Source: Escherichia coli (GTDB taxonomy: Bacteria > Pseudomonadota > Gammaproteobacteria > Enterobacterales > Enterobacteriaceae). From it: a DNA stretch of 64,000 nt. Made by a program: the position numbers and the translations under genes. Positions within the stretch are counted from its first letter, which is position 1. Each line of letters begins with the position of its first letter. This document shows positions 1 to 64,000 of the stretch, in pieces. The notes beneath the pieces were generated by a model. The model was not told the origin of the DNA, made no database searches, and worked only from the letters and a program-made list of their open reading frames with translations. The stretch lies in NCBI RefSeq assembly GCF_003018235.1, contig NZ_CP027437.1, one strand, 5' to 3'.

Positions 1-12915: not shown

Positions 12916-14277
12916 ATGTTTGATAATTTAACCGATCGTTTGTCGCGCACGCTGCGCAATATCAGTGGCCGTGGACGCCTCACTGAAGACAACGTAAAAG
13001 ATACGCTGCGCGAAGTGCGCATGGCGCTGCTGGAGGCGGACGTCGCTCTGCCGGTAGTGCGTGAGTTTATCAATCGCGTAAAAGAGAAAGCGGTTGGTCA
13101 TGAAGTTAATAAGAGCCTGACGCCGGGGCAGGAGTTCGTCAAAATCGTCCGTAACGAACTGGTTGCGGCGATGGGCGAAGAGAACCAGACCCTGAATCTG
13201 GCTGCGCAACCGCCTGCGGTCGTGCTGATGGCAGGCCTGCAAGGTGCCGGTAAAACAACCAGCGTTGGTAAACTCGGTAAATTCCTGCGCGAGAAGCACA
13301 AGAAGAAAGTGCTGGTGGTTTCTGCTGACGTCTATCGCCCGGCGGCAATCAAACAGCTTGAGACGCTGGCAGAGCAGGTGGGCGTTGATTTCTTCCCTTC
13401 TGATGTTGGTCAGAAGCCGGTTGATATTGTTAACGCGGCGCTGAAAGAAGCCAAACTGAAATTCTACGACGTGCTGCTGGTGGATACCGCTGGTCGTCTG
13501 CACGTTGACGAAGCGATGATGGACGAGATCAAACAAGTCCATGCGTCGATTAACCCGGTTGAAACCCTGTTTGTGGTTGACGCCATGACCGGTCAGGATG
13601 CGGCCAATACGGCAAAAGCATTCAATGAAGCGTTACCGCTTACCGGCGTAGTGTTGACCAAAGTGGACGGCGATGCCCGCGGCGGTGCGGCGCTCTCTAT
13701 TCGTCACATCACTGGCAAACCGATCAAGTTCCTCGGTGTTGGCGAGAAAACTGAGGCGCTGGAGCCGTTCCATCCGGACCGCATCGCGTCGCGTATTCTC
13801 GGTATGGGCGACGTACTGTCACTGATCGAAGATATCGAAAGCAAAGTTGACCGCGCGCAGGCAGAGAAATTAGCCAGCAAGTTGAAAAAAGGCGACGGCT
13901 TCGATCTCAACGACTTCCTTGAGCAACTGCGCCAGATGAAAAATATGGGCGGCATGGCCAGCCTGATGGGCAAACTGCCGGGCATGGGGCAGATCCCGGA
14001 TAACGTCAAGTCGCAGATGGACGATAAAGTGCTGGTGCGTATGGAAGCCATCATCAACTCGATGACGATGAAAGAGCGCGCTAAGCCAGAAATCATCAAA
14101 GGTTCACGTAAGCGTCGTATCGCTGCCGGTTGCGGTATGCAGGTGCAGGACGTTAACCGCCTTCTGAAACAGTTCGACGACATGCAGCGCATGATGAAGA
14201 AAATGAAGAAGGGCGGAATGGCGAAGATGATGAGAAGCATGAAGGGTATGATGCCGCCGGGATTTCCTGGTCGCTAA
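12916..14277 (+). CDS. ffh: Signal recognition particle protein Ffh
   Basis: 453 aa; GLQGAGKTT P-loop; Met-rich M-domain C-terminus. Confidence 0.97.
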   Translation: MFDNLTDRLSRTLRNISGRGRLTEDNVKDTLREVRMALLEADVALPVVREFINRVKEKAVGHEVNKSLTPGQEFVKIVRNELVAAMGEENQTLNLAAQPPAVVLMAGLQGAGKTTSVGKLGKFLREKHKKKVLVVSADVYRPAAIKQLETLAEQVGVDFFPSDVGQKPVDIVNAALKEAKLKFYDVLLVDTAGRLHVDEAMMDEIKQVHASINPVETLFVVDAMTGQDAANTAKAFNEALPLTGVVLTKVDGDARGGAALSIRHITGKPIKFLGVGEKTEALEPFHPDRIASRILGMGDVLSLIEDIESKVDRAQAEKLASKLKKGDGFDLNDFLEQLRQMKNMGGMASLMGKLPGMGQIPDNVKSQMDDKVLVRMEAIINSMTMKERAKPEIIKGSRKRRIAAGCGMQVQDVNRLLKQFDDMQRMMKKMKKGGMAKMMRSMKGMMPPGFPGR

Positions 14278-14335
14278 ATGACCTTATGCGACAGAGTTAT
14301 TAACTGCTGATTGCATTTTCTCCAGAAATCAGTAA

Positions 14336-14662
<327 letters not shown>

Positions 14663-14680
14663 TCTGTCACGGTGGTCATG

Positions 14681-15229
14681 ATGAGCAAACAACTCACCGC
14701 GCAAGCACCTGTTGATCCCATCGTTTTGGGAAAAATGGGTTCGTCTTACGGTATTCGTGGGTGGCTCAGAGTGTTTTCTTCCACCGAAGACGCCGAAAGC
14801 ATTTTTGACTATCAGCCCTGGTTTATCCAGAAGGCGGGTCAGTGGCAGCAAGTCCAACTGGAAAGCTGGAAGCACCACAATCAGGACATGATCATCAAGC
14901 TGAAAGGCGTTGACGATCGTGATGCGGCGAACCTGCTGACGAATTGTGAAATTGTCGTAGATTCATCGCAGCTGCCTCAGCTTGAAGAGGGTGACTACTA
15001 CTGGAAAGACCTGATGGGCTGCCAGGTAGTAACCACTGAAGGCTACGATCTCGGTAAAGTCGTTGATATGATGGAAACCGGATCTAATGACGTTCTCGTC
15101 ATTAAGGCAAACCTGAAAGATGCGTTTGGTATCAAGGAACGTCTCGTACCGTTCCTCGATGGGCAGGTTATCAAGAAAGTCGATCTCACTACTCGTTCAA
15201 TTGAAGTAGATTGGGATCCTGGTTTTTAA
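14681..15229 (+). CDS. rimM: Ribosome maturation factor RimM
   Basis: [33 protein letters not shown]...; rpsP-rimM-trmD-rplS operon order. Confidence 0.95.
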
Positions 15230-15259
15230 ACCACCGGATAAACGGTAAAAGACGGCGCT

Positions 15260-16027
15260 ATGTGGATTGGCATAATTAGCCTGTTTCCTGAAATGTTCCG
15301 CGCAATTACCGATTACGGGGTAACTGGCCGGGCAGTTAAAAATGGCCTGCTGAGCATCCAGAGCTGGAGTCCTCGCGACTTCACGCATGACCGGCACCGT
15401 ACCGTGGACGATCGTCCTTACGGCGGCGGACCGGGGATGTTAATGATGGTGCAACCCTTGCGGGACGCCATTCATGCAGCAAAAGCCGCGGCGGGTGAAG
15501 GCGCAAAGGTGATTTATCTGTCACCACAGGGACGCAAGCTTGATCAAGCGGGCGTCAGCGAACTGGCAACGAATCAAAAATTGATTCTGGTGTGCGGTCG
15601 CTACGAAGGTATAGATGAGCGCGTGATCCAAACCGAAATTGACGAAGAATGGTCAATCGGCGATTACGTTCTCAGTGGTGGTGAGTTACCAGCAATGACG
15701 CTGATTGACTCCGTTTCCCGGTTTATTCCGGGAGTACTGGGACATGAAGCTTCGGCAACGGAAGATTCCTTTGCTGAAGGATTGCTGGATTGCCCGCACT
15801 ATACGCGGCCTGAGGTGTTAGAAGGAATGGAAGTTCCGCCAGTGTTACTGTCGGGCAACCATGCCGAGATACGTCGCTGGCGTTTGAAACAGTCGCTGGG
15901 CCGTACCTGGCTTAGAAGACCTGAACTTCTGGAAAACCTGGCTCTGACTGAAGAGCAAGCAAGGTTGCTGGCGGAGTTCAAAAAGGAACACGCACAACAG
16001 CAACATAAACATGATGGGATGGCGTAA
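15260..16027 (+). CDS. trmD: tRNA (guanine37-N1)-methyltransferase TrmD
   Basis: 255 aa, SPOUT-fold motifs. Confidence 0.97.
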
Positions 16028-16065
16028 GCCCCCGAGATATCAGTTTACCCAGGATAAGAGATTAA

Positions 16066-16416
<351 letters not shown>

Positions 16417-16444
16417 GATTTCGCTTAAGCGACATCCTGTTAAG

Positions 16445-16474
16445 AAGGGCTGGCCAATTGGCTGGCCCTTTTTT
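16445..16474 (+). terminator. Rho-independent terminator after rplS (bidirectional, also ends yfiB)
   Basis: AAGGGCTGGCCAATTGGCTGGCCCTT hairpin followed by T-run. Confidence 0.6.
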
Positions 16475-16490
16475 ATCTGTTTGCTCGTGT

Positions 16491-16973
16491 TTAAGGGGTA
16501 GTAATCACCACTGCGACGCGGCGGTTCTCGGCGCGGCCCTGGGCGGTCTTGTTACTGGCTATGGGATATTTTTTTCCTAACCCCTGTGTGGTGAGATTGC
16601 TGCGCGGAATTTGTCCACCCATAGCCCATGCATCGGCCACGACATTCGCCCGTTTCAATGATAAGCCTTCGTTGTAACTGTCTTCACCATAGTTATCGGT
16701 GTGTCCATCCATACGGGCATGTGTTAGCCCTGTCGAGGCCAATTTGGCTGCCATGGTTTGGATCTGTTGCTGGCTTTCCGGGAGCAATTTGTAGTCATTT
16801 TTTGCGAACAGAATGGCATCTGATAAGCCCAGCGACCAGTCGCCGGCGGATTCAGTAAATCCATAAGATTGCATAGCGGCAACTTGCTCAGGAGTAAACT
16901 TTCCCTGAGGGGACTGGCAGCCAGTCAGTATTAGCGAGGTGAAAATCAGGGGTACTACCAGGTGCTTTATCAT
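16491..16973 (-). CDS. yfiB: OmpA-family lipoprotein YfiB
   Basis: 160 aa; lipobox LTGC; OmpA-like C-terminal domain; yfiRNB operon. Confidence 0.9.
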   Translation of the reverse strand: MIKHLVVPLIFTSLILTGCQSPQGKFTPEQVAAMQSYGFTESAGDWSLGLSDAILFAKNDYKLLPESQQQIQTMAAKLASTGLTHARMDGHTDNYGEDSYNEGLSLKRANVVADAWAMGGQIPRSNLTTQGLGKKYPIASNKTAQGRAENRRVAVVITTP

Positions 16974-16988
16974 ATCGATATATCCTTG

Positions 16989-18215
16989 TTATCTCACCAG
17001 CTTTTCGGCACGCTGGTGTTTGGCCTGATACATATTGTGATCGGCCAGCTCTTGTAATTTTTCCGCAGAGGCATGCTCAATGGTCATCGCGTAACCAATG
17101 CTTAATGTCATGGTGGTCTGATGACCATTATGAAGATCAAACGGGCGATTAAAGATTTGTGTCAGTGCTGAGCAAATCCGCTGAACTTCGGATTCCGACT
17201 GTACACCAAAGAGGACCATCGCAAATTCATCGCCGCCTATGCGGTATGCTTTATGTTGCAGCCCGCCAAATTCAGCTAACCGTTTTGCTACCTCAATCAA
17301 GACACGATCGCCCGTCGCATGACCCCAGGTATCATTGATATATTTGAAATTATCGCCATCAAGAAATAGTAACGCCGACGTTTTTCGGGCGTCGGAACTG
17401 CTCATCAACGTGTTGATGCCGCTACGAAACGCTGCGCGGTTAGCCAGCCCGGTTAATGGGTCATGTAGCGCGGTACGTAGAAGCTGCGCATTTTTGGCCT
17501 GTAAACGAAGCTGCCACTCTTCCATTTCATCCAGCAGACTGTTGAAGTCGAGTGCGAAGCGGTGAAATTCTGCAATGCGTTCTTCCGAAACTCGTCGGGA
17601 AAAATTGCGGTTGGAACGTACGTCATGCACGACATCGGTGATATTTTTCAATGCTTCCACCAGGCCATTGTGCAAATGGCGGGTGAGGGTAATTGCGATG
17701 CCTGATGCCAGCAGAATACAACCGGTCAGTACAGCGAGCGAAAACCAGATAAAATGGCTGATTGAACTGTCGCGAGCGGTTAAGCGTACTTCGCCAATGG
17801 TTTCACCATTGTGACGAATCGGCTGAATGATGGGGGCAGGGAAGAGCCAGTGGCTTATGAAATTGCTTAAAGTATCGCCTGGATCCTTACGGGTGTAATG
17901 CCAGGATGCCAGAATATTTTGCTGCTTATCACGTACTTCTGCAGTTGAAAATTGCCCTTGCTGGCCCAGCGCTGCCAGTGTTTCAGTTGCTGCAGGGCCA
18001 TCGGCAAAAACGACAGCTGCTTCCAGACTGTAAGTCATTGTTGCTGCTGTCAGTGCCAGGTTTTTTTGCGCGTACTGTTTCAGGGTCAGCACCGAGGTCA
18101 CGGAAAGCAGCAACCAGATCAGCATCATAGTGATAAATATGCTGGTCATACTGATGTTGCGTAATGCTCTTTTAAACGTGGGGCGCTTATTAAGAGAATT
18201 ATCGTTATCCATCAT
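16989..18215 (-). CDS. dgcN: Diguanylate cyclase DgcN (YfiN)
   Basis: 408 aa; two TM segments, HAMP, GGDEF domain (RIGGDEF motif). Confidence 0.9.
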
Positions 18216-18723
18216 TTTTCTTCCGTGCGAGCATCAAGACATCCGGGTTGACCTTTACACCGCTACGCGATAAGGCATCCAGGTTTACGGCAAATCTGAC
18301 GTCATTATTGTGGATGATCAGACAAAAGGCGCTACCAATAATGCACTCGGTATTTTGTTCGGCAATTAATAATAACGCCTTTGACGGATATTGTTCGGTT
18401 AATTCCATCTGGAATGTCGGTGACTCGTTGCCAAAATAAAAACCATTGCAGCCTGAAATCATCGCCTCTTGTTGAGTGTGAATGATGACAGGCAGATAAG
18501 GCAAAGATGTCGCGGCATTCTCTTGTAGGGCGGTACTAAAACGTGAAGATGAAAAGATACATAACTTTGGTGGCCCTGATAGCGCAGGCCAGCGGGTGTA
18601 ACTGACAATACCGGAAACCATCATACGCACGTTTTTCGCAACGTCAGAAGGCTCCTGAGCGAGTATTGGTGCTCCCGTCAGCAGGAGAATCAGAAGTAAG
18701 AACAGTCGGTGAGAAAAACGCAT
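18205..18723 (-). CDS. yfiR: Periplasmic repressor of DgcN, YfiR
   Basis: 172 aa with signal peptide; first gene of the yfiRNB operon. Confidence 0.9.
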
Positions 18724-18872
18724 TCAGGGATCCTCACCATCTTCGCTCGAAATGCATCGATATTTTTTCAGAATGCTCATTAAAATATCATTCTTTCATG
18801 CGGTCGTCATCAATGTGAGAAATAAAACACAATGAGTAAAATCTCATGCTTAATTTATTTGCGGGGGTTTAA

Positions 18873-19238
18873 TTAATTTAATCGTATTGTGCTGGCATTT
18901 TCATCAGCCCCTTTTTGCCATACTTCATGCAGTTGACTGGCATTTTCAACATTGTTGCAGCTGGCAGGAAAGCTTTTACCGGAAAGGCCCCGGGCATAAG
19001 TAAAATCGGTCTGGCAAGTTTTCTTTTGTCCTTCGGCATATCCTTTAAGGTATAGACCGCGATCCGCCTGTGAATCGCTAAATGCATCGTCATCTTTTAT
19101 GGTGCTGCCCGATATCGCATCTTCCATACCGACATCATACCAGTCGGTGCTGGTCAAGGTTGGCGCGTGAGTATAAGGATCAATCTGACATCCGCTAACC
19201 AGTAAAGCCAACAAGGGGGCGATAAACTTTTTCATCAT
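18873..19238 (-). CDS. yfiL: Lipoprotein YfiL
   Basis: MMKKFIAPLLALLVSGCQ lipobox; ~121 aa from internal Met. Confidence 0.8.
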   Translation of the reverse strand: MMKKFIAPLLALLVSGCQIDPYTHAPTLTSTDWYDVGMEDAISGSTIKDDDAFSDSQADRGLYLKGYAEGQKKTCQTDFTYARGLSGKSFPASCNNVENASQLHEVWQKGADENASTIRLN

Positions 19239-19283
19239 TTCTTTCTCCTTTTTCAAAGCATAGCTGATTGTTTTTAAAGGAGG

Positions 19284-19375
19284 TGTAAATTTATTTGTAC
19301 GAAATAAACATCAAAAGCGCGAGTAAATTGTTCATGTAAAGAAAAATGTACGAAATATGGATTGAAAACTTTACT
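19284..19375 (+). promoter_or_regulatory. Three TyrR boxes upstream of aroF
   Basis: TGTAAATTTATTTGTACG (19284-19301), TGTAAAGAAAAATGTACG (19335-19352), TGGATTGAAAACTTTACT (19358-19375); TGTAAA-N6-TTTACA-like. Confidence 0.5.
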
Positions 19376-19446
19376 TTATGTGTTATCGTTACGTCATCCT
19401 CGCTGAGGATCAACTATCGCAAACGAGCATAAACAGGATCGCCATC

Positions 19447-20517
19447 ATGCAAAAAGACGCGCTGAATAACGTACATATTACCGACGAACAGGTTTTAATG
19501 ACTCCGGAACAACTGAAGGCCGCTTTTCCATTGAGCCTGCAACAAGAAGCCCAGATTGCTGACTCGCGTAAAACCATTTCAGATATTATCGCCGGGCGCG
19601 ATCCTCGTCTGTTGGTAGTATGTGGTCCTTGTTCCATTCATGATCCGGAAACTGCTCTGGAATATGCTCGTCGATTTAAAGCCCTTGCCGCAGAGGTCAG
19701 CGATAGCCTCTATCTGGTAATGCGCGTCTATTTTGAAAAACCCCGTACCACTGTCGGCTGGAAAGGGTTAATTAACGATCCCCATATGGATGGCTCTTTT
19801 GATGTAGAAGCCGGGCTGCAGATCGCGCGTAAATTGCTGCTTGAGCTGGTGAATATGGGACTGCCACTGGCGACGGAAGCGTTAGATCCGAATAGCCCGC
19901 AATACCTGGGCGATCTGTTTAGCTGGTCAGCCATTGGTGCTCGTACAACGGAATCGCAAACTCACCGTGAAATGGCCTCCGGGCTTTCCATGCCGGTTGG
20001 TTTTAAAAACGGCACCGACGGCAGTCTGGCAACAGCAATTAACGCTATGCGCGCCGCCGCCCAGCCGCACCGTTTTGTTGGCATTAACCAGGCAGGGCAG
20101 GTGGCGTTGCTACAAACTCAGGGGAATCCGGATGGGCATGTGATCCTGCGCGGTGGTAAAGCGCCGAACTATAGCCCTGCGGATGTTGCGCAATGTGAAA
20201 AAGAGATGGAACAGGCGGGACTGCGCCCGTCTCTGATGGTAGATTGCAGCCACGGTAATTCCAATAAAGATTATCGCCGTCAGCCTGCGGTGGCAGAATC
20301 CGTGGTTGCTCAAATCAAAGATGGCAATCGCTCAATTATTGGTCTGATGATCGAAAGTAATATCCACGAGGGCAATCAGTCTTCCGAGCAACCGCGCAGT
20401 GAAATGAAATACGGTGTATCCGTAACCGATGCCTGCATTAGTTGGGAAATGACCGATGCCTTGCTGCGTGAAATTCATCAGGATCTGAACGGGCAGCTGA
20501 CGGCTCGCGTGGCTTAA
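19447..20517 (+). CDS. aroF: DAHP synthase, Tyr-sensitive
   Basis: 356 aa from [25 protein letters not shown]... Confidence 0.95.
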
Positions 20518-20527
20518 GAGGTTTATT

Positions 20528-21649
20528 ATGGTTGCTGAATTGACCGCATTACGCGATCAAATTGATGAAGTCGATAAAGCGCTGCTGAATTTATTAGCGA
20601 AGCGTCTGGAACTGGTTGCTGAAGTGGGAGAGGTGAAAAGCCGCTTTGGACTGCCTATTTATGTTCCGGAGCGAGAGGCATCTATGCTGGCCTCGCGTCG
20701 TGCAGAGGCGGAAGCTCTGGGTGTACCGCCAGATCTGATTGAGGATGTTTTGCGTCGGGTGATGCGTGAATCTTACTCCAGTGAAAACGACAAAGGATTT
20801 AAAACGCTTTGTCCGTCACTGCGTCCGGTGGTTATCGTCGGTGGTGGCGGTCAGATGGGACGTCTGTTCGAGAAGATGCTGGCACTCTCGGGTTATCAGG
20901 TGCGGATTCTGGAGCAACATGACTGGGATCGAGCGGCTGATATTGTTGCCGATGCCGGAATGGTGATTGTTAGTGTGCCCATCCACGTTACTGAACAAGT
21001 TATTGGCAAATTACCGCCTTTACCGAAAGATTGTATTCTGGTTGATCTGGCATCGGTGAAAAATGGACCATTACAGGCCATGCTGGCGGCGCATGATGGT
21101 CCGGTGCTGGGGTTACACCCGATGTTCGGCCCGGACAGCGGTAGCCTGGCAAAGCAAGTTGTGGTCTGGTGTGATGGACGTAAGCCGGAAGCATACCAAT
21201 GGTTTCTGGAGCAAATTCAGGTCTGGGGCGCTCGGCTGCATCGTATTAGCGCCGTCGAGCACGATCAGAATATGGCGTTTATTCAGGCTCTGCGCCACTT
21301 TGCTACTTTTGCTTATGGGCTGCACCTGGCAGAAGAAAATGTTCAGCTTGAGCAACTTCTGGCACTTTCTTCGCCGATTTACCGCCTTGAGCTGGCGATG
21401 GTCGGGCGACTGTTTGCTCAGGATCCGCAGCTTTATGCCGACATCATTATGTCGTCAGAGCGTAATCTGGCGTTGATCAAACGTTATTATAAGCGTTTCG
21501 GCGAGGCGATTGAGTTGCTGGAGCAGGGCGATAAGCAGGCGTTTATTGACAGTTTCCGCAAGGTGGAGCACTGGTTCGGCGATTACGCACAGCGTTTTCA
21601 GAGTGAAAGCCGCGTGTTATTGCGTCAGGCGAATGACAGTCGCCAGTAA
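20528..21649 (+). CDS. tyrA: Chorismate mutase / prephenate dehydrogenase (T-protein)
   Basis: 373 aa [34 protein letters not shown]... Confidence 0.95.
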
Positions 21650-21691
21650 TAATCCAGTGCCGGGTGGCGTGTTTCACCCGGCACGATTTCA

Positions 21692-22852
21692 TTATGCCGG
21701 ATCGACTGGTACCACATTCTCGCTTGGGTAACAGCCCAGGACTTTCATCGAGCGAGTGATTTCACCTAGCTCTTTCAACGCCTGTTGCATTTCCGCTGAT
21801 TCCAGATTGGCCTGAATATCCAGATAAAACATCTCTTCCCACGGGTTTCCGTGAATCGGGCGTGATTCCAGACGGGTCATAATCAGATTGTGGTTGCGCA
21901 GTACCAGCAACGCTTCAACCAGCGCACCAGCTTGTTGGCCGGTCGCCATTAACAACGTCGTTTTCGCCGGAACCTGGTCAGAAACGTTAATGGCTTTACG
22001 TGCCAACACCACAAATCGGGTGAAGTTTTGTCGCTGATTCGCTTCAATACGCTCCAGTACCTGCAAACCGTACAAAGTGCCGCCAGCTTCGCTTCCCAAC
22101 GCAGCAATATGCGGTGATTTTGCCTGTGCAACCTTTTCCATTGCCGCAGACGTACTTTCGGTATATTCAATCTTCCAGTGTGGATAACGATTAAGGAATT
22201 TGCTGCATTGCTGGAATGGCTGCGGATGGCTGTAGACCGTATTAATGGTGGATAAATCAGTAGTGCCGGAGACCAACAAACAATGGTCGATAGTTAACGT
22301 CATCTCGCCAACAATCGACAAACTGGTATGTTGCAGCAGATCGTAAACGTCGTTTATGGCACCGGAGCTGGTATTTTCAATCGGTACGACGGCATAGTCG
22401 GCCTGGCCGGTTTCCACCTGATTAAAAATATCGGCAAATTTGGCGCAGCCACTTTCAATGAATTGCTCAAAGTGACGGGCAGCGTACTGACGAGCGGCAA
22501 GATGTGAATAGGAGCCTTTGGGGCCGAGAAAAGCAATGCGGGCAGAGTGTGGATTAATTTTATTGAGATGTTGCTGGAGCAAAGCCTGCTGAGTTAATAC
22601 GGAATCTTCAATGATGAGCTGGAACAGGCGAGTAATGTAATGGGCGTCCAGATGGTGCGCTTTACCGAGCGTAATTAATCTTTCCAGTAAATCGCGTTCA
22701 CGATCAATATCACGTACCGGGCGATGCGAGAGCAGTTTGGCTTTTCCCACCTCGACGGCCAGTTCGCGCCGCTCTGCGAGTAATGCTAATAATTTTTCAT
22801 CCAGCGCGCTGATTTTCTCTCGCAGCGCCAGTAACGGGTTTTCCGATGTCAT
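21692..22852 (-). CDS. pheA: Chorismate mutase / prephenate dehydratase (P-protein)
   Basis: 386 aa [36 protein letters not shown]... Confidence 0.95.
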
Positions 22853-22874
22853 AGTGTTGCCTTTTTGTTATCAA

Positions 22875-22903
22875 TAAAAAAGGCCCCCCGATTTGGGAGG
22901 CCT
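22875..22903 (-). terminator. pheA attenuator terminator
   Basis: On the minus strand AGGCCTCCCAAATCGGGGGGCCT hairpin followed by TTTTTT, between the pheL stop and pheA start. Confidence 0.6.
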
Positions 22904-22950
22904 TATTGTTCGTCTTCGCATTCTGTTTCACACGACGAAACGCCTCCCAT

Positions 22951-22998
22951 TCAGGGGAAGGTAAAAAAGAATGCGAAGAAAAACGGTGTGTGTTTCAT
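22951..22998 (-). CDS. pheL: pheA leader peptide
   Basis: Encodes MKHTPFFFAFFFTFP* (Phe-rich 15-aa leader). Confidence 0.9.
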   Translation of the reverse strand: MKHTPFFFAFFFTFP

Positions 22999-23163
22999 GT
23001 TTGTTTCCTTAAGTGACTTCAGTACAGTACCCGTACTGTTTTCACGCTGTCAACAAAAAACGCGCCCGAAGGTGCTTTAATGAGGAGTGCCGCTTCTTTA
23101 TGTCTGTGAATTATCAACAACTTACGGGGAAACATAACCGCAAGAAGCGACAAGAAATTACAA

Positions 23164-24168
23164 CTATATGGACAGATTATGGACGCTTTCAGCCAGTGGA
23201 TTAAAGCTTATAGCATCCTGTAAAAAATCCGGTGCAAAATGCGCATATGTCATTGTTTGCTGGATAGTTGAATGTCCAAGAATCCGTTGAAGTGTTACTA
23301 TATTTCCTCCATTCATCATAAAGTGTGTTGCAAACGTATGCCGCATAACATGAGTTGCCTGTCCTTTGGGCAGATCTGGTTTTACTTCCTTTAGTGCTCG
23401 TCGAAAGTTTGTGTAATTAACATTAAACAATGCACCAGATTGTTTTATCTTGATGAGCTTTATAACTTCTTCGGATATAGGTATGGCGCGGGGTTTATTG
23501 GTTTTTGTCTGATTAAACATAACTCTGTTTCCCACAATATTTTCTCCCCGTAGTTTTGTTGCCTCTCCCCACCTTGCTCCTGTCGAAAGACACAGAATCG
23601 CTATTCGTTTGTTATCTCCAGTAAGATGATTGAGCAAGCGATCAATCTCTTCGTTTGATAAAAACGACATATCTGATGGTACAATCCTCAACTTCCTCAG
23701 ACCATGTAGCGGATTTGCATGGTGGAATTCTTCAGCATTAATCAGCACTGAAAACATGGCTGAAAGTACGCAGAGATCCCTGTTTACCGTGTTGGGTGTC
23801 AGTCCTGCACTGAGTTTGTTTGCACGATAACTCAGAAGGAACTTTCTGGTTACACCGTTGGCTCTGGGATCTCCCATTTCTCTGATCACTTTATTCAGCC
23901 TTTGCAGGTATGTCTCACCATAAGGCTGATTTTGCCCGTCGAGCATCCACCACATTTCGGCAAGTTCGGAAAGATGGCGTTTGTCTGCGGGTTTTTCCAG
24001 CCATGGTTTGTTATGCATGTTCTGAAGAACATATTTTTCATAATCCTGCGCTTTCGACTTCAGGGTGAAAATTTTTCGAATCCGCTTCCCTTCCGCACCC
24101 TGAGGTCTGACATCAACCTGATAACGTCCGTCTTTGAGCTGCTTAATCGACATGATTAGCACCTCCAA
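23164..24168 (-). CDS. int: Tyrosine-recombinase integrase, P2-family-like
   Basis: C-terminal catalytic region ...ATHVMRHTFATHFMMNGGNIVTLQRILGHSTIQQTMTYAHFAP...; ILCLSTGARWGEA and TKTNKPR motifs as I recall in P2 Int; true start may be the Met at 24153. Confidence 0.9.
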   Translation of the reverse strand: MEVLIMSIKQLKDGRYQVDVRPQGAEGKRIRKIFTLKSKAQDYEKYVLQNMHNKPWLEKPADKRHLSELAEMWWMLDGQNQPYGETYLQRLNKVIREMGDPRANGVTRKFLLSYRANKLSAGLTPNTVNRDLCVLSAMFSVLINAEEFHHANPLHGLRKLRIVPSDMSFLSNEEIDRLLNHLTGDNKRIAILCLSTGARWGEATKLRGENIVGNRVMFNQTKTNKPRAIPISEEVIKLIKIKQSGALFNVNYTNFRRALKEVKPDLPKGQATHVMRHTFATHFMMNGGNIVTLQRILGHSTIQQTMTYAHFAPDFLQDAISFNPLAESVHNLSI

Positions 24169-24243
24169 CGGTATTTTGTTGCTTTAATACATTTCTGTAC
24201 CTTGTAATGTATTCAATATGCAGGCCAAACCAGCATCCTGGTG

Positions 24244-24567
24244 TTATTGGTGTGATTTTGAGTTTGTTGTAGTTGAATCCTGAGCGGCCTCCGATTCTCC
24301 AGAGCCATCAAGAGAGAGAGCCGGGGCGATCTGCCCGGCCTGAGGGAAGGTTTTGCCGTGCAGGAGCCACATTGTGTATTTTTCGAACAGTGAGCACTGT
24401 AATACACGGAGGGCGATATCTGCCCGGGCAGGTTGATGTCCTGTTTCATAACTCTTAACAGAACCAAGAGCTATACCTGTTATCTCGCTAAACTTTTGCT
24501 GGGTTATTTTTTCAGCACGTCTGATCGCTCGTAGTTTTTGAGCAAAATCCATTGACAAGGTATTCAT
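24244..24567 (-). CDS. Immunity repressor, P2 C-like (HTH)
   Basis: HTH FSEITGIALGSVKSYETG; C-terminal KYTMWLLHGK..GQIAPAL resembles P2 C (KYTLWFMTN..GQIAPAL) from memory; same strand as int. Confidence 0.7.
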   Translation of the reverse strand: MNTLSMDFAQKLRAIRRAEKITQQKFSEITGIALGSVKSYETGHQPARADIALRVLQCSLFEKYTMWLLHGKTFPQAGQIAPALSLDGSGESEAAQDSTTTNSKSHQ

Positions 24568-24668
24568 ATAACGACTATCCTTCTTTTGGTTGTTGATTAA
24601 CGACGTTTGCAATAGCTGACTATAGTCGACAGTAGCCAGCAAACGCACCAACGATGGAGGATAACAAA
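24568..24668. promoter_or_regulatory. Divergent promoter/operator region between repressor and cox-like gene
   Basis: 100-bp intergenic region with perfect palindrome GACTATAGTC (24618-24627) and a GACTAT half-site at 24573-24578. Confidence 0.4.
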
Positions 24669-25127
24669 ATGCAGGAAACTATTGCAGAGGGGGGGATATT
24701 CAACGCTGGTGGGGATGACACGCAGTTACAGGAAAAGGAAGTCAGAAATAAATTATCACTGAGACTTGATGGACCTGTAGCGGATTTAGTTTTTCTGGAT
24801 AAAGGAGCAGCATACGTTGGGCTGACCAGGAAAGCGCTTGCAACAGCTTTACGTAGAGGCGAAATGCCTGGACATAAGAAAAGAAAAAATCCTGAAGATG
24901 AAACATCGCGTGGAGTGTGGATTTTTAACGTCAAGGCATGGAATGAACTTGCTGATATTTTGCCTGAAATTGAGCCACCAGAATGGCATCACTGGAAAGA
25001 TTACTGGTTATACAACCGAAACACTCGGAAATTTCAAAAGATTGATAAACAAGATTGTACACAGATTAATGGTAAACGTGTTTACAGGCCGCGTCAGAGC
25101 AGACTGGAAAAAGCACGTCAGTCATGA
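24669..25127 (+). CDS. Hypothetical DNA-binding protein in cox/apl position (possible excisionase or lytic-switch regulator)
   Basis: GGAGG SD 9 nt upstream; segment LVFLDKGAAYVGLTRKALATALRRGEMP resembles excisionase/AlpA-type HTH; divergent from repressor. Confidence 0.35.
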   Translation: MQETIAEGGIFNAGGDDTQLQEKEVRNKLSLRLDGPVADLVFLDKGAAYVGLTRKALATALRRGEMPGHKKRKNPEDETSRGVWIFNVKAWNELADILPEIEPPEWHHWKDYWLYNRNTRKFQKIDKQDCTQINGKRVYRPRQSRLEKARQS

Positions 25128-25299
25128 AACGGTATTTATTAGTAAGCAACAAGAAAGTGAATTAAACTCATCGGCAATAACTCGTTATTAAATTGTCATA
25201 CTGTCTGAAACTATTTCCTTCTATTACTGATGTGTGAGGCACGGAAAGGGAATTCCGTTTTTTTAGTGGTGCGATGAGAAAATAACAGAGGTGTCAGAA

Positions 25300-25485
25300 A
25301 TGGAAAAAGAAAAACTGAGACATTTTCGTAAAGAATTAAAAGCTTCTCAGCGTGTAATGACTTTGGCTATTAAGCGATTAGAGGAAGGACGTTATAAGTC
25401 TGCAGTGGAACTCATGCGTGCAGAAGCAGCGGATATATTTAAACTGGCAGATGAATTAAGTGATGTAACAGAACAACAATCCTGA
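25300..25485 (+). CDS. Hypothetical small protein (61 aa)
   Basis: ATG with AGAGGTG SD; helical MEKEKLRHFRKELKASQRVMTLAIKRLEEG... Confidence 0.3.
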   Translation: MEKEKLRHFRKELKASQRVMTLAIKRLEEGRYKSAVELMRAEAADIFKLADELSDVTEQQS

Positions 25486-26281
25486 ACACAGGAAAGTTAT
25501 GGGCTTGTGTGATTCAGAAAGTGTGAGGTTACGTGCAAAATGGCCAGACATGTAAAAAAGAACTTGAATGCAGTGTCGGCATGGTGGTATTTTTCATCTG
25601 CTGCCACAGTGCTGGCAGTCGGGAATACCACCCCGTATGTGTCAACGGCGACATCAGACGCCGCAAGCGTCTTTTTTGTTGTCGTAACCTTATACGCCAT
25701 GAAGCTCCATTTTATGGTGCGGTGTTATCCATTAAGAGCCGTTGCAAGCGCCTCTACCGGAAGGGGCTGGATAACATCCACCACCATGTCAATGGTAGCT
25801 CAGGCGGGGCCGACTTCGGTCGGGCCGGTTTCCGTTGGCACCGGTAGTGGTATCCCCGTCTGGGCTATCGCCAGTGAGCATACCACCTCCTGCGATAGCA
25901 GTATGTTATGTCAACGGAGGCTGCCTGAATGGCTACAATCCCAACCCAAAAGCGCCCAAAATCCGCGCTCCCCCAGCTCAGCAGTGACTGTCGTCGCCGG
26001 ATACACCGTGTGCAGATGGTTACGCTCCATTATTACATTCAGTGTCTCGCTGATAATCCGTGTTCAGTTGATTTTTGTTTTCCGTACTTATTGTCTTACA
26101 TCCACGATGATATTAAGGCTATAGATAATGAGTTAATTTCTCTTGGCCTGTTTGAACAGGCGATGGGAAAGAAAAAACGACGATAGTTTTCATCGTTATT
26201 AATTAACGTTGTCAGGAAGTATTAAACACACCGCTCACGCGGCGGGAATCTTACATCTTAAATATCTGACGAGGTGGAAAC

Positions 26282-26437
26282 ATGAAGCTGTTTTCATTAC
26301 GTAAAAATAAAAAAACGGAAAAAAAGAAACGCACTTATCCGGCAAATAATAACGTCCGTCTGTTACGTTATTACCAGAAATTACAGGAATTAAGTTGTGA
26401 ACCGGATAAAAAGTTCAGCCTGGATGTGTGGATGTAA
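26282..26437 (+). CDS. Hypothetical small basic protein (51 aa)
   Basis: Strong SD GAGGTGG 6 nt upstream; immediately precedes the exonuclease gene; preceded by the conserved 19-nt motif at 26228-26246. Confidence 0.3.
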   Translation: MKLFSLRKNKKTEKKKRTYPANNNVRLLRYYQKLQELSCEPDKKFSLDVWM

Positions 26438-26448
26438 TGGGGGAATAA

Positions 26449-27024
26449 ATGAACGATCTGATGATTGATACTGAAACAACAGGAACATCCCATCATTCAG
26501 GGATTATTTCCTTTGCCGCAGCATTTTTTAATCCAGATACCGGAGATAAAGGTGACCACATTTATCTTCGCCTGGACTGGGTGAGTGCGACACGTAATGG
26601 CGCAGTGATTGATCCGGAGACATTCTGTTTCTGGTTAGAGCAATCGACAGAAGTAAGAATGGAAGCCGTCAGGAAAGACGAAAGTATTTCTGAACGTGAC
26701 GCCACATATGCGCTGATTAATTTTATTGAGCAGCGTGCTGATATCAGACGGGTGCGTGTCTGGGCGAAGTCACCCACGTTTGACTGCTCACTTCTTCGTG
26801 ACATGTGTGATCGGAGTATTGGGTCAAATACCAGCGTAGAAATGTTGTGGCCGTTCTGGAATGAGAGAGATGTCAGGACTGTTGAAGGGCTTGCCGCGCA
26901 TCTTGGCATTCCGTTGCCTTACTCCAGAAAGGAAGTCACTCATCATGCTCTTAATGACGTTATGGGGCAGATAAAAAATGTGGCTACCGTATTTGCAGCA
27001 CTGCGTGGCGTGATGGAGGTGTGA
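26449..27024 (+). CDS. DEDDh-type 3'-5' exonuclease (DnaQ-like)
   Basis: Exo I motif MIDTETTGT at N-terminus; later acidic/His residues (HHALNDV) consistent with Exo III. Confidence 0.65.
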   Translation: MNDLMIDTETTGTSHHSGIISFAAAFFNPDTGDKGDHIYLRLDWVSATRNGAVIDPETFCFWLEQSTEVRMEAVRKDESISERDATYALINFIEQRADIRRVRVWAKSPTFDCSLLRDMCDRSIGSNTSVEMLWPFWNERDVRTVEGLAAHLGIPLPYSRKEVTHHALNDVMGQIKNVATVFAALRGVMEV

Positions 27025-27025
27025 T

Positions 27026-27244
27026 GTGAATAAAGCACAACGTAATGCTGCAGCGGCAGCGAATCGTCACAGGGTCTCGCCGGAACAGGTGCTCATCTGG
27101 TGTGAGCAACTGAAACGCATTGTGGACACAGCAAACCAGAATACGCGGCACAACGAAAAGAGCAGGGCGCTTGAGCCGATTATTGCGTGGATTGAGCAGC
27201 AGAAGAAACAGGCAATGGAAGAAATCAGAAAACGGGGTGAATGA
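27026..27244 (+). CDS. Hypothetical protein (72 aa)
   Basis: GTG start with GGAGGTG SD overlapping exonuclease stop; translationally coupled to the next gene (ATGA overlap). Confidence 0.4.
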   Translation: MNKAQRNAAAAANRHRVSPEQVLIWCEQLKRIVDTANQNTRHNEKSRALEPIIAWIEQQKKQAMEEIRKRGE

Positions 27245-29283
27245 AAATGGCAGAAGAAAAGAATCAGGAATATGCATATGTATTTCCGGTAAAAAACGAA
27301 GCCGCCAGAAAACGCCTGGGTTTTGCGCATGGCTTTTACTGGAAGAGTGATTGCTCACAGGCGAGAGTGTTGCTTCGGGCGAATGTTGCCATGCTGGATG
27401 CGGGTTTTGAACCGGAGGATTTCAAAAAGCCTGTACGTGTTAATTTCCCGGTGGTGAACGAACTCCCAGCGGAAGGTGTTTTTGATACGGAATTTTGCCA
27501 CCTGTATGTACCGGGCGGTGAAGACGGCAAGACGATGGTGTATATCGACGCTGTAAAACAGGAGGCAGACAAGGAAAAAAACAACGTAGCCAGTAACACC
27601 AACGTCAACGGCGAAGATATGACTGAGATTGAGGAGAGCATGCTTCTGCCGATTTCCGCTCAGGAGTTGCCAGTTCGCTGGCTGGCGCAACACGGGAAGG
27701 AGAACCCCGTTACTCACGTTTCCAGAGACGAACTTCAGGCTTTACATGTTGCACGGGCGGAAGAATTACCGGCAGTTACTGCACTGGCGGTTTCCCACAA
27801 AACAGGCCTGCTCGACCCGCTGGAGATCCGCGACCTTCACAAACTGGTGCGTGATACTGACAAAGTTTTCCCTCATCCTGGCAATTCAGACCTGGGGCTC
27901 TTGACTGCTTTTTTTGAAGCATACCTGAATGCTGACTACACCGATCGCGGTCTGCTGACAAAAGAATGGTGCAAAGGAAATCACATATCCCGCCTGGAAC
28001 GTAAAAAAATACAACCAGAGAGCGCAGAACCGCTACGTGCAACCAGGGAAAGACCGCGGCGTAGTGAAAAACCAACCTTCAGAACGATTAATTATGAAAT
28101 CGCCTGTGCTTTATGCCCGGGTGCGGACTGTCATGATTTACGTCCGGTGGTGAATTCAGCGAAGAAACTGATGGCTGACGGGGATGAAAGATGGCGGGCA
28201 TGGTCGACATCTCTTGGCATTACTGAAGGGATTAAAAACTGGGACAGAAAAACGATTTTTGACATGGTCAGTCAGGCTCCGTCACATGTCACAACGGGGT
28301 CAGCAGAGGCGCGCAGGGAGTGGATTGAAAACTTTCTGATTGCACGTGGTGTGCGTGATCCGGAGTGGGCTGAGCCGCTTGTATGCGTTTCCGTACCGGA
28401 ACATGAAGATAATCTGGAAAGAGTTCGCGGTGCAGGAAAACGTCTGCGGAAGCTTGAGAATAGTGATTGCACATTTCAGGCAGACAACGGTTCTGGGGAG
28501 GCTGAGGTGGTTGAAGCGGACGAAAGCAAAGCAACGTCATCTGCTGAAATTCAGGATGCCGATAAATTACTGGCCGCTTACCGTGGTGAATATGTTGAAG
28601 GGATTAGCGACCCGAATGATCCGAAGTGGGTGAAGGGGATCCAGAGACGCGATGATGAGGACCAGGATCAGGCTGAAGCGGAACAAGACGACCAACACGT
28701 GGAACGGAACAGCCCAGATGCGAGACAAAACGAGCCTGATACGGAACAGAATGAGCAAGGAGCACTGCAGGGACCGGAAAAAGTCTGCGACACCTGCGGA
28801 CAGGACGGAGGTGGAAAATGTCCGGATTGCGGTTCTGTCATGGGGGATAGCACATACAGTGCCGTTTATGGCGGGGATCGAGAGGAGTCAGCGTATGTGG
28901 CAGAGCATGGTGCTTTGAATAATCAGAGCAAAGTTACAGTTGGCGAGGTCATGGAGATCATGAAAGCGGTTAAGCCAGCCGTTCATGTTGATGCTGAAGG
29001 GGAAACGGAAGAGATAAACGGTGATCAACTATCACTGCAGACTGAAAATAAGGATGACCGGTCATCACGGAAAGCGTCAGAAGATGTGCCCATGTTTATC
29101 AGTGAGACCGTTCTCCATAAGGAGGATGGTGAGGCAAATATGAATATCTGTGAGTTGGTGAACATGTTGCATCAGCAACAGGAAATGCTGAAAGAAATCC
29201 GCTCAACTCAGGCCCGCTTTATGGGCGCGATTGTAGCCATGCTTTCGGTTATTTCAGGGGGAGAGCAGGTAGGACATGAGTAA
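27241..29283 (+). CDS. Hypothetical 680-aa protein with acidic tract and CxxC-x9-CxxC zinc ribbon
   Basis: Long ORF with balanced composition; CDTCGQDGGGKCPDCGS motif; D/E/Q-rich segment; no NTPase motif seen. Confidence 0.6.
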   Translation: MKMAEEKNQEYAYVFPVKNEAARKRLGFAHGFYWKSDCSQARVLLRANVAMLDAGFEPEDFKKPVRVNFPVVNELPAEGVFDTEFCHLYVPGGEDGKTMVYIDAVKQEADKEKNNVASNTNVNGEDMTEIEESMLLPISAQELPVRWLAQHGKENPVTHVSRDELQALHVARAEELPAVTALAVSHKTGLLDPLEIRDLHKLVRDTDKVFPHPGNSDLGLLTAFFEAYLNADYTDRGLLTKEWCKGNHISRLERKKIQPESAEPLRATRERPRRSEKPTFRTINYEIACALCPGADCHDLRPVVNSAKKLMADGDERWRAWSTSLGITEGIKNWDRKTIFDMVSQAPSHVTTGSAEARREWIENFLIARGVRDPEWAEPLVCVSVPEHEDNLERVRGAGKRLRKLENSDCTFQADNGSGEAEVVEADESKATSSAEIQDADKLLAAYRGEYVEGISDPNDPKWVKGIQRRDDEDQDQAEAEQDDQHVERNSPDARQNEPDTEQNEQGALQGPEKVCDTCGQDGGGKCPDCGSVMGDSTYSAVYGGDREESAYVAEHGALNNQSKVTVGEVMEIMKAVKPAVHVDAEGETEEINGDQLSLQTENKDDRSSRKASEDVPMFISETVLHKEDGEANMNICELVNMLHQQQEMLKEIRSTQARFMGAIVAMLSVISGGEQVGHE

Positions 29284-29497
29284 GTTAAGTGATGAAGCGT
29301 GTGATGTTTTTGAATGTCTGCTGGCATCAGAACGGAATACAGCACGGGGTGTGGCAAAAGAGTTACAGATATCTCCGGCAACTGCGGTTGAAATACTGAA
29401 ACGGCTGGAGGAAGAAGGGCTGGTAACACAACTGAATGGCTTCTGGTCTGTGCAGGAAAAGAAAAGCAACGGGAGTAAAAATGGAAAACATAGTTGA
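29276..29497 (+). CDS. Small winged-helix-like protein (paralog 1)
   Basis: TARGVAKELQISPATAVEILKRLEEEGLV pattern shared with 29481, 30300 and 37514 ORFs. Confidence 0.5.
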   Translation: MSKLSDEACDVFECLLASERNTARGVAKELQISPATAVEILKRLEEEGLVTQLNGFWSVQEKKSNGSKNGKHS

Positions 29498-30284
29498 TGC
29501 CCTGAAAGCGATGGGTAAAGCCACGTCAGTGGAACTGGCTGCGCGTCTCCAGATCAGCCGTGAGGAAGTACTGAATGAACTCTGGGAATTGCGGCGCAGT
29601 GGTGTTGTGGATCAAAACTTACAGGTCTGGACACTGGCCAGCGATGGTGCGCAACGGGAACAAAAAACGCCTGCTGCGGTGTATCAGCGTGATAACAAGG
29701 AGGAGCGTAAATTACGTGAGGTCGTCAGTCGCCAGGAGCGAGCGCCACTGAATCGCAGTGATATTCTGTCCGCGTTTGCTCATTGTGAGGAAATGACCAC
29801 CGCGGAGATAGCAACAGCAGTGGGGCGCGCTGATAGTGTCAGGTCGTTGGTTTCCGCAATGGAAAAACTTTGTCGTACTGGTCTGGTAATCAAAATGGGG
29901 CAGGGTAAGGGGTGTAAGTGGAAACTGGTAAAAAAATCCGGTGAAAATTTACCAACAGTGCCAGAAACAGAGCCGGTAGCGCTGTCCGGTGGTAAATCTG
30001 AGTCTGCCGCTGTGGTGGTCGATTTGCCACAGCAGAAAACGCAGACCAAAACCAAACAAGAGACTGTGACGGACATTGTGCAGTCGCTGCCATCGTTTAC
30101 CGCAACGCGGTATGATGACCTGATTTTACCATCGCTGCATATGGCAAACCGCGAACTGCGTCGGGCGAAAAGTCATGTCCAGAAGTGGGAGCGAGTCTGC
30201 GCCGCGCTGCGGGAGCTGAACAAGCACCGGGATATTGTTCGACAGATTACTGATTCTTCCCGCCGGGTTGCATCGGAAAAGTGA
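29481..30284 (+). CDS. Tandem winged-helix-like protein (paralogs 2a/2b)
   Basis: Two internal copies of the same ~50-aa pattern (ATSVELAARLQISREEVLNELWELRRSGVV and MTTAEIATAVGRADSVRSLVSAMEKLCRTGLV); GGGAG SD. Confidence 0.5.
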   Translation: MENIVDALKAMGKATSVELAARLQISREEVLNELWELRRSGVVDQNLQVWTLASDGAQREQKTPAAVYQRDNKEERKLREVVSRQERAPLNRSDILSAFAHCEEMTTAEIATAVGRADSVRSLVSAMEKLCRTGLVIKMGQGKGCKWKLVKKSGENLPTVPETEPVALSGGKSESAAVVVDLPQQKTQTKTKQETVTDIVQSLPSFTATRYDDLILPSLHMANRELRRAKSHVQKWERVCAALRELNKHRDIVRQITDSSRRVASEK

Positions 30285-30299
30285 TTGCCGGAGGCGCTT

Positions 30300-30722
30300 A
30301 TGGCAAAAGTATTTACACAAGAAGAGCGGGAAAAAATTAAAGGGCAGGTTGTTGAGCTAGTACGCCGGAGTGGGCGCGAGACGTTACGGCAACTGGAAGC
30401 CAAGACAGGTGTGACAAGATATCTGATGAGCGTTCTCGCCAGAGAGCTGGTTGCCAGTGGCGATGTATACAACTCTGGTTACGGGTTATTCCCCTCTGAA
30501 CAGGCTCGTAAGGACTGGCAAAACGCCCGTAAAAAACTATCTAGGGCAAAGGTAAAAAAAACGGTTGTGGTTGATCCTGACCTTATCTGGTCATTACCTG
30601 ATGGAGAAATACGCCGCTACGACAGGAGCCTGAATATAATCTGTCGCGAGTGCCGGAAGAGCGAAGCTATGCAGCGTGTACCGGCTTTCTATCAGGGCAA
30701 TTTTCAGGAGGCGGTACTGTGA
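30300..30722 (+). CDS. Winged-helix-like protein (paralog 3)
   Basis: VVELVRRSGRETLRQLEAKTGVTRYLMSVLARELVASGDV; GGAGG SD. Confidence 0.5.
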   Translation: MAKVFTQEEREKIKGQVVELVRRSGRETLRQLEAKTGVTRYLMSVLARELVASGDVYNSGYGLFPSEQARKDWQNARKKLSRAKVKKTVVVDPDLIWSLPDGEIRRYDRSLNIICRECRKSEAMQRVPAFYQGNFQEAVL

Positions 30723-30779
30723 GTGAAATTAGCTATCAGGCTTCAATTACCGCTGGCATTCGCATCAAAGGAGAGGAGC

Positions 30780-31136
30780 ATGGAAATAAAACCAGAAGAT
30801 GAGTTAAGCAATATCGTTTTATTCCCGGTAAAAGAGGATGACCCTCGTAATCGGGTTAATTTTCTTTATGAGCCATCGGAAAGACCATATTGCCATCACG
30901 CTTCTGTCCGGGTTGACGAAAAAGAGCGTCAGGTCCGCTGTAAAATCTGCGGCGCAGTTGTGGAGCCATTTGACTGGATGCTCTCTGTGGCGAAAAGAGA
31001 AACCAGACTGGCAGATGATGTAAGGCTCTTGCGCCAGGAGGAACGGGAAAGGCGAAAAAATATAGAAAAGCTAATTCAGATTGAGCGTAACGCGAAAGCG
31101 CGGATACGCAGGGTGACAAAATACAGAACTGAATAA
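30780..31136 (+). CDS. Hypothetical protein with Cys/His cluster
   Basis: AGGAGAGGAG SD; YCHHASVRVDEKERQVRCKICG; basic C-terminus. Confidence 0.45.
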   Translation: MEIKPEDELSNIVLFPVKEDDPRNRVNFLYEPSERPYCHHASVRVDEKERQVRCKICGAVVEPFDWMLSVAKRETRLADDVRLLRQEERERRKNIEKLIQIERNAKARIRRVTKYRTE

Positions 31137-31187
31137 TTAAATTCAGCACTGCAAATAAAAATTAAATCCTTAACTTGAGGTATATCT

Positions 31188-31400
31188 ATGTTAAATACAC
31201 AGAAAACAATTAACGCGGAAAAATATAACGAGTGGGTGAGAAAATTCTCTGAGCAGATTTTTAAAATTACTGGCGACGAGAATGTGGCAAAAAATGAATT
31301 AGAGCCGTGGACACCTGAAGGAACCGACCCAAATTATTGTTGGTGGGAGGTTGATCCGGTTGATGCTGCAAATGAAGCCATGAGTTACTACAACGATTAA
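31188..31400 (+). CDS. Hypothetical protein (70 aa)
   Basis: ORF with upstream GAGG; no recognisable motif. Confidence 0.35.
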   Translation: MLNTQKTINAEKYNEWVRKFSEQIFKITGDENVAKNELEPWTPEGTDPNYCWWEVDPVDAANEAMSYYND

Positions 31401-31435
31401 TGCCGGAAGACTACCCGAAAGAGAGGTAATGAAAA

Positions 31436-32065
31436 ATGGCTGAATTAACCAAAGAATGGCTAAAAAACATGATTACCGGAATTGAGTCGGTAATAGACGA
31501 TAAATCGTTTGTATGTGATGAAATAGTATTCAAAATAGGTGAGGTTAAAAACATACTTACCGCATTTAAAGTCGCGCTGGCATCGCTGGAAGCAGAGCCG
31601 GTGGCTGAGATTAGAGCGCACTACCCATTAGGGATTAACGGCGGTAAACAAAAGTTCGTCCAGGCCATTGGAGATCTTCCTGACTTTGGCGGACATCTGT
31701 ACGCCGCTCCGCCAGCGCCTGTAGTGCCGGATGAGGGGCGCGACAAGTTTGAAGCAATTATCAGGTTTCATGTCGGTGATGAAAACCATGAAACATTATT
31801 GCTGCGGGCCAACGAAGGGATGAATTACCGGGACCCAAATGTTGATTTTGCATGGATATTCTGGAAGTCCAGTCGTGAGCATCTGCTTCGGAATAATGAC
31901 GGCAGTCTGCCAGAATCGGGTCATCAGGTACGCGGATTAACACTGCTGGTTAAGCGACTGGCCAGTTCATTAAAAAGCGTCAATAAATCCAGCAAGCTGC
32001 CTGATAAGGCGCTGGAGTATCTGAAGCAGAACGGACTGATAAGCGTGGAGGATATTTTACGATGA
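31436..32065 (+). CDS. Hypothetical protein (209 aa)
   Basis: ORF with SD AGAGAGG; no recognisable motif. Confidence 0.45.
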   Translation: MAELTKEWLKNMITGIESVIDDKSFVCDEIVFKIGEVKNILTAFKVALASLEAEPVAEIRAHYPLGINGGKQKFVQAIGDLPDFGGHLYAAPPAPVVPDEGRDKFEAIIRFHVGDENHETLLLRANEGMNYRDPNVDFAWIFWKSSREHLLRNNDGSLPESGHQVRGLTLLVKRLASSLKSVNKSSKLPDKALEYLKQNGLISVEDILR

Positions 32066-32149
32066 CCTGGCCTGAAGCATTCACCACGGCAGGAATTGCG
32101 ATGGCGGTGGCACTGGTTGTGTATTCTATTTGTCGTTGGGGGTAAACAC

Positions 32150-32401
32150 ATGTTCTCTCTGATTCAGCGTGGTCAGCGGTATGTTGATGCAGCTGGTTAT
32201 CCTGTGGAGATTTGTTTTTGTTCTGCTGAGAAAGTGGTGTATCGCCGCCAGGACAATCAGACCCGTTCTGCAAGTATTGTTGACTTTAATCAGAATTTTG
32301 AACGTCTGGATTATCACGAATATATACGGATTAAATCAGATATGGAGCAGACAGAACATCTGCGGAAATTAAGACGATTACACAAAAGAGGTGGGGAATA
32401 A
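32150..32401 (+). CDS. Hypothetical protein (83 aa)
   Basis: Internal ATG with GGGGG SD; MFSLIQRGQRYVDAAGYPVEICF... Confidence 0.35.
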   Translation: MFSLIQRGQRYVDAAGYPVEICFCSAEKVVYRRQDNQTRSASIVDFNQNFERLDYHEYIRIKSDMEQTEHLRKLRRLHKRGGE

Positions 32402-32894
32402 CCACGGATAAAGAGAACTAAATTTCGTCAGAATTAACAGGAAATAACTGGAACGAAAAATACACCGCTTACGCGGCGGGGTTTCTGCAACCTTAAAACA
32501 GGGTAAGAGAAATGGCAGAGATGATGAACAATAAACTCTTCATAACCAGTCTCTTTAAGTTGACTGGCCGGGAGTAACGACCAGTGGCAATACAAAAAAA
32601 CCGCTTGCCAGCGTTTGTCTGGTCGGGTTACATTTCCCGTGCACCTCATAAAACGGGTGCCGGGATTCTCAACCCGCAGAAGAACAGAGCGCATAACCGC
32701 GCCAGCGGTTTTTTTATGCGTGCCGTATCGTCACACCTTTTTCGCACACGAATTATGGCGGGGCGTACGGGGCCGACTTCGGTCGGGCCGGATCCTCTGT
32801 TCTCCGGTGTTGAGAACCCCGTACGTCTCGCCACCCCGAGATTCTCAACTCTGGATGGTGAGTTATGTCTATCACTGAACAGAGGTTACCCCTT

Positions 32895-33125
32895 ATGGCA
32901 AACCGTAAACAACAGCGCGCCCGCACTGAGCGTCGTCACATCCAGACCGAAATCAACCGCAGACTGTACCGGGCTATCACTGTCGCCAGAGTCATGTACT
33001 TCAATATGCTGTGTGATCAGGGATGCCAGATTGCACCTGATTACATTGCCTCCACGTTCAGTTACCTGGCAGACGATCTGCGGGATATGCAACGCCTGGT
33101 TAACGATCAGGCGCATAACCTGTAA
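32895..33125 (+). CDS. Hypothetical small basic protein immediately upstream of repA
   Basis: MANRKQQRARTERRHIQTEINRRLY...; alternative start at 32865. Confidence 0.35.
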   Translation: MANRKQQRARTERRHIQTEINRRLYRAITVARVMYFNMLCDQGCQIAPDYIASTFSYLADDLRDMQRLVNDQAHNL

Positions 33126-33203
33126 CGCACTTTTTCCTGAAATCATGAAACGGCACTCCGCTATCTGGCGGGGTGTCTGGCTGCCCGTTATCCGGGAGGA
33201 CAT

Positions 33204-35126
33204 ATGACCGTGTATTCAGCGGGAGGTCCGCGCATGCCTGAGCCGGAAGAAGAACAGGCATTCACTGAAGAGGTGAACAGCGCCTTTTCCGGGCTGCCTC
33301 GTTTTGTGTCTGTAAAGCTGGGGCGCAGGATCAGCAGCGCATGGCAGACAAAGGGTTTTGCCGGTGCACGGGAAAAATTTGCGCTGATGGTTCAGAAGGA
33401 TTTGCCGTTCATTACCGGGGTGAATAAACGTTATGCCATTAATCCGGATGAATTACCGGGGTGGCTGTTTGGTGGGCTGGCATCTGATCAGGCATACGGT
33501 GCGGTTCATTCCATGACCTGGCGATTTAATGCCATGGTGGATGGTGACGACGGGGATGCGCATTTACTGGCTCAGGATCTGTCCGTGTTTCTTATTGCTG
33601 AAATGCAGCACCTGAGTGTTCTTCTTGCGGATGAAGATGCGGATGCGGCGGCAGATGCCATTTATGCCATGGTTGCCGGGCTTGTTGAGCATTTCCGGAT
33701 GGAGCCACCGGACTGGAAGCGTTTTATTGGCAGAAAGCTGACACTGGAGCAACTGACTGTTGCCATCAGCCGGATGCTGAGTGTTCGCTGGTGGCAGGGA
33801 AAACTCAGGGCATTCTCCCGTCGCTGGCGTGAACATCTGCTTATAGCTATGGGTGTCGTTCGTCGGCAGTCTTCACCGCACTGCAGTTATGAATGGGTGC
33901 AGAGGTGGCTGGCGGGGCGTAAGCACGGTCGAAGGCTGATGGCGGAAACGGACGTTGAGGATGAAGAAACAGGAGAAAGATTTTCACTTCTCGATTTGGT
34001 TGACAGCAGCATTTCAGATGCGGAGAAACGCCGCGCAGAGCTGATGACCAGGGTTAAGGGGCTGGAAGATTTAGCCCGTTTTGAAGGTGTGGCGCAGGAG
34101 CAGGGGTATATCGGGCTTTTTTTCACGATGACCGCGCCATCAAAATATCATGCCTGGCTGGAGACAGGATATCGCAATCGTCGTTATAACGGCGCAAGCC
34201 CGAAAGACACACAAAATTATTTCTCCGGACTCTGGCGTCAGATCAGTGCAACGCTGAGGCGCAGGGGGATCGGGATTTTTGGATTAAGAAGTGCCGAACC
34301 GCATCATGACGGAACGCCGCACTGGCATGGTGTTCTCTATGTGCATCAGGAGCATGCTGCCGCCTTACAGGACATTCTTGAGTATTACGCCAACCGCGAT
34401 GATGACGCGGGAAAAACGCCCATCCGCAAAGCAGGAAGAAAATCCCACCTGGAAATAAAACCGGTTCTTGATGATCTGGGGAGTGCCTCTGCCTATATCG
34501 CCAAGCATATTGGAATGAATCTTGACGGTTGTGCGCCAGGCGGAATGAATCATGAAACGGGCCATACACTGGTGGTCACTGCCCGCCACGCCTCGGCGTG
34601 GGCGTCATTATGGGGGATCAAGCAGTTTCAGTTTATAGGCAGCACACCGGTAAGTGTATGGCGTGAGCTGCGTCGCTTTAACAATCAGGCTCATGCTGAC
34701 CGGATAAGCCCGGCGCTGGGTGAGTTACACCGTGCAGCCAGTGAGGGTGACTGGAAAACCTATACCAGGCTGCAGGGTGGACCGTTTGTGGCACGAAGAG
34801 ATCTGGTCCTTCGCACATGGTATCAGCGTTCGGAGGAGCCGGATGAGTGTGGGCTACACACCAGTGCGATCAAAGGTGTTTATATGCCGGGGCGTGATAC
34901 GCCACCGGTAGTGACGCGTTCACGTAACTGGAGGATCACCCGGAACGTTACAACAGGCGCTCTCAATGTTAACCGGGGGTCTGCTTTAACGCCCTGGACT
35001 TGTGTCAATAACTGCATTTCGGGCAGAAAACGACCAGATGGTCATCCTCCGGATCCAGGTATAAGGATCCCTGTTCAACTGGAACTGAACTTCGGGGAAG
35101 AGAATAAAGGGAAAAGTGAGCAGTAA
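33204..35126 (+). CDS. Rolling-circle replication initiation endonuclease (HUH family; P2 gpA-like)
   Basis: GGGAGGA SD; HUH-type motif GTPHWHGVLYV; 640 aa in the position of gene A relative to int-C-cox. Confidence 0.75.
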   Translation: MTVYSAGGPRMPEPEEEQAFTEEVNSAFSGLPRFVSVKLGRRISSAWQTKGFAGAREKFALMVQKDLPFITGVNKRYAINPDELPGWLFGGLASDQAYGAVHSMTWRFNAMVDGDDGDAHLLAQDLSVFLIAEMQHLSVLLADEDADAAADAIYAMVAGLVEHFRMEPPDWKRFIGRKLTLEQLTVAISRMLSVRWWQGKLRAFSRRWREHLLIAMGVVRRQSSPHCSYEWVQRWLAGRKHGRRLMAETDVEDEETGERFSLLDLVDSSISDAEKRRAELMTRVKGLEDLARFEGVAQEQGYIGLFFTMTAPSKYHAWLETGYRNRRYNGASPKDTQNYFSGLWRQISATLRRRGIGIFGLRSAEPHHDGTPHWHGVLYVHQEHAAALQDILEYYANRDDDAGKTPIRKAGRKSHLEIKPVLDDLGSASAYIAKHIGMNLDGCAPGGMNHETGHTLVVTARHASAWASLWGIKQFQFIGSTPVSVWRELRRFNNQAHADRISPALGELHRAASEGDWKTYTRLQGGPFVARRDLVLRTWYQRSEEPDECGLHTSAIKGVYMPGRDTPPVVTRSRNWRITRNVTTGALNVNRGSALTPWTCVNNCISGRKRPDGHPPDPGIRIPVQLELNFGEENKGKSEQ

Positions 35127-35253
35127 ATTTTCCGGTTAAGTCAGCGGAAGAAACTGGACTTGTCCGGAGAATAAAAATACCGGTTTTACCTGGGCATGGT
35201 TTTATATACAGTGTCGCTGTATGGCGACAGTTAAGTGAAAAATGAGGTGGAAC

Positions 35254-35523
35254 ATGAGAGGACTGGAGCTTGAACGAATGACGCCGGAAAAAATGCATGC
35301 AATTGGTATGGAGTTCATCAGGAGATCTGAGGCCATGACGCAGGCGGGGATGACAAAAGACGCTGTCAGAAAAAATCTGCTTCCGGCGATACAGCGCCTG
35401 AACCGTGCAAAACATGAGCTTCAGATGGTGGTTGATCAGATGATCGATAAGGCAGCAGAGCTGGAAAAGTATAGCAGTGCGCTTGAAAAAATCATTCAGG
35501 ATATTGTGGGCACTGAGCAGTAA
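35254..35523 (+). CDS. Hypothetical coiled-coil protein
   Basis: GAGGTGG SD; 89 aa. Confidence 0.4.
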   Translation: MRGLELERMTPEKMHAIGMEFIRRSEAMTQAGMTKDAVRKNLLPAIQRLNRAKHELQMVVDQMIDKAAELEKYSSALEKIIQDIVGTEQ

Positions 35524-35533
35524 GAGGTGGGGT

Positions 35534-36613
35534 ATGCAGGCGATCCTGACGGTATTCCCGCAGCGTAATGCCGGGATAACACTGATGAAAACAGGTAATC
35601 TGACAGCGCGGTTCAGGGACGGGCAGAGAATAATGATAAGGGATGTTCCGTCTGTGATGGCTGGGATGCCATCAGGAGAAATTCCGTCATCAGGACAGAG
35701 GCTGGCGGAAGAGGAAGGACTGACGGCTTTCTTTGCTGACGGAAGGGTAATAAAGCGTGCTGGTGGCAGTGATGCCATGGCGCGTTGGGTGAGCAGGATT
35801 GCAGGCTGCCAGTGTGAGAATGGTGATCACGTGGAGAACATGACAACAGCGCGGACAATGCAGGGAGAGGCGCTTCGGTTATGCCATGCCTGTGATAATC
35901 ATCATTATATGAAAGGATATCGGGCGCTGGCAGATGTGGCAGCCAGAAATCGTGCAGAATGGCTGATGGATTATATCAGGATGAGTCTGGGGCTGGGGGA
36001 AGATCATCAGGTGACCATTCCTGAGTTGTTTTGCTGGGCAGTGCTGAATGATGTGGCAGATGCTGTTCCGGTTATGATCGTAAGGCGTATCAGACAATTG
36101 CCGGAAGAGGAAAAGCTGAGCGGCACGATGAAAGAAGCAGATATTAATCCCTGGCAGACATCAGCAGGCACAGTGGTGAAGAAACTGGCAGATAATGCGA
36201 AGAGCGTTAATGTGTGCAATGTGCGGGTCAGACATGCAGTACGCCAGGAAGAACACAAAGAAATGGAAAAACCGGTGCTGAAACTTGTTGCAGACAGTGA
36301 TCCGGCTGCGGGCTATATGAGGAAGCCCAGAATGCAGCGGCTGTCTCTGCCGGGTTATACCTCGTGGGTGAAGCGTCAGCGATGCTGTGGATGCGGGAAA
36401 CCTGCAGATGATCCGCATCACATCACCGGGCACGGTTTTGGTGGTGCAGGGATAAAAGCCAGTGATTTGTTTGTGATCCCGCTGTGTCGGCAATGTCATC
36501 AGGAATTACACAATGACAGCAAGGCATGGGAGGAGAAAAACGGCAGTCAGTTGCTGTGGGTGATAAGGACGCTGGACAGGGCAGCGGGCATTGGCGCTTT
36601 AGTTGGGGGGTAA
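35534..36613 (+). CDS. Hypothetical protein with C-terminal HNH-like Cys/His nuclease motif
   Basis: CCGCGKPADDPHHITGHGFGGAGIKASDLFVIPLCRQCHQELHND; translationally coupled to upstream gene. Confidence 0.55.
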   Translation: MQAILTVFPQRNAGITLMKTGNLTARFRDGQRIMIRDVPSVMAGMPSGEIPSSGQRLAEEEGLTAFFADGRVIKRAGGSDAMARWVSRIAGCQCENGDHVENMTTARTMQGEALRLCHACDNHHYMKGYRALADVAARNRAEWLMDYIRMSLGLGEDHQVTIPELFCWAVLNDVADAVPVMIVRRIRQLPEEEKLSGTMKEADINPWQTSAGTVVKKLADNAKSVNVCNVRVRHAVRQEEHKEMEKPVLKLVADSDPAAGYMRKPRMQRLSLPGYTSWVKRQRCCGCGKPADDPHHITGHGFGGAGIKASDLFVIPLCRQCHQELHNDSKAWEEKNGSQLLWVIRTLDRAAGIGALVGG

Positions 36614-36614
36614 C

Positions 36615-37319
36615 ATGACACCGCAACAGATGGTATGGGCGAGAGAGCAGGTTATTTTTGCACTGAATCCACCGGATAAACGTCAGAAGGGGCAACTGGA
36701 GGCATTTGGTGATTTTGCCAGGTCAGACACCAGGCGTTACGGGAGGCAGAGAAACAGGACACTGAACATTGATGGCCGGTGGTATTGTCAGGATGGTGAT
36801 CCGGTACATGCTGCGGCAACAGCCTGTTATGCAATACAACCGGATATGATCACCAGGGAAGCGTTCAGAACGGCACAACTGAGGAGGAGGATTTATTGTC
36901 TGGAGGATTATCATCGGGCCTGGGTGTTATTCAGTTACAGCTTGCAGAAAAAACGAATACACCATCTTCTGGTCAGTGAGTACATCTGGATGAGGATGTT
37001 CGAGCGGTTGCAGGGGAAACGGGTTACGGACAGGATGACAGGAAATCTGATTGAAATAGCGAGGATGGCTGCATGGAATGCTGCAGTGACAGCCGGTGGG
37101 ATTGTTGCAGGTAAGGTTCTGATTGCTCCTTCATGTGCGGCGCAGATTGCAGGTGTAAAACCAAACACATGGAGTCAGCATTACAAGGCTCACTGGTGTT
37201 TTATGCATGAAGTATGCGATGAACTGGATCATGAGGCGCTGGTGACCATTACAGGAATAAAAAATCACCAAAAAAACGGCGAAAAATATAAATTTGCTAA
37301 AGTGAATATTTTAAGGTAG
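36615..37319 (+). CDS. Hypothetical protein (234 aa); a late-gene antiterminator role is possible by position only
   Basis: Last long ORF before a terminator and the late region; no motif recognised with confidence. Confidence 0.4.
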   Translation: MTPQQMVWAREQVIFALNPPDKRQKGQLEAFGDFARSDTRRYGRQRNRTLNIDGRWYCQDGDPVHAAATACYAIQPDMITREAFRTAQLRRRIYCLEDYHRAWVLFSYSLQKKRIHHLLVSEYIWMRMFERLQGKRVTDRMTGNLIEIARMAAWNAAVTAGGIVAGKVLIAPSCAAQIAGVKPNTWSQHYKAHWCFMHEVCDELDHEALVTITGIKNHQKNGEKYKFAKVNILR

Positions 37320-37365
37320 ATTTGAGGCAAATTTGATAGTCTGCCGTATTTGTAAGCAGAGCATA

Positions 37366-37389
37366 AACCCGCATATTGCGGGTTTTTTT
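37366..37389 (+). terminator. Rho-independent terminator
   Basis: ACCCGC-atatt-GCGGGT hairpin followed by TTTTTTT. Confidence 0.55.
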
Positions 37390-37513
37390 ATGCCCGAAAT
37401 TTTCCCTCAGCGCAATAAATACGCTGGTGGTTGTGAGTACCGGTCTTTCAGCTTGCTGGCTTTTTCGACAAGAGTTATTGGTATGCCACGTTAACCGGAC
37501 AGGGGGAAAAGAC

Positions 37514-37711
37514 ATGCTGAAACAGCAGGATATGACAGAAACCGCCAGGGTGGTGTTTAATGAATTAAGCATTACCGAACCGGCGACCGTCGGGGAAATA
37601 GCGCAGAATACCTGCCTTTCACGTGAACGCTGCCAGTTAATACTGACTCAGCTTGTTATGGCGGGTCTGGCTGACTATCAGTTCGGTTGTTACAGACGCC
37701 TTCAGCAATGA
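37514..37711 (+). CDS. Small winged-helix-like protein (paralog 4)
   Basis: TARVVFNELSITEPATVGEIAQNTCLSRERCQLILTQLVMAGL; GGGGG SD; precedes the methyltransferase. Confidence 0.5.
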   Translation: MLKQQDMTETARVVFNELSITEPATVGEIAQNTCLSRERCQLILTQLVMAGLADYQFGCYRRLQQ

Positions 37712-37862
37712 AGGCATTCTTTTATTGTGAAGATGGGCGACTGGTTAGGTGTTACAGCACCCAACCAGTCATTCGCTCATGCTTGAAGGTCACAAGCGAA
37801 CCCAGGCCCACCGCTTTTGCACAAAAGCCCGGAGAGCCTACCGGAGATGAGTTTGTTGATCT

Positions 37863-38930
37863 ATGACGCATGTTGTAAAAATATCAGAAAGTGAACTGGT
37901 CAATGCTGACTGCCTGGAATTTATACACACGTTGCCAGATGACAGTATTGACCTGATCGTTACCGATCCACCGTACTTTAAAGTGAAACCCAATGGCTGG
38001 GATAACCAGTGGAAGGGTGATGAAGATTACCTGAAGTGGCTGGATCAGTGTCTTGCGCAGTTCTGGCGGGTGCTGAAACCTGCCGGAAGTCTTTACCTGT
38101 TCTGTGGCCATCGCCTGGCATCTGACATCGAAATCATGATGCGTGAACGCTTTAATGTGCTGAACCATATTATCTGGGCGAAGCCGTCCGGACGCTGGAA
38201 CGGATGCAACAAGGAAAGCCTGAGGGCGTATTTCCCGGCCACAGAGCGCATTCTGTTCGCGGAACACTATCTGGAGCCGTATCGCCCGAAAGATGATGGT
38301 TATGAGGCGAAGGGCAGGGCACTGAAACAGCATGTGATGGCACCGCTGATTTCTTACTTTCGTGATGCGCGTGCCGCCCTTGGGATAACGGCAAAACAGA
38401 TTGCTGATGTCACAGGAAAGAAAAACATGGTGTCGCACTGGTTCAGTGCCAGTCAGTGGCAGCTGCCGAACGAAAGCGATTATCTGAAATTACAGGCGCT
38501 GTTTGCCCGGGTGGCAGAAGAGAAGCATCAGCGCGGAGAACTGGAAAAGCCACACCACCAGCTGGTGGTAACGTATACCTCACTGAACCGGCAGTATGCG
38601 GAGTTGCTGAGTGAATACAAAAATCTGCGCCGGTATTTTGGCGTGACGGCGCGGGTCCCGTACACCGATGTGTGGACGCACAAGCCGGTCCAGTTTTACC
38701 CGGGTAAACACCCCTGTGAAAAACCGGCGGAGATGCTGCGGCAGATAATTTGTGCGAGCAGCCGTCCTGGTGACATGGTGGCGGATTTCTTTATGGGGTC
38801 GGGCTCAACCATAAAAGCCGCTATGGCGCTGGGGCGTCGTGCAATTGGTGTTGAACTGGAAGAGGAACGTTTTGCGCAGACCGTGAAAGAGATTAGTCAT
38901 ATCCTGACAGGCTCAATTGATGACGGATAA
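37863..38930 (+). CDS. DNA methyltransferase, beta-class N6-adenine/N4-cytosine
   Basis: Motif IV DPPY (IVTDPPYF) precedes motif I FMGSGST; 355 aa. Confidence 0.85.
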   Translation: MTHVVKISESELVNADCLEFIHTLPDDSIDLIVTDPPYFKVKPNGWDNQWKGDEDYLKWLDQCLAQFWRVLKPAGSLYLFCGHRLASDIEIMMRERFNVLNHIIWAKPSGRWNGCNKESLRAYFPATERILFAEHYLEPYRPKDDGYEAKGRALKQHVMAPLISYFRDARAALGITAKQIADVTGKKNMVSHWFSASQWQLPNESDYLKLQALFARVAEEKHQRGELEKPHHQLVVTYTSLNRQYAELLSEYKNLRRYFGVTARVPYTDVWTHKPVQFYPGKHPCEKPAEMLRQIICASSRPGDMVADFFMGSGSTIKAAMALGRRAIGVELEEERFAQTVKEISHILTGSIDDG

Positions 38931-39381
38931 GGATGGATAAAGACATGGTCAGTTCAGGATGCGAAGCAAGTAAACAGATAAGGCTATAAAAAAAACTGAC
39001 AGTAGAAAAATAGCTTTTTCCCAGGTATTCATGAACACAATCTCTTAAAAGCGCCCGCTGATACCAGCGGGCAATACATACTGGCATTGATGTTAAGTTT
39101 ACAGGTTTCATTTATCGTATCGTGCGACACGACGTTGTTATGTTAATAAGTGTGATTTTTGATGTGAAATGTTTGTTGCGTGTTTTTTGATGGGTTTCTC
39201 ATTTTTCAGGCATCATCTCGTCACTGATGTGCAGCACAGCGATGAGGTGCTACTACTTCCACGGAGCGGATTTTGTCTTTTTTGTGGGTGGTAAAAATCT
39301 CCTTATAGCAGGATGTGATAATTATTTATCAGTATAATCTTATGAGATTGACGCGATTTCTCCGGATTTGTTAGAAGATCA

Positions 39382-39456
39382 TGCATGGTGAATCCACCTC
39401 AGCGGTGGGTCATAATGACCGCCTGTTCGCCGGTTCAATCCCTGCGGGGGCCACCA
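39382..39456 (+). pseudogene. tRNA-Ile(CAU)-like remnant: intact-looking anticodon loop/T-arm/acceptor-CCA 3' half joined to a non-tRNA 5' half
   Basis: 3' part ...GTCATAATGACCGCCTGTTCGCCGGTTCAATCCCTGCGGGGGCCACCA resembles an ileX-type tRNA; no complementary 5' acceptor strand, so no cloverleaf. Confidence 0.3.
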
Positions 39457-39457
39457 T

Positions 39458-39534
39458 GCGCCGTTAGCTCAGCTGGACAGAGCAATTGCCTTCTAAGCAA
39501 TCGGTCACTGGTTCGAATCCAGTATGGCGCACCA
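39458..39534 (+). tRNA. tRNA-Arg (anticodon UCU)
   Basis: Manual cloverleaf: acceptor GCGCCGT/ATGGCGC, D-arm GCTC..GAGC, anticodon loop CTTCTAA, T-arm ACTGG-TTCGAAT-CCAGT, CCA end. Confidence 0.85.
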
Positions 39535-39535
39535 T

Positions 39536-39610
39536 GCGGTCATCGTATAATGGCTATTACCTCGGCCTTCCAGGCTGATGATGCGGGTTCGATTCCAGCT
39601 GGCCGCTCCA
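39536..39610 (+). tRNA. tRNA-Gly (anticodon UCC)
   Basis: Manual cloverleaf: acceptor GCGGTCA/TGGCCGC, anticodon loop CTTCCAG, T-loop TTCGATT, CCA end; close to glyT tRNA as I recall it. Confidence 0.8.
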
Positions 39611-39630
39611 TAGAGGATTATGGGGACTGT

Positions 39631-39768
39631 ATGTTGAGTATTTTTCTGCGTTACCTTTCATCGGTAAAAATAAACACACAACAACTATTTATGCTGGCAT
39701 TAGCAATGATAGTTATTGGTTTTCTCGGAACTTGTTTATTTATTTACTATATTTTTGTCGATAATTAA
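39631..39768 (+). CDS. Hypothetical small hydrophobic peptide (45 aa) in moron position
   Basis: MLSIFLRYLSSVKINTQQLFMLALAMIVIGFLGTCLFIYYIFVDN; weak SD; lies between tRNAs and the esterase gene. Confidence 0.25.
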   Translation: MLSIFLRYLSSVKINTQQLFMLALAMIVIGFLGTCLFIYYIFVDN

Positions 39769-40321
39769 TATTTTTAGTATTTAGCCAGAGTGGCCCAAAC
39801 AGAAAATAAAGTTACTGTGAAACAGGGGGGCCTAATAAAAATAATCACCACTAAATTCGGGGCTTTAAAAATGCTAAGAACATCACATTTCATTATGCCG
39901 GGTACTGGAGAATAACATGATGTTTTGTTAAAAATGATTTTGCATGGTGAATCCCCCTGTGCGGCGGGGCATAATGACAGATGTTTGGTTGCGTATTGTA
40001 TAGGCAAGTTGCGGATTCTGTCTGGTCATTGCAGAATTCACCGGGAGGCACCCGGCACCATGCAGATAATTGTTTTGTGGATGATAATACCAGCCCCTCT
40101 CCGGAGGGGCTTTCTTATGGGCGAAAAAAAGCCCGGGGAGCCGGGCAATAGCATGAGATATACGTTTTTATAGACGTACAGATTTTAATCAGAATTTATG
40201 GGGCTGCGCAACTGCGTGGCCTTTTTTGTTTTGTGGGCTAAGGTTTTCCCCTTTGATTCGCCATGTGGCTGAACCTGTAGCCCGCCACTGTTCAGACGCA
40301 ATCCCGGCAAGGGGAGGAATA

Positions 40322-42349
40322 ATGGCATTTAAACACTACGATCTGGTCTCTGCCAGCAGCGGTGATGAACTGCAAAAGAAACTGACAGAAAAAATAAATG
40401 AAGGGTGGCAGCCATACGGTTCGCCGCTTGTTTCGTATGACGATAACGGGATGAAAATTATTCAGGCCATTGCAGCAGAGGGTGATGTCAGGATCCCGGT
40501 TGAAACGCCTGATGATGGTGGTGATTCACCGGTCACAATGACCTCCGGTGCACCTGATTATTATTATGTTGTTGTGCTTGCCGGACAGTCCAACGGCATG
40601 GCCTACGGTGAGGGGCTTCCGTTACCGGACTCTTATGACCGCCCGGACCCGCGCATTAAACAGCTGGCACGCCGCAGTACAGTGACGCCGGGTGGGGACG
40701 CCTGTGCATACAATGATGTGATTCCGGCTGACCATTGTCTGCATGATGTACAGGATATGAGCGGTGTTAATCATCCGAAAGCGGACCTGAATAAGGGGCA
40801 GTATGGCTGTGTCAGTCAGGGGCTGCATATTGCCAAAAAACTGCTGTCGTATATCCCGCAGAATGCAGGGATACTTCTGGTGCCCTGCTGCCGTGGTGGT
40901 TCTGCATTCACCACCGGGGCTGACGGCACATTCAGTGAGGTCACCGGCGCATCCGCTGACGCTGCACGCTGGGGTGCCGGTAAACCCCTGTATCAGGACA
41001 TGGTCAGCCGGACAAAAGCGGCGCTGGCCAAGAACCCGAAAAACAGGCTGCTGGCGGTGGTATGGATGCAGGGCGAGGCAGACCTTGCGTCAGGCAGTCA
41101 GCAGCATAACGGGTTATTCACGGCCATGGTTCAGCAGTTCCGGACTGACCTGTCCTCACTTGCTGCGCAGTGCGTGAGTGGCAATGCTGCCACGGTGCCG
41201 TGGATTTGTGGTGATACCACGTATTACTGGAAGGCCACTTATGGCACACAGTATGAAGCCATTTATGGAGCCTATAAGAATCTGTCCGCACAGAATATTT
41301 TCTTTGTACCGTTCCTGACAGATGAAAACGGCGCAAACACGCCAACGAACCAGCCAGCGGAAGACCCGGATATTGTGGCTGTGGGGTATTACGGTGCGGC
41401 ATCACGAACACAGGCGAACTGGACGACAGCGCAACGTGACAGCCATTTCAGCACCTGGGCGCGTCGCGGCATCATTTCTGACCGCCTTGCGTCAGCTATT
41501 CTGGTGCACGCGGGACGTACGTCAGGTTTCATTACCGGTGAAGTTTCTTCTCCGGACACTGCATCCGGTGACGGTGGTTCGTCCACTGATGCGGGTACGG
41601 ATGCGGGGACCGGCACTTCCGGAACAGGAAGTGATGACGCTACCGGAACGACACCAGCCACCGCTGCCATTATTCTGAGTGCAGACGGAGGGGATGTTTC
41701 GGCACAGGGCTGGACGGTGGAAGGCACCACGGTGACCACCACGGCAAACACGGTGACTTCATCGGGTGAGGCGCTGGCGCAGAATGTGCTGAGTGTTCCG
41801 AAACAGAGCGGGGCAGCATGGAAGCTTGTTCATACCACCACAGATGAGCCAGCGGAACTGCTGAACAATGGCGGTGAGTTCCTGTGTCGTTTCCGTATCA
41901 CGGATACTGCCATTGCTGAGGGGCGTTATGCCTTTGGTCTTTACTGGCTTCCGGACGCACAGAAGATACCAGCCGGTGCGACATTCAATAAAACAGGAAG
42001 CGGGATGTCCCCGTCCATGCTCAACTTCTATGTCCAGACGGATGGCAGCAACATAAACCTGTTATCACACTGCAGTACGAAGAGTGCAGGGAATCTGAAG
42101 ATTGGCTCATTCGGTGCATTTAACAATGAATGGCATACCTTCCGTCTTCGCTACCATGGTGGCAATACGGCAAGAGCAACGGTGACGCTGGACAGTCAGG
42201 TGGTGGGAGATATAACGCTGTTATGTGCGCCGTCAGCGGCCAGTGCCGGTGACACTCTGTCGATGATAAGTATCACATCGGGTGATACATACAGTATTGA
42301 AGTGGAAAGCCTGAGTGTGACGGTGAACGGGGCTGCGGCAGCGGCGTGA
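40322..42349 (+). CDS. Prophage-type sialate O-acetylesterase-like protein (nanS-p-like)
   Basis: GGGGAGG SD; N-terminal MAFKHYDLV... domain then VVLAGQSNGMAYGEG esterase-like segment; located between tRNAs and holin as in Stx-type lambdoid prophages (recollection). Confidence 0.55.
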   Translation: MAFKHYDLVSASSGDELQKKLTEKINEGWQPYGSPLVSYDDNGMKIIQAIAAEGDVRIPVETPDDGGDSPVTMTSGAPDYYYVVVLAGQSNGMAYGEGLPLPDSYDRPDPRIKQLARRSTVTPGGDACAYNDVIPADHCLHDVQDMSGVNHPKADLNKGQYGCVSQGLHIAKKLLSYIPQNAGILLVPCCRGGSAFTTGADGTFSEVTGASADAARWGAGKPLYQDMVSRTKAALAKNPKNRLLAVVWMQGEADLASGSQQHNGLFTAMVQQFRTDLSSLAAQCVSGNAATVPWICGDTTYYWKATYGTQYEAIYGAYKNLSAQNIFFVPFLTDENGANTPTNQPAEDPDIVAVGYYGAASRTQANWTTAQRDSHFSTWARRGIISDRLASAILVHAGRTSGFITGEVSSPDTASGDGGSSTDAGTDAGTGTSGTGSDDATGTTPATAAIILSADGGDVSAQGWTVEGTTVTTTANTVTSSGEALAQNVLSVPKQSGAAWKLVHTTTDEPAELLNNGGEFLCRFRITDTAIAEGRYAFGLYWLPDAQKIPAGATFNKTGSGMSPSMLNFYVQTDGSNINLLSHCSTKSAGNLKIGSFGAFNNEWHTFRLRYHGGNTARATVTLDSQVVGDITLLCAPSAASAGDTLSMISITSGDTYSIEVESLSVTVNGAAAAA

Positions 42350-42689
42350 GGATAAAAAAAGCTGCCGTGGAAAGTGTCCTGAACCGGCAGCAAGGTCAAA
42401 TGATGGATATACCAATAAGGTTTAATAGGCGCAGATATTTCTAACCGGAAGGCACTTAACGGTCAATAATGGAGGTTGGTAATGACATTTATACAACTGA
42501 TACTGCTATATTTCTGCACGGTGGTCTGTGCGTTATATCTGGTGAGCGGTGGCTATAAAGCCATCAGAAATTATGTCCGCCGAAAAATTGATGATGCAGC
42601 GGCTGAGAAGCTCAGCAGAACAACACAGGCTGCCTCATCCCCGAACGAACCAACCCTTCCACAGTAACGTCTCTCAGCGGGAAAATACC

Positions 42690-43025
42690 ATGACAGAACT
42701 GAACAAACTGGTCACTGCAGATGCAGTGAAGGCCGCACTGCGCTCTGAAGAAGTGCGGGGAAAACTGAAGGAAACCATCCGCAAAACGTTTGAGGCACAG
42801 ATTGATGCGGATGTGGAAGCGGTGCTGGATGAGCTTATCGGGCCTGCGGAAGCTCAGCCGGGAGCACCGGCCGGAGAGGATGCGCAGGCGGATGACACGT
42901 CAGCGGAAAACGGTGCGGCACAACCGGAACCTGAATCAGGAACCGAAGCTCAACCGGACGCTGCTTCCGGAACAGGAACGCAACCGGAGGGTACCCCGGA
43001 GCCGGAACCGGCGACGTTGCTGTAA
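42690..43025 (+). CDS. Hypothetical acidic protein
   Basis: [32 protein letters not shown]...; Ala/Glu/Pro-rich tail. Confidence 0.4.
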
Positions 43026-43038
43026 CACCTCATACTCA

Positions 43039-43066
43039 GGCCACCAGCATACAGCGGTGGCCTTTT
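43039..43066 (+). terminator. Rho-independent terminator upstream of lysis genes
   Basis: GGCCACC-N10-GGTGGCC followed by TTTT. Confidence 0.5.
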
Positions 43067-43102
43067 GTTATCGTGCGCTTCCGGAGAACGGGAGACGGGG
43101 AT

Positions 43103-43318
43103 ATGTACCAGATGGAAAAAATCACAACAGGGGTGTCATACACCACGTCAGCGGCGGGAACGGGATACTGGTTACTGCAGCTGCTGGACAGGGTCTCCCC
43201 GTCCCAGTGGGCGGCGATAGGCGTGCTGGGGAGTCTGCTGTTTGGTCTGCTGACGTACCTGACGAACCTGTATTTTAAAATCAGAGAGGACCGTCGTAAG
43301 GCGGCGCGGGGAGAATAA
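43103..43318 (+). CDS. S: Holin, phage-21 S-type (pinholin-like), dual-start motif
   Basis: [71 protein letters not shown]; two TM segments; Met1 and Met4 starts. Confidence 0.85.
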
Positions 43319-43321
43319 ATA

Positions 43322-43953
43322 ATGAACCATGAAGAAATGAATCAGCGCTTCAGTCGCCTGGAAAATGAAATTGCCGGACTGAATAAAAAACTGTCGGCGC
43401 TGGTGACTTCTGAAGATGAAAAAAAAAACGCCGCGATGAACAGGAGGCGGCGTTTTATGATTATTGCATCAAAGTTGCCCGCAGGACCTTTGCGAATTTT
43501 TTGCAGGAAAAGCTATCACCGACCACATCGTCAGAAAAGTACTCCATTACGGTTGAAAGTGCCGGAGAGGAAGGCAATAAACGTTATTTTATTGCGTCTG
43601 CACCGGATAAAGACGAGGAACCCCGTCGGCCTTTCAGGGTTTCCTATGAAGAGGGGGAGTTCGTCGTTTATGAGAACGGAAAACCTGTCCGGGCATCGCA
43701 TCATCACTGCCTGAAAATTATTGATCTCGCTATTGGATGCCTGAAAGACGAAAACACCAGGGTTATGAAACGCATTGGCCGTTGCATGGGGTATCTGCAG
43801 GTGGCGGCAGAGATTGAAGCACTTGACAGTGGTGCTGACAGGGATACAGCGGTGCGGGAGTTCCTTCTTCGTGATTTCAATACCACGCCCTTTAAAAAAG
43901 TGCCTTATGACTGGATCCAGCCGGGCCTGACTTATCTCAAAGGGCGTATATGA
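43322..43953 (+). CDS. Hypothetical protein interrupted by a frameshift at an A10 tract (43419-43428)
   Basis: Frame 2 (43322-) and frame 1 (-43953) both look coding and would fuse into one ~210-aa protein with one extra A; starts 4 nt after the holin stop. Confidence 0.4.
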
Positions 43954-43995
43954 GTTGGCATGTTATCTGTGGCCGATAAATCCTGATAAATATCC

Positions 43996-44529
43996 ATGAA
44001 CGCAAAAATCAGATACGGCCTGTCGGCTGCCGTTCTGGCGCTGATTGCCGCAGGGGCTTCTGCGCCAGAAATCCTTGACCAGTTTCTGAATGAAAAAGAA
44101 GGTAATCACACCACGGCATACCGTGATGGTGCGGGTATCTGGACCATCTGCCGTGGTGCCATTCTGGTGGACGGTAAGCCTGTTGTTCCCGGCATGAAGT
44201 TGTCGAGGGAAAAATGCGACCAGGTTAACGCCATCGAACGTGACAGGGCGCTGGCATGGGTGGAGAAAAACATCAAAGTGCCGCTGACCGAACCGCAGAA
44301 AGCGGGGATTGCGTCATTCTGCCCGTACAACATCGGTCCTTCGAAATGCTTCACCTCAACGTTTTACCGGAGACTGAACGCCGGAGACCGTAAGGGGGCA
44401 TGTGCTGAAATCCGTCGGTGGATATATGACGGTGGCAGGGACTGCCGTATCCGCTCAAACAACTGCTACGGTCAGGTATCCCGGCGTGACCAGGAGAGTG
44501 CGCTGGCGTGCTGGGGTATCGACAGATAA
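43996..44529 (+). CDS. R: SAR endolysin (T4-lysozyme-like muramidase)
   Basis: Gly/Ala-rich N-terminal SAR segment GLSAAVLALIAAGASA; catalytic E-x8-D-x5-T (EGNHTTAYRDGAGIWT). Confidence 0.9.
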   Translation: MNAKIRYGLSAAVLALIAAGASAPEILDQFLNEKEGNHTTAYRDGAGIWTICRGAILVDGKPVVPGMKLSREKCDQVNAIERDRALAWVEKNIKVPLTEPQKAGIASFCPYNIGPSKCFTSTFYRRLNAGDRKGACAEIRRWIYDGGRDCRIRSNNCYGQVSRRDQESALACWGIDR

Positions 44530-44864
44530 GCAGAATATTTTGCTGAAAAATGAGATTTTCCCACGCGTCCGGAAAACACAAAATCCTTCATAAAGGTATT
44601 TCAGTAGTGAATAAAAGTAAAAACCCCGATTGCGCTAACAGTCGGGGTTTTGTGTTTCTGACCTTGAATAAGGCAAGGGAGAAATTATCAGGTAGGGAGG
44701 TGCTTTCCCTGTGAGGAAGTATAAAAGATTCTTTCTGAGGTTGTCCATTATGAAAGGCATTGAAGTGGAGACGCCAGCCAGTCTGGATTTAACAAGAGCA
44801 GCAGCCTTTGCCATTCGTATTGTGGCAATTGCCATACTGGTCTGGGCAATCCGCTGGTGGTGAT

Positions 44865-45332
44865 ATGAACCGTGTTCTGTATGTGTTGATTATTGTCCTG
44901 CTGGTGGCCTGCGGTGCGCTGTGGCTGGCAACAGACCATTACCGCGATAATGCCATCACTTACAAAGCGCAGCGCGATAAAAAAGTCAGAGAACTGAAGC
45001 TGGCTGACGCCACCATTACTGACATGCAGCAGCGCCAGCGTGATGTTGCTGCACTCGATGCAAAATACACAAAGGAGTTAGCCGATGCGAGAGCTGAAAA
45101 TGAAACTCTGCGCGCTGATGTTGCTGCTGGTCGTAAGCGCCTGCGTGTCAACGCCACCTGTGTGTCCGCCACAGACAAAGCCACCGGCACCGCCCGCGTG
45201 GGTAATGCTGCCCGCCCCAGACTGGCAGACGCCGCTCAACGGTATTATTTCACCCTCAGAGAGCGGCTGATGACGATGCAGAAGCAACTGGAAGGGGCAC
45301 AGGAATATATCAGGACGCAATGCGTGAAATAG
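44865..45332 (+). CDS. Rz: i-spanin Rz
   Basis: N-terminal TM then coiled coil; close to lambda Rz as I recall ([16 protein letters not shown]..). Confidence 0.85.
45085..45270 (+). CDS. Rz1: o-spanin Rz1 lipoprotein, embedded in Rz in another frame
   Basis: AAGGAG SD; lipobox LLLVVSAC; Pro-rich; ends ...[10 protein letters not shown] like lambda Rz1. Confidence 0.85.
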
Positions 45333-45764
45333 GTTTTCTCAGTGCGTTGTATCGTCGCCGTATTCCCGCATTAACAGAGACCGCAGCCCGACGGGGAGAC
45401 TCCTCTGCGCGAGTGTGCGGGAATAATCAGAAACGATGCACACCGGGTTTTGCCGCGTAAACAGGACGCGGACTGCACCCACATGGTCGCCTGTCCGGTG
45501 CGATGGTGGAAGAAACCGGAACACTCAGTACTCACCTGGAATAAAAAAAGCCGCAGGTGGTATGCGGCATAAAATGGCACGAATTAGTGGATGTTTCTTT
45601 TTTCGTTTGTATTTTTATCTGATTTCCTGAGGTGTAATCAATTCGAAAAATACGTGAGAACAGAGCGTGTATTTTCGACCTTTTTTTGCTGGAAGAAACC
45701 TGATGTAAACACAATTGATAATTATTATCATTTGTGGGGTCCTCCTGGCGGGGTTGGCCTGTCC

Positions 45765-45785
45765 ACGGGGCGGGTCGGCGCGGAA
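45765..45785. other. Putative cosN (cohesive-end site)
   Basis: ACGGGGCGGGTCGGCGCGG resembles lambda cosN ACGGGGCGGCGACCTCGCGG; about 200 bp upstream of the small terminase start, as in lambda. Confidence 0.35.
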
Positions 45786-45970
45786 AAAGGCGCATTTTTG
45801 TGATTTTATCGTCATCATCATCATGTGTTTAACGTATTGATTTTAAGTGAATTCATCCTGAAAAGATGATGATTGTGGTTAATTTTTGTTCGACATCTTT
45901 GTGTGGCGCTGTTTCTTTACAAAAAAAACAGAGTCACTTCTGTTTTGCGGTATTTGTGGAGGAGGAATAA

Positions 45971-46447
45971 ATGGACGGCGAGCTGAAAAATATGAAGTTC
46001 AATATTAATCAACTGGCATTCCTTTCAGGCCTGCACCGGCAGACTGTTGCCGCCAGAATGGCGGATGTTCCTCTTGCGCCAGGCAGTAATGAAAAGAAAA
46101 AACTTTATCTCCTGACGGATTTGATTAGTTCGTTACTGGAAAAACCACCCTCTTCCGAAGATGAGGAGATGGATCCACACGATCGCAAGGCATGGTATCA
46201 GTCCGAGCGCGAGCGCCTTAAATTTCAGCATGAAACTGTTCAGCTTGTGCCCGTCAGTGATGTCAGGCGGTCGTTTTCCGTCGTGGTGAAAGCCATTGTG
46301 CAGATACTGGAAACCTGGCCTGACAGGCTGGAAAGGGACAGGGGGTGGACTGCATCACAACTGAACGAAGTGCAGATCGTTGTTGATGAGATCCGTGACA
46401 CGCTGGAAAAGGCAGTGATTGCCTGCTGTGATGAGGCCGATATGTGA
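45971..46447 (+). CDS. Terminase small subunit (Nu1-like, N-terminal wHTH)
   Basis: GGAGGAGG SD; MKFNINQLAFLSGLHRQTVAARM resembles the lambda Nu1 N-terminus; precedes large terminase. Confidence 0.7.
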   Translation: MDGELKNMKFNINQLAFLSGLHRQTVAARMADVPLAPGSNEKKKLYLLTDLISSLLEKPPSSEDEEMDPHDRKAWYQSERERLKFQHETVQLVPVSDVRRSFSVVVKAIVQILETWPDRLERDRGWTASQLNEVQIVVDEIRDTLEKAVIACCDEADM

Positions 46448-48567
46448 ATCAGGTGAACGAGAGCCACAGCCGCGCATCAGATATCTGGCGCGAAGTGGCC
46501 TCACTGTTTCGCCCACCAGGCCGGTTACCTGTGGCGGAAGCCATCAGGCGTTACATGCGGGTACCACGGGGAGCCAATACTTCCGGTCCGTGGGAGTCAT
46601 CGCTGACGCCCTACATGATTGACCCCATTAATACATTATCAGCCCGTGAATATGACGCGGTGGTGTTTGTGGGACCGGCGCGAACCGGGAAAACCGAAGG
46701 GCTGATTGATGGCTGGATTGTGTATGGCATTATCTGCGATCCGGCGGATATGCTGGTGGTGCAGATGACCGAAACAAAGGCGCGGGAGCATTCCAGAACG
46801 CGTCTTTCCAGGACATTTCGTCACAGTCCGGAGGTCAGTAAACGCCTCAGCCCTTCCCGTAATGACAACAACGTCCACGATAAAATGTTTCTTGACGGCT
46901 CCTTTCTGAAAATTGGCTGGCCGTCGATCACCGTATTTTCCTCCTCAGATTACCGCCGGGTGGCGCTGACGGACTATGACCGTTTTCCTGAGAACGTCGA
47001 CGGTGAAGGGGATGCCTTCACGCTGGCATCAAAGCGTACCACCACCTTTATGTCCTCAGGGATGACCCTGGTCGAAAGTTCACCCGGGCGGGATATCACC
47101 GACACCAAATGGCGATGTGGTGGTGCACATGAGGCTCCGCCAACAACGGGGATCCTGTCGCTGTATAACCGGGGAGACCGCCGCCGGTGGTACTGGCCGT
47201 GTCCGCACTGCGGGGAATATTTTCAGCCGGTGATGGATAACATGACCGGTTACCGTAATAACCCAGATTTTGTGGCTGCGGGTCAGGCTGCCCGTCTGAT
47301 GTGTCCGCACTGTCGCGGGCTGATTGCTCCGGAACAGAAACGCGAACTGAATAACAGGGGGATCTGGCTGCGGGAAGGTGAACGGGCGGCGGCGGACGGC
47401 AGCATCACCGGAACGCCACGAAATTCCAGGATTGCGTCATTCTGGATGGAGGGTCCGGCTGCGGCGTTTCAGACCTGGGAACAACTGATTTTTAAGCTGC
47501 TGGCGGCAGAAGAAGAGTATGAGCGAACCGGCAGTGAAGAGACCCTGAAAGCGGTGGTGAATACCGATATCGGACGGCCTTATCTGCCCCGTTCAGCCAC
47601 GGAACAGCGTAAAAGTGAACTGCTTGAACAGCGTGCTGAGCCGGTTCCCCGGCGGTGTGTGCCGGATGGGGTGCGCTTCATTGAGGCAACGGTTGACGTA
47701 CAGGGCGGTAAAAACCGCCGGTTTGTGGTGCAGATCACCGGATATGGAGAGCAGGGGGAACGCTGGATTGTTGATCGCTACAACATCCGGCAATCACTGC
47801 GATGCAGTCCCGGTGGTGAGAGCCTGCCGGTTGATCCGGCGGCCTATCCGGAAGACTGGGAACTGTTGCTGACAGATGTGTTTCACAAAACCTGGCCGCT
47901 GGCGTCTGATCCGGATGTGCATATGCGGCTCATGGCGATGGCCGTGGATACGGGCGGTGAAGCCGGGGTGACGGATAACGCCTATCGTTTCTGGCGGCAG
48001 TGCCGCCGGGAAGGGCTGGGTAACCGGGTGTTTCTGTTCAAGGGGGATGGTCTTCGTCGCGACAGACTGATTAACCGGACATTCCCGGATAACACCGGCA
48101 GAAGCGCCCGCCGGGCCAGGGCGAGCGGTGACGTTGCCCTGTGGCTGGTACAGACCGATGCGTTTAAGGACCGGGTGAATAATGCGCTGTGGCGTGACAC
48201 ACCGGGGCCGAACTATATCCACTTTCCTGACTGGCTGGGACGGTGGTTTTTCGATGAGCTGACCTATGAGGAGCGCGGCAGTGACGGAAAATGGCGAAAA
48301 CCGGGCAGAGGCGCTAACGAAGCGTTTGACCTGCTGGTCTATGCGGATGCGCTTGCCGTTCTGCATGGCTACGAGAAGATACGCTGGCCGTCTGCACCGG
48401 ACTGGGCGCAGCGGGAAACATGGCTTGTCGGTCCGGAGGAGCGTTCAGGGCTGACAACATCACGGGCGCTGCCGGAAAGGAAAGAAAAACGCCGTCGCAG
48501 GCAGGAAAAACTGCGCGCAGAGCGGGCAGAGGATAATCCGTGGATAACATCAGGAGGCTGGTTGTGA
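46444..48567 (+). CDS. Terminase large subunit (lambda gpA family)
   Basis: 707 aa; Walker A-like GPARTGKT; CPHCGEYF zinc motif as in lambda A. Confidence 0.9.
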   Translation: MNQVNESHSRASDIWREVASLFRPPGRLPVAEAIRRYMRVPRGANTSGPWESSLTPYMIDPINTLSAREYDAVVFVGPARTGKTEGLIDGWIVYGIICDPADMLVVQMTETKAREHSRTRLSRTFRHSPEVSKRLSPSRNDNNVHDKMFLDGSFLKIGWPSITVFSSSDYRRVALTDYDRFPENVDGEGDAFTLASKRTTTFMSSGMTLVESSPGRDITDTKWRCGGAHEAPPTTGILSLYNRGDRRRWYWPCPHCGEYFQPVMDNMTGYRNNPDFVAAGQAARLMCPHCRGLIAPEQKRELNNRGIWLREGERAAADGSITGTPRNSRIASFWMEGPAAAFQTWEQLIFKLLAAEEEYERTGSEETLKAVVNTDIGRPYLPRSATEQRKSELLEQRAEPVPRRCVPDGVRFIEATVDVQGGKNRRFVVQITGYGEQGERWIVDRYNIRQSLRCSPGGESLPVDPAAYPEDWELLLTDVFHKTWPLASDPDVHMRLMAMAVDTGGEAGVTDNAYRFWRQCRREGLGNRVFLFKGDGLRRDRLINRTFPDNTGRSARRARASGDVALWLVQTDAFKDRVNNALWRDTPGPNYIHFPDWLGRWFFDELTYEERGSDGKWRKPGRGANEAFDLLVYADALAVLHGYEKIRWPSAPDWAQRETWLVGPEERSGLTTSRALPERKEKRRRRQEKLRAERAEDNPWITSGGWL

Positions 48568-48776
48568 GTATTGATGATGTCAGGAACATGATACAGCGGT
48601 ACCGCGATGCGGAAATGGCGGTACTGGAAGGAAAATCCGTCACATTTAACGGGCAGCAACTGACGCTGGAAAGTCTGTCCCAGATCCGCGCCGGTCGGCA
48701 GGAGTGGGAGCGAAGACTTACGGCGATGGAGAACCGCAGACGGGGGAGTCCGGGGTTTAAACTGGTGAGGTTCTGA
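48564..48776 (+). CDS. W: Head-tail joining protein gpW-like
   Basis: ~70 aa ending ...RRRGSPGF, similar to the lambda W C-terminus; GTG start overlapping terminase stop. Confidence 0.7.
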   Translation: MSIDDVRNMIQRYRDAEMAVLEGKSVTFNGQQLTLESLSQIRAGRQEWERRLTAMENRRRGSPGFKLVRF

Positions 48777-50278
48777 TGGCGATTAGTGATGATGTGATTG
48801 GTTTTTTCTCGCCCGGCTGGAAAGCGGCGCGATTACGCTCAAGGGCGTTAATTATGGCCTATGAGGCCGTGAAACCCACCCGCACGCACAAAGCCCGGCG
48901 GGAAAACCGTTCTGCCGATCAGCTCAGTAAATACGGTGCGGTTTCCCTGCGCGAGCAGGCCCGCTTTCTGGATATCAATCATGACCTGGTGATAGGCGTG
49001 TTTGACAAGCTGGAGGAGCGGGTGATTGGCGCCAGGGGGATCACCGTTGAACCTCATCCGGTGCTGAAAAACGGGAAGATTGCGGCGGAGCTGGCAGCGG
49101 ATATCCGGCGGCTGTGGGCGGAATGGTCTGTCAGTCCGGATGTGACCGGACAGTACACCCGTCCCATGCTTGAACGTCTGCTGCTGCGCACCTGGCTGCG
49201 GGACGGGGAAGTGTTTGCGCAGATGGTCAGTGGTGCGGCAGGCGGTCTTAAGCGGTCTGCCGGTGTGCCTTTCTGGCTTGAGGCGATGGAGCCGGATTTT
49301 GTGCCCATGCGCAGTGATGAATCTGCCGGACTGAATCAGGGCGTTTTTCTGGATGAGTGGGGCAGGCCGAAAAAATATCTGGTTTACAAAAATTATCCGG
49401 TTTCCGGGATACAGAGTGATACCAAAGAGATCGCCGCAGACAATATGGTGCACCTGAAGTTCACCCGTCGCCTGCACCAGACGCGTGGCACATCCATGCT
49501 GTCAGGGGTGCTGATGCGGATCAGTGCGCTTAAGGAATATGAAGACGCCGAGCTGACTTCGGCACGTGTTGCGGCGGCGCTGGGGCTGTATATCCGTAAA
49601 GGGGACGGACAGGACTATGAAGATCCGGGGGTGAAAGACAACGAACGTGAAGTGCATATCACCCCGGGCATTATCTATGACGATTTGCGCAAGGGTGAGG
49701 ATATCGGCATGGTCAAATCAGACCGTCCGAATCCCAATCTTGAGAATTTTCGTAACGGCCAGCTGCGTGCGGTGGCGGCAGGCAGTCGTCTGAGCTTTTC
49801 CAGTGCGGCGCGCAACTACAACGGCACCTACAGTGCCCAGCGGCAGGAGCTGGTGGAGTCCACCGATGGTTATTTTATCCTTCAGGACTGCTTTATTGGC
49901 GCGGTAACCCGTCCGGTATACCGGGCATGGCTGAATATGGCGGTTGCGGCAGGTCTGCTGAAAATCCCGACTGGCCTGGATATGAAGACGTTATATAACG
50001 CGACGTATTCCGGTCCGGTGATGCCGTGGATTGACCCGGTTAAGGAAGCTGAAGCCTGGCGGATACAGATCAGGGGTGGTGCCGCGACGGAATCCGACTG
50101 GATCCGCGCAAGCGGGCGCAACCCGGATGAGGTCAAACGTCGCCGTAAGGCTGAAACTGATGAAAACCGCAGGCTGGGGCTGGTCTTTGATACTGACCCC
50201 GTCAACGACAAAGGAGGCAACAGTGCCGGAACTGAACAACAGCGTCAGCAGGCCACCGACAGCCAGCATGAAGAATAA
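48776..50278 (+). CDS. B: Portal protein (lambda B family)
   Basis: 500 aa; position between W and the protease/capsid gene. Confidence 0.85.
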   Translation: MAISDDVIGFFSPGWKAARLRSRALIMAYEAVKPTRTHKARRENRSADQLSKYGAVSLREQARFLDINHDLVIGVFDKLEERVIGARGITVEPHPVLKNGKIAAELAADIRRLWAEWSVSPDVTGQYTRPMLERLLLRTWLRDGEVFAQMVSGAAGGLKRSAGVPFWLEAMEPDFVPMRSDESAGLNQGVFLDEWGRPKKYLVYKNYPVSGIQSDTKEIAADNMVHLKFTRRLHQTRGTSMLSGVLMRISALKEYEDAELTSARVAAALGLYIRKGDGQDYEDPGVKDNEREVHITPGIIYDDLRKGEDIGMVKSDRPNPNLENFRNGQLRAVAAGSRLSFSSAARNYNGTYSAQRQELVESTDGYFILQDCFIGAVTRPVYRAWLNMAVAAGLLKIPTGLDMKTLYNATYSGPVMPWIDPVKEAEAWRIQIRGGAATESDWIRASGRNPDEVKRRRKAETDENRRLGLVFDTDPVNDKGGNSAGTEQQRQQATDSQHEE

Positions 50279-52238
50279 ATCCTGGTTCAGGATGCAGGCG
50301 GGTGGTCAGGGTGAGGCGGATATTTATATTTATGACGAGATTGGTTTCTGGGGGGTTACGGCGAAGCAGTTTATCAGTGATCTGAATGCGCTTGGCGACA
50401 TCACCCACATTAATCTCCATATCAATTCACCGGGTGGCGAGGTCTTTGAAGGCATCGCCATTTTTAATACCCTCAGAAATCACGGTGCAGGCATTACCGT
50501 GTATGTGGACGGGGTTGCCGCGTCGATGGCATCCCTGATTGCGATGGCCGGTGACACGGTCATTATGCCGGAAAATGCCTTCATGATGATCCATAAGCCC
50601 TGGGGGATCAGCGGTGGTGACGCGGAGAAAATGCGCACTTATGCCGATCGCCTCGACAAACTTGAGTCGGTTATGGTGCCGGTATATGCGCAGAAAACCG
50701 GGAAAACCACCGATGAAATTGCTGCCATGCTGGCGGATGAGACCTGGATGTCCGGTGCGGAATGTCTGGCACACGGATTTGCAGACCAGGTGACGCCAGC
50801 CGTTAAGGCAATGGCATGTATTCAGTCAAAACGTACAGAGGAATTTAAAAAGATGCCGGAATCCATCAGAAATATGATCACACAACCGTCTGACCGTACC
50901 CCGCGTGAGGCGACCACCACACAGGCAGTCACAGAACCCGCCCCGGCACCGGCAGCGCCAGATGAGGAGACCATCCGGGCCAGTGTACTGGCGGAGCAGA
51001 AGGCCCGTATGTCAGGCATTAACGATCTGTTTGCCATGTTTGGTGGTCGTTATCAGGCACTTCATGCGCAGTGTGTGGCCGATCCCGGCTGCTCGCTGGA
51101 GATGGCCCGAGAGCGTCTGCTGAATGAAATGGGTAAGGAGTCCTCGCCGACTAACAAAACCACACCGGCACATATTTATGCCGGAAACGGTAATTTTGTG
51201 GGTGACGGGATCCGTCAGGCGCTGATGGCCCGCGCCGGATTTGAGACTACGGAGAAGGATAATGCCTATAACGGGATGACCCTGCGTGAATGCGCCCGCA
51301 TGTCACTGACGGAGCGGGGGATCGGGGTGGCCAGTTACAACCCCATGCAGATGGTGGGGCTGGCGCTGACGCACAGCACCTCGGATTTTGGCAATATCCT
51401 GCTGGATGTGTCGAATAAGGGACTGATTCAGGGCTGGGAGGAATCAGAGGAAACCTTCCAGAAATGGACCCGCAAAGGTCGCCTGTCTGACTTCAAAACG
51501 GCATACCGTGTGGGGATGGGGGGCTTTGGTTCACTGCGTCAGGTGCGCGAAGGGGCAGAGTACAAGTACATCACCACCTCAGACCGCAGGGAAACCATCG
51601 CGCTGGCGACCTACGGGGAAATTTTCTCCATCACCCGTCAGGCCATTATCAATGATGACCTGAATATGCTGGTGGATGTCCCGATGAAGATGGGGCGTGC
51701 CGCGAAGGCAACGATTGGTGACCTGGTGTATGACGTGCTGACAAAAAATCCGAAACTGTCAGACGGCAAGGCGCTGTTCCATGCCGATCACCAGAATATT
51801 GCCACCGGCGGGATCTCCGTTTCCGGTCTGGATGCGGCACGTCAGATGATGCGTCTGCAGAAGGAGGGGAATCGTGCACTGAATATCCGTCCGGCCTTCA
51901 TGCTGGTACCGGTGGCGCTGGAGACGGTGGCAAACCAGACCATCAAATCGGCCAGTGTGAAAGGGGCGGATGCGAATGCCGGTGTCATTAACCCGATTCA
52001 GAACTTTGCCGAAGTGATTGCGGAAGCGCGTCTTGATGCGGCAGATCCGAAAACCTGGTATCTGGCGGCGGCACAGGGGACCGATACGATAGAAGTGGCC
52101 TGGCTGGATGGTGTGGACACGCCGTATATTGATCAGCAGGAAGGCTTCACCACTGACGGTATCGCCACAAAAATCCGTATTGATGCCGGTGTGGCACCGC
52201 TTGACTGGCGCGGACTGGTACGATCATCTGCTGCCTGA
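50268..52238 (+). CDS. Prohead protease (ClpP/S14-like) fused to major capsid protein
   Basis: N-terminal INSPGGEVFEGIAIFNTLR...MASLIAMAGD ClpP-like; ~400-aa C-terminal capsid domain; start at internal ATG 50268 overlapping portal stop. Confidence 0.8.
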   Translation: MKNKSWFRMQAGGQGEADIYIYDEIGFWGVTAKQFISDLNALGDITHINLHINSPGGEVFEGIAIFNTLRNHGAGITVYVDGVAASMASLIAMAGDTVIMPENAFMMIHKPWGISGGDAEKMRTYADRLDKLESVMVPVYAQKTGKTTDEIAAMLADETWMSGAECLAHGFADQVTPAVKAMACIQSKRTEEFKKMPESIRNMITQPSDRTPREATTTQAVTEPAPAPAAPDEETIRASVLAEQKARMSGINDLFAMFGGRYQALHAQCVADPGCSLEMARERLLNEMGKESSPTNKTTPAHIYAGNGNFVGDGIRQALMARAGFETTEKDNAYNGMTLRECARMSLTERGIGVASYNPMQMVGLALTHSTSDFGNILLDVSNKGLIQGWEESEETFQKWTRKGRLSDFKTAYRVGMGGFGSLRQVREGAEYKYITTSDRRETIALATYGEIFSITRQAIINDDLNMLVDVPMKMGRAAKATIGDLVYDVLTKNPKLSDGKALFHADHQNIATGGISVSGLDAARQMMRLQKEGNRALNIRPAFMLVPVALETVANQTIKSASVKGADANAGVINPIQNFAEVIAEARLDAADPKTWYLAAAQGTDTIEVAWLDGVDTPYIDQQEGFTTDGIATKIRIDAGVAPLDWRGLVRSSAA

Positions 52239-52325
52239 TAACCGGCCCGACACAATCACTGCCCGTAAGGGCTTTTTTTATGCCTGAAAACAGCCCCGCC
52301 GGGGGCTGTCCGGAGATACAGCATT

Positions 52326-52652
52326 ATGGCGAAAAATTTTGTACAGGACGGCACCACCATTGAACTGGTGAATGCCGGGGATCAGACCATTCTGAGCGGT
52401 GCCGCTGTGGTGGTCGGCAGCATGGTGGCGGTGGCCATTACCGATATTCCTGCCGGGGAAACCGGTGACGGGTTCGCAGAAGGCGTGTTCCTGCTGCCAA
52501 AACAGTCAGTTGATGATATTCCGCAGGGGACGGTGGTTTATCTGAAGGATGGCCTTGTGCAGCCTGCGGCGGATGGTGCAGTGGCGGCAGGGGTGGCATG
52601 GGAACATGCGACGGCAGGCAGCGACACAGTGGCGGTCAGAATCAATGCCTGA
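52326..52652 (+). CDS. Small head protein (FI/decoration position)
   Basis: 108 aa, Ala/Gly/Val-rich; directly after capsid gene. Confidence 0.5.
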   Translation: MAKNFVQDGTTIELVNAGDQTILSGAAVVVGSMVAVAITDIPAGETGDGFAEGVFLLPKQSVDDIPQGTVVYLKDGLVQPAADGAVAAGVAWEHATAGSDTVAVRINA

Positions 52653-52926
52653 TTTGCTTTCACGGATGTGCCGCCATATGGATCTGGCGACGGTGCGCAT
52701 GATGGGAAAAACGGCGGAGATTAACGGCGTCAGTTATGACGTGATACCGGAGTATGAGTCCGCTGATATGGGGGCGCTTTCCGGCAGTCAGTTGTCACTG
52801 GTGGTGTTTTCAGCGCAGTACCGGCCTGCCCGCGATGATGTGGTTGTGTTTGACGGTCGCTCACTGGTGGTGACCCGTTATGACACTTACAACGGTAAAC
52901 CCCGGATTTTTGTCGAACAGGAGTAA
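52645..52926 (+). CDS. Head-tail connector protein, gpFII-like
   Basis: Internal ATG overlapping previous stop; 93 aa; position before Z. Confidence 0.5.
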   Translation: MPDLLSRMCRHMDLATVRMMGKTAEINGVSYDVIPEYESADMGALSGSQLSLVVFSAQYRPARDDVVVFDGRSLVVTRYDTYNGKPRIFVEQE

Positions 52927-52928
52927 GT

Positions 52929-53552
52929 ATGGCGATAAAAGGTCTGGCGCAGGCCATGAAAAATCTGGATGCCATTGATCGCCGTGCCGTTCCCCGTGCT
53001 GCTGCCACGACGCTTAACCGTGTGGCGGCGTCCGTTATTGCGAAAACAGCCTCTTCGGTTGCCCGGGAGCTGGCGGTCCCACGACGTCTTATCCGTGAGC
53101 GTATCCGCCTGCAACAGGCCAGCGCAGACAGGGTTTATGCGAAGGTCATCATCAACACCGGTAATCTGCCCGCCATAAAACTGGGGACGGCCAGCGTGCG
53201 GCTTTCCCGCAGAAAGCGGCGAAAGAAAGGCGAGCGATCGGTCACGAAAGGCGGTGGCAGCGTGCTGATTGTCGGGAAACGGCGGATCCCGAATGCCTTT
53301 ATTACCCGGCTGGAAAATGGCCGGTGGCATGTGATGCAGCGTATGCCGTGGGCGTCGTCGTCAACCGGTGTTGACCGTAAGGGCAGGCCTGCGCGTTATC
53401 GTCTGCCGATTGATGTGGTGAAAATCCCGACGGTAAAACCGCTGACAGAAACCTTTGAGCGTGAACGTGAGCGAATGTACCGGGAGAAATTACCGGAACA
53501 GATGATGAAAGCCATGACGCAGCAGTTGCGTCTGGTCATGAAACGAAAATGA
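52929..53552 (+). CDS. Z: Tail completion protein gpZ
   Basis: MAIKGL...RRKRRKKG..GGGSV..NGRWHVMQR.. matches lambda Z pattern. Confidence 0.8.
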   Translation: MAIKGLAQAMKNLDAIDRRAVPRAAATTLNRVAASVIAKTASSVARELAVPRRLIRERIRLQQASADRVYAKVIINTGNLPAIKLGTASVRLSRRKRRKKGERSVTKGGGSVLIVGKRRIPNAFITRLENGRWHVMQRMPWASSSTGVDRKGRPARYRLPIDVVKIPTVKPLTETFERERERMYREKLPEQMMKAMTQQLRLVMKRK

Positions 53553-53563
53553 CAGGGGGTGGC

Positions 53564-53962
53564 ATGAAACACCGTGAGATACGGGCGGCAATACTGTCTG
53601 CCCTGAAGGCAAATATTGCTGAGCGGGTGACCTGGTTTGACGGGCGACCTGTTTTTATTGACGAGCAGGAGCTTCCGGCAGTGGCGGTCTACCTGACTGA
53701 CGCGTCAGCGGCTGACGAGTTTGTGGATGAGGATACCTGGGAGGCGGTACTGCATGTCGAAGTGTTTCTCAGGGCAAAAGAGACGGACTCCGTACTGGAT
53801 ACATGGATGGAAGAAAAAATTTTTCCGGCGCTGGAAGGCGTTCCCGGTCTCAGTGCACTGCTGCTGAAAATGAATCTTCAGGGGTACGACTACAGCCGTG
53901 ATGATGAATTCATGATGTGGGGATCGGCAGATCTCCGGTGGAACATTACCTACGAAATGTGA
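53564..53962 (+). CDS. U: Tail terminator protein gpU
   Basis: [14 protein letters not shown]...AVAVYLT...[13 protein letters not shown] matches lambda U. Confidence 0.85.
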
Positions 53963-53969
53963 GGACGAT

Positions 53970-54728
53970 ATGTCAACACCTAATCCTCTTGAGCCGGTAA
54001 AAGGCTCCGGCACCACACTCTGGCTTTATTCCGGAAATGGTGATGCTTATGCAAATCCACTGTCTGATGATGACTGGACGCGACTGGCAAAAATCAAGGA
54101 ACTGACGCCGGGCGATATGACGGCAGAATCCTATGACGATAACTACCTGGATGATGAGGATGCCGACTGGGTTTCCACCGGGCAGGGACAGAAATCGGCG
54201 GGTGATACCAGTTTCACCCTGGCCTGGAAGCCCGGTGAGGCAGGCCAGCAGGCGCTGTTGCGGTGGTTTGATGAGGGCGATACCCGTGCCTATAAAATCC
54301 GTTTTCCCAATGGCACGGTCGATGTGTTCCGTGGCTGGGTGAGCAGTATTGGCAAGGCCGTCACCGCAAAAGAAGTGATCACCCGTACGATAAAAGTCAC
54401 CAATATTGGTCGTCCGTCGCTGGCGGAAGACAGCGGAACCATCACGCCGGTGACGGGGATCACCGTCACACCGGCCACGGCTTCTGTTGAGGCGGGGAAA
54501 ACGGTGGAACTGACGGTGGCCGTTCAGCCGGATACGGCATCGGACAAAACCTTCCGGGTGTCATCTGACCACAACAATGTGGCGACGGTGACCGTGAAGG
54601 ATAACGTCATCACGGTGAAAGGGGTGGCAAAAGGTACCGCGCTTATCCCGGTCATGAGTAATGGTGGCGCTTTCGCTGCCGTGGCCACCGTAACGGTCAC
54701 AACACCTGCAGCACAGCCTGCCACTTAA
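53970..54728 (+). CDS. V: Major tail protein gpV with C-terminal Ig-like domain
   Basis: Near-identical stretches to lambda V ([59 protein letters not shown]). Confidence 0.9.
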
Positions 54729-54746
54729 TTTTCCGGGAGTGAATTC

Positions 54747-55163
54747 ATGTTTCTGAAAACGGAACCGTTTGAATATAACGGGCAGACTGTCACGCTCAGC
54801 GAACTGTCCGCCCTGCAGCGCCTCGAGTATCTGGCCTGGGTGAAGGAGAAGGAAGAACAGCGGGGGGAGGGTGTCAGTGAACAGCAGGCGCTCACTGACA
54901 TCATCAGCGAAGGTGCCCTGCTGGTGGCCATGTCGCTCTGGCATCACCATGAGCTGAACGGAGCGTCATCCTCACTGCGTGAAGAGACGGACAGGCTCAT
55001 GCAGGAAGTCCTGACCTCCTGGCCGGTGGAAGCCATCGCCGCAGGCCGGAACGTGGTGGCACGTCTGAGTGGTATGTCGGCTCCGGCAGGTGAAAAATCC
55101 CCCGCTCAGGGGGGTAAAACAGACGAACCGGTAACGGCAAAAAAGCGTACGAAGGGGAGCTGA
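54747..55163 (+). CDS. G: Tail assembly chaperone gpG
   Basis: MFLKTEPFEYNGQTVTLSELSALQRLEYLA... like lambda G. Confidence 0.85.
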   Translation: MFLKTEPFEYNGQTVTLSELSALQRLEYLAWVKEKEEQRGEGVSEQQALTDIISEGALLVAMSLWHHHELNGASSSLREETDRLMQEVLTSWPVEAIAAGRNVVARLSGMSAPAGEKSPAQGGKTDEPVTAKKRTKGS

Positions 55164-55471
55164 TTTTTGCCCTGCAACTGGCGCGCGAGATGGGCCGTCC
55201 TGACTGGCGTGCCATGCTGGCCGGGATGTCATCAACCGAGTATTCCGACTGGCGTCATTTTTACCGCACGCATTATTTTCAGGATGCACAACTGGATATG
55301 CATTTTGCCGGGCTGACGTATGCCGTACTCAGCCTGTTTTTTGCCGATCCTGATATGAGTCCGTCTGATTTCAGCCTGCTGAACCGGCGTGGTGCTGAAG
55401 AAGAGCCTGAAGATGATGTGCTGATGTCGGTATCAGAAGGTATAGCAGGAGGTGTCCGCTATGGCGGGTAA
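54747..55471 (+). CDS. T: Tail assembly chaperone gpG-T fusion via programmed -1 ribosomal frameshift at A_AAA_AAG (55139-55145)
   Basis: Slippery heptamer in G frame near G 3' end; T reading frame (frame 2) open from the site to 55471. Confidence 0.75.
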
Positions 55472-58058
55472 CTTTGCAGATCTGACAGCAATTCTGACCC
55501 TGGATTCCACCCGCTTTTCTGAAGAAATGGGGCGGGTGAAAAAAGAGCTTGGCGAAACCAGCTCACTGGCAGACACGATGTCAGGCAAGGTCAGCCAGTC
55601 CCTGAATAAATCCGCAGAGGCCATTGAGCAGAGTCTGAGCCGTCAGGCGCTGGCCGCACAGAAAGCGGGGATTTCCGTCGGGCAGTATAAAGCCGCCATG
55701 CGTATGCTGCCTGCACAGTTCACGGATGTCGCCACGCAGCTTGCAGGCGGGCAAAGTCCGTGGCTGATCATGCTGCAACAGGGGGGCCAGGTGAAGGACT
55801 CCTTTGGCGGGATAATCCCTATGTTCAGGAGCCTTGCCGGTGCTGTCACCCTGCCGATGGCCGGGCTCACCTCGCTGGCGGTGGCGACAGGTGCGCTGGT
55901 GTATGCCTGGTACAAGGGTGATACCGTCCTGTCTGAATTTAATAAAACGCTGGTTCTTTCCGGTAATCAGTCGGGACTGACGGCAGATCGTATGTTGTCC
56001 CTGACCAGAGCCGGGCAGGCGGCAGGGCTGACGTTTAACCAGACCAGTGAGGCACTGACGGCGCTGGTGAATGCCGGTGTGCGTGGTGGTGAGCAGTTTG
56101 AAGCCATCAGCCAGAGTGTGGCACGTTTCTCCGCCGCATCGGGTGTGGAGGTGGACAAGGTTGCTGAAGCCTTCGGGAAGCTGACCACCGACCCGACGTC
56201 GGGGCTGACGGCGATGGCGCACCAGTTCCATAACGTGACGGCGGAGCAGATTGCGTATGTTGCTCAGTTGCAGCGTTCCGGCGATGAAGCCGGGGCATTG
56301 CAGGCGGCGAACGAGGCCGCAACGAAAGGGTTTGATGACCAGACCCGCCGCCTGAAAGAAAACATGGGGACACTGGAGACCTGGGCAGACAGGACAGCAC
56401 GGGCATTCAAATCCATGTGGGATGCGGTGCTGGATATTGGTCGTCCTGATACCGCGCAGGAGATGCTGATTAAGGCAGAGGCCGCGTTTAAGAAAGCGGA
56501 CGATATCTGGAATCTGCGCAAGGATGATTATTTTGTTAACGATGAAGCGCGGGCGCGTTACTGGGATGATCGTGAAAAGGCCCGTCTTGCGCTTGAAGCC
56601 GCCAGAAAGAAGGCAGAACAGCAGAGTCAACAGGACAAAAATGCGCAGCAGCAGAGCGATACCGAAGCGTCACGGCTGAAATATACCGAAGAGGCGCAGA
56701 AGGCTTACGAACGGCTGCAGACGCCGCTGGAAAAATACACCGCCCGTCAGGAGGAGCTGAATAAAGCCCTGAAGGCCGGGAAAATCCTGCAGGCGGACTA
56801 CAACACGCTGATGGCGGCGGCGAAAAAGGACTATGAGTCGACGCTGAAAAAGCCGAAACAGTCAGGCGTGAAAGTGTCAGCAGGCGATCGTCAGGAGGAC
56901 AACACCCGTACAGCGCTGCTGGCGCTGCAGACTGAGCTGCGGACACTTCAGGCCCACGCCGGGGCGAATGAAAAAATCAGCCAGCAGCGTCGGGAACTGT
57001 GGAAGGCGGAAAGTCAGTATGCGGTACTGGCGGAGGCGGCACAACGTCGCCAGTTATCCGCACAGGAGAAATCCCTGCTGGCGCATAAAGACGAGACGCT
57101 GGAGTACAGACGCCAGCTGGCTGACCTGGGCGACAAGGTTGAATACCAGAAACGGCTGAACGAGCTGGCAGACCAGGCGGAGAAATTTGCACAGCAGCAG
57201 CGGGCAAAACAGGCTGCCATCAGTGCAAAAGGCAGGGGGCTGACTGACAGGCAGGCGCAGCGGGAGTCAGAAGAGCAGCGGTTGCGCGAGGTGTATGGTG
57301 ATAATCCGCAGGCGCTGGTGAAGGCAACAGGTGCGCTGAAACAGACATGGGCTTCGGAAGACCAGCTGAATGGCAGCTGGATGGCCGGGCTTCAGTCGGG
57401 CTGGAGCCAGTGGGCTGAGAGTGCGATGGACAGTTTTTCGCAGGTGAAAAGTGTGTCCATGCAGACCTTTGACGGGATTGCGCAGAATATGGCAGCAATG
57501 CTGACCGGCAGTGAACAGAACTGGCGCAGCTTCACCCGTTCGGTGTTGTCGATGCTGACAGAAATTCTGCTGAAGCAGGCCATGGCCGGAATGGTCGGAA
57601 GTGCGATCAGTGCCATTGGCAGCGCTTTCGGCGGTGGTGCGTCGGCTTCAGCCGGTACGGCCATTCAGGCTGCGGCGGCGAACTTCCATTTTGCGACCGG
57701 AGGATTTACGGGCACGGGTGGCAAATATGAGCCTGCGGGGATTGTTCACCGCGGGGAGTTTGTCTTCACGAAGGAGGCAACCAGCCGGATTGGTGTCGGT
57801 AACCTGTACCGCCTGATGCGGGGCTATGCGGAAGGTGGTTATGTGGGCGGTGCCGGAAGTCCGGCGCAGATGCGGCGGGCGGAAGGTATCCGGTTTGAGC
57901 AGAACAACAGCGTGGTGATTCAGAACGACGGTACCAACGGGCAGGCGGGACCGCAACTGATGAAGGCGGTGTATGACATGGCCCGCAAAGGGGCGCAGGA
58001 TGAGATTCAGGCGCAGATGCGTGATGGCGGCGTATTTTCCGGAGGAGGTGGACGATGA
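55461..58058 (+). CDS. H: Tail tape measure protein gpH
   Basis: AGGAGGTG SD; long stretches matching lambda H (LSRQALAAQKAGISVGQYKAAMRMLPAQFTDVATQLAGGQSPWLI). Confidence 0.9.
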   Translation: MAGNFADLTAILTLDSTRFSEEMGRVKKELGETSSLADTMSGKVSQSLNKSAEAIEQSLSRQALAAQKAGISVGQYKAAMRMLPAQFTDVATQLAGGQSPWLIMLQQGGQVKDSFGGIIPMFRSLAGAVTLPMAGLTSLAVATGALVYAWYKGDTVLSEFNKTLVLSGNQSGLTADRMLSLTRAGQAAGLTFNQTSEALTALVNAGVRGGEQFEAISQSVARFSAASGVEVDKVAEAFGKLTTDPTSGLTAMAHQFHNVTAEQIAYVAQLQRSGDEAGALQAANEAATKGFDDQTRRLKENMGTLETWADRTARAFKSMWDAVLDIGRPDTAQEMLIKAEAAFKKADDIWNLRKDDYFVNDEARARYWDDREKARLALEAARKKAEQQSQQDKNAQQQSDTEASRLKYTEEAQKAYERLQTPLEKYTARQEELNKALKAGKILQADYNTLMAAAKKDYESTLKKPKQSGVKVSAGDRQEDNTRTALLALQTELRTLQAHAGANEKISQQRRELWKAESQYAVLAEAAQRRQLSAQEKSLLAHKDETLEYRRQLADLGDKVEYQKRLNELADQAEKFAQQQRAKQAAISAKGRGLTDRQAQRESEEQRLREVYGDNPQALVKATGALKQTWASEDQLNGSWMAGLQSGWSQWAESAMDSFSQVKSVSMQTFDGIAQNMAAMLTGSEQNWRSFTRSVLSMLTEILLKQAMAGMVGSAISAIGSAFGGGASASAGTAIQAAAANFHFATGGFTGTGGKYEPAGIVHRGEFVFTKEATSRIGVGNLYRLMRGYAEGGYVGGAGSPAQMRRAEGIRFEQNNSVVIQNDGTNGQAGPQLMKAVYDMARKGAQDEIQAQMRDGGVFSGGGGR

Positions 58059-58384
58059 AAACCTTCCGCTGGAAAGTGAAGCCGGATATGGAGGTCAGTT
58101 CGCAGCCATCGGTACGGGAGGTGCGCTTTGGTGATGGTTATTCCCAGCGTGCGCCTGCCGGGCTGAATGCCGACCTGAAAACGTACAGCGTGACGCTTTC
58201 TGTCTCCCGGGAGGAGGCCCGGTATCTGGAAGCATTCCTGGCAGAGCACGGAGGCTGGAAGGCGTTTCTGTGGACGCCGCCTTATGGTTACAGGCAGATA
58301 AAGGTGACCTGCGCCAGGTGGTCATCCCGGGTGGGAATGCTGCGAGTGGAATTCAGCGCGGAGTTTAAACAGGTGGTGAACTGA
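58055..58384 (+). CDS. M: Minor tail protein gpM
   Basis: MKTFRWKVKPDMEVSSQPSVREVRFGDGYSQRAPAGLNADLKTYSVTLSV... like lambda M. Confidence 0.9.
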   Translation: MKTFRWKVKPDMEVSSQPSVREVRFGDGYSQRAPAGLNADLKTYSVTLSVSREEARYLEAFLAEHGGWKAFLWTPPYGYRQIKVTCARWSSRVGMLRVEFSAEFKQVVN

Positions 58385-59082
58385 TGCAGGAAATTCACGA
58401 AGAGAGCCTGAACGAGTCGGTAAAATCAGAGCAGTCAGCCCGCGTGGTGCTGTGGGAAATCGACCTGACAGCGGTCGGTGGTGAACGGTATTTTTTCTGT
58501 AATGAGCTGAATGAAAAAGGGGAGCCTGTGACCTGGCAGGGCAGGGAGTATCAGGCATACCCGATTGACGGCAGCGGTTTTGAGATGAACGGAAAGGGCA
58601 GCAGTGCCCGCCCGTCACTGACGGTGTCCAATCTTTTCGGGCTGGTCACCGGCATGGCGGAGGACCTGCAGAGCCTGGTGGGGGCCACAGTGGTCCGCCG
58701 CCGGGTGTATGCCCGTTTTCTGGATGCGGTGAATTTTGTGGCGGGAAATCCGGAGGCTGACCCGGAGCAGGAGCTGACGGACCGCTGGGTGGTGGAGCAG
58801 ATGTCAGAGCTCACAGCCATGAAGGCCTCGTTTGTGCTGGCGACACCGACGGAGACGGACGGGGCGCTGTTTCCCGGTCGCATCATGCTGGCGAACACCT
58901 GCACCTGGGATTACCGGGGGGAGGAGTGCGGTTATGACGGTCCGGCAGTCGCAGATGAATATGACCAGCCCACATCTGATATCGCGAAGGACAAGTGCAG
59001 TAAATGCCTGCGCGGGTGTGAGCTGCGCGGGAATGTGGCAAACGGCGGTTTTTTCCTTTCCATCAATAAGCTTTCGCAGTGA
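58384..59082 (+). CDS. L: Minor tail protein gpL
   Basis: 232 aa; conserved position and C-terminal Cys cluster. Confidence 0.9.
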   Translation: MQEIHEESLNESVKSEQSARVVLWEIDLTAVGGERYFFCNELNEKGEPVTWQGREYQAYPIDGSGFEMNGKGSSARPSLTVSNLFGLVTGMAEDLQSLVGATVVRRRVYARFLDAVNFVAGNPEADPEQELTDRWVVEQMSELTAMKASFVLATPTETDGALFPGRIMLANTCTWDYRGEECGYDGPAVADEYDQPTSDIAKDKCSKCLRGCELRGNVANGGFFLSINKLSQ

Positions 59083-59087
59083 TTATC

Positions 59088-59831
59088 ATGAAACAGACAG
59101 AATCAGACATTCTGGCGCATGCCCGGCGGTGTGCGCCAGCGGAGTCGTGCGGCTTCGTGATAACCACGCCGGAGGGTGAACGGTACCAGCCGTGTGTGAA
59201 TATTTCCGCAGAGCCGGAGGCGTATTTTCGTATTGCTCCGGAAGACTGGCTGCGGGCGAAGATGTCGGGGGAGATTGTGGCGCTGGTCCACAGTCATCCC
59301 GGCGGCCTGGCCTGGCTGAGTGAGGCAGACCGGCGTCTGCAGATAAAAAGCGCACTGTCCTGGTGGCTGGTCTGCCGGGGAGACATTCATAAATTCCGCT
59401 GTGTTCCACACCTGACCGGGCGGCGTTTTGAGCACGGGGTGACGGACTGTTACACGCTGTTCCGGGATGCATACCATCTGGCGGGGATTGAGATGCCGGA
59501 TTTTCACCGCGAGGATGAGTGGTGGCGAAACGGTCAGAACCTGTACCTGGACAATATGGAGGCAACGGGCTTTTACCGGGTGCCCCTGTCCTCTGCACAG
59601 GCGGGCGATATTCTGCTGTGCTGCTTTGGTTCATCGGTACCGAACCATGCCGCGGTTTACTGTGGCAACGGCGAGCTGCTTCACCATATACCTGAACAAC
59701 TGAGTAAACGGGAGAGGTATTCCGAAAAATGGCAACGACGAACGCATTCAGTCTGGCGTCACCGCCACTGGCACGCATCTGCCTTCACGGGGATTTACAA
59801 CGATTTGGCCGCCGCATCAGCCTGTATGTGA
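59088..59831 (+). CDS. K: Tail assembly protein gpK (NlpC/P60-MPN)
   Basis: HSHP motif (LVHSHPGG); position between L and I. Confidence 0.85.
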   Translation: MKQTESDILAHARRCAPAESCGFVITTPEGERYQPCVNISAEPEAYFRIAPEDWLRAKMSGEIVALVHSHPGGLAWLSEADRRLQIKSALSWWLVCRGDIHKFRCVPHLTGRRFEHGVTDCYTLFRDAYHLAGIEMPDFHREDEWWRNGQNLYLDNMEATGFYRVPLSSAQAGDILLCCFGSSVPNHAAVYCGNGELLHHIPEQLSKRERYSEKWQRRTHSVWRHRHWHASAFTGIYNDLAAASACM

Positions 59832-60373
59832 ACACGGCAGCGGAGGCCATCCGTGCCCTGTCGTTACAGGTGCCCGGTTTTCGCCGTCAGATGAACGAAG
59901 GCTGGTACCGGGTGCGTATTGCCGGTGAGGATACCTCGCCGGAACAGATAATGACACGACTGCATGAGCCGTTGAGCCACGGGGATATCATTCATCTGAT
60001 CCCCCGGACCGAAGGTGCCAAAAGCGGTGGTGTTTTTCAGGCGGTGCTGGGAGCTGCACTGGTTGTTGCCTCCATCTGGATGCCGGGTATCGGTATTGCT
60101 GCCAGCAACATTATGTTTTCCATGGGGGCAGCAATGGCGCTGGGGGGTGTCGCACAACTGCTGGCCCCGAAGGCAAAGACGCCGGAGTACAGAAGCACGG
60201 ATAACGGTAAACAGAACACGTATTTCTCCTCACTGGACAACATGATTGCCCAGGGCAACCCGATGCCGGTGCCTTATGGTGAGATGCTGGTGGGTTCACG
60301 ACGGATATCCCAGGACATCAGCACCCGGGATGAAGGCGGTGACGGAAAAGTGGTGGTTATCGGTCGGGGGTGA
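59729..60373 (+). CDS. I: Tail assembly protein gpI
   Basis: MATTNAFSLASPPLARICLHGDLQRFGRRISL... like lambda I; overlaps K 3' end. Confidence 0.85.
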   Translation: MATTNAFSLASPPLARICLHGDLQRFGRRISLYVNTAAEAIRALSLQVPGFRRQMNEGWYRVRIAGEDTSPEQIMTRLHEPLSHGDIIHLIPRTEGAKSGGVFQAVLGAALVVASIWMPGIGIAASNIMFSMGAAMALGGVAQLLAPKAKTPEYRSTDNGKQNTYFSSLDNMIAQGNPMPVPYGEMLVGSRRISQDISTRDEGGDGKVVVIGRG

Positions 60374-60546
60374 GAATAAAAAAATACCCACAGTGTTGGC
60401 CAGGCTGTGGGGAATACGATGAAAAACCATGTGAAGGAGTTATTTTTATGTACGGTGAAACTGTAACGCTGTGCAATTATCAGCGCCACAGGTATTTTGC
60501 AGAAATGTGAAGAAATTCAGAATTTTTATTCAGTCAGTCAACAGAC

Positions 60547-60575
60547 AGGCACCCCACGGGGTGCCTGTTGTTTTT
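60547..60575 (+). terminator. Rho-independent terminator-like hairpin upstream of J
   Basis: AGGCACCCC-ac-GGGGTGCCT followed by GTTGTTTTT; 44 nt before the J start. Confidence 0.45.
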
Positions 60576-60618
60576 GGGTATAAACAGATTCAGGCATCAG
60601 GCTGGACAGGGGGACAGA

Positions 60619-64000: not shown

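Follow-up and report, generated by a model that had tools for sequence, protein, structure and literature searches.

Int-proximal junction of a P2/lambda chimeric prophage at the raiA terminator of Escherichia coli

Structure of the locus

The window (the whole stretch of E. coli DNA analysed here, 64,000 nucleotides of contig NZ_CP027437.1) carried host genes in the order found in K-12 (ssrA ... aroF, tyrA, pheA, pheL), and this synteny, which included aroF, tyrA, pheA, pheL and the pheA promoter, stopped at 23072-23081, the next gene being that of a P2-family integrase (Table 1). In K-12 MG1655, raiA, raiZ, pheL and pheA lie in this order on a single strand. Alignment of the window with MG1655 was perfect but for two SNPs through the pheA -35 box and into AAAAAACGCGCCCGAAGG, and collinearity was lost between 23073 and 23081, inside the raiA terminator. 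The TTGACA hexamer was taken as the -35 box of the pheA promoter. When K-12 raiA and raiZ were compared with the whole window by BLAST, only their last 18 nt were matched (window 23072-23055), and the prophage now separates this residual 3' end from raiA. No insertion sequence (IS) was annotated at the junction, and none of the RefSeq annotations supported the small ORFs in 23013-23204. No second copy of the attachment (att) core was found in the 64,000-nt window, and the other prophage end therefore lies beyond 64000.

An earlier, sequence-only reading of this DNA had described a prophage/chromosome junction beside the pheL/pheA promoter, with raiA missing from its expected place, a P2-like integrase following pheL instead, and the right prophage end outside the window; all four statements were borne out. 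The promoter and leader string that it quoted was found to be the reverse complement of 23000-23045, and the att core, which it had expected within 23000-23163, was mapped to 23059-23078.

Table 1. Features of the host flank, the junction and the prophage in the window
Feature	Position	Strand	Basis or remark
pheA, host core gene	21692-22852	-	ORF list; NZ_CP076709.1 RefSeq annotation (identical region)
Phe leader/attenuator, including pheL	22874-22999	-	Rfam RF01859, 132 bits; annotation
pheL	22952-22999	-	Within the Phe leader; annotation
TTGACA, presumed -35 hexamer of the pheL-pheA promoter	23048-23053	-	Sequence; same as K-12
Leftover raiA/raiZ 3' end (descending terminator stem and T-tract)	23055-23072	-	BLAST with K-12 raiA and raiZ, nt 372-389 only
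Hybrid att core, int-proximal junction (B-O-P', attL in lambda/P2 terms), AACGCGCCCGAAGGTGCTTT	23059-23078		Compared with K-12 attB and raiA-side junctions
Strand-exchange segment CCCGAAGG (terminator loop and closing pairs)	23065-23072		Host and phage bases at 23064 and 23073, with the reciprocal pattern
Prophage body, continuing past the window end	23073-64000		Early region P2-like, late region lambdoid
P' arm spacer; predicted by its position to be the equivalent of the P2 Cox-binding region	23079-23167		Comparison of layout with the annotated attP of P2
P2-family tyrosine integrase, 329 aa	23164-24153	-	Translation; tblastn; PHROG integrase families
ATGGAC-N5-ATGGAC, a direct repeat with 11-bp spacing (putative P' arm-type Int sites)	23168-23184	+	Unique in the window
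HTH immunity repressor, placed like C of P2 (same strand as int and upstream of it)	24244-24567	-	RefSeq annotation of the identical locus; PHROG 147 transcriptional regulator
Cox-family DNA-binding protein, divergent from the repressor	24669-25127	+	RefSeq 'Cox family DNA-binding protein'; PHROG 23196/1831
gpA-type replication endonuclease	33204-35126		phrog_91
Q antiterminator	36603-37319		PHROG 304, Q-like
tRNA-Arg(tct) and tRNA-Gly(tcc)	39458-39610		Lambdoid late region
Terminase	46444-48567		Lambdoid late region
Tape measure	55452-58058		Lambdoid late region
J	from 60568		Lambdoid late region

At the opposite side of the host segment, the region 19-4475, adjoining ssrA (4756-5118, minus strand), encoded a 1214-aa autotransporter adhesin of the AIDA-I/Ag43 family (831-4475) and a related fragment (19-513), immediately downstream of the tmRNA gene, which suggests that the ssrA site holds another island than the CP4-57 of K-12.

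Hybrid cores at a terminator hairpin

At the empty K-12 site, AACGCGCCTTCGGGCGCGTT followed by TTTTGTTGAC was called as an intrinsic terminator by the terminator scan, with 8 pairs and a folding energy of -14.4 kcal/mol. Since the annotated raiZ 3' end falls at the same place, the insertion point is the raiA/raiZ terminator hairpin. Only 1 bp lies between the end of the T-tract and the pheA -35 hexamer downstream of it, and only 5 bp between the att core and that hexamer; the pheL-pheA promoter, leader and attenuator were left untouched by the insertion. The bacterial target is the intrinsic terminator hairpin of raiA, which also forms the 3' end of the raiZ sRNA.

The core at 23059-23078 consisted of half the raiA/raiZ terminator hairpin joined to a look-alike half from the phage, and read AACGCGCC-CGAA-GGTGCTTT, with attB in K-12 being AACGCGCCCGAAGGCGCGTT. 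The far end (attR) was taken from the near-identical prophages of CFIAFB20140388 and ES5, not from the strain of the window. The prophage of CFIAFB20140388 (complete copy, NZ_CP076709.1, 2966250-3011570) is an element of approximately 45.3 kb that was 96-99.6% identical to that of the window, short replaced segments aside; it ended in ...TTGATGCTAATTTTAACGCACCCGAAGGCGCGTTGGCGATAC directly beside an intact raiA, the junction at this other end reading TTTTAACGCACCCGAAGGCGCGTTGGCG. In ES5, a relative at 95.7% identity, the pheL-side junction matched that of the window and the raiA-side junction was TTTTTTAAAGCACCCGAAGGCGCGTTGGCG, so that this diverged prophage repeated the same junction pattern, with the core AAAGCACC... 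The raiA-side cores were AACGCACCCGAAGGCGCGTT and AAAGCACCCGAAGGCGCGTT in CFIAFB20140388 and ES5, respectively, giving the common pattern AA[C/A]GCACCCGAAGGCGCGTT and the hybrid AACGCACC-CGAA-GGCGCGTT. The repeat of the core that the sequence-only reading had proposed to look for at the far end was thus present in near-identical prophages of complete genomes, as an imperfect copy beside an intact raiA.

The attP core reconstructed from the two junctions, AA(C/A)GCACC-CGAA-GGTGCTTT, forms a perfect small hairpin in which an A-T pair stands for a G-C pair of the host (GCACC-CGAA-GGTGC in the phage versus GCGCC-CGAA-GGCGC in the host). In the window, the base at 23064 was G, as in the host, and that at 23073 was T, as in the phage, with the reciprocal A...C at the raiA-side junction, and strand exchange was therefore confined to the 8 bp between them. 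Beyond the core, host bases were neither lost nor duplicated. At the level of sequence, such reciprocal hybrid cores are the signature of conservative site-specific recombination. In ES5 (NZ_CP133871.1), the attP core variant AAAGCACCCGAAGGTGCTTT was a perfect palindrome with an 8-bp stem.

By this arrangement, the two stem arms would act as inverted core-type Int sites, and the loop with its closing pairs would be the overlap region for strand exchange. Excision would yield attP (…TTTTAACGCACCCGAAGGTGCTTTAATGA…) and a restored attB. In the strain of the window, the far end would be expected approximately 4 kb past 64000, as ...TTTTAACGCACCCGAAGGCGCGTTGGCGATAC followed by an intact raiA.

The integrase, its arm sites and the lysogeny genes

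By tblastn, the integrase was homologous to P2 Int (AF063097) over its full length (54.5% identity, residues 1-328, E 2e-119), and 72% identical to the integrases of vB_EcoM-705R2 and 569R5. The catalytic residues R194, H268, R271, H294 and Y303 were invariant in the alignment with P2 Int. NCBIfam gave only sub-threshold, Xer-type matches for the integrase and no match for Cox, gpA or Q.

The gene order of P2 was shared by the element (attP, int, C and a divergent cox, with ogr across attP). The annotated attP of P2 runs from the P arm through an IHF site, the core and a Cox region to a P' arm that overlaps the end of int, and the layout of the element corresponded to it, with a putative IHF segment and a predicted Cox region. 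ATGGAC-N5-ATGGAC had a single match in the window (0.02 expected by chance), situated in the last int codons, where it starts just past the int stop (23164-23166) and occupies the position of the P2 P' arm TGTGGACACTGTGTGGAC. CFIAFB20140388 and ES5 each had one copy of the motif per prophage end, both copies pointing the same way, with the far-end pair approximately 45-65 bp outside the core and the motif aligning with the annotated P arm of P2; as in P2, each arm thus carries two repeats spaced 11 bp apart. The far-end copy, in a segment outside the window, was followed by AAATCCTTTAACTTTCAACTGGTTG, which aligned with the annotated IHF region of P2, AAATCCTTTTATTTCAATTTATTG, and, again as in P2, an IHF-like AAATCCTTT...TTTCA was present between the P arm and the core. 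The spacer between core and P' arm held the inverted repeat GCCGCTTCTT (23090-23099) / AAGAAGCGAC (23143-23152), and no Cox boxes were identified there beyond this repeat.

Other properties differed from P2. The arm repeat was ATGGAC compared with TGTGGAC in P2, the Cox-family protein was 152 aa long compared with about 91 aa (a cds of 276 bp) in P2, and the core sequence and the host site were others, the core in the window being a terminator hairpin with only 8 bp strictly common to attP and attB. In P2 and its attB sites, too, the match between attP and attB is imperfect rather than exact.

The Cox-family protein is presumed to be both the excision directionality factor and an early repressor. 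By analogy with P2, integration would need Int bound to the paired arm repeats together with IHF, and excision would in addition need the Cox protein encoded beside the repressor; binding of Int, IHF and Cox at the proposed attP sites is put forward from their correspondence to those of P2.

A chimeric phage genome

The prophage was a chimera: int, C, cox, gpA and ogr were of P2 type, and Q and the genes for lysis, head and tail were lambdoid. The gpA-type endonuclease was at most 37.5% identical to any protein of the phage collection, its best 25 hits being to P2/186-type phages, and an ogr-like gene was located at the far end of the prophage. The rest of the prophage genome was not P2-like: the lambdoid parts comprised the Q antiterminator, a methylase, the two tRNAs, an esterase, lysis genes, and genes for a head and a non-contractile tail of the lambda type (terminase, portal, a ClpP-capsid fusion, gpU, gpG/T, tape measure, L, J and Lom). 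The element as a whole did not fall within the Peduoviridae, as it had a Q gene and no P2-type capsid and contractile-tail set, with the ogr-like gene retained; it was lambdoid in the sense that its late region was Q-antiterminated and its genes for lysis, head and tail were of the lambda type. In the complete prophage of CFIAFB20140388, no cI/cro/N immunity genes, no O/P replication genes and no lambda-type int/xis were annotated. A lambdoid prophage nested in a P2 prophage was also considered and rejected, because neither a second integrase, nor an att pair, nor lambdoid immunity or replication genes were annotated in that copy.

Among known phages, lambdoid Stx-converting phages (Stx2_12E129 and VT1-Sakai, for example) resembled the region from the methylase through the tRNAs, esterase and lysis genes to the terminase (approximately 37358-48000), at 84-90% identity. 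The prophage differed from them in lacking stx genes, with only approximately 600 bp between the tRNAs and the esterase gene, and in that its integration, immunity and replication functions were of P2 type. The early region (23081-37350) had no megablast match in the phage collection. The Eru types of non-lambdoid Stx phage were considered as a possible identity of the chimera, but neither Eru paper mentions P2-like, Cox, gpA or a replication endonuclease, and a literature search for a lambdoid phage with a P2-like integrase and Cox returned nothing relevant.

Several other features of the element were recorded. The tRNAs at 39458-39610 were followed by a match to the STnc100 sRNA (39912-40122) and a 707-aa esterase ORF, at the place where Stx phages carry stx. 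In the early region, Rfam matches to the C4 antisense RNA were obtained at 25788-25875 and 32751-32838, and to isrK at 32641-32715, the second C4/IsrK pair being located just upstream of a gene annotated as 'derepression protein' in CFIAFB20140388; the arrangement is suggestive of a P1-type antirepressor module under antisense control that was joined to a P2-type repressor switch. The ES5 relative (NZ_CP133871.1, 12108-13516) was without the far-end module of ogr, Hok and TM2 and had an IS200C transposase instead, and an IS66-family element lay within its tail-gene region. Two segments of the window, 30250-31417 and 41502-42297, had no counterpart of at least 300 bp in the CFIAFB20140388 prophage and appear to reflect the local replacement of modules among close relatives.

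Of 5426 complete E. coli genomes, only 6 had the gpA-DUF968-Q module. In SCU-171 (NZ_CP054363.1, 3146-4316), the sixth copy had the same early gene order and 88.8% identity in gpA-Q, but was located beside cpxP, directly after the terminator CCCCCACGTGACGTGGGGGTCTTTTTTTT, with a different P2-like integrase. A sixth copy with the same early order at cpxP argues for a real, rare lineage and not for a one-off rearrangement.

Occupancy of the raiA-pheL site

A survey of 5425 complete E. coli genomes, by means of a 901-bp K-12 probe that covers the empty site, showed the raiA-pheL site to be uninterrupted in 5273 and split in approximately 152 (2.8%, or about 3%), and occupants were assigned for all but approximately 25 of the interrupted sites. 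An integrase with the accession WP_000974887 was found next to pheL in 122 complete genomes (for example, HCP5S3_I2, ETEC1718 and CFSAN018748), while the pheL-int junction and integrase of the window were present in 5 of 5426 complete E. coli RefSeq genomes. The sequence-only reading had suggested comparison with strains lacking the insert, for which the 5273 uninterrupted sites provided the material, and had noted that the locus is not a familiar integration site of E. coli prophages. As to the literature this was in keeping with our own search, in which no paper naming a raiA/pheL prophage site was found (older P2 literature being thinly covered), but the roughly 152 interruptions speak against an unusual location. 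The prophage is a P2-type Int/att system at a recurrently used, apparently unnamed terminator site.

These counts also bear on whether the juxtaposition of pheL and int could be an assembly artefact or a non-specific rearrangement, IS-mediated or by homologous recombination, as might be supposed from the single end visible in the window. Five genomes finished independently of one another had a base-for-base identical junction, no IS lay at the junction, the element was flanked by reciprocal hybrid cores with the host bases intact, and a P2-type attP architecture was present. Five genomes with the same junction and 5273 with an uninterrupted site imply that the junction was not due to chance or misassembly, and we consider an artefact or rearrangement extremely improbable. 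It is, in our judgement, very probable that 23059-23078 is the int-proximal junction of a prophage inserted site-specifically into the raiA terminator by its own P2-family tyrosine integrase.

The common occupant, with integrase WP_000974887, shared with the window prophage the attB, the orientation of int next to pheL, the neighbourhood of the crossover, a T at the position equivalent to 23073, and, with the lineage of the window, the far-end module of ogr, Hok/Gef and TM2. It differed in having a genuine P2 contractile-tail set (tail sheath, tube, gpD and ogr), an integrase only 58% identical to that of the window, and a core of approximately 26-27 bp, ACAAAAAACGCGCCCGAAGG[C/T]GCGTTG, which regenerates the whole raiA terminator including its U-tract.

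The shared far-end set (ogr/Delta-like, Hok/Gef and TM2), which is that of a genuine P2-like prophage at the raiA site in HCP5S3_I2, could mean that the junction was inherited: a P2-like prophage would have been at raiA first, its structural genes later being replaced by lambdoid recombination to leave a fixed chimeric remnant. The annotation of several genes (J, T and RecE-like) as pseudogenes in the CFIAFB20140388 copy and the rarity of the chimera (the 6 genomes mentioned above) agree with this. The chimera's integrase, however, is only 58% identical to that of the common occupant, from which the chimera also differs in having another, shorter core and shorter arms, so that the int/att module was not simply taken over from the common occupant. 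Moreover, members at 79-99% DNA identity keep the chimeric order in unrelated hosts (pig and human; UK, Canada and USA), and one member resides elsewhere, at the cpxP terminator, with another P2-like integrase. An inherited junction was accordingly judged unlikely; the spread of the chimeric members agrees with a mobile lineage in which int modules are exchanged.

The closest integrase relatives in the phage database were those of the peduoviruses vB_EcoM-705R2 and 569R5. In 705R2 Int, the N-terminal (arm-binding) and C-terminal catalytic segments were near-identical to those of the window integrase and the central part was diverged, and the 3' end of int contained the same ATGGAC-N5-ATGGAC. 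The 705R2 record (ON470623.1, 3490-3620) includes host dmsA and was compared with the serS-dmsA region of K-12. The target of this phage is likewise an intrinsic terminator, whose hairpin closely resembles that of raiA, and its int reads into the host T-tract, but the terminator is that of serS (AAAGCGCCTGCGGGCGCTTTTTTT), upstream of dmsA, and a raiA site common to both phages was rejected on this ground. From the sequence comparison, this distribution suggests that the central integrase domain may set core specificity.

Predicted effects on neighbouring genes and implications

Effects on raiA/RaiZ termination and on pheA expression were predicted from folding and consensus scans. At the pheL side, the hybrid hairpin between int and pheL contained an A·C mismatch and had a folding energy of -7.2 kcal/mol, compared with -14.4 kcal/mol for the intact terminator, with UUUUUU retained. 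int and the pheL-pheA promoter read in the same direction with this hairpin between them, and the terminator scan did not call it. At the raiA side, the hairpin was nearly intact (a G·U pair, -12.7 kcal/mol), followed by UUAAAAUUA in place of the U-tract, and the scan of the lysogen did not return it as a terminator; approximately 90 nt further on lay a phage hairpin (-14.3 kcal/mol) that ended in a U-rich tail. With the U-tract lost on the raiA side, raiA/RaiZ transcripts probably run about 100 nt into the prophage, to the phage terminator. The 3' ends of raiA and RaiZ are thus probably altered, according to these predictions, by the phage type of the window and not by the common P2-like occupant.

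Taken further, and as a tentative proposal that falls short of being probable, the element to the right of 23073 may belong to an undescribed, functional temperate lineage, in which a P2 chassis for lysogeny and replication (Int-C-Cox, a gpA rolling-circle initiator and ogr) is combined with a lambda-type Q late region and a siphovirus virion. Such a lineage would swap P2-family int/att modules that home to terminators (raiA and cpxP, and serS in a relative), and its short core, with 8 bp of identity, would, unlike that of the common occupant, strip the U-tract from raiA and rewrite the 3' end of the ProQ-dependent RaiZ in lysogens.

The junction itself is routine for a tyrosine integrase at a hairpin-shaped intergenic target. 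The raiA terminator (raiA-pheL) is nevertheless an E. coli prophage site, used in about 3% of finished genomes, and its occupants provide a natural example of targeting by P2-family integrases, in which two integrases of 58% identity share one target and a relative at 72% identity has moved to the look-alike terminator of serS. The chimeric P2/lambda architecture is relevant to phage taxonomy and to tools for prophage prediction. If the loss of the U-tract has the predicted effect, lysogeny by a phage of the window type, unlike that by the common P2-like occupant, would alter the 3' end of a ribosome-hibernation mRNA and of an sRNA.

Follow-up and report, generated by a model that had tools for sequence, protein, structure and literature searches.

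The stretch of Escherichia coli DNA analyzed here (64,000 nucleotides, called the window) carries a prophage located between pheL-pheA and raiA. Reading rightward from pheL, the order is an integrase gene (− strand), a repressor gene (− strand), a gap, and a Cox-family gene (+ strand). The gap runs from 24568 to 24668, between the repressor start codon at 24567 and the cox ATG at 24669, and thus is 101 bp long; the earlier note had put about 100 bp between the divergent repressor and cox-like genes, and that count holds. Both start codons are the same in the RefSeq annotation of an identical stretch. The chromosome of strain CFIAFB20140388 (E. coli O158:H23) is 100% identical to the window over 23100–25500 and differs from it by an indel outside that segment. 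The features discussed below are listed here in order of position.

23164–24153, − strand: P2-type tyrosine integrase gene (Pfam Int_N and Phage_integrase), on the same strand as the repressor gene and downstream of it
24244–24567, − strand: P2 C-type immunity repressor gene, 107 amino acids, HTH (open reading frame, PDB and Wphi C matches)
24552–24557, + strand: Pe −35, TTGACA, within repressor codons 4–6 and kept in all relatives
24569–24575, + strand: TAACGAC, the proposed operator half-site O1, which adjoins the Pe −10 with geometry like that of Wphi O1
24573–24578, + strand: GACTAT, flagged in the earlier note as a half-site; spans the 3′ end of O1 and the first half of the Pe −10
24576–24581, + strand: Pe −10, TATCCT; on the other strand, the repressor Shine-Dalgarno sequence AGGATA
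24589–24604, either strand: proposed operator O2, GTTGTT-GATT-AACGAC, an imperfect 16-bp inverted repeat
24602–24651, + strand: 10-bp-phased direct-repeat array of five units, proposed Cox boxes
24618–24627, either strand: GACTATAGTC, the perfect palindrome flagged in the earlier note, where array units 2 and 3 meet
24619–24624, − strand: Pc −10 candidate (a), TATAGT, 45 bp upstream of the cox ATG, without a good −35
24646–24651, − strand: conserved TTGGTG (+ strand GCACCAA), Pc −35 candidate or last unit of the array, found from E. coli to Arsenophonus
24658–24666, − strand: Pc candidate (b), TGTTATCCT, extended −10-like, reverse complement of the cox SD region
24669–25127, + strand: Cox-family gene, 152 amino acids, winged-helix core with N- and C-terminal extensions (Pfam, fold match)

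To the right of cox lies a P2 gpA-type replication gene, with lambdoid genes beyond it. The late and virion genes are of the lambda family (Q antiterminator, gpA terminase, lambda-family portal, lambda tape measure, and J), and an ogr/Delta-like gene lies at the far end of the prophage. The att arms were located, with the attL core at about 23058–76 and attR adjoining raiA. Each arm contains two TATGGAC(A/G) repeats, which fit the P2-type integrase arm-site consensus tgTGGaCa (PMC3448106). In this mosaic E. coli prophage, the gap is where a P2-type module (ogr-att-int-C-cox plus gpA) has its developmental switch. Because P2-type int, C, cox, and gpA adjoin lambdoid late genes, the description of this locus in the earlier note, as a P2-like switch attached to a lambda-like virion, was correct.

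A near-identity search of 23100–25500 against 50,697 phage records gave no match; therefore, no characterized phage in that set has the spacer of the window. Among 5426 complete E. coli genomes, only 5 carry a spacer of the window type. In the index of a public-assembly collection, 98 blocks contain the exact repressor protein, representing the near-clonal lineage of the window, and two aligned contigs from that group had the same spacer as the window.

The repressor is a small, single-domain HTH protein of the roughly 100-amino-acid size expected for a homolog of P2 C. A phmmer search against the PDB matched residues 7–95 to the P2 C chains 2XCJ and 2L49 (E = 2.5e−16), and the protein is 56% identical to Wphi C. 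It falls in PHROG 147 (transcriptional regulator), and its Pfam HTH_3 score of 22.8 bits is just below the cut-off of 23. Its 107 residues align end to end with P2 C, which argues against a 186-type two-domain CI of about 190 amino acids. No similarity to 186 CI was detected in Pfam and sequence comparisons, and the S24 peptidase domain of a lambda-type CI was absent in the Pfam search. The window type is a new immunity specificity of the known P2-type switch, and is ordinary otherwise.

The product of the first early-operon gene is a winged-helix protein of the Cox/Apl family, encoded divergently from C. Its Pfam Phage_Cox score was 28.7 bits against a cut-off of 27.5. In the AlphaFold model the core, residues 40–97, had pLDDT values of 72–86; the N- and C-terminal extensions of this 152-residue protein were of low confidence in the AF2 model, and its length is atypical for the family. 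The best PDB fold match of the core was P2 Cox (4LHF; probability 1.00, target-normalized TM 0.59), with excisionases ranking after it; searching the PDB by sequence alone gave no match. The cox-like assignment made in the earlier note is thus borne out both by the family score and by the fold of the core.

The C–cox spacer of the window was compared with those of relatives whose repressors are 45–94% identical to that of the window. These spacers came from E. coli, Salmonella, Kosakonia, and Arsenophonus genomes, from IMG/VR contigs, and from phages 705R2, Wphi, and P2. Operators of P2-type C proteins have been mapped experimentally for P2, P2 Hy dis, and Wphi; they consist of two direct repeats of 8–10 bp, spaced 22–34 bp center to center, which flank the −10 or the −35 of Pe (PMC1904268). 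Pe and Pc of these phages converge (PMC1904268, PMC1904263). Given the mapped direct-repeat operators in the C family, the site expected here was a pair of repeats around Pe and not a palindrome in the middle of the gap.

The early promoter is well supported by the comparison. The sequence TTGACA-N18-TATCCT (10/12, with an 18-bp spacer) was the best promoter-like site in a consensus scan. The hexamer TATCCT did not vary among 17 family sequences; in phage 705R2 it is TAACCT. Because the complement of TATCCT is the repressor SD sequence AGGATA, part of this conservation may be translational. As in the annotated Pe of Wphi and the Pe −35 of P2, the −35 lies at or near the C start codon, in the window just inside the open reading frame. 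Transcription from Pe would start near 24588 and fire rightward into cox.

The 7–8 bp directly 5′ of TATCCT varied with the type of repressor. The type-specific 7-mers were TAACGAC in the window, TGGTGAC in Wphi, and TAAGAAC, GGTAAC, (A)GTGAG/(G)ATGAG, GGTGA(G/A), AAGGGGAT, and G(C/A)TAAC elsewhere. In each of nine immunity types the 7-mer was repeated in direct orientation 29–34 bp downstream. When the own and cross matches of the nine types were compared in a matrix, 1 of 20,000 permutations reached the observed sum for the direct copy. In the window, the right arm of O2 (TAACGAC, 24598–24604) is a direct copy of O1, 29 bp away, and the two direct half-sites flank TATCCT, the −10 of Pe. Within the window alone, the TAACGAC pair was modestly unusual (shuffle p about 0.015); the window contains 12 copies of TAACGAC, compared with 4.6 expected, scattered and including some in host genes.

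Most types also had an inverted copy of the 7-mer 8–10 bp to the left of the downstream copy (50 of 20,000 permutations), so that O2 in most types spans 16 bp as a pseudo-palindrome, its 6-bp arms separated by a 4-bp center. The left arm of the window's O2 matches at 5 of 6 positions. In E. coli ES5, the 4-bp center of O2 is altered and both arms are kept; ES5 and relative L015 retain both TAACGAC copies and the recognition helix of the repressor. A model based on the crystal structure of P2 C has a symmetric dimer contacting two consecutive major grooves (PMC2995052), and the inverted arm at O2 would fit such a dimer. Because the inverted arms at O2 covary with repressor type, a dyad-symmetric operator probably does exist, in imperfect form and 14 bp to the left of the palindrome. 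An inverted partner upstream of O1, overlapping the C start codon, was considered and rejected (1339 of 20,000 permutations overall; 3/6 in the window). From covariation, the TAACGAC repeats at 24569–75 and 24598–604 around Pe are better supported as operators than the palindrome is. It is very probable that operators and one or more promoters lie within the interval.

The right half of the gap differs in character. Between 24602 and 24651 are five direct-repeat units in 10-bp phase, in order GACGTTTGCA / ATAGCTGACT / ATAGTCGACA / GTAGCCAGCA / AACGCACCAA. The self-match of this segment at lag 10 was 50%, compared with roughly 15–37% at other lags (p = 0.001 for lags 10–11; p = 0.005 for any lag from 3 to 15). 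Significant 10-bp phasing, similar to or stronger than that of the window, was found in seven of nine relatives tested; the exceptions, L020 and L021, belong to a class with ACAAG boxes. In the L011 type, TAAGCCGACA occurs twice and is followed by AGCACCGACA. The homology, conservation, covariation, and periodicity described in this and the preceding paragraphs are direct observations.

Three comparisons bear on the protein that might read the array. First, relative L017 has a repressor 71% identical to that of the window, with a different recognition helix and O1/O2 of the GTGATGAG type; from GCTGAC through the cox ATG it is the same as ES5, and the Cox proteins of the two are 99% identical. 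The array therefore travels with cox in L017, a single recombinant in which the array physically adjoins cox anyway. Second, two sequence classes of the Cox wing helix pair with two box classes, GCYGAC and ACAAG (two classes only). Third, P2 Cox binds at least six boxes at 10–11 bp spacing, covering Pc (PMC3936717). Taken over the aligned spacers, the right half of the gap appears to be a module separate from the C operators. The array is probably the Cox/Pc side of the switch; we propose that it is a set of Cox boxes, an operator over or beside Pc, and that the palindrome is accidental to the sequence of its units. Across the window AGCYGAC occurs 17 times, compared with 14 expected; neither this count nor that of TAACGAC marks out the switch. 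No convincing array of the gap's units was found as Cox-type phased boxes in the conserved att arms, to which an excisionase would also be expected to bind; a GCTGACA/GCGGACG pair near the stop codon of a TM2-domain gene was set aside as uninformative, being outside the arm segment that is conserved in related prophages.

For Pc, the analysis gave candidates only. The consensus scan gave no minus-strand promoter in the gap, and no single −10/−35 pair was conserved across the family. ES5 and L017 both retain candidate (a), the minus-strand TATAGT, and in both the top-strand TATAGT has changed to TATAGC. Relatives from Salmonella and IMG/VR have TTATGT or TCATGT in place of candidate (a). Candidate (b), TGTTATCCT, contains the only TAnnnT hexamer on the minus strand common to all long-Cox relatives, an observation confounded by its role as an SD sequence. 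In the L020, L021, and L004 types, hexamers resembling TGT-GATGAT lie 17 bp from the conserved TTGGTG; only relatives of the ACAAG class have a −10 suitably spaced from it, and the window has none at 17 bp. The most plausible functional content of the palindrome may be the minus-strand TATAGT as a candidate Pc −10.

That hexamer could also be the whole function of this segment, the palindrome acting only as the Pc −10 and the periodicity being a relic of duplication or a source of intrinsic curvature. On the repressor strand, no hexamer in the gap resembles a −10 more closely than TATAGT does, and its retention in ES5 and L017, both of which have lost the top-strand copy, suits this explanation. 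The annotated Pc of P2 is comparable, its −10 being strong, its −35 poor, and its distance from cox similar, and the exact tandem duplication in L011-type relatives could have arisen by slippage. Set against these points are the substitutions of the hexamer in Salmonella and IMG/VR relatives and the presence of neither a −35 nor a TG extension. In addition, the periodicity is kept across diverged relatives whose unit sequences are different, which suggests selection for the phasing itself. We regard this explanation as unlikely.

A more radical proposal, that the palindrome and the array bind no regulator, makes the segment a plain 5′ leader of cox with mutually antisense leaders, and its likeness to P2 a coincidence. 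It draws on the chance-level occurrence of the palindrome (see below), on the lack of boxes found in the att arms, and on the possibility that Pc sits at the cox SD (TGTTATCCT), in which case the array would be transcribed leader. The significant periodicity in the window and seven of nine relatives tested speaks against it, as do the blocks GTTTGCA and GCAAACGCACCAA, which are conserved between heteroimmune phages, and the experimentally defined cox-boxes that occupy the homologous place in P2. We consider this proposal improbable, more so than the preceding one; Cox boxes over or beside Pc remain our preferred interpretation of the array.

The earlier note had singled out the palindrome, together with GACTAT, as candidate operator sites of the repressor. 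Both sequences are where the note placed them. However, the palindrome is not beyond chance: the 64-kb window contains 61 perfect 10-bp palindromes, one occurs in 8.4% of its sliding windows of 101 bp, and when the interval was shuffled 20,000 times with dinucleotides preserved, 9.0% of the shuffles produced one. The perfect dyad is restricted to one near-clonal lineage, consisting of the window, SCU-111, L030, and L031. In place of GACTATAGTC, ES5, 1504D004, 1604D011, L015, and L017 have GACTATAGCC; the first three of these are three of the five complete E. coli genomes with the window's spacer, and L015 and L017 are metagenomic relatives. The change T24626C breaks the dyad in ES5, L015, and L017. 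In more distant relatives the corresponding sequence is GAC-ATAA/ATGA-GCCGAC. Because the closest relatives have GACTATAGCC and distant ones have GCCGAC, T24626 is a derived base, and the perfect dyad is the product of that single change. Its layout, GAC/TATA/GTC, is that of the junction between units 2 and 3 of the 10-bp-phased array. GACTAT consists of the final 3 nt of the variable operator 7-mer and the initial 3 nt of the −10 hexamer TATCCT, and it did not covary with a palindrome arm in any relative compared.

One alternative is that a symmetric C dimer binds GACTATAGTC, with GACTAT as an auxiliary half-site, and so controls both divergent promoters. Some points do favor such an arrangement beyond the mere presence of the two sequences: CGACTAT (24572–78) is exactly complementary to 24622–28, P2 C is a symmetric dimer resembling proteins that bind palindromes (PMC2995052), and a promoter-like top-strand sequence, TTAACG-18-TATAGT, overlaps the palindrome. 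That sequence, found by the consensus scan, was rejected as a promoter; ES5 lacks the last T of its −10, and the supposed −35 is simply the variable O2 repeat. A third C site within the palindrome (minus-strand TGTCGAC, 5/7 to TAACGAC) was likewise rejected, because ES5 cuts the match to 4/7 and keeps O1, O2, and the recognition helix. Several arguments count against the palindrome as operator: its frequency is that of chance; ES5, L015, and L017 have a broken dyad (GCC) and all other relatives have none, even though ES5 and L015 keep both the recognition helix and the TAACGAC repeats; the region is identical in ES5 and L017 despite their different repressors and operators; and the covariation signal lies at 24569–75 and 24598–604 instead, in the direct-repeat arrangement around the −10 or −35 of Pe that characterized P2-type C proteins use (PMC1904268). 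We conclude that the flagged palindrome is probably not the operator of the repressor, and that control of both promoters from it is very unlikely.

Least likely of all is a hairpin in the leader RNA of cox or C, formed by the palindrome with GTTTGC/GCAAAC (24605–10, 24639–44) and acting on stability, translation, or termination: the CGTTTGC/GCAAACG inverted repeat is perfect and its stem pairs in the alignment fold and is present in nine of nine aligned relatives, but single-sequence folds were no better than shuffles (z = −0.8 for the plus strand, z = −1.5 for the minus strand), the stem pairs never vary and so show no compensatory changes, a loop-less 10-bp palindrome is unable to form a useful hairpin, and the gap matched no Rfam family, results on which RNA-structure readings of the gap in general were rejected.

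As a whole, the best explanation, and one that we think reasonably likely, is a P2-type switch in which C acts at O1 and O2 on Pe and a Cox array lies over or beside Pc. We infer its protein–DNA contacts, both of its transcription start sites, and the position of Pc. The repressor would be dimeric, as P2 C is, and would occupy O1, abutting the −10, and O2, covering about +1 to +16. Binding at both sites would occlude the −10 and the start site of Pe, and lysogeny would be maintained. When expressed from Pe, Cox would bind the array at 24602–24651 and shut off synthesis of C from the leftward Pc.

A broader and more speculative extension, possible but doubtful in our judgment, is that the P88-like clade runs a mirror-symmetric version of the P2 switch, with inverted repeats for the C dimer, −10s that are complements of SD sequences, and C4/epsilon-like late control. 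At O2 the C dimer would sit on a genuine inverted repeat, and some types would have a second one at O1, which would account for the reading of so-called direct repeats by a symmetric P2-type C dimer; prophages of ETEC have O1-type inverted repeats, TTCACC-ATAC-GATGAG and CTTCACC-ACAG-GGTGAAG. The TATCCT −10s of both promoters would be reverse complements of the SD sequence AGGATA of the opposing genes, and the 101-bp switch would produce fully antisense leaders of about 63 nt. Control of the lambdoid, Q-dependent late region would fall to such a switch jointly with a C4-type antisense RNA and a P4 epsilon-like derepression protein.

The analysis assigns probable operators and an early promoter to an uncharacterized immunity type, a result of modest practical value. 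It also yields a simple rule, that the 7-mer 5′ of TATCCT is found again 29–34 bp downstream. The rule held in nine of nine types, including the experimentally mapped Wphi, and can be used to predict immunity groups from sequence. It further corrects a tempting misannotation, in which an eye-catching palindrome is mistaken for an operator. The pseudo-palindromic form of O2 in most types may bear on how a symmetric C dimer recognizes "direct" repeats.

Among known systems, lambda OR is similar in being a bistable switch between divergent repressor genes, and the late and virion genes around the switch of the window are lambdoid. Lambda CI and Cro share three 17-bp palindromic operators (PMC1904263), whereas the gap has a lone perfect palindrome that is unconserved and at chance level, C and Cox are predicted to bind separate sites, and the promoters would converge and not lie back to back. 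The pR–pL region of phage 186 resembles the window in that its repressor acts on inverted repeats, as C may at O2 of the window. Apl, the RDF of 186, binds helically phased direct repeats between face-to-face promoters (PMC7498355). In contrast to the 107-residue C of the window, 186 CI is a two-domain protein of about 190 amino acids that forms a 14-mer wheel, uses distal operators, and needs CII (PMC1904263).

P2 (NC_001895) has a homologous C, a Cox of the same fold, and a C–cox spacer of about 110 bp. Its annotated features include O1 and O2 as direct repeats flanking the Pe −10, and converging Pe and Pc; Pc of the window is only a candidate. The annotated Pc −10 of P2, TATAAT with a poor −35, lies 38 bp upstream of cox, compared with 45 bp for the candidate TATAGT, and, as we read the P2 sequence, it has a phased cox-box-like unit on either side, in the manner of TATAGT in the window. 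The half-sites differ (GTTTAGAT, 22 bp apart, in P2; TAACGAC, 29 bp apart, in the window), as do the box consensus sequences, TTAAA(G/C)NCA in P2 and (A/T)AGCYGAC-like units in the window. The virion genes of P2 are of the Myoviridae type, whereas those of the window's prophage are of the lambda family.

Wphi (AJ245959; PMC1904263, PMC1904268), in which C (56% identical) and cox are divergent as they are here, shares the position of the Pe −35 TTGACA at or near the C start and an O1 in the spacer that abuts the −10. In both, O2 is a direct copy of O1 about three helical turns downstream, 34 bp away in Wphi and 29 bp in the window. Because the half-sites differ (TGGTGAC in Wphi, TAACGAC in the window), the two are of different immunity types. 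The spacer is 152 bp in Wphi and 101 bp in the window, and the inverted partner arm at O2 of the window has no counterpart in Wphi (2/7). Cox is 90 amino acids long in Wphi and 152 in the window, with about 20% identity, and the annotated Pc of Wphi abuts the cox ATG, whereas the window has only candidates for Pc.

The closest module overall is that of the P88-like Peduoviridae and long-Cox prophages (vB_EcoM-705R2, ON470623; PV468777; E. coli ST131 and ETEC), whose C and long Cox are 54% and 55% identical, respectively, to those of the window. These relatives have the ACAAG box class and are true P2-like myophages, not lambdoid mosaics. Their operators differ in sequence and some in position; 705R2 has two copies of AAGATAACC plus an inverted copy, shifted leftward. 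They keep both TTGACA-N18-TA(T/A)CCT and the right end of the gap, GCACCAACG-(SD)GAGGATAACAAATG.

The top-strand hexamer TATCCT at 24576–24581 is at once the predicted −10 element of the proposed early promoter Pe and the complement of the Shine-Dalgarno (SD) sequence of the repressor gene. The cox SD is top-strand AGGATA at 24658–24663, and its bottom-strand complement, TATCCT, is preceded by TGT, a combination that would make an extended −10-like site. The placement of TATCCT and AGGATA at these two positions gives the switch, the gap between the two genes, mirror symmetry at the sequence level. The central units of the array of 10-bp-phased repeats, proposed to be Cox boxes, lie between the perfectly matching arms of an inverted repeat, (C)GTTTGC / GCAAAC(G) (24605–24610 and 24639–24644). 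This repeat is constant in nine relatives, and the Salmonella types read GTTTGCAT / ATGCAAAC; no covariation was found in the nine relatives and there was no significant fold. Another perfect 10-bp palindrome, at 24421–24430 within the repressor gene, illustrates how common such palindromes are.

Other immunity types had other predicted operator layouts. One exception to the family rule, by which the 7-mer 5′ of the Pe −10 recurs 29–34 bp downstream, is the phage vB_EcoM-705R2 type (L004, L026, and L027), with a −10 of TAACCT. Here AAGATAACC begins directly after the −35, overlapping the repressor start codon, and occurs again 33 bp downstream; this downstream copy has its inverted partner on its right side, not its left (AAAGATAACC-TTTT-GGTTATCTTT). 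In four prophages from ETEC, STEC, and gut E. coli (L024, L025, L028, and L029), both predicted operators look like true inverted repeats: predicted O1 is TTCACC-ATAC-GATGAG, which spans the repressor start codon, and predicted O2 is CTTCACC-ACAG-GGTGAAG, a perfect 7-4-7 repeat.

Early in cox, codons 8–10 contain a homopolymer of seven G residues (24690–24696). L031, a public contig with an identical repressor, has eight, which shifts the frame and gives a gene call of 148 aa; the extra G comes either from an error in sequencing or from slipped-strand variation in cox. The G run is absent from the relative ES5. The C-terminal extension of Cox was modelled poorly (pLDDT <50 in parts). Its motif EPPEWHHWKDYW, at residues ~100–115, showed no variation across the long-Cox clade and gave a weak match to the complex I subunit NDUFA12 (9f5x_N, E 0.013), which is probably due to chance. 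Downstream of cox was the following feature:

25241–25258 plus T-run: intrinsic-terminator-like hairpin, ACGGAAAGGGAATTCCGT then TTTTTTT

This hairpin, ~115 bp past the cox stop and ahead of the next small ORF (25300), may terminate or attenuate transcription of the early operon.

Relative to the RefSeq record NZ_CP076709.1, coordinates in the window are offset by 3099 at 23–25 kb and by 2684 at 33 kb. In the window, the RecE-like ORF at 27241–29283 has an intact frame of 680 aa but is annotated in RefSeq as an incomplete pseudogene. From the offset change and this discrepancy, we conclude that an indel of ~415 bp separates the two sequences somewhere in 25.5–33 kb.

The att core, AACGCGCCCGAAGGTGC versus AACGCACCCGAAGGCGC, is an imperfect match (window, ~23058–23076; the relative L022, ~16240–16258) and overlaps the stem-loop of the raiA terminator. 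Direct repeats of TATGGAC(A/G) occur in both att arms (window, 23166–23190; L022, ~16300–16330), with those of the P′ arm falling inside the 3′ end of int; their sequence fits P2-type Int arm sites.

Two RNAs were found 3′ of cox, at 500–700 bp, and two genes were found further downstream:

25600–25677, plus strand: C4 antisense RNA (Rfam RF01695, 74.2 bits versus a gathering score of 45)
25788–25875, plus strand: isrK-like RNA (Rfam RF01394, 49 bits versus a gathering score of 50)
32895–33125, plus strand: “derepression protein” ORF (RefSeq annotation; PHROG 3688, unknown function)
33204–35126: gpA-type replication gene, directly after the “derepression protein” ORF

A Pfam search with the “derepression protein” ORF gave no match. 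This ORF may be a family member of P4 epsilon, which acts as antirepressor against P2 C, and inactivation of the non-SOS C-type repressor could occur through its product. In ES5, an Icd-like pseudogene comes after the place of the C4 and isrK-like RNAs, as does a “derepression protein”. The C4/isrK-like region looks like a layer of P1/P7/P4-style RNA immunity and antirepression adjoining a P2-type switch.

Follow-up and report, generated by a model that had tools for sequence, protein, structure and literature searches.

Two predicted antisense RNA locks in a probable early operon between cox and the replication gene of an Escherichia coli P2/lambdoid hybrid prophage

The 8-kb stretch between cox and the replication gene of the prophage analyzed here is, with a probability that we put at about 80%, the early (lytic) operon of a rare Escherichia coli prophage lineage and not a cargo cassette, and it combines two predicted RNA locks with a conserved gene set and a swap region. 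It lies in a window of 64,000 nucleotides, the whole stretch of DNA that was analyzed, from E. coli contig NZ_CP027437.1. In this lineage, a P2-type integrase, C repressor, Cox, and gpA are joined to a lambdoid DUF968-Q-late-gene module; the repressor is a homologue of P2 C (E 5e-23), and the window gpA shares 31% identity with P2 A (E 6e-75). A sequence-only reading of the same DNA had proposed that the block is an uncharacterized accessory system, and all of the sequence features that it described were recovered in place. The distance from the end of cox (25127) to the start of the P2 gpA-type gene (33204) is 8.08 kb, compared with 1.75 kb in P2 and 3.95 kb in P88, which bears out the view that such a length is unusual in a P2-type phage, and the estimate of about a dozen ORFs was close to the 14 counted, all on the plus strand (Table 1). 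The first of these, orf64, had no informative family match in PHROG and NCBIfam profile searches, and its identity is 44-47% in relatives L090 and L092. We consider the presence of two RNA locks, and the rarity of a hybrid between P2 and lambdoid modules, to be of moderate interest.

Table 1. Features of the block between cox and the replication gene, in window coordinates (L numbers denote related prophages)
Feature	Position	Strand	Evidence or remark
Intrinsic-terminator-like hairpin and T-run	25241..25258	+	Just 3' of cox; consensus scan only
orf64, conserved small early ORF	25291..25485	+	78-98% identical in L001, L002, L005, L006
Promoter-like site, lock 1	25564..25593	+	-35 TTGAAT, 18-nt spacer, TGg-TATTTT; read from sequence
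IsrK/P4-seqA-like RNA 1 (isrK-1)	25600..25677	+	a1 25625-25631; b1 25640-25648; predicted intrinsic terminator 25656-25672 + U6
C4 antisense RNA 1	25788..25875	+	b' loop 25829-25840; a' 25846-25853; Rfam RF01695, 74.2 bits
Lock 1 target sites	25880..25920	+	a2 25880-25886; b2 25909-25920, over GGAGG ribosome site; complementary to a', b'
eps1, 85 aa, P4-epsilon ("derepression") family	25929..26186	+	Pfam PF25738, E 4.1e-8
19-nt intergenic hairpin motif, copy 1	26228..26246	+	At least 80 IMG/VR prophage stretches carry it in this oriented context
orf51, small ORF	26282..26437	+	86-100% identical in close relatives
DexA-like DEDDh 3'-5' exonuclease, 191 aa	26449..27024	+	Pfam PF16473, E 1.3e-40
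orf72, conserved small ORF between exonuclease and RecE-N	27026..27244	+	Kept in all nine relatives (34-99%)
RecE N-terminal-domain protein, 680 aa, without nuclease domain	27241..29283	+	Pfam: PF06630 only
Small winged-helix protein, 73 aa	29276..29497	+	PHROG 630, E 7e-8; generic winged-helix matches
DUF1627-family protein, two winged-helix domains	29436..30284	+	PHROG 630, E 6e-88; relatives named DUF1627 in RefSeq
Variable sub-block, four ORFs	30285..32065	+	PHROGs 142, 1621, 4659, 660/924
LygF/Ren-like ORF	30285-30722	+	Variable sub-block
137-aa zinc-ribbon ORF	30723-31136	+	PF08271, E 3e-4
orf70	31188-31400	+	Variable sub-block
orf209	31436-32065	+	Variable sub-block
DUF4222 protein	32096..32401	+	PHROG 285, E 7e-25; kept in most relatives
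19-nt intergenic hairpin motif, copy 2	32462..32480	+	Only in closest relatives L001, L002
Promoter-like site, lock 2	32605..32634	+	TTGCCA, 18-nt spacer, TACATT; consensus scan
IsrK RNA 2 (isrK-2)	32641..32715	+	a1 32666-32673; b1 32681-32689; predicted terminator 32695-32710 + U7
C4 antisense RNA 2	32751..32838	+	b' 32792-32803; a' 32809-32816; Rfam RF01695, 77.0 bits
Lock 2 target sites	32842..32885	+	a2 32842-32849; b2 32877-32885, over AGAGG ribosome site
eps2, 76 aa, epsilon ("derepression") family	32895..33125	+	PHROG 3688, E 9e-32; Pfam PF25738, E 7.8e-4 (marginal)
P2 gpA-type replication endonuclease	33204..35126	+	Right-hand anchor just outside block; PHROG 91, E 2e-173

Two predicted RNA locks

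From their parts and the order of those parts, the two modules appear to be orthogonal RNA locks of the P1-immI/P4-immunity type, one proximal to cox (lock 1) and one proximal to gpA (lock 2). Each consists of a promoter-like site, an IsrK/seqA-like RNA with a predicted terminator, a C4 RNA, the sites a2 and b2, and a small epsilon-family ORF; the IsrK RNA carries the decoy sites a1 and b1, the C4 RNA carries single-stranded b' and a', and b2 is the Shine-Dalgarno sequence of the epsilon-family ORF. In alignments, both promoter-like hexamers are invariant, for lock 1 in four relatives and for lock 2 across the window, L001, L088, and P88, and the lock 1 site ends 6 nt upstream of the start of isrK-1. 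Measured against the Rfam gathering scores (45 for C4, RF01695; 50 for isrK, RF01394), both C4 RNAs score well above the threshold, as does isrK-2 at 65.4 bits, whereas isrK-1, at 49.0 bits, falls 1 bit under it (local E 3.6e-9). C4 RNA 1 shares 76.5% DNA identity with the P4 cI region, and the C4 RNA 2 region shares 80.8% with the homologous region of P88.

In lock 2, a' (GUUGAGAA) complements TTCTCAAC at 32666 and 32842, while b' (CCUCUGUUC) complements AGAACAGAG at 32681 and GAACAGAGG at 32877, a2 and b2 being perfect 8-nt and 9-nt complements of a' and b'. Lock 1 follows the same scheme, and b2 ends 8 nt upstream of the eps1 ATG and 9 nt upstream of the eps2 ATG. Parsing of a' and b' in 20 C4 modules (from the window, nine relatives, P88, and P4) gave 19 different combinations, each with matching a1, b1, a2, and b2, such that all four target sites covary with the RNA. 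Pairing scores were 16-18 for cognate pairs and averaged 10.7 for non-cognate pairs, and C4 RNAs scored 9-12.5 against the other leaders in the same genome, consistent with the two locks of this phage being orthogonal. Between the window and the 99% relative L001, lock 2 differs almost exclusively in three coordinated patches, namely a1, a', and a2.

The end of b2 lies 7-10 nt upstream of an ATG in 22 of 22 modules, and in 21 of these, that ATG opens an ORF tied by phmmer to the epsilon-family ORFs; the ORF following P4 seqC showed no such tie. eps1 matches P4 epsilon directly (BLASTP E 6e-6) and is kept at 59-96% in nine relatives, with the homologue in L005 bearing the RefSeq label "derepression protein." In the same genome, RefSeq labels an ORF overlapping the C4 gene as "Icd-like." A direct BLAST comparison of eps2 with P4 epsilon showed no similarity; eps2 shares 58% identity with the "derepression protein" of P88 and carries that RefSeq name in L001 and L002.

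By analogy with P1 c4 and P4 CI, each C4 RNA would pair in the lysogen with a2 and b2 of its own leader and thereby block translation of the epsilon protein of that lock, and this pairing may also halt transcription into the downstream genes, which are the exonuclease set and accessory genes for lock 1 and gpA, DUF968, and Q for lock 2. P4 epsilon binds the P2 C repressor, and we infer from this that the epsilon proteins may act as anti-repressors of P2-C-type repressors. IsrK is a structural homologue of P4 SeqA and controls the anti-repressor AnrP and Gifsy-1 induction (PMC4825925). It is possible, if on balance somewhat doubtful, that the locks act mainly as P4-type transcription terminators, lock 1 gating the exonuclease set through DUF4222 and lock 2 gating gpA, DUF968, and Q, and not mainly as P1-type translational repressors, a difference that touches the mechanistic detail only. 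Premature termination is the outcome of P4 CI RNA action (PMC4825925), and the 76.5% identity of lock 1 to the P4 cI/seqC region, the strong predicted intrinsic terminators at the ends of both IsrK RNAs, and the position of lock 2 directly upstream of the replication gene and Q all fit such a role; however, the placement of b2 on the Shine-Dalgarno sequence, 7-10 nt from the ATG in every module, is the translation-block design of P1 c4. The translational and termination modes are not mutually exclusive.

Repeats, conserved core, and swap region

Exactly two copies of the 24-nt hairpin CGGGGCCGACTTCGGTCGGGCCGG are present, at 25805-25828 and 32768-32791 (0 expected, 100 shuffles), and likewise exactly two of the 19-nt motif ACACCGCTNACGCGGCGGG (0 expected by chance), confirming that both repeat pairs exist. 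In both C4 RNAs, the 24-nt repeat forms the conserved stem-loop I, the first copy that of C4 RNA 1 in the computed fold and the second that of C4 RNA 2. The 19-nt repeat is an intergenic hairpin that is widespread in the early operons of prophages. The repeats do lie at the two ends of the block, but they are not the borders of a cassette; each hairpin lies within a complete, independent IsrK-C4-epsilon module. We regard it as very unlikely that the repeat pairs mark the ends, or are scars, of a cassette that was inserted or duplicated, with the 8 kb gained as a unit between duplicated sequence copies. In favor of this reading, the two direct repeat pairs are far above chance, and tandem IsrK-C4 duplications do exist in relatives, with three C4 genes in L002, L006, and L089. 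Against this, each module has its own orthogonal a'/b' specificity, cognate targets, and epsilon paralogue, eps1 and eps2 are only 25% identical, hairpin and 19-nt motif follow each other in opposite order at the two ends, L005 and L006 have the block but not the second 19-nt copy, the two-lock layout is kept down to 55% gpA identity, and family searches of the block ORFs found no recombinase or transposase.

The conserved gene set downstream of lock 1 runs from orf51 through the exonuclease, orf72, RecE-N, and the small winged-helix protein to DUF1627. For orf51, PHROG and NCBIfam profile searches gave no family match. The stand-alone DEDDh exonuclease that had been recognized from the sequence was confirmed, and it matches an exodeoxyribonuclease of known structure (PDB 8KEL, E 9e-8). 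The 680-aa protein had been described as a zinc-ribbon/acidic protein; it is indeed acidic with a CxxC...CxxC element, and it carries the RecE N-terminal domain (PF06630). It matches residues 4-422 of 877 of the NCBIfam exodeoxyribonuclease VIII model (score 540, cut-off 1269) and positions 5-551 of 883 of PHROG 607. L005, L006, and L088 each carry an intact version with 69% identity, and the protein has no relative in the PDB. Pfam architectures include PF06630 with PF12684, PF06630 with PF16473, and PF06630 alone. The 191-aa exonuclease aligns to residues 605-778 of P0042, a 785-aa fused prophage exonuclease, and the RecE-N protein is 50% identical to residues 6-551 of the same protein; by these alignments, the two are the halves of a very common prophage exonuclease fusion, split and permuted. 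Three winged-helix ORFs follow (29276-29497, 29436-30284, and 30285-30722), and these cross-match each other's PHROGs; the claim of three such ORFs is upheld, and they have a fold class in common, but with pairwise E values of ~0.005, they are not recent paralogues.

Approximately three quarters of the block (25130-30284 and 32096-33203) is conserved in all four E. coli relatives examined at the ORF level (L001, L002, L005, and L006) and also in IMG/VR relatives with gpA only 55% identical. Both locks, orf72, and RecE-N are kept in L089-L092, and the exonuclease is kept in L089-L091, with no match to it in L092. Since both locks and the exonuclease set are retained down to 55% gpA identity, they belong to the lineage core. 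The remaining ~1.8 kb (30285-32065) is a swap region of common small genes exchanged with lambdoid prophages: it shares 90-95% DNA identity with lambdoid and Stx phages, and the presence of its ORFs differs even between relatives that are 98-99% identical. Variability between cox and the replication gene, which the sequence-only reading had proposed to check by alignment, is thus seen in this segment and not in the conserved three quarters.

Parts of the block occur in 4,360 of 5,426 complete E. coli genomes. The reading of these ORFs as an uncharacterized system is largely overturned by clear homologues among ordinary lambdoid/Rac-type early genes, including the RecE N-terminal domain, DexA-like exonuclease, DUF1627, and LygF/Ren-like families, along with DUF4222 and PHROGs 1621, 4659, 660, and 285. 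PADLOC found no defense system in the block, only generic DEDDh and winged-helix domain matches. It is unlikely that the block or a part of it is an uncharacterized anti-phage defense or anti-defense island carried as cargo, the interpretation favored by the sequence-only reading. The turnover of 30285-32065 between conserved anchors in 98-99% identical relatives is, in formal terms, what marks a diversity hotspot in a prophage (PMC9122126), one variable ORF falls in PHROG 142, labeled "Ren-like exclusion protein," and most ORFs of this segment are without known function. However, the genes that vary belong to the very common small early genes of lambdoid phages, three quarters of the block is lineage core, and the hotspot described for P2-like phages is located between gpA and the portal gene rather than in the cox-gpA interval (PMC9122126). 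What survives of the accessory-system proposal is its regulatory option, with the flanking repeats being regulatory.

Comparison with known systems

The RecE-N protein of the window differs from Rac RecE (exodeoxyribonuclease VIII) in being without the PD-(D/E)XK nuclease domain (PF12684), and no RecT partner was found among the family matches of any block ORF. Between them, this protein and the 191-aa exonuclease span the full length of P0042, a representative of the common 785-818-aa prophage "exonuclease" (PF06630+PF16473); in contrast to that fusion, the halves are encoded in permuted order by two genes that orf72 separates.

In the isrK-orf45(STnc1160)-anrP locus of Salmonella Gifsy-1, an IsrK RNA with a leaky terminator precedes a processed RNA and the gene for an anti-repressor, and induction of the prophage requires it (PMC4825925). 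The window likewise has IsrK upstream of an RNA and a putative anti-repressor, with isrK-2 exceeding the Rfam gathering score. The published Gifsy-1 model differs from our proposal in that IsrK activates translation in trans by way of orf45; Gifsy-1 has AnrP as its anti-repressor and not an epsilon-family protein, and antQ is upstream of isrK, whereas Q is downstream in the window.

The immI system of P1 and P7 has its RNA family (RF01695) in common with the window, as well as the two-site antisense design, the upstream decoys, and a b2 site that covers the ribosome-binding site of the first gene after it. Specificity diversifies through changes in a' and b', in parallel to P1/P7 heteroimmunity. 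P1 and P7 guard icd-ant, whereas the window guards an epsilon-type protein of 75-89 aa; homology searches found no Icd or Ant homologue.

The P4 immunity region shows the same order of IsrK/seqA-like RNA, C4/CI RNA, target sites, epsilon-family gene, and replication gene, and its seqA and CI match the same two Rfam families (isrK 60.8 bits, C4 74.9 bits) and share the a1/b1/a2/b2 logic in a control analysis. P4 is, however, a satellite, while the window holds a full phage that encodes a protein repressor of the P2-C type, two locks (three in some relatives) of different specificities, and two divergent epsilon paralogues; in addition, the P4 replication gene is the alpha primase and not of the P2 gpA type, and the ORF starting right after seqC is not annotated as epsilon. 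Although P88 (Xuanwuvirus, Peduoviridae) has only one lock, no RecE-N/exonuclease set, P2-type late genes, and a gpA only 30% identical to that of the window, its layout is like that of the window, with int, C, cox, small accessory ORFs that include winged-helix and Ea22-like genes, isrK, C4, a "derepression protein," and gpA, the lock 2 arrangement standing directly upstream of its gpA.

Make-up of the prophage and of the cox-gpA interval

The window is E. coli chromosome in content, and the prophage within it adjoins pheA and the Phe leader, as placed by Rfam and by RefSeq relatives (see the table). The prophage is a hybrid in which P2-type int, C, cox and gpA genes are combined with lambdoid DUF968, Q and late genes. 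On the 3' side of gpA, the P2 gpA-type replication gene, come orf93, a lambdoid DUF968/HNH gene and then Q, and the late genes, 88% identical to those of Stx-type phages, extend to the end of the window. The gpA gene of this prophage is rare: of 5426 complete E. coli genomes, 6 carry it, and among phage records identity to it does not exceed 37.5%. The 'Eru' types of Stx phages, published as non-lambdoid, were considered as a P2/lambdoid hybrid of this kind and rejected, as the Eru paper makes no mention of Cox or of a replication endonuclease. Downstream of Q lie two tRNA genes and the sRNA STnc100, which is present in one to four copies in relatives. Stx phages carry tRNAs and toxin genes at the corresponding position. 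About 18 kb upstream of the prophage is the tmRNA gene ssrA, a classic island integration site.

The stretch between cox and gpA spans 8.08 kb here, compared with 3.95 kb in P88 and 1.75 kb in P2, which bears out the sequence-only reading that it is long for a P2-type phage. The two repeats on which that reading remarked are also real, as the 24-nt hairpin CGGGGCCGACTTCGGTCGGGCCGG and the 19-nt motif ACACCGCTNACGCGGCGGG each occur twice in the block and neither recurrence is expected by chance.

Features of the prophage and its surroundings (window coordinates)
Feature	Position	Strand	Remarks
tmRNA gene ssrA	4756-5118	minus	
Phe leader (Rfam Phe_leader)	22874-22999		
Prophage	23164-64000		extends to window end
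Tyrosine integrase	23164-24168	minus	
Helix-turn-helix repressor, P2 C homologue	24244-24651	minus	31% identical to P2 C, E 5e-23
Cox-family protein	24654-25127		
Block between cox and gpA	25130-33203		
Intrinsic-terminator-like hairpin	25241-25258		T7 run; directly 3' of cox, 5' of orf64
IsrK-1	25600-25677		RF01394, 49.0 bits, 1 bit under gathering score
C4-1	25788-25875		RF01695, 74.2 bits
24-nt hairpin, two copies	25805; 32768		
eps1	25929-26186		85 aa; downstream of C4-1; Pfam PF25738, E 4.1e-8
19-nt motif, two copies	26228-26246; 32462-32480		
Variable region	30285-32065		
21-codon ORF	32493-32558		after second 19-nt copy
IsrK-2	32641-32715		RF01394, 65.4 bits
a1, b1 of lock 2	32666; 32681		in IsrK-2
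Predicted terminator of IsrK-2	32695-32710		followed by U7
C4-2	32751-32838		RF01695, 77.0 bits
a2, b2 of lock 2	32842; 32877		just downstream of C4-2
eps2	32895-33125		76 aa; downstream of C4-2; PF25738, E 7.8e-4 (marginal); PHROG 3688
P2 gpA-type replication endonuclease	33204-35126		PHROG 91, E 2e-173; 31% identical to P2 A
Q antiterminator	36603-37319		
tRNA-Arg(tct), tRNA-Gly(tcc), sRNA STnc100	39458-40122		downstream of Q; STnc100 145.6 bits

Two predicted RNA locks and their pairing specificities

In both copies, the 24-nt repeat is stem-loop I of a C4 antisense RNA (Rfam). The two C4 genes cover model positions 1-87 of 87 and score above the RF01695 gathering score of 45 bits over the full model. 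Membership of RF01394 was judged on the gathering score of 50 bits and an intrinsic terminator at the end; IsrK-2 scores above that value and ends in a predicted strong terminator, and IsrK-1, a candidate copy 1 bit under it with a local E of 3.6e-9, carries the pairing sites a1 and b1 and a predicted strong intrinsic terminator. Promoter-like hexamers precede both IsrK copies and are invariant in alignments of the relatives. We refer to each set of IsrK RNA, C4 RNA, target sites and epsilon-family ORF as a lock, with lock 1 near cox and lock 2 near gpA. At the DNA level, lock 1 is 76.5% identical to P4 cI. A further terminator-like hairpin follows cox, so that a transcript from the early promoter would face at least three terminators on its way to gpA, at about 25241, 25656 and 32695.

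Protein annotations lie over the isrK/C4 genes in the window (25540-26124), in two E. coli relatives (L002, 6796-7155; L005, 4520-4768) and at the P88 locus (L003, 5033-5221). The overlapping labels are 'transcriptional repressor' (PHROG 6928), 'ash family protein' and 'Icd-like protein' (RefSeq) and a P88 hypothetical protein. These seem to be conserved RNA genes called as ORFs, of which P4 'cI' is a historical case, and the RefSeq and PHROG names are flagged as annotation errors.

The pairing elements of C4-2 are the loop of hairpin 2 (b', AUCCUCUGUUCU) and the 3' single strand (a', GUUGAGAA), and each has perfect complements both in IsrK-2 (a1, b1) and in the leader just downstream of C4-2 (a2, b2). 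C4-1 has the same arrangement with other sequences, and in both locks the complements at all four sites are perfect over 7-10 nt. In lock 2, b2 overlies the ribosome site AGAGG, 9 nt upstream of the start codon of eps2, and is itself the Shine-Dalgarno sequence. Folding of full-length C4-leader duplexes was uninformative, as both RNAs unfold, though cognate pairs were still ahead, and pairing was then assessed by explicit searches with the loop and single-strand elements. A total of 25 C4 modules were located in the window, the four E. coli relatives, five IMG/VR relatives, P88 and P4, the last serving as a positive control. The a' and b' elements could be parsed in 20 of the 25, giving 19 combinations (11 a', 16 b'), and matching a1, b1, a2 and b2 sites were present in all 20; all four sites co-vary. 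The distance from the end of b2 to the ATG is 7-10 nt in 22/22 modules, and this ATG opens an epsilon-family ORF in 21 of them, the exception being the ORF after P4 seqC. Cognate pairs score 16-18 and non-cognate pairs 10.7 on average, and C4 RNAs of the same genome reach only 9-12.5 against each other's leaders. It is clear from these scores that the two locks are orthogonal at the level of sequence complementarity.

Specificity also differs between close relatives. When lock 2 of the window (32660-32850) is aligned with that of the 99%-identical relative L001 (13946-14136), the differences are almost confined to coordinated patches at a1, a' and a2, with the a specificity changing from GUUGAGAA to ACUGCGAA; gene conversion from another module seems a likely origin of this switch. 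Near-identical relatives are set apart by three- or four-site compensatory changes, and the presence of several orthogonal C4-type locks in one phage provides a clean natural example of RNA-lock evolution. We regard both the several C4-epsilon locks in a P2-type phage and the coordinated switches as being of moderate interest. The Rfam family for the a1/b1 element matches the relatives L002, L006 and L089. Some relatives carry three C4 genes via tandem duplication of the isrK-C4(-eps) unit (L002, 6655-7101; L006, 4549-4995; L089, 8872-9638): in L002 and L006, the start of a truncated eps1 is followed by an inserted 356-nt unit whose specificity is new, and L089 has two complete C4-eps2 units in tandem.

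Both downstream ORFs match PF25738, the Pfam family to which epsilon, the derepression protein of P4, belongs. The marginal eps2 match is accompanied by phmmer links to eps1-type proteins and the P88 protein; with the 'derepression protein' of P88 it shares 58% identity, and this is also its RefSeq name. In the closest RefSeq relatives eps1 carries no annotation, and in the E. coli relative L005 it is a 'derepression protein'. In P4 (L004, 3241-3450), the ATG after seqC/b2 opens a 65-aa ORF whose start, MATTLTPSHPE, resembles that of eps1-type proteins. The start of the annotated epsilon gene lies 200 nt downstream, and its similarity to eps1 is limited to the C-terminal third of eps1. For this reason, P4 epsilon may be a rearranged version of an eps1-type gene.

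Core genes, swap region and a split exonuclease

The sequence-only reading named the block as the best candidate in the window for an uncharacterised accessory system (defence, anti-defence or regulatory) and raised the question of whether it varies between relatives. The comparison covered four E. coli relatives at ORF level, in two different integration sites, and five IMG/VR relatives down to 55% gpA identity. In 9/9 relatives, the order (isrK)-C4-eps1, then orf72 and RecE-N, then (isrK)-C4-eps2, then gpA, orf93, DUF968 and Q is kept. The 191-aa exonuclease is present in all but L092; orf64 has no match in L089 or L091; the small winged-helix ORF was found in close relatives and L088 only, and a weak partial match in L091 is all that was found of DUF1627 beyond these. 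In L005, L006 and L088, RecE-N is intact over its full length, at 69% identity. Variation is limited to four ORFs, LygF145, the zinc-ribbon ORF, orf70 and orf209, which differ even among 98-99% identical relatives. Given this conservation in the relatives and P88, the block is mostly lineage core with a 1.8-kb swap region, and variability between relatives holds for that region and not for the rest.

Parts of the block recur in 4360 of 5426 E. coli genomes as well as in many lambdoid and Stx phages at 85-95%, and all of its components fall into known families. The 191-aa ORF encodes a DexA-like DEDDh exonuclease (PF16473, E 1e-40; PDB 8KEL). The 680-aa ORF, described earlier as a zinc-ribbon/acidic protein, corresponds to the N-terminal domain of RecE and lacks its nuclease domain: the sole Pfam match is to PF06630 (E 9e-35), with none to the C-terminal PD-(D/E)XK nuclease domain PF12684 (RecE residues 564-866), the NCBIfam exodeoxyribonuclease VIII model aligns at positions 4-422 of 877 with a score of 540, below its cut-off of 1269, and PHROG 607 aligns at 5-551 of 883. 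It has no PDB match, though the solved RecE nuclease domain is in PDB. The RecE N-terminal domain is without known function (PMC11611040). A database search returned three architectures for PF06630: with PF12684 in the canonical RecE (890 aa), with PF16473 in a very common E. coli prophage 'exonuclease' (785-818 aa), and alone (677-704 aa) in the prophage lineage studied here. Against a 785-aa fusion of the second type (P0042), the 680-aa ORF aligns to residues 6-551 at 50% identity and the 191-aa ORF to residues 605-778 at 34%; the two seemingly unknown genes are thus halves of one common prophage protein. By these alignments, the halves are split and permuted here, in the order exonuclease, orf72, RecE-N. 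This split, together with the rare P2-early/lambdoid-late hybrid, is of moderate interest. No ORF of the block matches a RecT-type annealase family in PHROGs or NCBIfam.

The remaining ORFs fall into common phage families, mostly of unassigned function, including DUF1627 (PHROG 630), LygF/Ren-like (PHROG 142), PHROGs 1621, 4659 and 660/924 and DUF4222 (PHROG 285); NCBIfam gave no matches for most block ORFs. Three winged-helix ORFs are indeed present, with weak mutual similarity only rather than clear paralogy. PADLOC-DB 2.0, run on all block ORFs, returned no system, only generic matches to DEDDh (E 4e-7) and winged-helix/Csa3-type domains. With known early-gene families in a mostly conserved order, the idea of cargo or a defence system is largely refuted, while for the flanking repeats a regulatory role turned out to be right. 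Routine Rfam, PHROGs and Pfam searches suffice to remove the false lead of a hidden defence island.

Two related possibilities were considered and rejected. The defence hotspot of P2-like prophages lies beside cos, with gpA on one side and the portal gene on the other, and has a high turnover (Rousset et al. 2022, PMC9122126); the block sits between cox and gpA, and turnover is high only in its variable region. A mobile cassette bounded by direct repeats would place the repeats at its ends, and the 24-nt copies lie inside the RNA genes of the locks. No empty site was found in the nine relatives, and PHROGs and NCBIfam family searches found no recombinase in the block.

The 19-nt motif was likewise considered as a cassette end and rejected, as an exact-pattern scan of IMG/VR found it in at least 80 unrelated prophage stretches, where its intergenic setting is the same. 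The order in nearly all cases is a stop-rich TTAATTAA, a spacer of about 20 nt, the motif, ATTCGTACAnCCTGAAT, and a ribosome site with ATG. The genes downstream vary, and the motif is intergenic with constant orientation; it is a widespread oriented intergenic hairpin of enterobacterial prophage early operons, covered by no Rfam family. The second copy is absent from the relatives L005 and L006. After this copy in the window lies a 21-codon ORF (MAEMMNNKLFITSLFKLTGRE), at a place that a full gene occupies in other prophages; it is probably a recombination remnant.

A possible serial gate and its known counterparts

By analogy with P1, P4 and Gifsy-1, each lock in the lysogen would be transcribed from its own promoter to make IsrK and then, by read-through and processing, C4, which would pair with a2 and b2 and leave the epsilon protein untranslated; this pairing may in addition stop transcription from running on into the genes downstream. 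Once a lock opens, epsilon would inactivate a C-type repressor and commit the phage to lytic growth. A more far-reaching reading is that the two orthogonal locks (three in some relatives) act in series as an RNA gate on the early operon of a P2-type phage, with lock 1 controlling the split RecE-N/DexA exonuclease set and lock 2 controlling gpA and the late activator Q, that the two divergent epsilon paralogues act on different P2-C-type repressors (one the phage's own and one of competing P2-like prophages), that the P4 immunity/epsilon cassette derives from a module of this kind carried by complete phages, and that the diversity of a' and b' (19 specificities in 20 modules) reflects an arms race over immunity specificity. 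We consider this combination unlikely as a whole, at a probability of roughly 0.15. If it were true, such a phage could derepress resident P2-like prophages, as the satellite P4 does its helper. Putative RNA-controlled anti-repressors of the epsilon family in P2-type phages have a bearing on the induction of prophages with non-cleavable C repressors, as well as on the origin of the P4 immunity/epsilon cassette.

Literature searches on epsilon/C4 in P2-like phages and on P88 found nothing on the IsrK-C4-epsilon module. Both locks share the a1 b1 - c4 - a2 b2 design of P1/P7 immI and the seqA - CI - seqC design of P4. In Gifsy-1, IsrK is a structural homologue of P4 SeqA, and its locus controls an anti-repressor and prophage induction (PMC4825925). 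Among described P2-like phages, P88 carries the arrangement of lock 2 directly before its gpA, as is the case here.

Follow-up and report, generated by a model that had tools for sequence, protein, structure and literature searches.

What does a hairpin element do when it occurs twice, unchanged, within one prophage? In the 64-kb stretch of Escherichia coli DNA analysed here (the window), an exact scan located two copies of CGGGGCCGACTTCGGTCGGGCCGG, at 25805-25828 and 32768-32791, both on the + strand and with 0 mismatches, in agreement with the earlier note that had pointed them out. They are direct repeats at a distance of 6963 bp, and no third copy was present in the window at ≤3 mismatches. 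Chance is expected to produce no such repeat, and 0 of 100 dinucleotide-preserving shuffles matched it. As first described, the 24-mer reads as a CCGAC/GTCGG stem with a TTCG (in RNA, UUCG) loop, has no T-run, and is not a simple terminator. Our analysis indicates that the two copies are very probably the conserved core of two paralogous C4/CI-type antisense immunity RNA genes, which would act as switches like those of P1 and P4.

Both copies reside in a full-size prophage that is integrated beside pheL and carries genes for capsid and tail. It combines a P2/P88-like int-C-cox region (P2-type C/Cox pair at 24244-25127) and a gpA-like replication gene with lambdoid late genes. The genes between the two 24-mers are accessory and vary among relatives. 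A near-identical prophage of strain SCU-111 carries three C4/CI modules; the extra one seems to have come in through recombination between repeats of an a2/start-codon segment. In phage P88, the sole module is of the B type and occupies the corresponding position ahead of the replication gene, with no partner copy.

Family and fold of the RNA

An Rfam scan, which the earlier note had proposed, gave clear matches to RF01695 (C4 antisense RNA; gathering score, 45) at both loci. Copy A scored 74.2 bits and copy B 77.0 bits, each over model positions 1-87 of 87, and the experimentally defined CI RNA of P4 scored 74.9 bits. The 88-nt elements share one three-way fold, with energies of -46.4 and -49.8 kcal/mol and z-scores of -4.4 and -4.2. 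In the minimum-energy and centroid folds of both copies, a long outer stem encloses the UUCG hairpin and a large-loop second hairpin, and then an unpaired segment. The loop of the second hairpin is the recognition loop a', and the adjoining unpaired segment is b'. Both copies have a CCA after the outer stem (GCCAGU and GCCACC). The inverted repeat noticed earlier in copy B (CGTACGGGG at 32764-32772, pairing with CCCCGTACG at 32817-32825) and its second hairpin (CCGGA...TCCGG at 32788-32807) are both present, and the ~60-nt multi-stem fold assumed there is essentially the true C4/CI fold. The RF01695 match and the conserved fold in both copies bear out the suggestion of a functional structured RNA.

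Across 58 homologues, 96.0% of the cells were paired, compared with 84.3% after shuffling and 31-52% when the partners were slid. Thirteen pairs had both partners changed; twelve of these lie in helices 1 and 3, which the pattern used to select the homologues leaves unconstrained. G-U pairs are frequent in helix 1, and helix 4 is closed by G-U in 58 of the 58 homologues. G-U pairs exist in the + strand RNA only and, together with the compensatory changes in helices 1 and 3, argue for selection on + strand RNA structure and against the protein-binding DNA site that had been offered as an option.

In the 24-mer, the UUCG hairpin is set between the 5' halves of two helices, helix 2 and helix 4, and these halves are near-invariant. 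Among viral-contig hits, it represents the most frequent core allele of the C4 family (33 of 120; stem CCGA/TCGG), and the look at other phages that had been called for also found the same 24-mer in P88. The exact 24-base identity is thus less remarkable than at first sight, because 14 of the 24 positions are preset in the homologue set by the search pattern and the remaining stem allele is the commonest one. Nor is the element new, as had been implied. The C4/CI family has been described since 1990 (P1/P7 c4) and is also known from P4, N15, and Gifsy-1; within 5,426 complete E. coli genomes, the A-type scaffold was found in 2,213 and the B-type scaffold in 1,212. The 24-mer belongs to a textbook phage riboregulator, and what is new are specificity alleles in an unusual two-module arrangement.

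Organization of the two modules

The perfect identity of copies A and B ends at the limits of the 24-mer, and the flanks had been taken as otherwise unrelated. In fact, 52 of 88 positions are the same in the two RNAs, and the alignment of the modules extends for ~300 nt, starting at the promoter and reaching the start codon (Table 1). Homology thus runs through the flanks, which belong to a pair of paralogous modules, each consisting of an IsrK-like leader, a C4 RNA, targets, and an epsilon-like gene. The description of the copies as bracketing a cargo block did not hold either: both elements are operon leaders rather than insert boundaries, since they point in the same direction and each stands at the head of its own + strand gene block.

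Table 1. Sequence features of modules A and B, by position in the window
Feature	Position	Strand	Sequence or description	Basis
Putative sigma-70 promoter A	25564-25593	+	TTGAAT, 18-nt spacer, TATTTT	Sequence reading
IsrK-like leader A	25600-25677	+	Equivalent of P4 seqA and terminator t1	RF01394
Site b1, leader A	25625-25631	+	ATACCAC	Complementarity to C4 loops
Site a1, leader A	25640-25648	+	TGTCAACGG	Complementarity to C4 loops
Intrinsic terminator, leader A	25656-25672	+	Stem, then T-run	Terminator scan
C4/CI-type antisense RNA gene A	25788-25875	+		RF01695, fold
Recognition loop a', RNA A	25829-25840	+	TTTCCGTTGGCA	
Recognition segment b', RNA A	25846-25853	+	AGTGGTAT	
Downstream target region A	25880-25920	+	Equivalent of P4 seqC	Longest complementary runs
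Target b2, module A	25880-25886	+	ATACCAC	
Target a2, module A	25909-25920	+	TGTCAACGGAGG	
Gene A, small epsilon-like protein	25929-26186	+	85 aa, Derepression family	PF25738
Promoter-like site B	32605-32634	+	TTGCCA, 18-nt spacer, TACATT	Consensus match 9/12
IsrK-like leader B	32641-32715	+		RF01394 (isrK), 65.4 bits (gathering score, 50)
Site b1, leader B	32666-32673	+	TTCTCAAC	Complementarity
Site a1, leader B	32681-32689	+	AGAACAGAG	Complementarity
Intrinsic terminator, leader B	32695-32710	+	Then T-run	Terminator scan
C4/CI-type antisense RNA gene B	32751-32838	+		RF01695, fold
Recognition loop a', RNA B	32792-32803	+	ATCCTCTGTTCT	
Recognition segment b', RNA B	32809-32816	+	GTTGAGAA	
Downstream target region B	32842-32885	+	Duplexes of -15.3 and -9.9 kcal/mol	Complementarity
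Target b2, module B	32842-32849	+	TTCTCAAC	
Target a2, module B	32877-32885	+	GAACAGAGG	
Gene B, small epsilon-like protein	32895-33125	+	76 aa, Derepression family	PF25738
P2 gpA-like replication endonuclease gene	33204-35126	+	"Nicking at origin of replication"	phrog_91, E = 1.8e-173

Putative promoter A matches the consensus at 8 of 12 positions, which is under the threshold of the scanner, and its position is homologous to that of promoter-like site B in the alignment. Each of the two sites ends 6 nt upstream of its leader. Leader A matched the isrK model RF01394 over its full length with 49.0 bits, 1 bit short of the gathering score of 50 (E = 2.6e-9), and its fold has a z of -3.0. The a2 target of module A holds the Shine-Dalgarno sequence GGAGG, 8 nt upstream of the ATG at 25929, and that of module B holds AGAGG, 9 nt upstream of the ATG at 32895.

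Protein A matched PF25738 (Derepression, to which P4 epsilon belongs) with E = 4.1e-8 and P4 epsilon itself with E = 6e-6, and the orthologue of its gene in strain ES5 is named "derepression protein" by PGAP. Gene A heads a + strand block that continues with exonuclease, RecE, DUF1627, and Ea22-like genes to ~32401. Protein B, which is 25% identical to protein A, matched PF25738 weakly (E = 7.8e-4) and had no significant similarity to P4 epsilon. The start at 32865 of a longer gene B open reading frame (ORF) is probably not the true one: a phrog_3688 match begins at residue 11 of this ORF, and PGAP places a "derepression protein" of 231 nt at the gene B position in SCU-111, ES5, and P88. The gpA-like gene (in SCU-111, "replication endonuclease" by PGAP) comes next after module B and is presumably under its control. 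What the epsilon-like proteins may do, including any action on the prophage's own P2-like C repressor, we infer from the weak similarity to P4 epsilon.

Recognition segments and their targets

In both modules, a' and b' are complementary to four sites of the same transcript, b1 and a1 upstream and b2 and a2 downstream. Uninterrupted Watson-Crick runs measure 6, 7, 7, and 7 nt in module A and 9, 8, 8, and 9 nt in module B, and they become longer when G-U pairs are counted; against the targets of the other module, the loops reach only 4-5 nt. In a comparison of 47 distinct a'/b' combinations from viral contigs, summed own-target complementarity was 29.4 nt, compared with 19.1 ± 2.0 nt with the loops of other elements. 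These combinations draw on 41 a' and 21 b' alleles, with half-swaps in strain ES5, and the a' loop varies from 9 to 15 nt across homologues.

Since a' and b' differ between copies A and B and all four targets have changed to match in each, the two switches look largely orthogonal (heteroimmune) at the sequence level, with distinct b sites and possible partial cross-pairing at the a sites. For example, a' of module B can pair with a2 of module A at 8 positions, including a single G-U, at -10.9 kcal/mol compared with -16.2 kcal/mol for the cognate a'/a2 duplex of module A (b'/b2, -8.9 kcal/mol). When the full leaders are folded, the C4 loops of module B pair in cis with a1/b1, and those of module A with a2.

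Comparison with known immunity systems

Module A, P4, module B, and P88 gave a collinear four-way alignment from promoter to start codon. The parts come in the order known from the P4 CI system (seqA-cI/seqB-seqC, the "IsrK-C4 immunity system"): a promoter, a seqA-like leader with a terminator, an RNA that is processed in P4, and seqC-like targets, with a small ORF next and then the genes for derepression (epsilon) and replication. The module A RNA is identical to P4 CI at 70 of 88 bases, including the whole outer stem, and the ORFs downstream start with MATIPTQ in module A and MATTLTP in P4. The P4 seqA region itself matched isrK (60.8 bits) and c4-a1b1 (44.1 bits). However, a', b', and all four targets differ from those of P4, which argues for a different immunity specificity. 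The first hairpin is CCGAC-UUCG-GUCGG here and CAGCC-UCCG-GGCUG in P4; the epsilon-like gene directly follows the targets here, whereas kil and eta intervene in P4; and P4 is a satellite, whereas the element studied here is a full-size prophage with two modules.

The c4 RNA of P1/P7 (immI operon c4-icd-ant) belongs to the same RF01695 family and has the same fold. Its a'/b' segments likewise pair with a2/b2, located at the ribosome-binding site of the gene that follows, and a1/b1 copies lie upstream. It controls an anti-repressor function, and heteroimmunity arises from few base changes in a'/b'. Unlike in P1/P7, epsilon-like genes take the place of icd/ant here, and the primary repressor is of the P2 C/Cox type rather than P1 C1. 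N15 is more distant: its CA RNA (immA) was found by blastn with module B at 70.8% over ~200 nt, on "cA: secondary immunity repressor." The N15 CA RNA reportedly controls icd/antA/antB.

P88 and other Xuanwuvirus (P2-like) phages share 84.8% identity with module B over 243 nt, and C4 RNA B is identical to its P88 homologue at 74 of 88 positions. The 24-mer, the location ahead of the genes for derepression and replication, and the int-C-cox context are common to both, whereas a'/b' and their targets, the type of replication protein, and the late genes differ, and P88 has one module. The Salmonella prophage Gifsy-1 (isrK-orf45-anrP) resembles the modules in having an IsrK family leader with a terminator, a C4-like RNA that is processed in Gifsy-1, an anti-repressor gene, and a short leader RNA complementary to the C4-like segment. 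In Gifsy-1, the read-through transcript of IsrK is acted on in trans by IsrK itself, and STnc1160 is a processed ~80-nt RNA that arises downstream of IsrK (Hershko-Shalev et al. 2016, PMC4825925). The genes differ (epsilon-like here, AnrP there), and trans-activation by the leader has been shown for Gifsy-1 only.

Predicted mechanism and alternative explanations

By analogy with P1 and P4, the C4/CI RNA would be cut out of the leader transcripts and, once released, would act in trans or in cis. RNase P generates the 5' end of the RNA in P1 and P4. Pairing with b2/a2 would block ribosome binding to the epsilon-like gene, and the blocked translation would lead to premature Rho-dependent termination ahead of the downstream genes, silencing the exonuclease/RecE block in module A and the replication gene in module B. 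At a1/b1 of the nascent leader, pairing would favor termination at the leader terminator. As for IsrK in Gifsy-1, the short terminated IsrK-like RNA with a1/b1 could serve as a decoy that relieves repression. In a lysogen, the epsilon-like anti-repressors and replication functions would thus be kept off.

It is possible, but doubtful, that the modules work chiefly as an activator switch for induction, as in Gifsy-1, with the C4-like segment mainly a cis-inhibitory fold in the read-through mRNA and the short terminated IsrK-like RNA as the important trans-acting partner, which would pair with the C4 loops and open the ribosome-binding site. In Gifsy-1, IsrK trans-activates orf45-anrP translation, mutations in the complementary segments of IsrK and orf45 behave as predicted (Hershko-Shalev et al. 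2016, PMC4825925), and the published account stresses activation by IsrK over repression by the C4-like RNA. The cis pairing of a1/b1 with a'/b' in the fold of full leader B and the strong terminators of both leaders, which would yield short IsrK-like RNAs, fit such a switch. However, it requires the same pairings as the repressor model and is compatible with it. Moreover, genetics has defined the processed C4/CI RNA as the immunity factor in P1, P7, P4, and N15 (PMC3632133, PMC4825925), and the conservation of b2/a2 over the Shine-Dalgarno sequence is most directly explained by repression.

Two readings without a regulatory RNA were also weighed. That the 24-mers are recombination or protein-binding sites in DNA, delimiting a mobile cargo cassette of 7 kb, would suit identical direct repeats with variable accessory genes between them and the apparent insertion of the extra SCU-111 module by recombination; it is nevertheless very improbable. 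The identity is confined to the 24-mer, that is, to family-wide helix halves and the commonest hairpin allele; the G-U pairs and compensatory changes point to selection on RNA; a promoter-like site, a leader, targets, and a downstream gene come separately with each copy; and P88 carries a B-type module without a partner. No relative was seen that lacks exactly the segment between the 24-mers and keeps a single hybrid copy at the junction. We give equally little credence to a protein-coding gene as the source of the conservation, despite the long ORFs over both modules (25540-26124, 194 aa; 32584-33207, 207 aa), a weak match of the 194-aa ORF to PF10554 (Phage_ASH), and the "Icd-like" or "ash family protein" that PGAP puts on homologues. 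The stretches matching PF10554 coincide with the span of the IsrK-like and C4 RNAs in the window, in SCU-111, and in the obsolete "cI protein" ORF of P4, which suggests that PF10554 represents the translated RNA gene. In addition, the length changes of the a' loop are not multiples of three, paired compensatory substitutions occur among homologues, and an NCBIfam search of the 194-aa and 207-aa ORFs gave no match.

Implications

With C4/CI antisense RNA genes as the preferred reading, the value of the 24-mers as a discovery is small: a routine Rfam scan finds both copies. Such RNA genes are mostly unannotated in RefSeq E. coli genomes or hidden under "ash family protein" and "Icd-like protein," and recognizing them would lead to corrected gene maps. 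It is conceivable, though unlikely, that two (in SCU-111, three) largely orthogonal C4/CI switches, each gating a divergent epsilon-like anti-repressor, are more than redundant and form a multi-key anti-immunity circuit or include a module captured from a satellite. In such a circuit, the P2-type C repressor of this prophage could be the target of one paralogue and the repressors of co-resident P2-like phages that of the other. Alternatively, a module captured from a P4-like satellite could serve in (counter-)defence in phage-satellite conflict; module A uses the scaffold of P4 CI, and Barquist et al. speculated on such a (counter-)defence role in the case of lambdoid prophages. An arms race over RNA specificity would then have left its trace in the independent reassortment of a' and b' alleles.

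The matched changes of loops and targets also offer a ready source of largely orthogonal natural RNA switches, and a prophage with two or three of them is a handy system for studying RNA-based secondary immunity layered on a P2-type protein repressor.

Identification of the repeated hairpin as C4 antisense RNA

The window has two exact copies of the 24-mer CGGGGCCGACTTCGGTCGGGCCGG, both on the + strand (25805-25828 and 32768-32791). No further copy with up to 3 mismatches was found in the window, and dinucleotide-preserving shuffles of the window gave a match in 0 of 100 cases. As described in the earlier note, the element reads as a stem with a TTCG loop and no T-run, and copy B has an outer inverted repeat and a second hairpin. 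In an Rfam scan, a check suggested in the same note, both 24-mers fell within full-length matches to RF01695 (C4 antisense RNA), each with an IsrK-like leader directly upstream. An intrinsic terminator closes each leader.

The same scan was run on phage P4, in which the experimentally defined CI immunity RNA scored 74.9 bits on RF01695 and the seqA region scored 60.8 bits on isrK and 44.1 bits on c4-a1b1. Because P4 CI and seqA match the same Rfam models as both window loci, the window unit is the system of Barquist et al. (PMC3632133), who already noted an IsrK-C4 type system in lambdoid prophages. When module A, module B, the P4 immunity region, and phage P88 were aligned together, all four were collinear over the stretch that begins at the promoter region and reaches the next gene's start codon. 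Thus, the flanks of the 24-mer, previously considered unrelated, are homologous. P4 CI and C4 A share 70 of 88 bases and an identical outer stem, the P88 homologue and C4 B share 74 of 88, and C4 A and C4 B share 52 of 88.

Within this RNA, the 24-mer consists of hairpin 1 between the 5' halves of helix 2 (CGGGG) and helix 4 (GCCGG). Both helix halves were constant in the collected homologues, partly because the search pattern required them, and CCGA/TCGG was the commonest hairpin stem allele. The exact 24-mer was present in 33 of 120 viral-contig matches to a degenerate pattern and also in P88. Therefore, its occurrence at both sites reflects family conservation, namely, conserved helix halves with the commonest hairpin allele, and not a special relation of the two sites.

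Features of the two modules, the prophage, and the related SCU-111 prophage
Feature	Coordinates	Strand	Details
IsrK-like leader A	25600-25677	+	RF01394 isrK, 49.0 bits, one bit below threshold, full length
C4 antisense RNA A	25788-25875	+	RF01695, 74.2 bits, gathering threshold 45
C4 A recognition segments			a' = UUUCCGUUGGCA; b' = AGUGGUAU
Module A targets	b1 25625-25631, a1 25640-25648 (leader); b2 25880-25886, a2 25909-25920 (downstream)		Complementarity on own transcript
IsrK-like leader B	32641-32715	+	RF01394 isrK, 65.4 bits
C4 antisense RNA B	32751-32838	+	RF01695, 77.0 bits, gathering threshold 45
C4 B recognition segments	a' 32792-32803		a' = AUCCUCUGUUCU; b' = GUUGAGAA
Module B targets	b1 32666-32673, a1 32681-32689, b2 32842-32849, a2 32877-32885		Complementarity on own transcript
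P2-like integrase	23164-24168	-
C-type repressor and Cox	24244-25127		C repressor ORF, 24244-24651 (minus strand)
Block between modules A and B		+	Epsilon-like gene, 3'-5' exonuclease, RecE, DUF1627, Ea22-like, DUF4222
P2 gpA-like replication endonuclease	33204-35126		After module B and second epsilon-like gene
SCU-111 IsrK-like and C4 parts	L001 (SCU-111 prophage locus) 6301-6378, 6489-6576, 6747-6826, 6845-6935

RNA fold and covariation

When folded alone, each 88-nt RNA was predicted to adopt the family structure (outer stem, UUCG hairpin, second hairpin, and then an unpaired segment), with energies of -46.4 kcal/mol (z = -4.4) for A and -49.8 kcal/mol (z = -4.2) for B. Homologues were gathered from viral contigs with the pattern CGGGGNNNNCTTCGGNNNNGCCGG, and 58 distinct sequences were aligned. 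Standard pairs occupied 96.0% of the cells in the family structure, compared with 84.3% in column shuffles and 31 to 52% when partners were slid by 1 to 3 columns. Both sides had changed in 13 pairs, 12 of which were in helices 1 and 3, unconstrained by the selection pattern. Helices 2 and 4 were nearly invariant, partly by construction of the homologue set: the pattern CGGGG....CTTCGG....GCCGG missed true members with small changes that Rfam found (both modules of Escherichia coli ES5 and the third module of E. coli SCU-111), and the set is thus biased toward UUCG-core variants. Helix 1 often contained G-U pairs, and helix 4 had a closing G-U pair in 58 of 58 sequences. The full-length RF01695 matches, the family fold, and the covariation all support the original suggestion of a structured RNA, which looks functional.

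Targets and specificity

The single-stranded recognition segments a' and b' are unlike between the two copies, and each module carries four targets complementary to its own RNA. In module A, a2 contains the Shine-Dalgarno sequence GGAGG, 8 nt upstream of ATG 25929; in module B, it contains AGAGG, 9 nt upstream of ATG 32895. Uninterrupted Watson-Crick pairing of a loop with its own target spans 6 to 7 nt in A and 8 to 9 nt in B, against 4 to 5 nt with the other module's targets. The cognate a'/a2 duplexes reach -16.2 kcal/mol in A and -15.3 kcal/mol in B. The b sites of A and B are unrelated, but 8 pairs, including one G-U, are possible between a' of B and a2 of A, at -10.9 kcal/mol (cognate, -16.2). 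Judging from these sequences, the two switches should be largely orthogonal, though on paper not perfectly so at this site, and one-way cross-talk from C4-B to the a2/Shine-Dalgarno site of module A is conceivable.

The loops of P4 and P88 are different again, as are all four of their targets, and loops and targets match each other. Among the viral contigs, 41 a' and 21 b' alleles formed 47 distinct combinations, in which summed own-target complementarity averaged 29.4 nt, compared with 19.1 ± 2.0 nt when loops were taken from other elements. Such covariation of loop and target across the family follows the classical logic of heteroimmunity, as between P1 and P7 or between P4 and its relatives. 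The prophage of ES5 (locus L124), a diverged relative at the same pheL site (~83% identical), also has two modules. Its C4 module A (L124 3489-3576) has one change within the 24-mer and has kept b' with a new a'; its C4 module B (L124 10331-10418) has kept a' with a new b'. These half-swaps indicate that a' and b' evolve or reassort independently, in line with the allele numbers in the viral contigs.

Prophage context and alternative readings

The window is E. coli chromosome (tmRNA, pheA leader, and aroF-tyrA-pheA) with a prophage inserted beside pheL. Q, tRNAs, STnc100, and lambdoid late genes lie distal to the replication endonuclease. The prophage (23164-64000) is a mosaic of P2/P88-like integrase, C, Cox, and gpA-type replication genes and Rac/lambda-like recE, exonuclease, and Ea22 genes. 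It also carries a Q antiterminator, phage tRNA-Arg(TCT) and tRNA-Gly(TCC) at 39458-39610, the sRNA STnc100 at 39912-40122, and late genes of lambdoid appearance.

The first genes after the C4 targets of A and B belong to the Derepression family (PF25738; E = 4.1e-8 and 7.8e-4), the family of P4 epsilon. Their products are 25% identical, and protein A matches P4 epsilon at E = 6e-6. The start of gene B is placed at ATG 32895 on the basis of PGAP annotation of relatives and a PHROG match.

The two copies had been described as bracketing a cargo block, which would suit boundary repeats of a mobile cassette acting as DNA. However, each element heads its own gene block, and P88 has a B-type module alone in the same place. 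In addition, the G-U pairs of helices 1 and 4 and the covariation fit a + strand RNA and not a DNA site. The hairpin is not a simple intrinsic terminator: it has no following T-run and is embedded in a larger covarying fold; the actual intrinsic terminators are in the IsrK-like leaders upstream of both C4 genes. A protein-coding origin of the conservation, as the PF10554 annotation might imply, is contradicted by the RNA covariation and by PF10554 residues falling on the RNA span. Neither the small ORFs nor the long module-spanning ORFs gave a useful match in NCBIfam.

Proposed mechanism

By analogy with P1/P7, P4, N15, and Gifsy-1, the C4 RNA would be released from leader transcripts by processing. 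In P1 and P4, the 5' end of the RNA is generated by RNase P; both window copies have CCA after the outer stem. Pairing of the C4 RNA with b2 and a2 would block translation of the epsilon-like gene and exert polarity on the genes behind it, and pairing with a1 and b1 in the nascent transcript would make transcription more likely to stop at the leader terminator. The short IsrK-like RNA left by termination there contains a1 and b1 and might in turn sequester the C4 loops and turn on expression, as was shown for IsrK of Gifsy-1 (PMC4825925). The emphasis on an activator in Gifsy-1 involves the same parts and is compatible with the repressor reading; the two are not exclusive. In predicted whole-leader folds, the a1/b1 region of B pairs in cis with a'/b', and a' of A pairs in cis with a2, which is compatible with such alternative pairings.

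The epsilon-like proteins may plausibly antagonize the prophage's own P2-type C repressor. If so, the modules would form a secondary anti-immunity system like P1 immI.

Distribution and novelty

Among 5,426 complete E. coli genomes, B-type scaffolds (at least 80% query coverage) were found in 1,212 and A-type scaffolds in 2,213, many plasmids included; most lack annotation or are covered by "ash family" or "Icd-like" coding sequences (CDSs). The exact A and B alleles were found in only 2 of these genomes, both with the same prophage (SCU-111 and an O158:H23 strain), and a search of the 5,426 genomes for a P4-like satellite with the same A allele turned up none. Cross-immunity with a satellite is thus unsupported. 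The RNA element itself is already well described; the novelty is confined to its specificity alleles here and to the fact that a single P2-like/lambdoid hybrid prophage carries two largely orthogonal modules, or three in SCU-111.

In the near-identical SCU-111 prophage, a further complete IsrK-like and C4 module scores 64 and 74.4 bits and has a'/b' segments and targets of its own, which brings that genome to three modules. A tandem insertion places this module after module A and before the epsilon-like gene, with a duplicated a2/start-codon segment on its flanks. It seems that recombination moves such modules as cassettes.

In the viral contigs (L003 to L123), the first gene after a2 belongs to one of a few classes, so that one type of RNA switch controls various cargo genes. 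The classes are B-type (MANRKQ...) and A-type epsilon-like genes, 64-aa proteins like the P4 ORF following seqC (MATTLTPSHPQF...), presumably kil/Icd-like, and ~208-aa proteins starting MATVPTP....

PF10554 ("Ash protein family") residues fall on the RNA span in the window ORF 25540-26124 (+), in the SCU-111 "ash" CDS (L001 6630-6989), and in the obsolete P4 "cI protein" ORF (P4 locus L002 8168-8584, minus strand). PGAP placed "Icd-like" CDSs over most A-type homologues. From their positions, what PF10554 and the PGAP labels "ash family protein" and "Icd-like protein" describe seems to be translated IsrK-like and C4/CI RNA genes and not real proteins. In the P88 GenBank record, a minus-strand "hypothetical protein" (P88 locus L003 5033-5221) overlies the IsrK-like and C4 RNA genes. 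Its 62-aa counterpart in the window (32646-32834, minus strand) has no family match and is therefore probably a spurious call.

A second short repeat, ACACCGCTYACGCGGCGGG, is present at 26228-26246 and 32462-32480 (+), 2 copies against 0.04 expected by chance, and forms a CCGC-TYAC-GCGG hairpin with no T-run. The first copy lies ~40 nt past the stop codon of epsilon-like gene A, and the second lies ~60 nt past the DUF4222 gene, upstream of module B. SCU-111 also has the repeat, as do two viral contigs (L096 and L116), where it lies downstream of A-type C4 genes.

What the first reader, a model, noticed from the sequence alone, without database searches (positions are those of the whole stretch)
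26228..32480. Second conserved motif (19 nt) placed 35-40 nt upstream of two small ORFs
ACACCGCTCACGCGGCGGG (26228-26246) and ACACCGCTTACGCGGCGGG (32462-32480) each precede a short ORF start (26282 with a strong SD; 32512). The core CCGC-N4-GCGG is a short inverted repeat. Together with the hairpin repeat this gives a mirrored layout: hairpin then motif at the left edge, motif then hairpin at the right edge of the cargo block. The motif could be an operator, promoter element or leader RNA structure.
Basis: seen in the sequence. Interest (0 to 1): 0.5.

Follow-up and report, generated by a model that had tools for sequence, protein, structure and literature searches.

The report
Portable gene-junction cassette in temperate phages
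The 19-base motif is the invariant core of a previously undescribed 40-70 base spacer that sits between swappable accessory genes in many E. coli and Salmonella prophages, marking where gene modules are joined, though what it does is still unproven.

Summary
The motif occurs exactly twice in the window (26228-26246 and 32462-32480, + strand), far beyond chance. It is not a local curiosity. It is the core of a conserved intergenic unit: stop codons in all three frames within an AT-rich tract, TTTWAAA, the dyad CACCGC-N4-GCGGCG, then GGG-ATTC-GTRCA-RCCTGAA. I found this unit on about 80 prophage contigs, in Salmonella phage SPN3UB, and in P2-like/lambdoid hybrid, P88-like and lambdoid prophages. 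It is always co-oriented with the genes. It joins at least 13 upstream to at least 9 downstream gene families, and one 2.3-kb cassette indel starts exactly at its 3' edge. Homology to downstream genes ends 16 nt after GGG, which explains the constant distance to the start codon. The second 'small ORF' is a deletion remnant of an rha anti-repressor gene. Tested and rejected: immunity operator, sigma-54 promoter, intrinsic terminator on either strand, any Rfam family, transposon-like insertion. A sigma-70 promoter is weak and inconsistent. The arms show no covariation, and the + strand RNA is not unusually stable. Substitutions look oddly like coding, but no usable ORF exists. Best reading: a module-junction cassette, architecturally like T4 PeSLs but without their promoter or terminator. 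The mechanism is unresolved.

The parts
26184..26228 (+). Copy 1, 5' part: AT-rich tract starting at the derep-1 stop codon, with TAG/TAA stops (TTAATTAA box) and the TATTAAACA run abutting the dyad
   Evidence: Sequence. Across the family, 22 of 23 non-redundant upstream 45-mers stop all three + frames, against 31% of shuffles.
26222..26263 (+). Copy 1 conserved core. Dyad CACCGC-TCAC-GCGGCG at 26229-26244, then GGG-AATC-TTACA-TCTTAAA.
   Evidence: nhmmer E 6.6e-13.
26282..26437 (+). orf51, the first gene after copy 1, with a strong SD. Conserved in E. coli relatives and in Salmonella L346. No PHROG family.
26282..32401 (+). Accessory ('cargo') block bracketed by the two copies: orf51, 3'-5' exonuclease, RecE-like 680-aa protein, winged-helix proteins, DUF1627, Ea22-like, DUF4222. 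The inner part differs between related prophages.
32405..32462 (+). Copy 2, 5' part: AT-rich tract after the DUF4222 stop, with stops in all three frames (TAA at AATTAACA and AATAACTG) and the GAAAAATA run
32458..32497 (+). Copy 2 conserved core. Dyad CACCGC-TTAC-GCGGCG at 32463-32478, then GGG-GTTT-CTGCA-ACCTTAAAA.
   Evidence: nhmmer E 8.6e-13.
32512..32577 (+). 21-codon remnant of an rha/Ant-like anti-repressor gene; only the first ~14 and last ~5 codons are kept
   Evidence: Alignment with the full-length gene at L002 16162-16848. PHROG anti-repressor Ant, E 1e-41.
25788..26186 (+). Left neighbour: C4 antisense RNA no. 1 (25788-25875) and its 'derepression protein' gene (25929-26186)
   Evidence: Rfam C4, 74 bits. 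PGAP product name in strain ES5.
32605..33125 (+). Right neighbour: isrK promoter (32605-32634), isrK/a1b1 RNA (32641-32715), C4 antisense RNA no. 2 (32751-32838) and derepression gene no. 2 (32865-33125). The gpA replication endonuclease follows at 33204-35126.

Best explanation
The motif is the invariant core of a portable module-junction cassette found in the early operons of enterobacterial temperate phages. Each copy is a spacer placed between two independently exchangeable genes or gene blocks. Its 5' part stops translation coming from any upstream gene in any reading frame. It then carries a short GC-rich dyad next to an AU-rich run, and a conserved 16-nt 3' box that ends just before the next gene's own ribosome-binding site. 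I infer that it acts in cis on the polycistronic + strand transcript. In this view it uncouples the downstream gene from whatever is fused upstream and provides a small hairpin next to an AU-rich stretch, which could serve as a processing or stability point or as a recognition point for a host factor. Because the same ~42-70 nt recur at many junctions, I also infer that they give related phages a patch of homology at which cassettes are swapped. In this window the two copies bracket the 6.2-kb accessory block, which lies between two C4-RNA/derepression immunity modules of a P2-like/lambdoid hybrid prophage. Shown here: the sequence family, its limits, orientation, placement, the three-frame stop, the mosaic partners and one indel boundary. 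Inferred only: the activity at RNA level and the role in recombination.
For: The motif occurs twice, far above chance. It is conserved in 6 related E. coli prophages and in Salmonella relatives, which also carry two copies in the same two positions. It is present on about 80 IMG/VR prophage contigs, in isolated phage SPN3UB (nin region) and in a P88-like prophage. The core, delimited by information content, is TTTWAAA-CACCGC-TCAC-GCGGCGGG-ATTC-GTRCA-RCCTGAA. The element is always intergenic and co-oriented with the genes. The upstream ORF stops about 25-100 nt before it, and the next ORF starts 25-36 nt after GGG. It joins 13 upstream to 9 downstream gene families in many combinations. Homology between contexts ends right after CCTGAA, and a 2.3-kb methyltransferase cassette is inserted exactly at that edge in five prophages. 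All three + frames are stopped in 22 of 23 non-redundant upstream tracts, against 31% of shuffles and 39% on the reverse strand. The leader is retained after two independent deletions of rha, and in L125 where the ATG is lost. Two of the three rare arm variants (CATCGC, CACTGC) are C-to-T changes that keep a U.G pair on the + strand but break pairing on the - strand. PeSL cassettes of T4-type phages are an experimentally studied precedent with a similar layout and placement (PMC2839356).
Against: No transcript data exist for any carrier. The + strand hairpin has only 4-5 bp (-6 to -7 kcal/mol) and is no more stable than shuffled sequence (z -0.5 to -1.8 for the core, +0.2 to +1.0 for the whole unit). 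The arms never covary. They are identical in contexts whose flanks are unrelated (46/46 and 68/70 when left free). That pattern fits sequence-specific recognition better than a generic structural hairpin. The one well-resolved indel was not produced by recombination between two copies, because its right joint has no copy. Substitutions have a coding-like period of three, which this model does not explain.
Confidence: 0.4

Rival explanations
1. The element is a sequence-specific binding site, on DNA or RNA, for a factor shared by all carriers. That factor would be a host protein of Enterobacteriaceae or a widely shared phage protein. The site would be a 16-bp dyad, CACCGC-N4-GCGGYG, with half-site centres 10 bp apart, plus an asymmetric 3' extension. 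Binding would gate transcription or expression of the accessory block that follows.
For: The arms are essentially invariant while the central 4 nt vary (TCAC, TAAC, TTAC, TTAG, ACAT, TCAT, TCTC, CCAC, TCAG). There is no covariation. The arms are identical between copies whose flanks are unrelated. Conservation extends 16 nt beyond the dyad, with no structural rationale for it. RNA stability is not above background.
Against: No convincing promoter lies next to it for a regulator to control. The dyad is absent from the C/cox immunity switch. Carriers have unrelated immunity and regulatory genes (P2-like hybrid, P88-like, lambdoid), so no phage-encoded partner is evident. I could not match the dyad to any host regulator site that I recall, and that comparison was from memory, not a test. 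The three-frame stop and the fixed orientation relative to the genes point to a role tied to translation or to the transcript.
Confidence: 0.22
2. The conserved stretch is, or recently was, protein-coding. It would be a micro-ORF, or the relic end of an ancestral gene, encoding ...L-N-T-A-H-A-A-G-F-V-Q-P-E. The dyad would then be a by-product of the codons ACC GCT CAC GCG GCG.
For: In that frame 43% of changed codons are synonymous (60 of 139), against 16% and 22% in the other two + frames. Variability runs codon position 3 > 1 > 2, with the pattern GGN, NTN (F/I/L), NTN (V/L/M/A), CAR, CCN. The most divergent loop (ACAT) and the arm variant CACTGC are both fully synonymous in this frame.
Against: The frame is open for only 0-13 codons upstream, because of the three-frame stop. 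No start codon is conserved: the ATG of the commonest form is ACG or ATA in close relatives. No SD precedes it. The third positions of GCG GCG never vary. A translated search of 50,697 phage records finds the peptide only in SPN3UB, where it is unannotated. The counts are not phylogenetically independent.
Confidence: 0.1
3. The element is a promoter for the downstream block, either sigma-70 with the dyad at the transcription start or sigma-54 reading GGCGGG-N4-YTGCA. Each cassette would then be an independent transcription unit, as in T4 PeSLs.
For: Window copy 2 has TTAACA-16-AAAAAT abutting the dyad (9 of 12), and L346 has TTAACC-17-TTAAAT. There is an AT-rich tract upstream. The GG-N10-GC spacing matches sigma-54 geometry, and the predicted start would leave a 12-19 nt leader with the SD.
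Against: Sigma-70 candidates score 6-8.5 of 12, are not in register between variants, and are absent from the majority form. Promoter-like sites in the region occur at chance frequency (12 found, 10.5 expected). A sigma-54 matrix built from 29 ChIP-supported sites scores the variants -9 to +0.6, against 16-24 for true sites, and 250 window positions do as well. E. coli copy 1 has AC in place of the essential GC.
Confidence: 0.07
4. The element is a minus-strand intrinsic terminator, for example for a short cis-antisense RNA covering the start of the downstream gene, like P22 sar or lambda oop.
For: On the - strand the stem is 6 bp including a G.U pair (-10.7 kcal/mol; z -2.5 and -3.2), with GUGA/GUAA loops and a U-rich tail in the window copies.
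Against: Across 51 variants the terminator discriminant has a median of -13, and only 1 is positive. True terminators in the window score -6 to +8. The majority tail is UUUAAAAG. Variants CATCGC and CACTGC break the - strand stem. No conserved leftward promoter lies downstream, and there are no - strand genes.
Confidence: 0.04

Closest known systems
PeSL (promoter-early stem-loop) mobile regulatory cassettes of T4-type phages (Arbiol et al. 2010, PMC2839356; Comeau et al. 2014, PMC4122927)
   Same: Both are short conserved intergenic units (~100 bp in PeSLs, ~42-70 nt here) with an AT-rich tract and a GC-rich stem-loop, ending at the SD and start of the next gene. Both are concentrated between non-essential or ORFan genes, recur as direct repeats that bracket cassettes, and sit at indel or replacement breakpoints between related phages.
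   Different: [quoted passage not shown] Here no consistent promoter is present, and the hairpin scores far below terminators on the + strand. The carriers here are temperate P2-like and lambdoid phages, not virulent T4-like ones. A three-frame stop tract is a feature here and is not part of the PeSL definition. Recombination between copies (mini-circles) was demonstrated for PeSLs and has not been shown here.
Module 'boundary' or 'linker' sequences at gene junctions of lambdoid phages
   Same: Both are short stretches of conserved sequence at the borders of exchangeable modules in lambdoid genomes, proposed as sites of homologous exchange.
   Different: Here a single, well-delimited sequence family with an invariant dyad recurs at many unrelated junctions and across phage types. 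I found no paper containing this sequence.
REP/BIME-type intercistronic palindromes of enterobacteria (from general knowledge)
   Same: Both are GC-rich hairpins in intergenic gaps of operons and are co-transcribed. REPs act as mRNA stability or decoupling elements and as recombination substrates.
   Different: REPs are 35-40 nt imperfect palindromes with their own consensus, occur in hundreds of chromosomal copies and are mobilised by RAYT transposases. This element has a 16-nt dyad, asymmetric conserved flanks and a prophage-only distribution (11 of 5,426 E. coli genomes).
Integron attC sites (from general knowledge)
   Same: Both are hairpin-forming repeats at the boundaries of promoterless gene cassettes, one per cassette and all in one orientation.
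   Different: attC sites are 57-141 nt with R/L boxes and are recombined as folded single strands by an IntI integrase. Here the dyad is 16 nt, no integron integrase is nearby (the only integrase in the window is the prophage int at 23164-24168), and no cassette circle or site-specific joint has been shown.
Lambda-type nut sites (boxA plus boxB hairpin)
   Same: Both have two copies per phage, a small GC hairpin in a transcribed leader, and stems identical between the copies.
   Different: No boxA is conserved. The loop has 4 nt and is variable. The copies lie far from the early promoters (before xis-int, in the nin region, before the replication module), in the same orientation. The hybrid and P88-like carriers have no N-type gene in the P2-like early region.

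Membership tests
PeSL cassette (T4-type phages) | Consensus sigma-70 early promoter inside the unit | tested here: not met
   The best -35/-10 pairs score 6-8.5 of 12, are out of register between variants, and are absent from the majority form.
PeSL cassette (T4-type phages) | GC-rich stem-loop that terminates or attenuates transcription | tested here: not met
   A stem-loop is present, but the + strand terminator discriminant has a median of -73, with 0 of 51 variants positive. Attenuation in vivo was not testable.
PeSL cassette (T4-type phages) | Located between non-essential or ORFan genes, with an AT-rich 5' part and the SD/ATG at the 3' edge | tested here: met
PeSL cassette (T4-type phages) | Recombination between copies excises or inserts cassettes (mini-circles, indels bounded by copies) | tested here: inconclusive
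   Two direct copies bracket cargo in the window and in Salmonella relatives. One 2.3-kb indel starts exactly at the element edge, but its other joint has no copy. Circles are not testable here.
Rho-independent terminator | Stable GC hairpin followed directly by a U tract | tested here: not met
   On the + strand there is no U tract. On the - strand the result is marginal in the window copies (d = -2.3 for copy 2), but the median is -13 and only 1 of 51 variants is positive across the family. Control terminators score -6 to +8.
Sigma-54 (-24/-12) promoter | TGGCAC-N5-TTGCW-type match scoring like known sites | tested here: not met
   A matrix from 29 ChIP-supported Salmonella sites (PMC3844500) scores the variants -9 to +0.6, against 16-24 for true sites. 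250 window positions score 0 or better.
Immunity-repressor operator of this prophage | The same site is present at the C/cox switch promoters | tested here: not met
   There is no copy of the dyad at 24540-24660, even with 2 mismatches allowed. The element also occurs in phages with other immunity systems.
Any curated RNA family (Rfam 15) | Covariance-model match | tested here: not met
   There is no match at either copy at gathering threshold. On the majority form, the only hit up to E 10 is a chance Moco-II hit at E 9.4.
Structured cis-regulatory RNA (generic) | Compensatory base changes and/or stability beyond composition | tested here: not met
   Of 5 predicted pairs, none has a double change. 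z-scores are -0.5 to -1.8 for the core and positive for the whole unit.
MITE-like insertion with target duplication | Empty sites that retain one copy of the flanking repeat (CTGAAT) | tested here: not met
   No DUF1187-to-D1 junction with a gap of 30 nt or less was found in IMG/VR. This was a single test on one gene pair.
Lambda-type nut site | Conserved boxA, a boxB loop recognised by an N protein, and a promoter-proximal position | tested here: not met
   The run upstream of the dyad is only A/U-rich and varies. The loop varies. The positions are promoter-distal.

The most novel reading that the evidence does not exclude
The element is the recognition site of a dedicated, still unidentified factor (host- or phage-encoded) that actively promotes the joining or exchange of accessory-gene cassettes in temperate-phage early operons. 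That would be an integron-like or homing-like system for phage 'cargo'. The invariant dyad plus the asymmetric 3' box would be the cleavage or synapsis site, with breakpoints placed right after CCTGAA. The tolerance at codon-like wobble positions would resemble that of homing-endonuclease targets.
Probability: 0.07. Interest if true: 0.85.

Novelty: new variant of a known kind. Interest (0 to 1): 0.55.

Why it matters
Temperate phages carry much of the variable 'cargo' of enterobacterial genomes, including defence, anti-defence, methylase, anti-repressor and recombination genes. How new genes are slotted neatly between existing ones is still debated. A single, easily recognised sequence sitting at many such joints, across P2-like and lambdoid phages, gives three things. 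It is an annotation landmark for cassette boundaries. It is a concrete and testable candidate for a junction signal: the three-frame stop, the dyad and the 3' box can each be mutated, and SPN3UB is an isolated phage that carries the element. It may also serve as a compact insulator part for operon design. For this locus, it shows that the 6.2-kb block between the two C4-RNA immunity modules is a delimited accessory module, and that the 'small ORF' at 32512 should not be annotated as a gene.

Tried and rejected
1. Motif tied to rha. Eighty lambdoid loci encoding Rha homologues lack the motif.
2. Immunity operator. There is no copy in the switch region.
3. Sigma-54 promoter. The spacing looked right but the matrix scores are at background. 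My first pattern was mis-spaced by one base and was redone.
4. Minus-strand terminator or antisense RNA. This looked attractive in the window but fails across the family.
5. Plus-strand terminator. Rejected.
6. A second leader hairpin sequestering the SD. It is not conserved.
7. Pseudoknot between the loop and the GTRCA box. No covariation by inspection.
8. Target of C4 or IsrK pairing. I saw no convincing complementarity by eye in the sequences, and the element also occurs without C4 (L346, SPN3UB).
9. Transposon-like insertion. No empty site was found.
10. Micro-ORF. There is no conserved start or SD.
11. Uninformative surveys. The strict motif alone in viral contigs and in genome contigs was swamped by chance hits in GC-rich genomes. 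The metagenome scan returned only chance hits.
12. Protein database search with the peptide.
13. Literature search for the sequence itself. No paper contains it.
Full report
OBSERVATION. They are the only matches in the window even with three mismatches allowed. Chance expectation is 0.04, and none of 100 shuffles gave two matches. Direct similarity between the copies extends a little further (AAAYACACCGCTYACGCGGCGGG, family D11), and weaker similarity continues downstream (GGG-N4-YTRCA-N1-2-CTTAAA).

LOCAL CONTEXT. The window holds a prophage inserted beside pheL/pheA. It has a P2/186-like left end: integrase 23164-24168, a C-type HTH repressor, Cox, and a gpA replication endonuclease at 33204-35126. 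This is followed by DUF968, Q and lambdoid late genes. Rfam finds two C4 antisense RNAs (25788-25875 and 32751-32838) and isrK (32641-32715). Each C4 is followed by a gene that PGAP names 'derepression protein'.

The order along the + strand is: C4-1, derep-1, motif 1, orf51, exonuclease and the rest of the 6.2-kb accessory block ending in DUF4222, motif 2, a 21-codon ORF, the isrK promoter, isrK, C4-2, derep-2, gpA.

The 21-codon ORF is a remnant. In strain SCU-171 a full-length Rha/Ant-like anti-repressor gene starts at the same ATG. The window and SCU-111 keep about 14 N-terminal and 5 C-terminal codons. ES5 and an IMG/VR relative carry a different, larger deletion, and in the IMG/VR relative the ATG has become ATA. 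The leader containing the motif is retained in all of them.

FIRST SURVEYS. The locus is rare in E. coli, in 6 of 5,426 complete genomes. Scans with the bare dyad were swamped by chance hits. Rha homologues in ordinary lambdoid contexts lack the motif. Two Salmonella records (L345/L347 and L346) hold diverged relatives of the same prophage type. L346 has the motif upstream of an orf51 homologue with no C4 module nearby. L345 has two copies about 4.9 kb apart, the second again upstream of a short ORF, the isrK promoter, isrK, C4, derep and gpA. These variants revealed a conserved 3' box.

FAMILY. A pattern using that box and leaving the outer arm free (CGC-N4-GCGGCGGG-N5-TRCA-N-CYT-N-AA) returned 63 viral-contig loci. 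Flank-only patterns raised the total to about 80 loci, L348-L429. The element is also in the isolated Salmonella phage SPN3UB, between an Eaa-like gene and gp56 in the nin region. It is present in a lambdoid pL-type operon, in the order RecT, DUF1187, element, Cys-rich ORF, xis, int. It is also in a P88-like E. coli prophage. P88 itself has none.

Dyad-anchored information content delimits a core of about 42 nt: TTTWAAA-CACCGC-TCAC-GCGGCGGG-ATTC-GTRCA-RCCTGAA. A recurrent AATTAA(C) box lies further upstream.

Across 52 distinct instances the element is intergenic and co-oriented with the genes. The upstream ORF ends about 25-100 nt before the dyad, and the next ORF starts 25-36 nt after GGG. 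Homology between different contexts ends just after CCTGAA, and each downstream gene then supplies its own SD.

JUNCTION BEHAVIOUR. The element joins 13 upstream to 9 downstream gene families in many combinations, so it travels with neither neighbour. Relative to L356, five prophages carry a 2.3-kb insertion (an 85-aa ORF plus a 693-aa C5-cytosine methyltransferase). Its left joint is exactly the 3' edge of the element. Its right joint is at the SD of the next gene, and no second copy is present there.

In 22 of 23 non-redundant upstream 45-mers, all three + frames contain a stop codon, against 31% of shuffles and 39% on the reverse strand. A compact form such as TAATTAATTAA occurs in 10 of 23, against 5% of shuffles. 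One of the three stops will often be the upstream gene's own, so the contrast is somewhat smaller than the raw figures suggest. It remains large and strand-specific.

MECHANISM TESTS.
- Operator of the immunity repressor: no copy in the C/cox switch region.
- Sigma-70 promoter: candidates abut the dyad in some variants (window copy 2, L346) but score only 6-8.5 of 12. They are out of register and are missing from the majority form.
- Sigma-54 promoter: GGCGGG-N4-YTGCA has the right geometry. However, a matrix built from 29 ChIP-supported sites (PMC3844500) scores it at background.
- Terminators: the discriminant is far below zero on the + strand and marginal at best on the - strand, while three real terminators in the window score -6 to +8.
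- RNA structure: RNAalifold supports only the dyad hairpin, with no compensatory change. Stability is not above shuffled controls.
- Arm variation: with the arms left free, 46 of 46 instances keep GCGGCGGG and 68 of 70 keep CACCGC. The three variants seen are CATCGC, CACTGC and CAACGC. The first two preserve + strand pairing as U.G and break - strand pairing. This is weak evidence for the + strand.
- Rfam: no family matches.
- Transposon-like insertion: no empty site was found.

UNEXPLAINED. Substitutions among 40 distinct cores have a period of three in the frame AAC ACC GCT CAC GCG GCG GGA TTC GTR CAR CCT GAA (N T A H A A G F V Q P E). In this frame 60 changed codons are synonymous and 79 are not, against 25/134 and 28/97 in the other two frames. 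Yet that frame is closed 0-13 codons upstream, has no conserved start and no SD. The peptide is found in no annotated phage protein. It could be a relic, a coincidence arising from a small number of variable sites, or a sign of recognition that tolerates wobble-like positions.

COMPARISON AND VERDICT. The closest described system is the PeSL cassette of T4-type phages. A PeSL has an AT-rich tract, a strong sigma-70 promoter and a GC stem-loop terminator. It ends at the next gene's SD/ATG, flanks ORFans and mediates cassette shuffling. The present element shares the layout and the placement but fails the two defining functional features, promoter and terminator. It also adds a three-frame stop tract and lives in temperate phages. 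I therefore do not file it as a PeSL. I describe it as a new variant of the 'module-junction cassette' kind.

The most likely mode of action is in cis on the early transcript, namely translational uncoupling plus a small hairpin next to an AU-rich stretch, combined with an evolutionary role as a homology patch. I give this a confidence of about 0.4. The main rival is a sequence-specific factor site, at about 0.2. Neither can be settled without experiments.

Noticed in passing
window 25788-25875 and 32751-32838 (with isrK at 32641-32715); L002 9329-9416, 9685-9775, 17022-17109: The prophage carries two P1-immI-like C4 antisense RNA modules, each followed by a 'derepression protein' gene, and their loop regions differ (different predicted target specificity). 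The SCU-171 relative has three C4 genes. The second module sits directly in front of the gpA replication gene, so replication may be under antisense-RNA immunity.
   Followed up: partly
window 23164-37500, 39458-39610, 39912-40122: Hybrid prophage beside pheL. It has a P2/186/P88-like integrase, C repressor, Cox and gpA replication endonuclease joined to DUF968, Q and lambdoid late genes, with tRNA-Arg(tct), tRNA-Gly(tcc) and an STnc100 RNA match downstream of Q.
   Followed up: partly
window 32512-32577; L003 16347-16385; L125 (reverse strand) about 13696 onward: The rha/Ant-like anti-repressor gene between motif 2 and the isrK promoter has been deleted at least twice independently, with different end points, while its leader is kept. 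It is full length only in SCU-171.
   Followed up: yes
window 32594-32608 and 32701-32715: The A-run and CCGCTTGC just upstream of the isrK -35 box are complementary to the isrK terminator (15 nt, 93% complementary). This could allow alternative pairing in read-through transcripts coming from upstream.
   Followed up: no
window 25241-25258 and 25656-25672: Canonical + strand terminator hairpins with T-runs lie after cox and before C4-1. The 'early operon' is therefore interrupted, and downstream blocks need read-through, antitermination or their own promoters.
   Followed up: partly
family-wide; window 26227-26262 and 32461-32496: Substitutions in the conserved core follow a codon-like period of three (frame N-T-A-H-A-A-G-F-V-Q-P-E), although no usable ORF exists.
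   Followed up: partly
L368 (reverse strand), the ~2.3 kb after the element; also L354, L357, L371, L372: A two-gene cassette (an 85-aa ORF plus a 693-aa C5-cytosine DNA methyltransferase) is inserted precisely between the element and the next gene's SD, relative to L356.
   Followed up: yes
window 7750-7767 (+): TGGCATAGAGAGTGCATG is the best sigma-54 matrix hit in the window (score 15.2, just below the 16-24 of known sites). It lies in the host region between ssrA and pheA.
   Followed up: no
many IMG/VR loci, e.g. L059, L060, L118, L121: An unrelated recurrent sequence, GCATCCAG-CACCGCCTGCGCGGCGGG-GGAGAGGTCAGTCAT, contains the same dyad pattern by chance. It appears to be the reverse strand of the conserved 5' end of a gene (ATGACTGACCTCTCC...) in GC-richer phages.
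   Followed up: no

Follow-up and report, generated by a model that had tools for sequence, protein, structure and literature searches.

A probable P4- and P1-type RNA immunity cassette in the early operon of an Escherichia coli prophage

RNAs of the C4/CI type have been described since the early 1990s. In phage P1, two segments of the RNA, a' and b', are each matched by complementary sequence both upstream and downstream, and the downstream copy lies over the ribosome-binding site of the first gene of the antirepressor operon; these details reportedly go back to the work of Citron and Schuster in 1990 and of Riedel and co-workers in 1993. The immI region of P1 and P7 is the type member of the Rfam C4 family, whose clan (CL00128) also includes the c4-a1b1 target family. 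In the satellite P4, a long reading frame named eta begins upstream of the constitutive promoter. In the summary of Forti et al. (1999) given in PMC10111431, eta is translated only when transcription comes from the late promoter upstream, and termination is prevented by this translation. A Rho-dependent terminator of P4, timm, has been placed at 8365-8209 (PMC3177188). A related arrangement has been described in the Salmonella prophage Gifsy-1, where IsrK is a structural homologue of P4 SeqA and a processed RNA lies downstream of IsrK (PMC4825925). There, the leader RNA was reported to activate, and not to repress, translation of the downstream gene in trans: IsrK supplied in trans raised anrP translation more than 100-fold, and a helix between IsrK nt 28-31 and 'orf45' nt 159-162 was shown genetically. 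This helix can be read as the seqA:seqB pairing.

Here we describe a 796-bp region of the E. coli contig NZ_CP027437.1 that carries the same elements (Table 1). The window, that is, the whole stretch of 64,000 nucleotides analysed, is E. coli-like chromosome (tmRNA at 4756-5118, pheA leader at 22874-22999) into which a prophage is inserted. The prophage begins beside pheL with genes for an integrase, an HTH repressor and a Cox-family protein, ordered as in P2. The region under study includes ORF85, an 85-codon gene, and is followed by a 3'-5' exonuclease gene and a RecE-like gene and, further downstream, by a gpA-type replication gene, an HNH protein and a Q-like antiterminator; the late genes are about 87% identical to those of Stx-converting phages. 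An earlier note on this DNA had called the region ORF-poor, which agrees with the view of the annotation pipeline, as the RefSeq copy in CP076709 (99.4% identity) is blank between the flanking genes. With a probability of about 0.85, we consider the region to be a complete RNA-immunity cassette of the P4 (CI RNA) and P1-P7 (C4 RNA) type, placed in the early operon of the prophage. The element is an ordinary member of a family already in Rfam and does not constitute a new kind of system.

Table 1. Features of the cassette, of the second cassette of the same prophage and of a repeated motif (positions in the window)
Feature	Position	Strand	Evidence or remarks
Long frame, 194 codons, counterpart of P4 eta	25540-26124	+	ORF list, Pfam Phage_ASH, PHROG 6928, frame conservation
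Predicted constitutive promoter, counterpart of P4 PLE, inside the long frame	25564-25593	+	Gap-free by-eye alignment with P4
IsrK / P4 SeqA-type leader RNA, three hairpins and intrinsic terminator	25600-25677	+	Rfam isrK, fold, collinearity with P4
Upstream target a1 / seqA, AUACCAC	25625-25631	+	Complementary to GUGGUAU; loop of second leader hairpin
Upstream target b1, CAACGG	25643-25648	+	In the leader; complementary to the C4 hairpin-2 loop
Leader intrinsic terminator, AGACGCCGCAAGCGUCU then U run	25656-25677	+	Terminator scan and fold; aligns with P4 hairpin and T run
C4 / CI-type antisense RNA gene	25788-25875	+	Rfam RF01695, fold, P4 homology, covariation
Recognition loop b', UUUCCGUUGGCA, hairpin 2	25829-25840	+	Duplex energy and covariation
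Recognition segment a' / seqB, GUGGUAU	25847-25853	+	Between hairpin 2 and outer stem
Downstream target a2 / seqC, AUACCAC	25880-25886	+	Loop of hairpin 25864-25871 / 25892-25899 (inverted repeat I4)
Downstream target b2, UGUCAACGGAGG	25909-25920	+	Includes the GGAGG ribosome-binding site of ORF85
ORF85, 85 codons, 'Derepression' family, first gene behind the putative RNA gate	25929-26186	+	Pfam, dN/dS, ribosome-binding site
Conserved motif ACACCGCUCACGCGGCGGG	26228-26246	+	36 nt before the next small ORF (26282); second copy at 32462-32480
Second, heterospecific cassette	32584-33207	+	Rfam, PHROG, cognate sites
Second cassette, long frame of 207 codons		+	
Second cassette, isrK leader	32641-32715	+	
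Second cassette, C4 RNA	32751-32838	+	
Second cassette, nested 76-codon gene	32895-33125	+	

The antisense RNA and its leader

The earlier note had guessed at a phage regulatory RNA, and the covariance-model search bore this out: in an Rfam scan of the whole window, the C4 antisense RNA model matched with 74.2 bits against a gathering score of 45, covering model positions 1-87 of 87. The same C4 and isrK models match the P4 record (74.9 and 60.8 bits), from which it follows that the Rfam C4 family corresponds to the CI RNA of P4 and isrK to its seqA leader, a correspondence likewise given in PMC10111431. At the nucleotide level, a distant-mode BLAST search aligned 25788-25947 with P4 8347-8507 at 76.5% identity over 160 nt (E 4e-23), the P4 segment being deposited as a 'cI/ash 137-aa ORF'. 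The longer segment 25560-25960 aligns with P4 end to end, with promoter hexamers, leader hairpins, terminator, RNA, seqC hairpin, ribosome-binding site and start codon in collinear order. Only the distant mode was able to find these relatives, namely P4 and the C4 regions of Stx phages; megablast of 25200-26450 against the phage collection gave no match, and no P1 or P7 record stood among the distant-search matches listed.

The RNA consists of a 17-bp outer stem around two hairpins. Its predicted fold (-46.4 kcal/mol, z = -4.4, with none of 200 shuffled sequences folding as well) agrees with the Rfam structure, and the G+C-rich hairpin CCGAC-UUCG-GUCGG at 25810-25823 forms part of it; stem-loops are thus present, as the earlier note had said. 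Relatives were collected by searching viral contigs for the pattern of the invariant C4 core, which returned at least 120 loci; two of these (L014 and L024) were chance matches in unrelated sequence and were excluded from the alignment. Across the 78 distinct C4 sequences among the matches listed, standard pairs occupied 99.3% of the cells compared with 90.0% in shuffles, and none of 500 shuffles reached the observed values. When the stem partners were slid against each other as a control, pairing fell to 29-52%. Two-sided, compensatory changes were present at 11 pairs in this set of listed relatives; since the search pattern itself prescribed hairpin 2 and parts of hairpin 1, the informative covariation is that of the outer stem and of two pairs in hairpin 1. 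By analogy with the C4 and CI RNAs, which RNase P processes, the mature RNA should extend from about 25793 to 25873. An outer stem with CCA behind it (in the region of 25872-25874) would be compatible with a substrate of RNase P, and by analogy with P4 and P1 the RNA would be released from a longer transcript and repress the downstream operon.

Upstream of the RNA lies a sequence that aligns with the P4 promoter PLE. It consists of a -35 element TTGAAT (25564-25569), an 18-nt spacer and an extended -10 element TGgTATTTT (25585-25593), and transcription is predicted to start near 25600, where the Rfam isrK model begins. A consensus promoter scan did not report this promoter, which has 8 of 12 consensus matches and falls under the cut-off, so that its placement rests on the P4 alignment, in which the hexamers proposed to form PLE are our own assignment and not the output of a tool. 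Just 3' of the predicted promoter, a seqA hairpin is followed by an intrinsic terminator, as in isrK/SeqA leaders. The leader scored 49.0 bits with Rfam isrK (RF01394), 1 bit below the gathering score of 50, and does not appear in the gathering-threshold scan; a sensitive scan of 1.4 kb gave the match at 25600-25677 with an E value of 3.6e-9. The second copy of the module in this prophage scores 65.4 bits with the same model. The leader folds with -30.0 kcal/mol (z = -3.0). Terminator-like sites numbered 6, compared with 1.4 expected. A terminator-like hairpin at 25241-25258 may limit read-through from the upstream promoter.

The description of the region as GC-rich holds for its core (55.9% in 25600-25930 and 64.8% in 25788-25875) and fails for the whole 796 bp, whose 48.5% lies under the window mean of 51.6%.

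Recognition segments and their targets

Two variable single-stranded segments characterise the C4 RNA, the junction (AGUGGUAU in this element) and the loop of hairpin 2. Each has one complementary site in the leader and another ahead of ORF85, an arrangement with the same logic as in P1 (a1 b1 / a' b' / a2 b2) and in P4 (seqA / seqB / seqC). The loop b' pairs with the downstream target b2 at 12 of 12 positions, three of them G-U, and the duplex is calculated at -21.3 kcal/mol for the cognate pair compared with -9.7 kcal/mol with the second module of the prophage; cross-module duplexes are weaker than cognate ones.

The relatives show that these complementarities are maintained together. With a complement defined as at least 7 nt, and among the 114 unique loci in the pattern-scan matches listed, the junction was found to have a downstream complement in 114 and an upstream complement in 110, compared with 1.1 and 6.5 when RNAs were swapped between loci. 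The loop had a downstream complement in 109 and an upstream one in 103 of these 114 listed loci (4.8 and 9.3 with swapped RNAs). All four complements occurred together in 97 of the 114 loci listed, compared with 0.0 when the RNAs were taken from loci of other specificity. The same 114 loci contain at least 18 junction types and at least 43 loop types in at least 56 combinations. In the relative E. coli CP133871, which is 86% identical, b', b1 and b2 have changed together, with a', a1 and a2 unchanged.

Two further candidate elements were considered and rejected. A copy of seqB in the sense orientation lies at 25584-25590, within the -10 region; being complementary to seqA, it might have served as a general built-in decoy in transcripts started upstream, and only 11 of 112 loci have one. 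A second CCGTTG at 25739-25744 was considered as a functional b'-like element; it is unchanged in CP133871 although b1 changed there.

These data bear on the direction of the regulation. With its match to the isrK model, a terminator of its own and an IsrK-like fold, the short terminated leader (25600-25677) could be imagined to act in trans on the read-through transcript as in Gifsy-1, displacing an inhibitory intramolecular seqA:seqB helix and switching on translation of the downstream frame and gene; the genetic evidence for the helix, the anrP effect and the homology of IsrK to P4 SeqA stated by its authors all speak in favour of this. We nevertheless regard it as unlikely, given that the sequence is much nearer to P4, with which it is collinear and in which the processed CI RNA is the repressor, and given that in 109-114 of the 114 loci listed the RNA co-varies with the a2/b2 sites, which lie over the ribosome-binding site, as a repressor-target relationship predicts. 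Activation of the Gifsy-1 type and the repressor model are not mutually exclusive, and because the Gifsy-1 leader activates, the sign of the regulation exerted by the leader itself is uncertain here.

Reading frames across the cassette

The two ORFs listed in the earlier note, 25533-25847 (104 aa, GTG start) and 25540-26124 (194 aa, ATG start), have exactly these coordinates and overlap each other, and 45.9% of the 194-aa product is made up of Ser, Ala, Thr and Val, in line with the bias ascribed to it. The absence of a Shine-Dalgarno sequence was too strong a claim for the longer one, which has GAGG 11 nt upstream, a weak site. The statement that these were the only long ORFs overlooked an 85-codon ORF (ORF85), which has a strong GGAGG 8 nt 5' of its ATG, a Pfam match and the signature of purifying selection.

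ORF85 matches the Derepression protein family (PF25738, E 4.1e-8, residues 15-82 on model positions 18-86 of 95), and its C-terminus is 35% identical to residues 56-89 of P4 epsilon (pairwise E 6e-6). The dN/dS values against two relatives are 0.26 and 0.36, and ORF85 is thus a protein-coding gene under constraint; its homologue in CP133871 is named 'derepression protein' by PGAP. No match to ORF85 was obtained among phages by tblastn, among NCBIfam models even at E 10 or among PHROG families, and the 'ash' and 'derepression' proteins of the relatives were likewise without an NCBIfam match at E 10. In the alignment with P4, the ATG of ORF85 coincides with an ATG from which a 65-codon frame starts. 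This P4 frame is taken to be kil, and ORF85 to occupy the kil position. As the prophage carries a P2-like pair of HTH repressor and Cox protein, it is plausible that ORF85 binds and inactivates a P2-type C repressor.

The picture is different for the 194-codon frame. It starts 60 nt before the predicted internal transcription start, crosses promoter, leader, terminator, C4 RNA and targets, and then runs over ORF85 out of frame. Over a span reaching at least 200 nt upstream and at least 120 nt downstream of the C4 core, this frame, which contains a conserved AUG at the 5' end of C4, was stop-free in 98 of 112 of the loci listed, compared with 3 and 2 for the other two frames. After clustering, it remained open in 29-34 of 36-37 sequence clusters: 29 of 37 for leader and spacer (5 and 7 for the other frames) and 33 of 37 for the downstream part (0 and 14). 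In relatives with a 360-bp insertion the frame is open throughout the insertion. Of 26 loci of the module-2 type, 24 have the end of the frame in an ATGA overlap with the gene that follows, and this gene is not the same in all loci. The amino acid sequence shows the opposite behaviour. The dN/dS values are 1.09 and 1.08, and substitutions are spread over the three codon positions as 18/17/15 and 17/12/12, with no codon periodicity. Flat codon positions together with a dN/dS of about 1.1 indicate that no protein sequence is conserved in this frame. The idea that the long frames are simply non-coding DNA is therefore right as far as the neutral evolution of the 194-aa frame goes, and it does not account for the absence of stops in that frame or for ORF85, which is a real gene.

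Existing annotation treats the same frame as a protein gene. It matches Pfam Phage_ASH (E 4.2e-4) and PHROG 6928, 'transcriptional repressor' (E 4e-18), and PGAP calls its counterparts in relatives 'ash family protein' or, in one relative with a pseudogene call, 'Icd-like'. All these labels are built on translations of the long frame. Together with the openness of the frame in most relatives, they would favour a plain protein gene, a 194-aa Ash, 'Icd-like' or 'transcriptional repressor' product, with the RNA matches as side effects. This explanation is very improbable. The dN/dS values and the even distribution over codon positions led us to reject a protein-only gene. In the stems, substitutions compensate each other at the level of the RNA; the co-variation between the variable segments and remote complementary sites has no explanation in any constraint on a protein; and a 1-nt indel relative to P4 alters the frame with respect to the downstream gene. 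Moreover, neither frame matched the P1 Icd/Icd-like family or any other NCBIfam model even at E 10. The P4 immunity factor itself is said to have been recognised as an RNA by Forti and co-workers in 1995, a result that reportedly superseded the '137-aa cI/ash' ORF behind those annotations.

P4 timm falls within the 65-codon frame taken to be kil; the equivalent position here is the initial part of ORF85, where the long frame has not yet reached its stop. In-frame nesting of the kil type was not found: ORF85 begins 123 nt after the C4 core in frame 0, the long ORF is in frame 1, and the two are out of frame because of the 1-nt indel relative to P4. By analogy with eta, the long frame is probably translated just to override termination. 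As the frame is kept open and is the counterpart of a translated P4 frame, its detection by Ribo-seq or proteomics, which the earlier note had held to speak against a regulatory RNA, would leave the RNA function unrefuted.

A third explanation, that the locus is an inactive relic within a defective prophage, draws on the rarity of this early region, present in just 6 of 5426 complete E. coli genomes, on the RecE-like genes of relatives, which are annotated as pseudogenes, and on relatives that carry two tandem modules where the window has one, a difference that shows that rearrangement has occurred. It is even harder to credit than the protein gene: the terminator, the ribosome-binding site, the two reading frames and each of the four complementarities are intact, close relatives show coordinated changes at three sites, and ORF85 is under purifying selection.

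Proposed working of the cassette and comparison with known systems

For an active RNA-immunity cassette, the direction of regulation, together with processing, termination and bypass by translation, can be modelled on P4, P1 and Gifsy-1. A weak constitutive promoter would start the transcript near 25600, and most transcripts would stop at the leader terminator. From those that read through, the tRNA-like structure at 25788-25875 would be excised to give a stable antisense RNA about 80 nt long. Its GUGGUAU segment and its hairpin-2 loop would pair with a1 and b1 in the leader, and the same two segments could pair with a2 and b2 ahead of ORF85. The downstream pairing covers the ribosome-binding site, so ORF85 would remain untranslated; the untranslated transcript would then terminate early, and ORF85, which may be an epsilon-like derepression or antirepressor protein, would be held off together with the 3'-5' exonuclease and the RecE-like gene. 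Transcripts from the cox-side early promoter further upstream would carry the start of the 194-codon frame. Ribosomes on this frame would traverse leader, RNA gene and targets, and transcripts started upstream would thereby escape the RNA block.

The same prophage carries a second cassette of different specificity. Its C4 RNA scores 77 bits, its junction GUUGAGAA and its loop AUCCUCUGUUCU each have their own cognate sites, and PHROG searches gave matches to PHROG 3688 (E 9e-32) and, for a 640-aa protein, to PHROG 91. The ATGA at 33204-33207 contains both the stop of its long frame and the start of the gpA-like replication gene. The motif ACACCGCUCACGCGGCGGG, conserved also in relatives, occurs twice in the window compared with 0.04 matches expected. 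On a broader reading, the long frames would be a general device. In over 100 loci of prophages and satellites, an open, neutrally evolving frame passes through the promoter, the leader with its terminator and the gene of the antisense RNA, and in this prophage it overlaps real genes out of frame; translation of the frame, and not its product, would let transcripts from the main lytic promoter override RNA immunity. This prophage would then contain two gates of different specificity in series, one before the epsilon-like antirepressor and the recombination genes and the other before the replication initiator. We put this reading forward tentatively, with a confidence a little short of even.

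The main value of these results concerns annotation. RefSeq leaves the same DNA blank in one copy, names it 'ash family protein' elsewhere and calls it an 'Icd-like' pseudogene in one relative; contrary to these annotations, the locus appears to be an RNA immunity cassette of defined specificity. As such, it predicts which related phages and satellites the prophage should exclude, and it predicts that an RNA, besides the protein repressor, holds off the epsilon-like antirepressor and the early recombination genes. The comparative data (18 x 43 recognition types in 56 combinations among the loci listed, all accompanied by matching targets, together with the stop-free yet neutrally evolving frame) provide population-scale support for the P4/P1 mechanism. 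A conserved, neutrally evolving frame that may be translated through is a modestly interesting generalisation, and long low-complexity frames have received little attention as a device so far.

Among the known systems, the P4 immunity region (PLE, seqA leader, cI, seqC, kil/eta, epsilon) is the closest relative. The order of elements is collinear, a long frame runs from upstream of the internal promoter through the RNA gene, and the gene of an epsilon-family protein follows closely. The recognition segments read GUGGUAU and UUUCCGUUGGCA in the prophage but UUCUCAC and UAUCCUGUGAAG in P4, and with this difference the two elements should be heteroimmune. The first gene after seqC is here an epsilon-like 85-aa gene in another frame, whereas in P4 it is the in-frame nested Kil, and the host is a full-size prophage with two cassettes instead of an 11-kb satellite. 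With the immI region of P1/P7 (a1 b1, c4, a2 b2, icd, ant), the cassette shares the logic of two recognition elements with doubled targets; protein family searches found no Icd or Ant homologue here, and the downstream gene, unlike that of P1/P7, is of the epsilon/Derepression family. The isrK - STnc1160/orf45 - anrP region of Salmonella Gifsy-1 shares both Rfam elements and their order; its leader sRNA ends at a terminator of its own, and a read-through transcript carries the second RNA and an antirepressor-type gene. The downstream genes differ, and the frame over the C4-like region, which in Gifsy-1 is the short 'orf45', extends here over 194 codons from upstream of the promoter.

A second cassette and a repeated motif

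The prophage carries a second complete RNA immunity cassette (module 2), with recognition sequences distinct from the module-1 set. An ATGA overlap joins the end of its 207-codon long frame to the start of the gpA-like replication gene. The two parts of the window also share an exact 19-nt motif, ACACCGCT(C/T)ACGCGGCGGG, which is present twice (26228-26246 and 32462-32480; 0.04 expected), contains a small hairpin of the form CCGC-NNNN-GCGG and lies in both cases a few tens of nucleotides upstream of a short ORF.

Features of module 2, of the motif-associated ORFs and of the late region (window coordinates)
Feature	Position	Remark
Short ORF after first motif copy	26282-26437	
Short ORF after second motif copy	32513	21 codons
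Second complete cassette	32584-33207	isrK leader, C4 and nested gene
isrK leader RNA of module 2	32641-32715	
C4 antisense RNA of module 2	32751-32838	
Nested gene of module 2	32895-33125	76 codons; PHROG 3688
gpA-like replication gene	starts at 33204	640 aa
Q-like gene and methylase	within 37300-47000	late region
Two tRNAs	39458-39607	
STnc100	39912-40122	
nanS/yjhS-like esterase	40226-42349	

The surrounding prophage and its relatives

The late region (37300-47000) is ~87% identical to Stx2a-converting phages, and the gap of ~620 bp that separates the tRNAs from the esterase is too short for stxAB. A 680-aa ORF (27241-29283) matches the exodeoxyribonuclease VIII (RecE) model only at positions 4-422 of 877, with a score far under the curated cut-off, and its counterpart in RefSeq relatives is annotated as a partial RecE pseudogene. 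In the related locus L125 (CP054363, 1-2010), a prophage with the same cassette adjoins cpxP, not pheL, and has a different integrase; therefore, the early-region module passes from one integration module to another.

L125 (3549-3995) and L003 (CP051727, 3585-4031), both close relatives, contain two tandem leader and C4 modules before the homologue of ORF85, the Derepression-family gene, against one in the window. Their junction types are AGUGGUAU and UACGCCAA. Repeated 'GGAGGCTGCC..ATGGCTACAATCC' segments border the 360-bp difference from the window, and the long frame stays open across it; the second tandem module is named 'ash family protein' by PGAP. In the RefSeq records of L001, L002, L003 and L125, the same pipeline treated the same DNA in four ways: it left it unannotated, called it an 'Icd-like' pseudogene, named it 'ash family protein', or labelled ORF85 as 'derepression protein' or 'hypothetical protein'. 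The C4 RNA is entered in none of these four records.

Sequence details of module 1

Downstream of the cox-family gene and ahead of the 64-codon ORF, a hairpin with a T run behind it (25241-25258) resembles a terminator; it could restrict how much transcription from the early promoter reaches the module-1 cassette. In the predicted promoter of module 1, the -10 region includes a sense copy (GTGGTAT, 25584-25590) of seqB, the C4 recognition segment; this copy is complementary to the leader target seqA (25625-25631). Because only 11 of the 112 loci listed have such a copy, it is probably lineage-specific or due to chance. Another hairpin (25864-25871/25892-25899) takes its 5′ strand from the C4 outer stem, whose 3′ arm it uses, and holds the downstream target seqC in its loop; before the transcript is processed, this hairpin and the C4 fold therefore compete with each other. 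A seqC hairpin sharing the 3′ arm of the C4 stem is likewise visible in P4.
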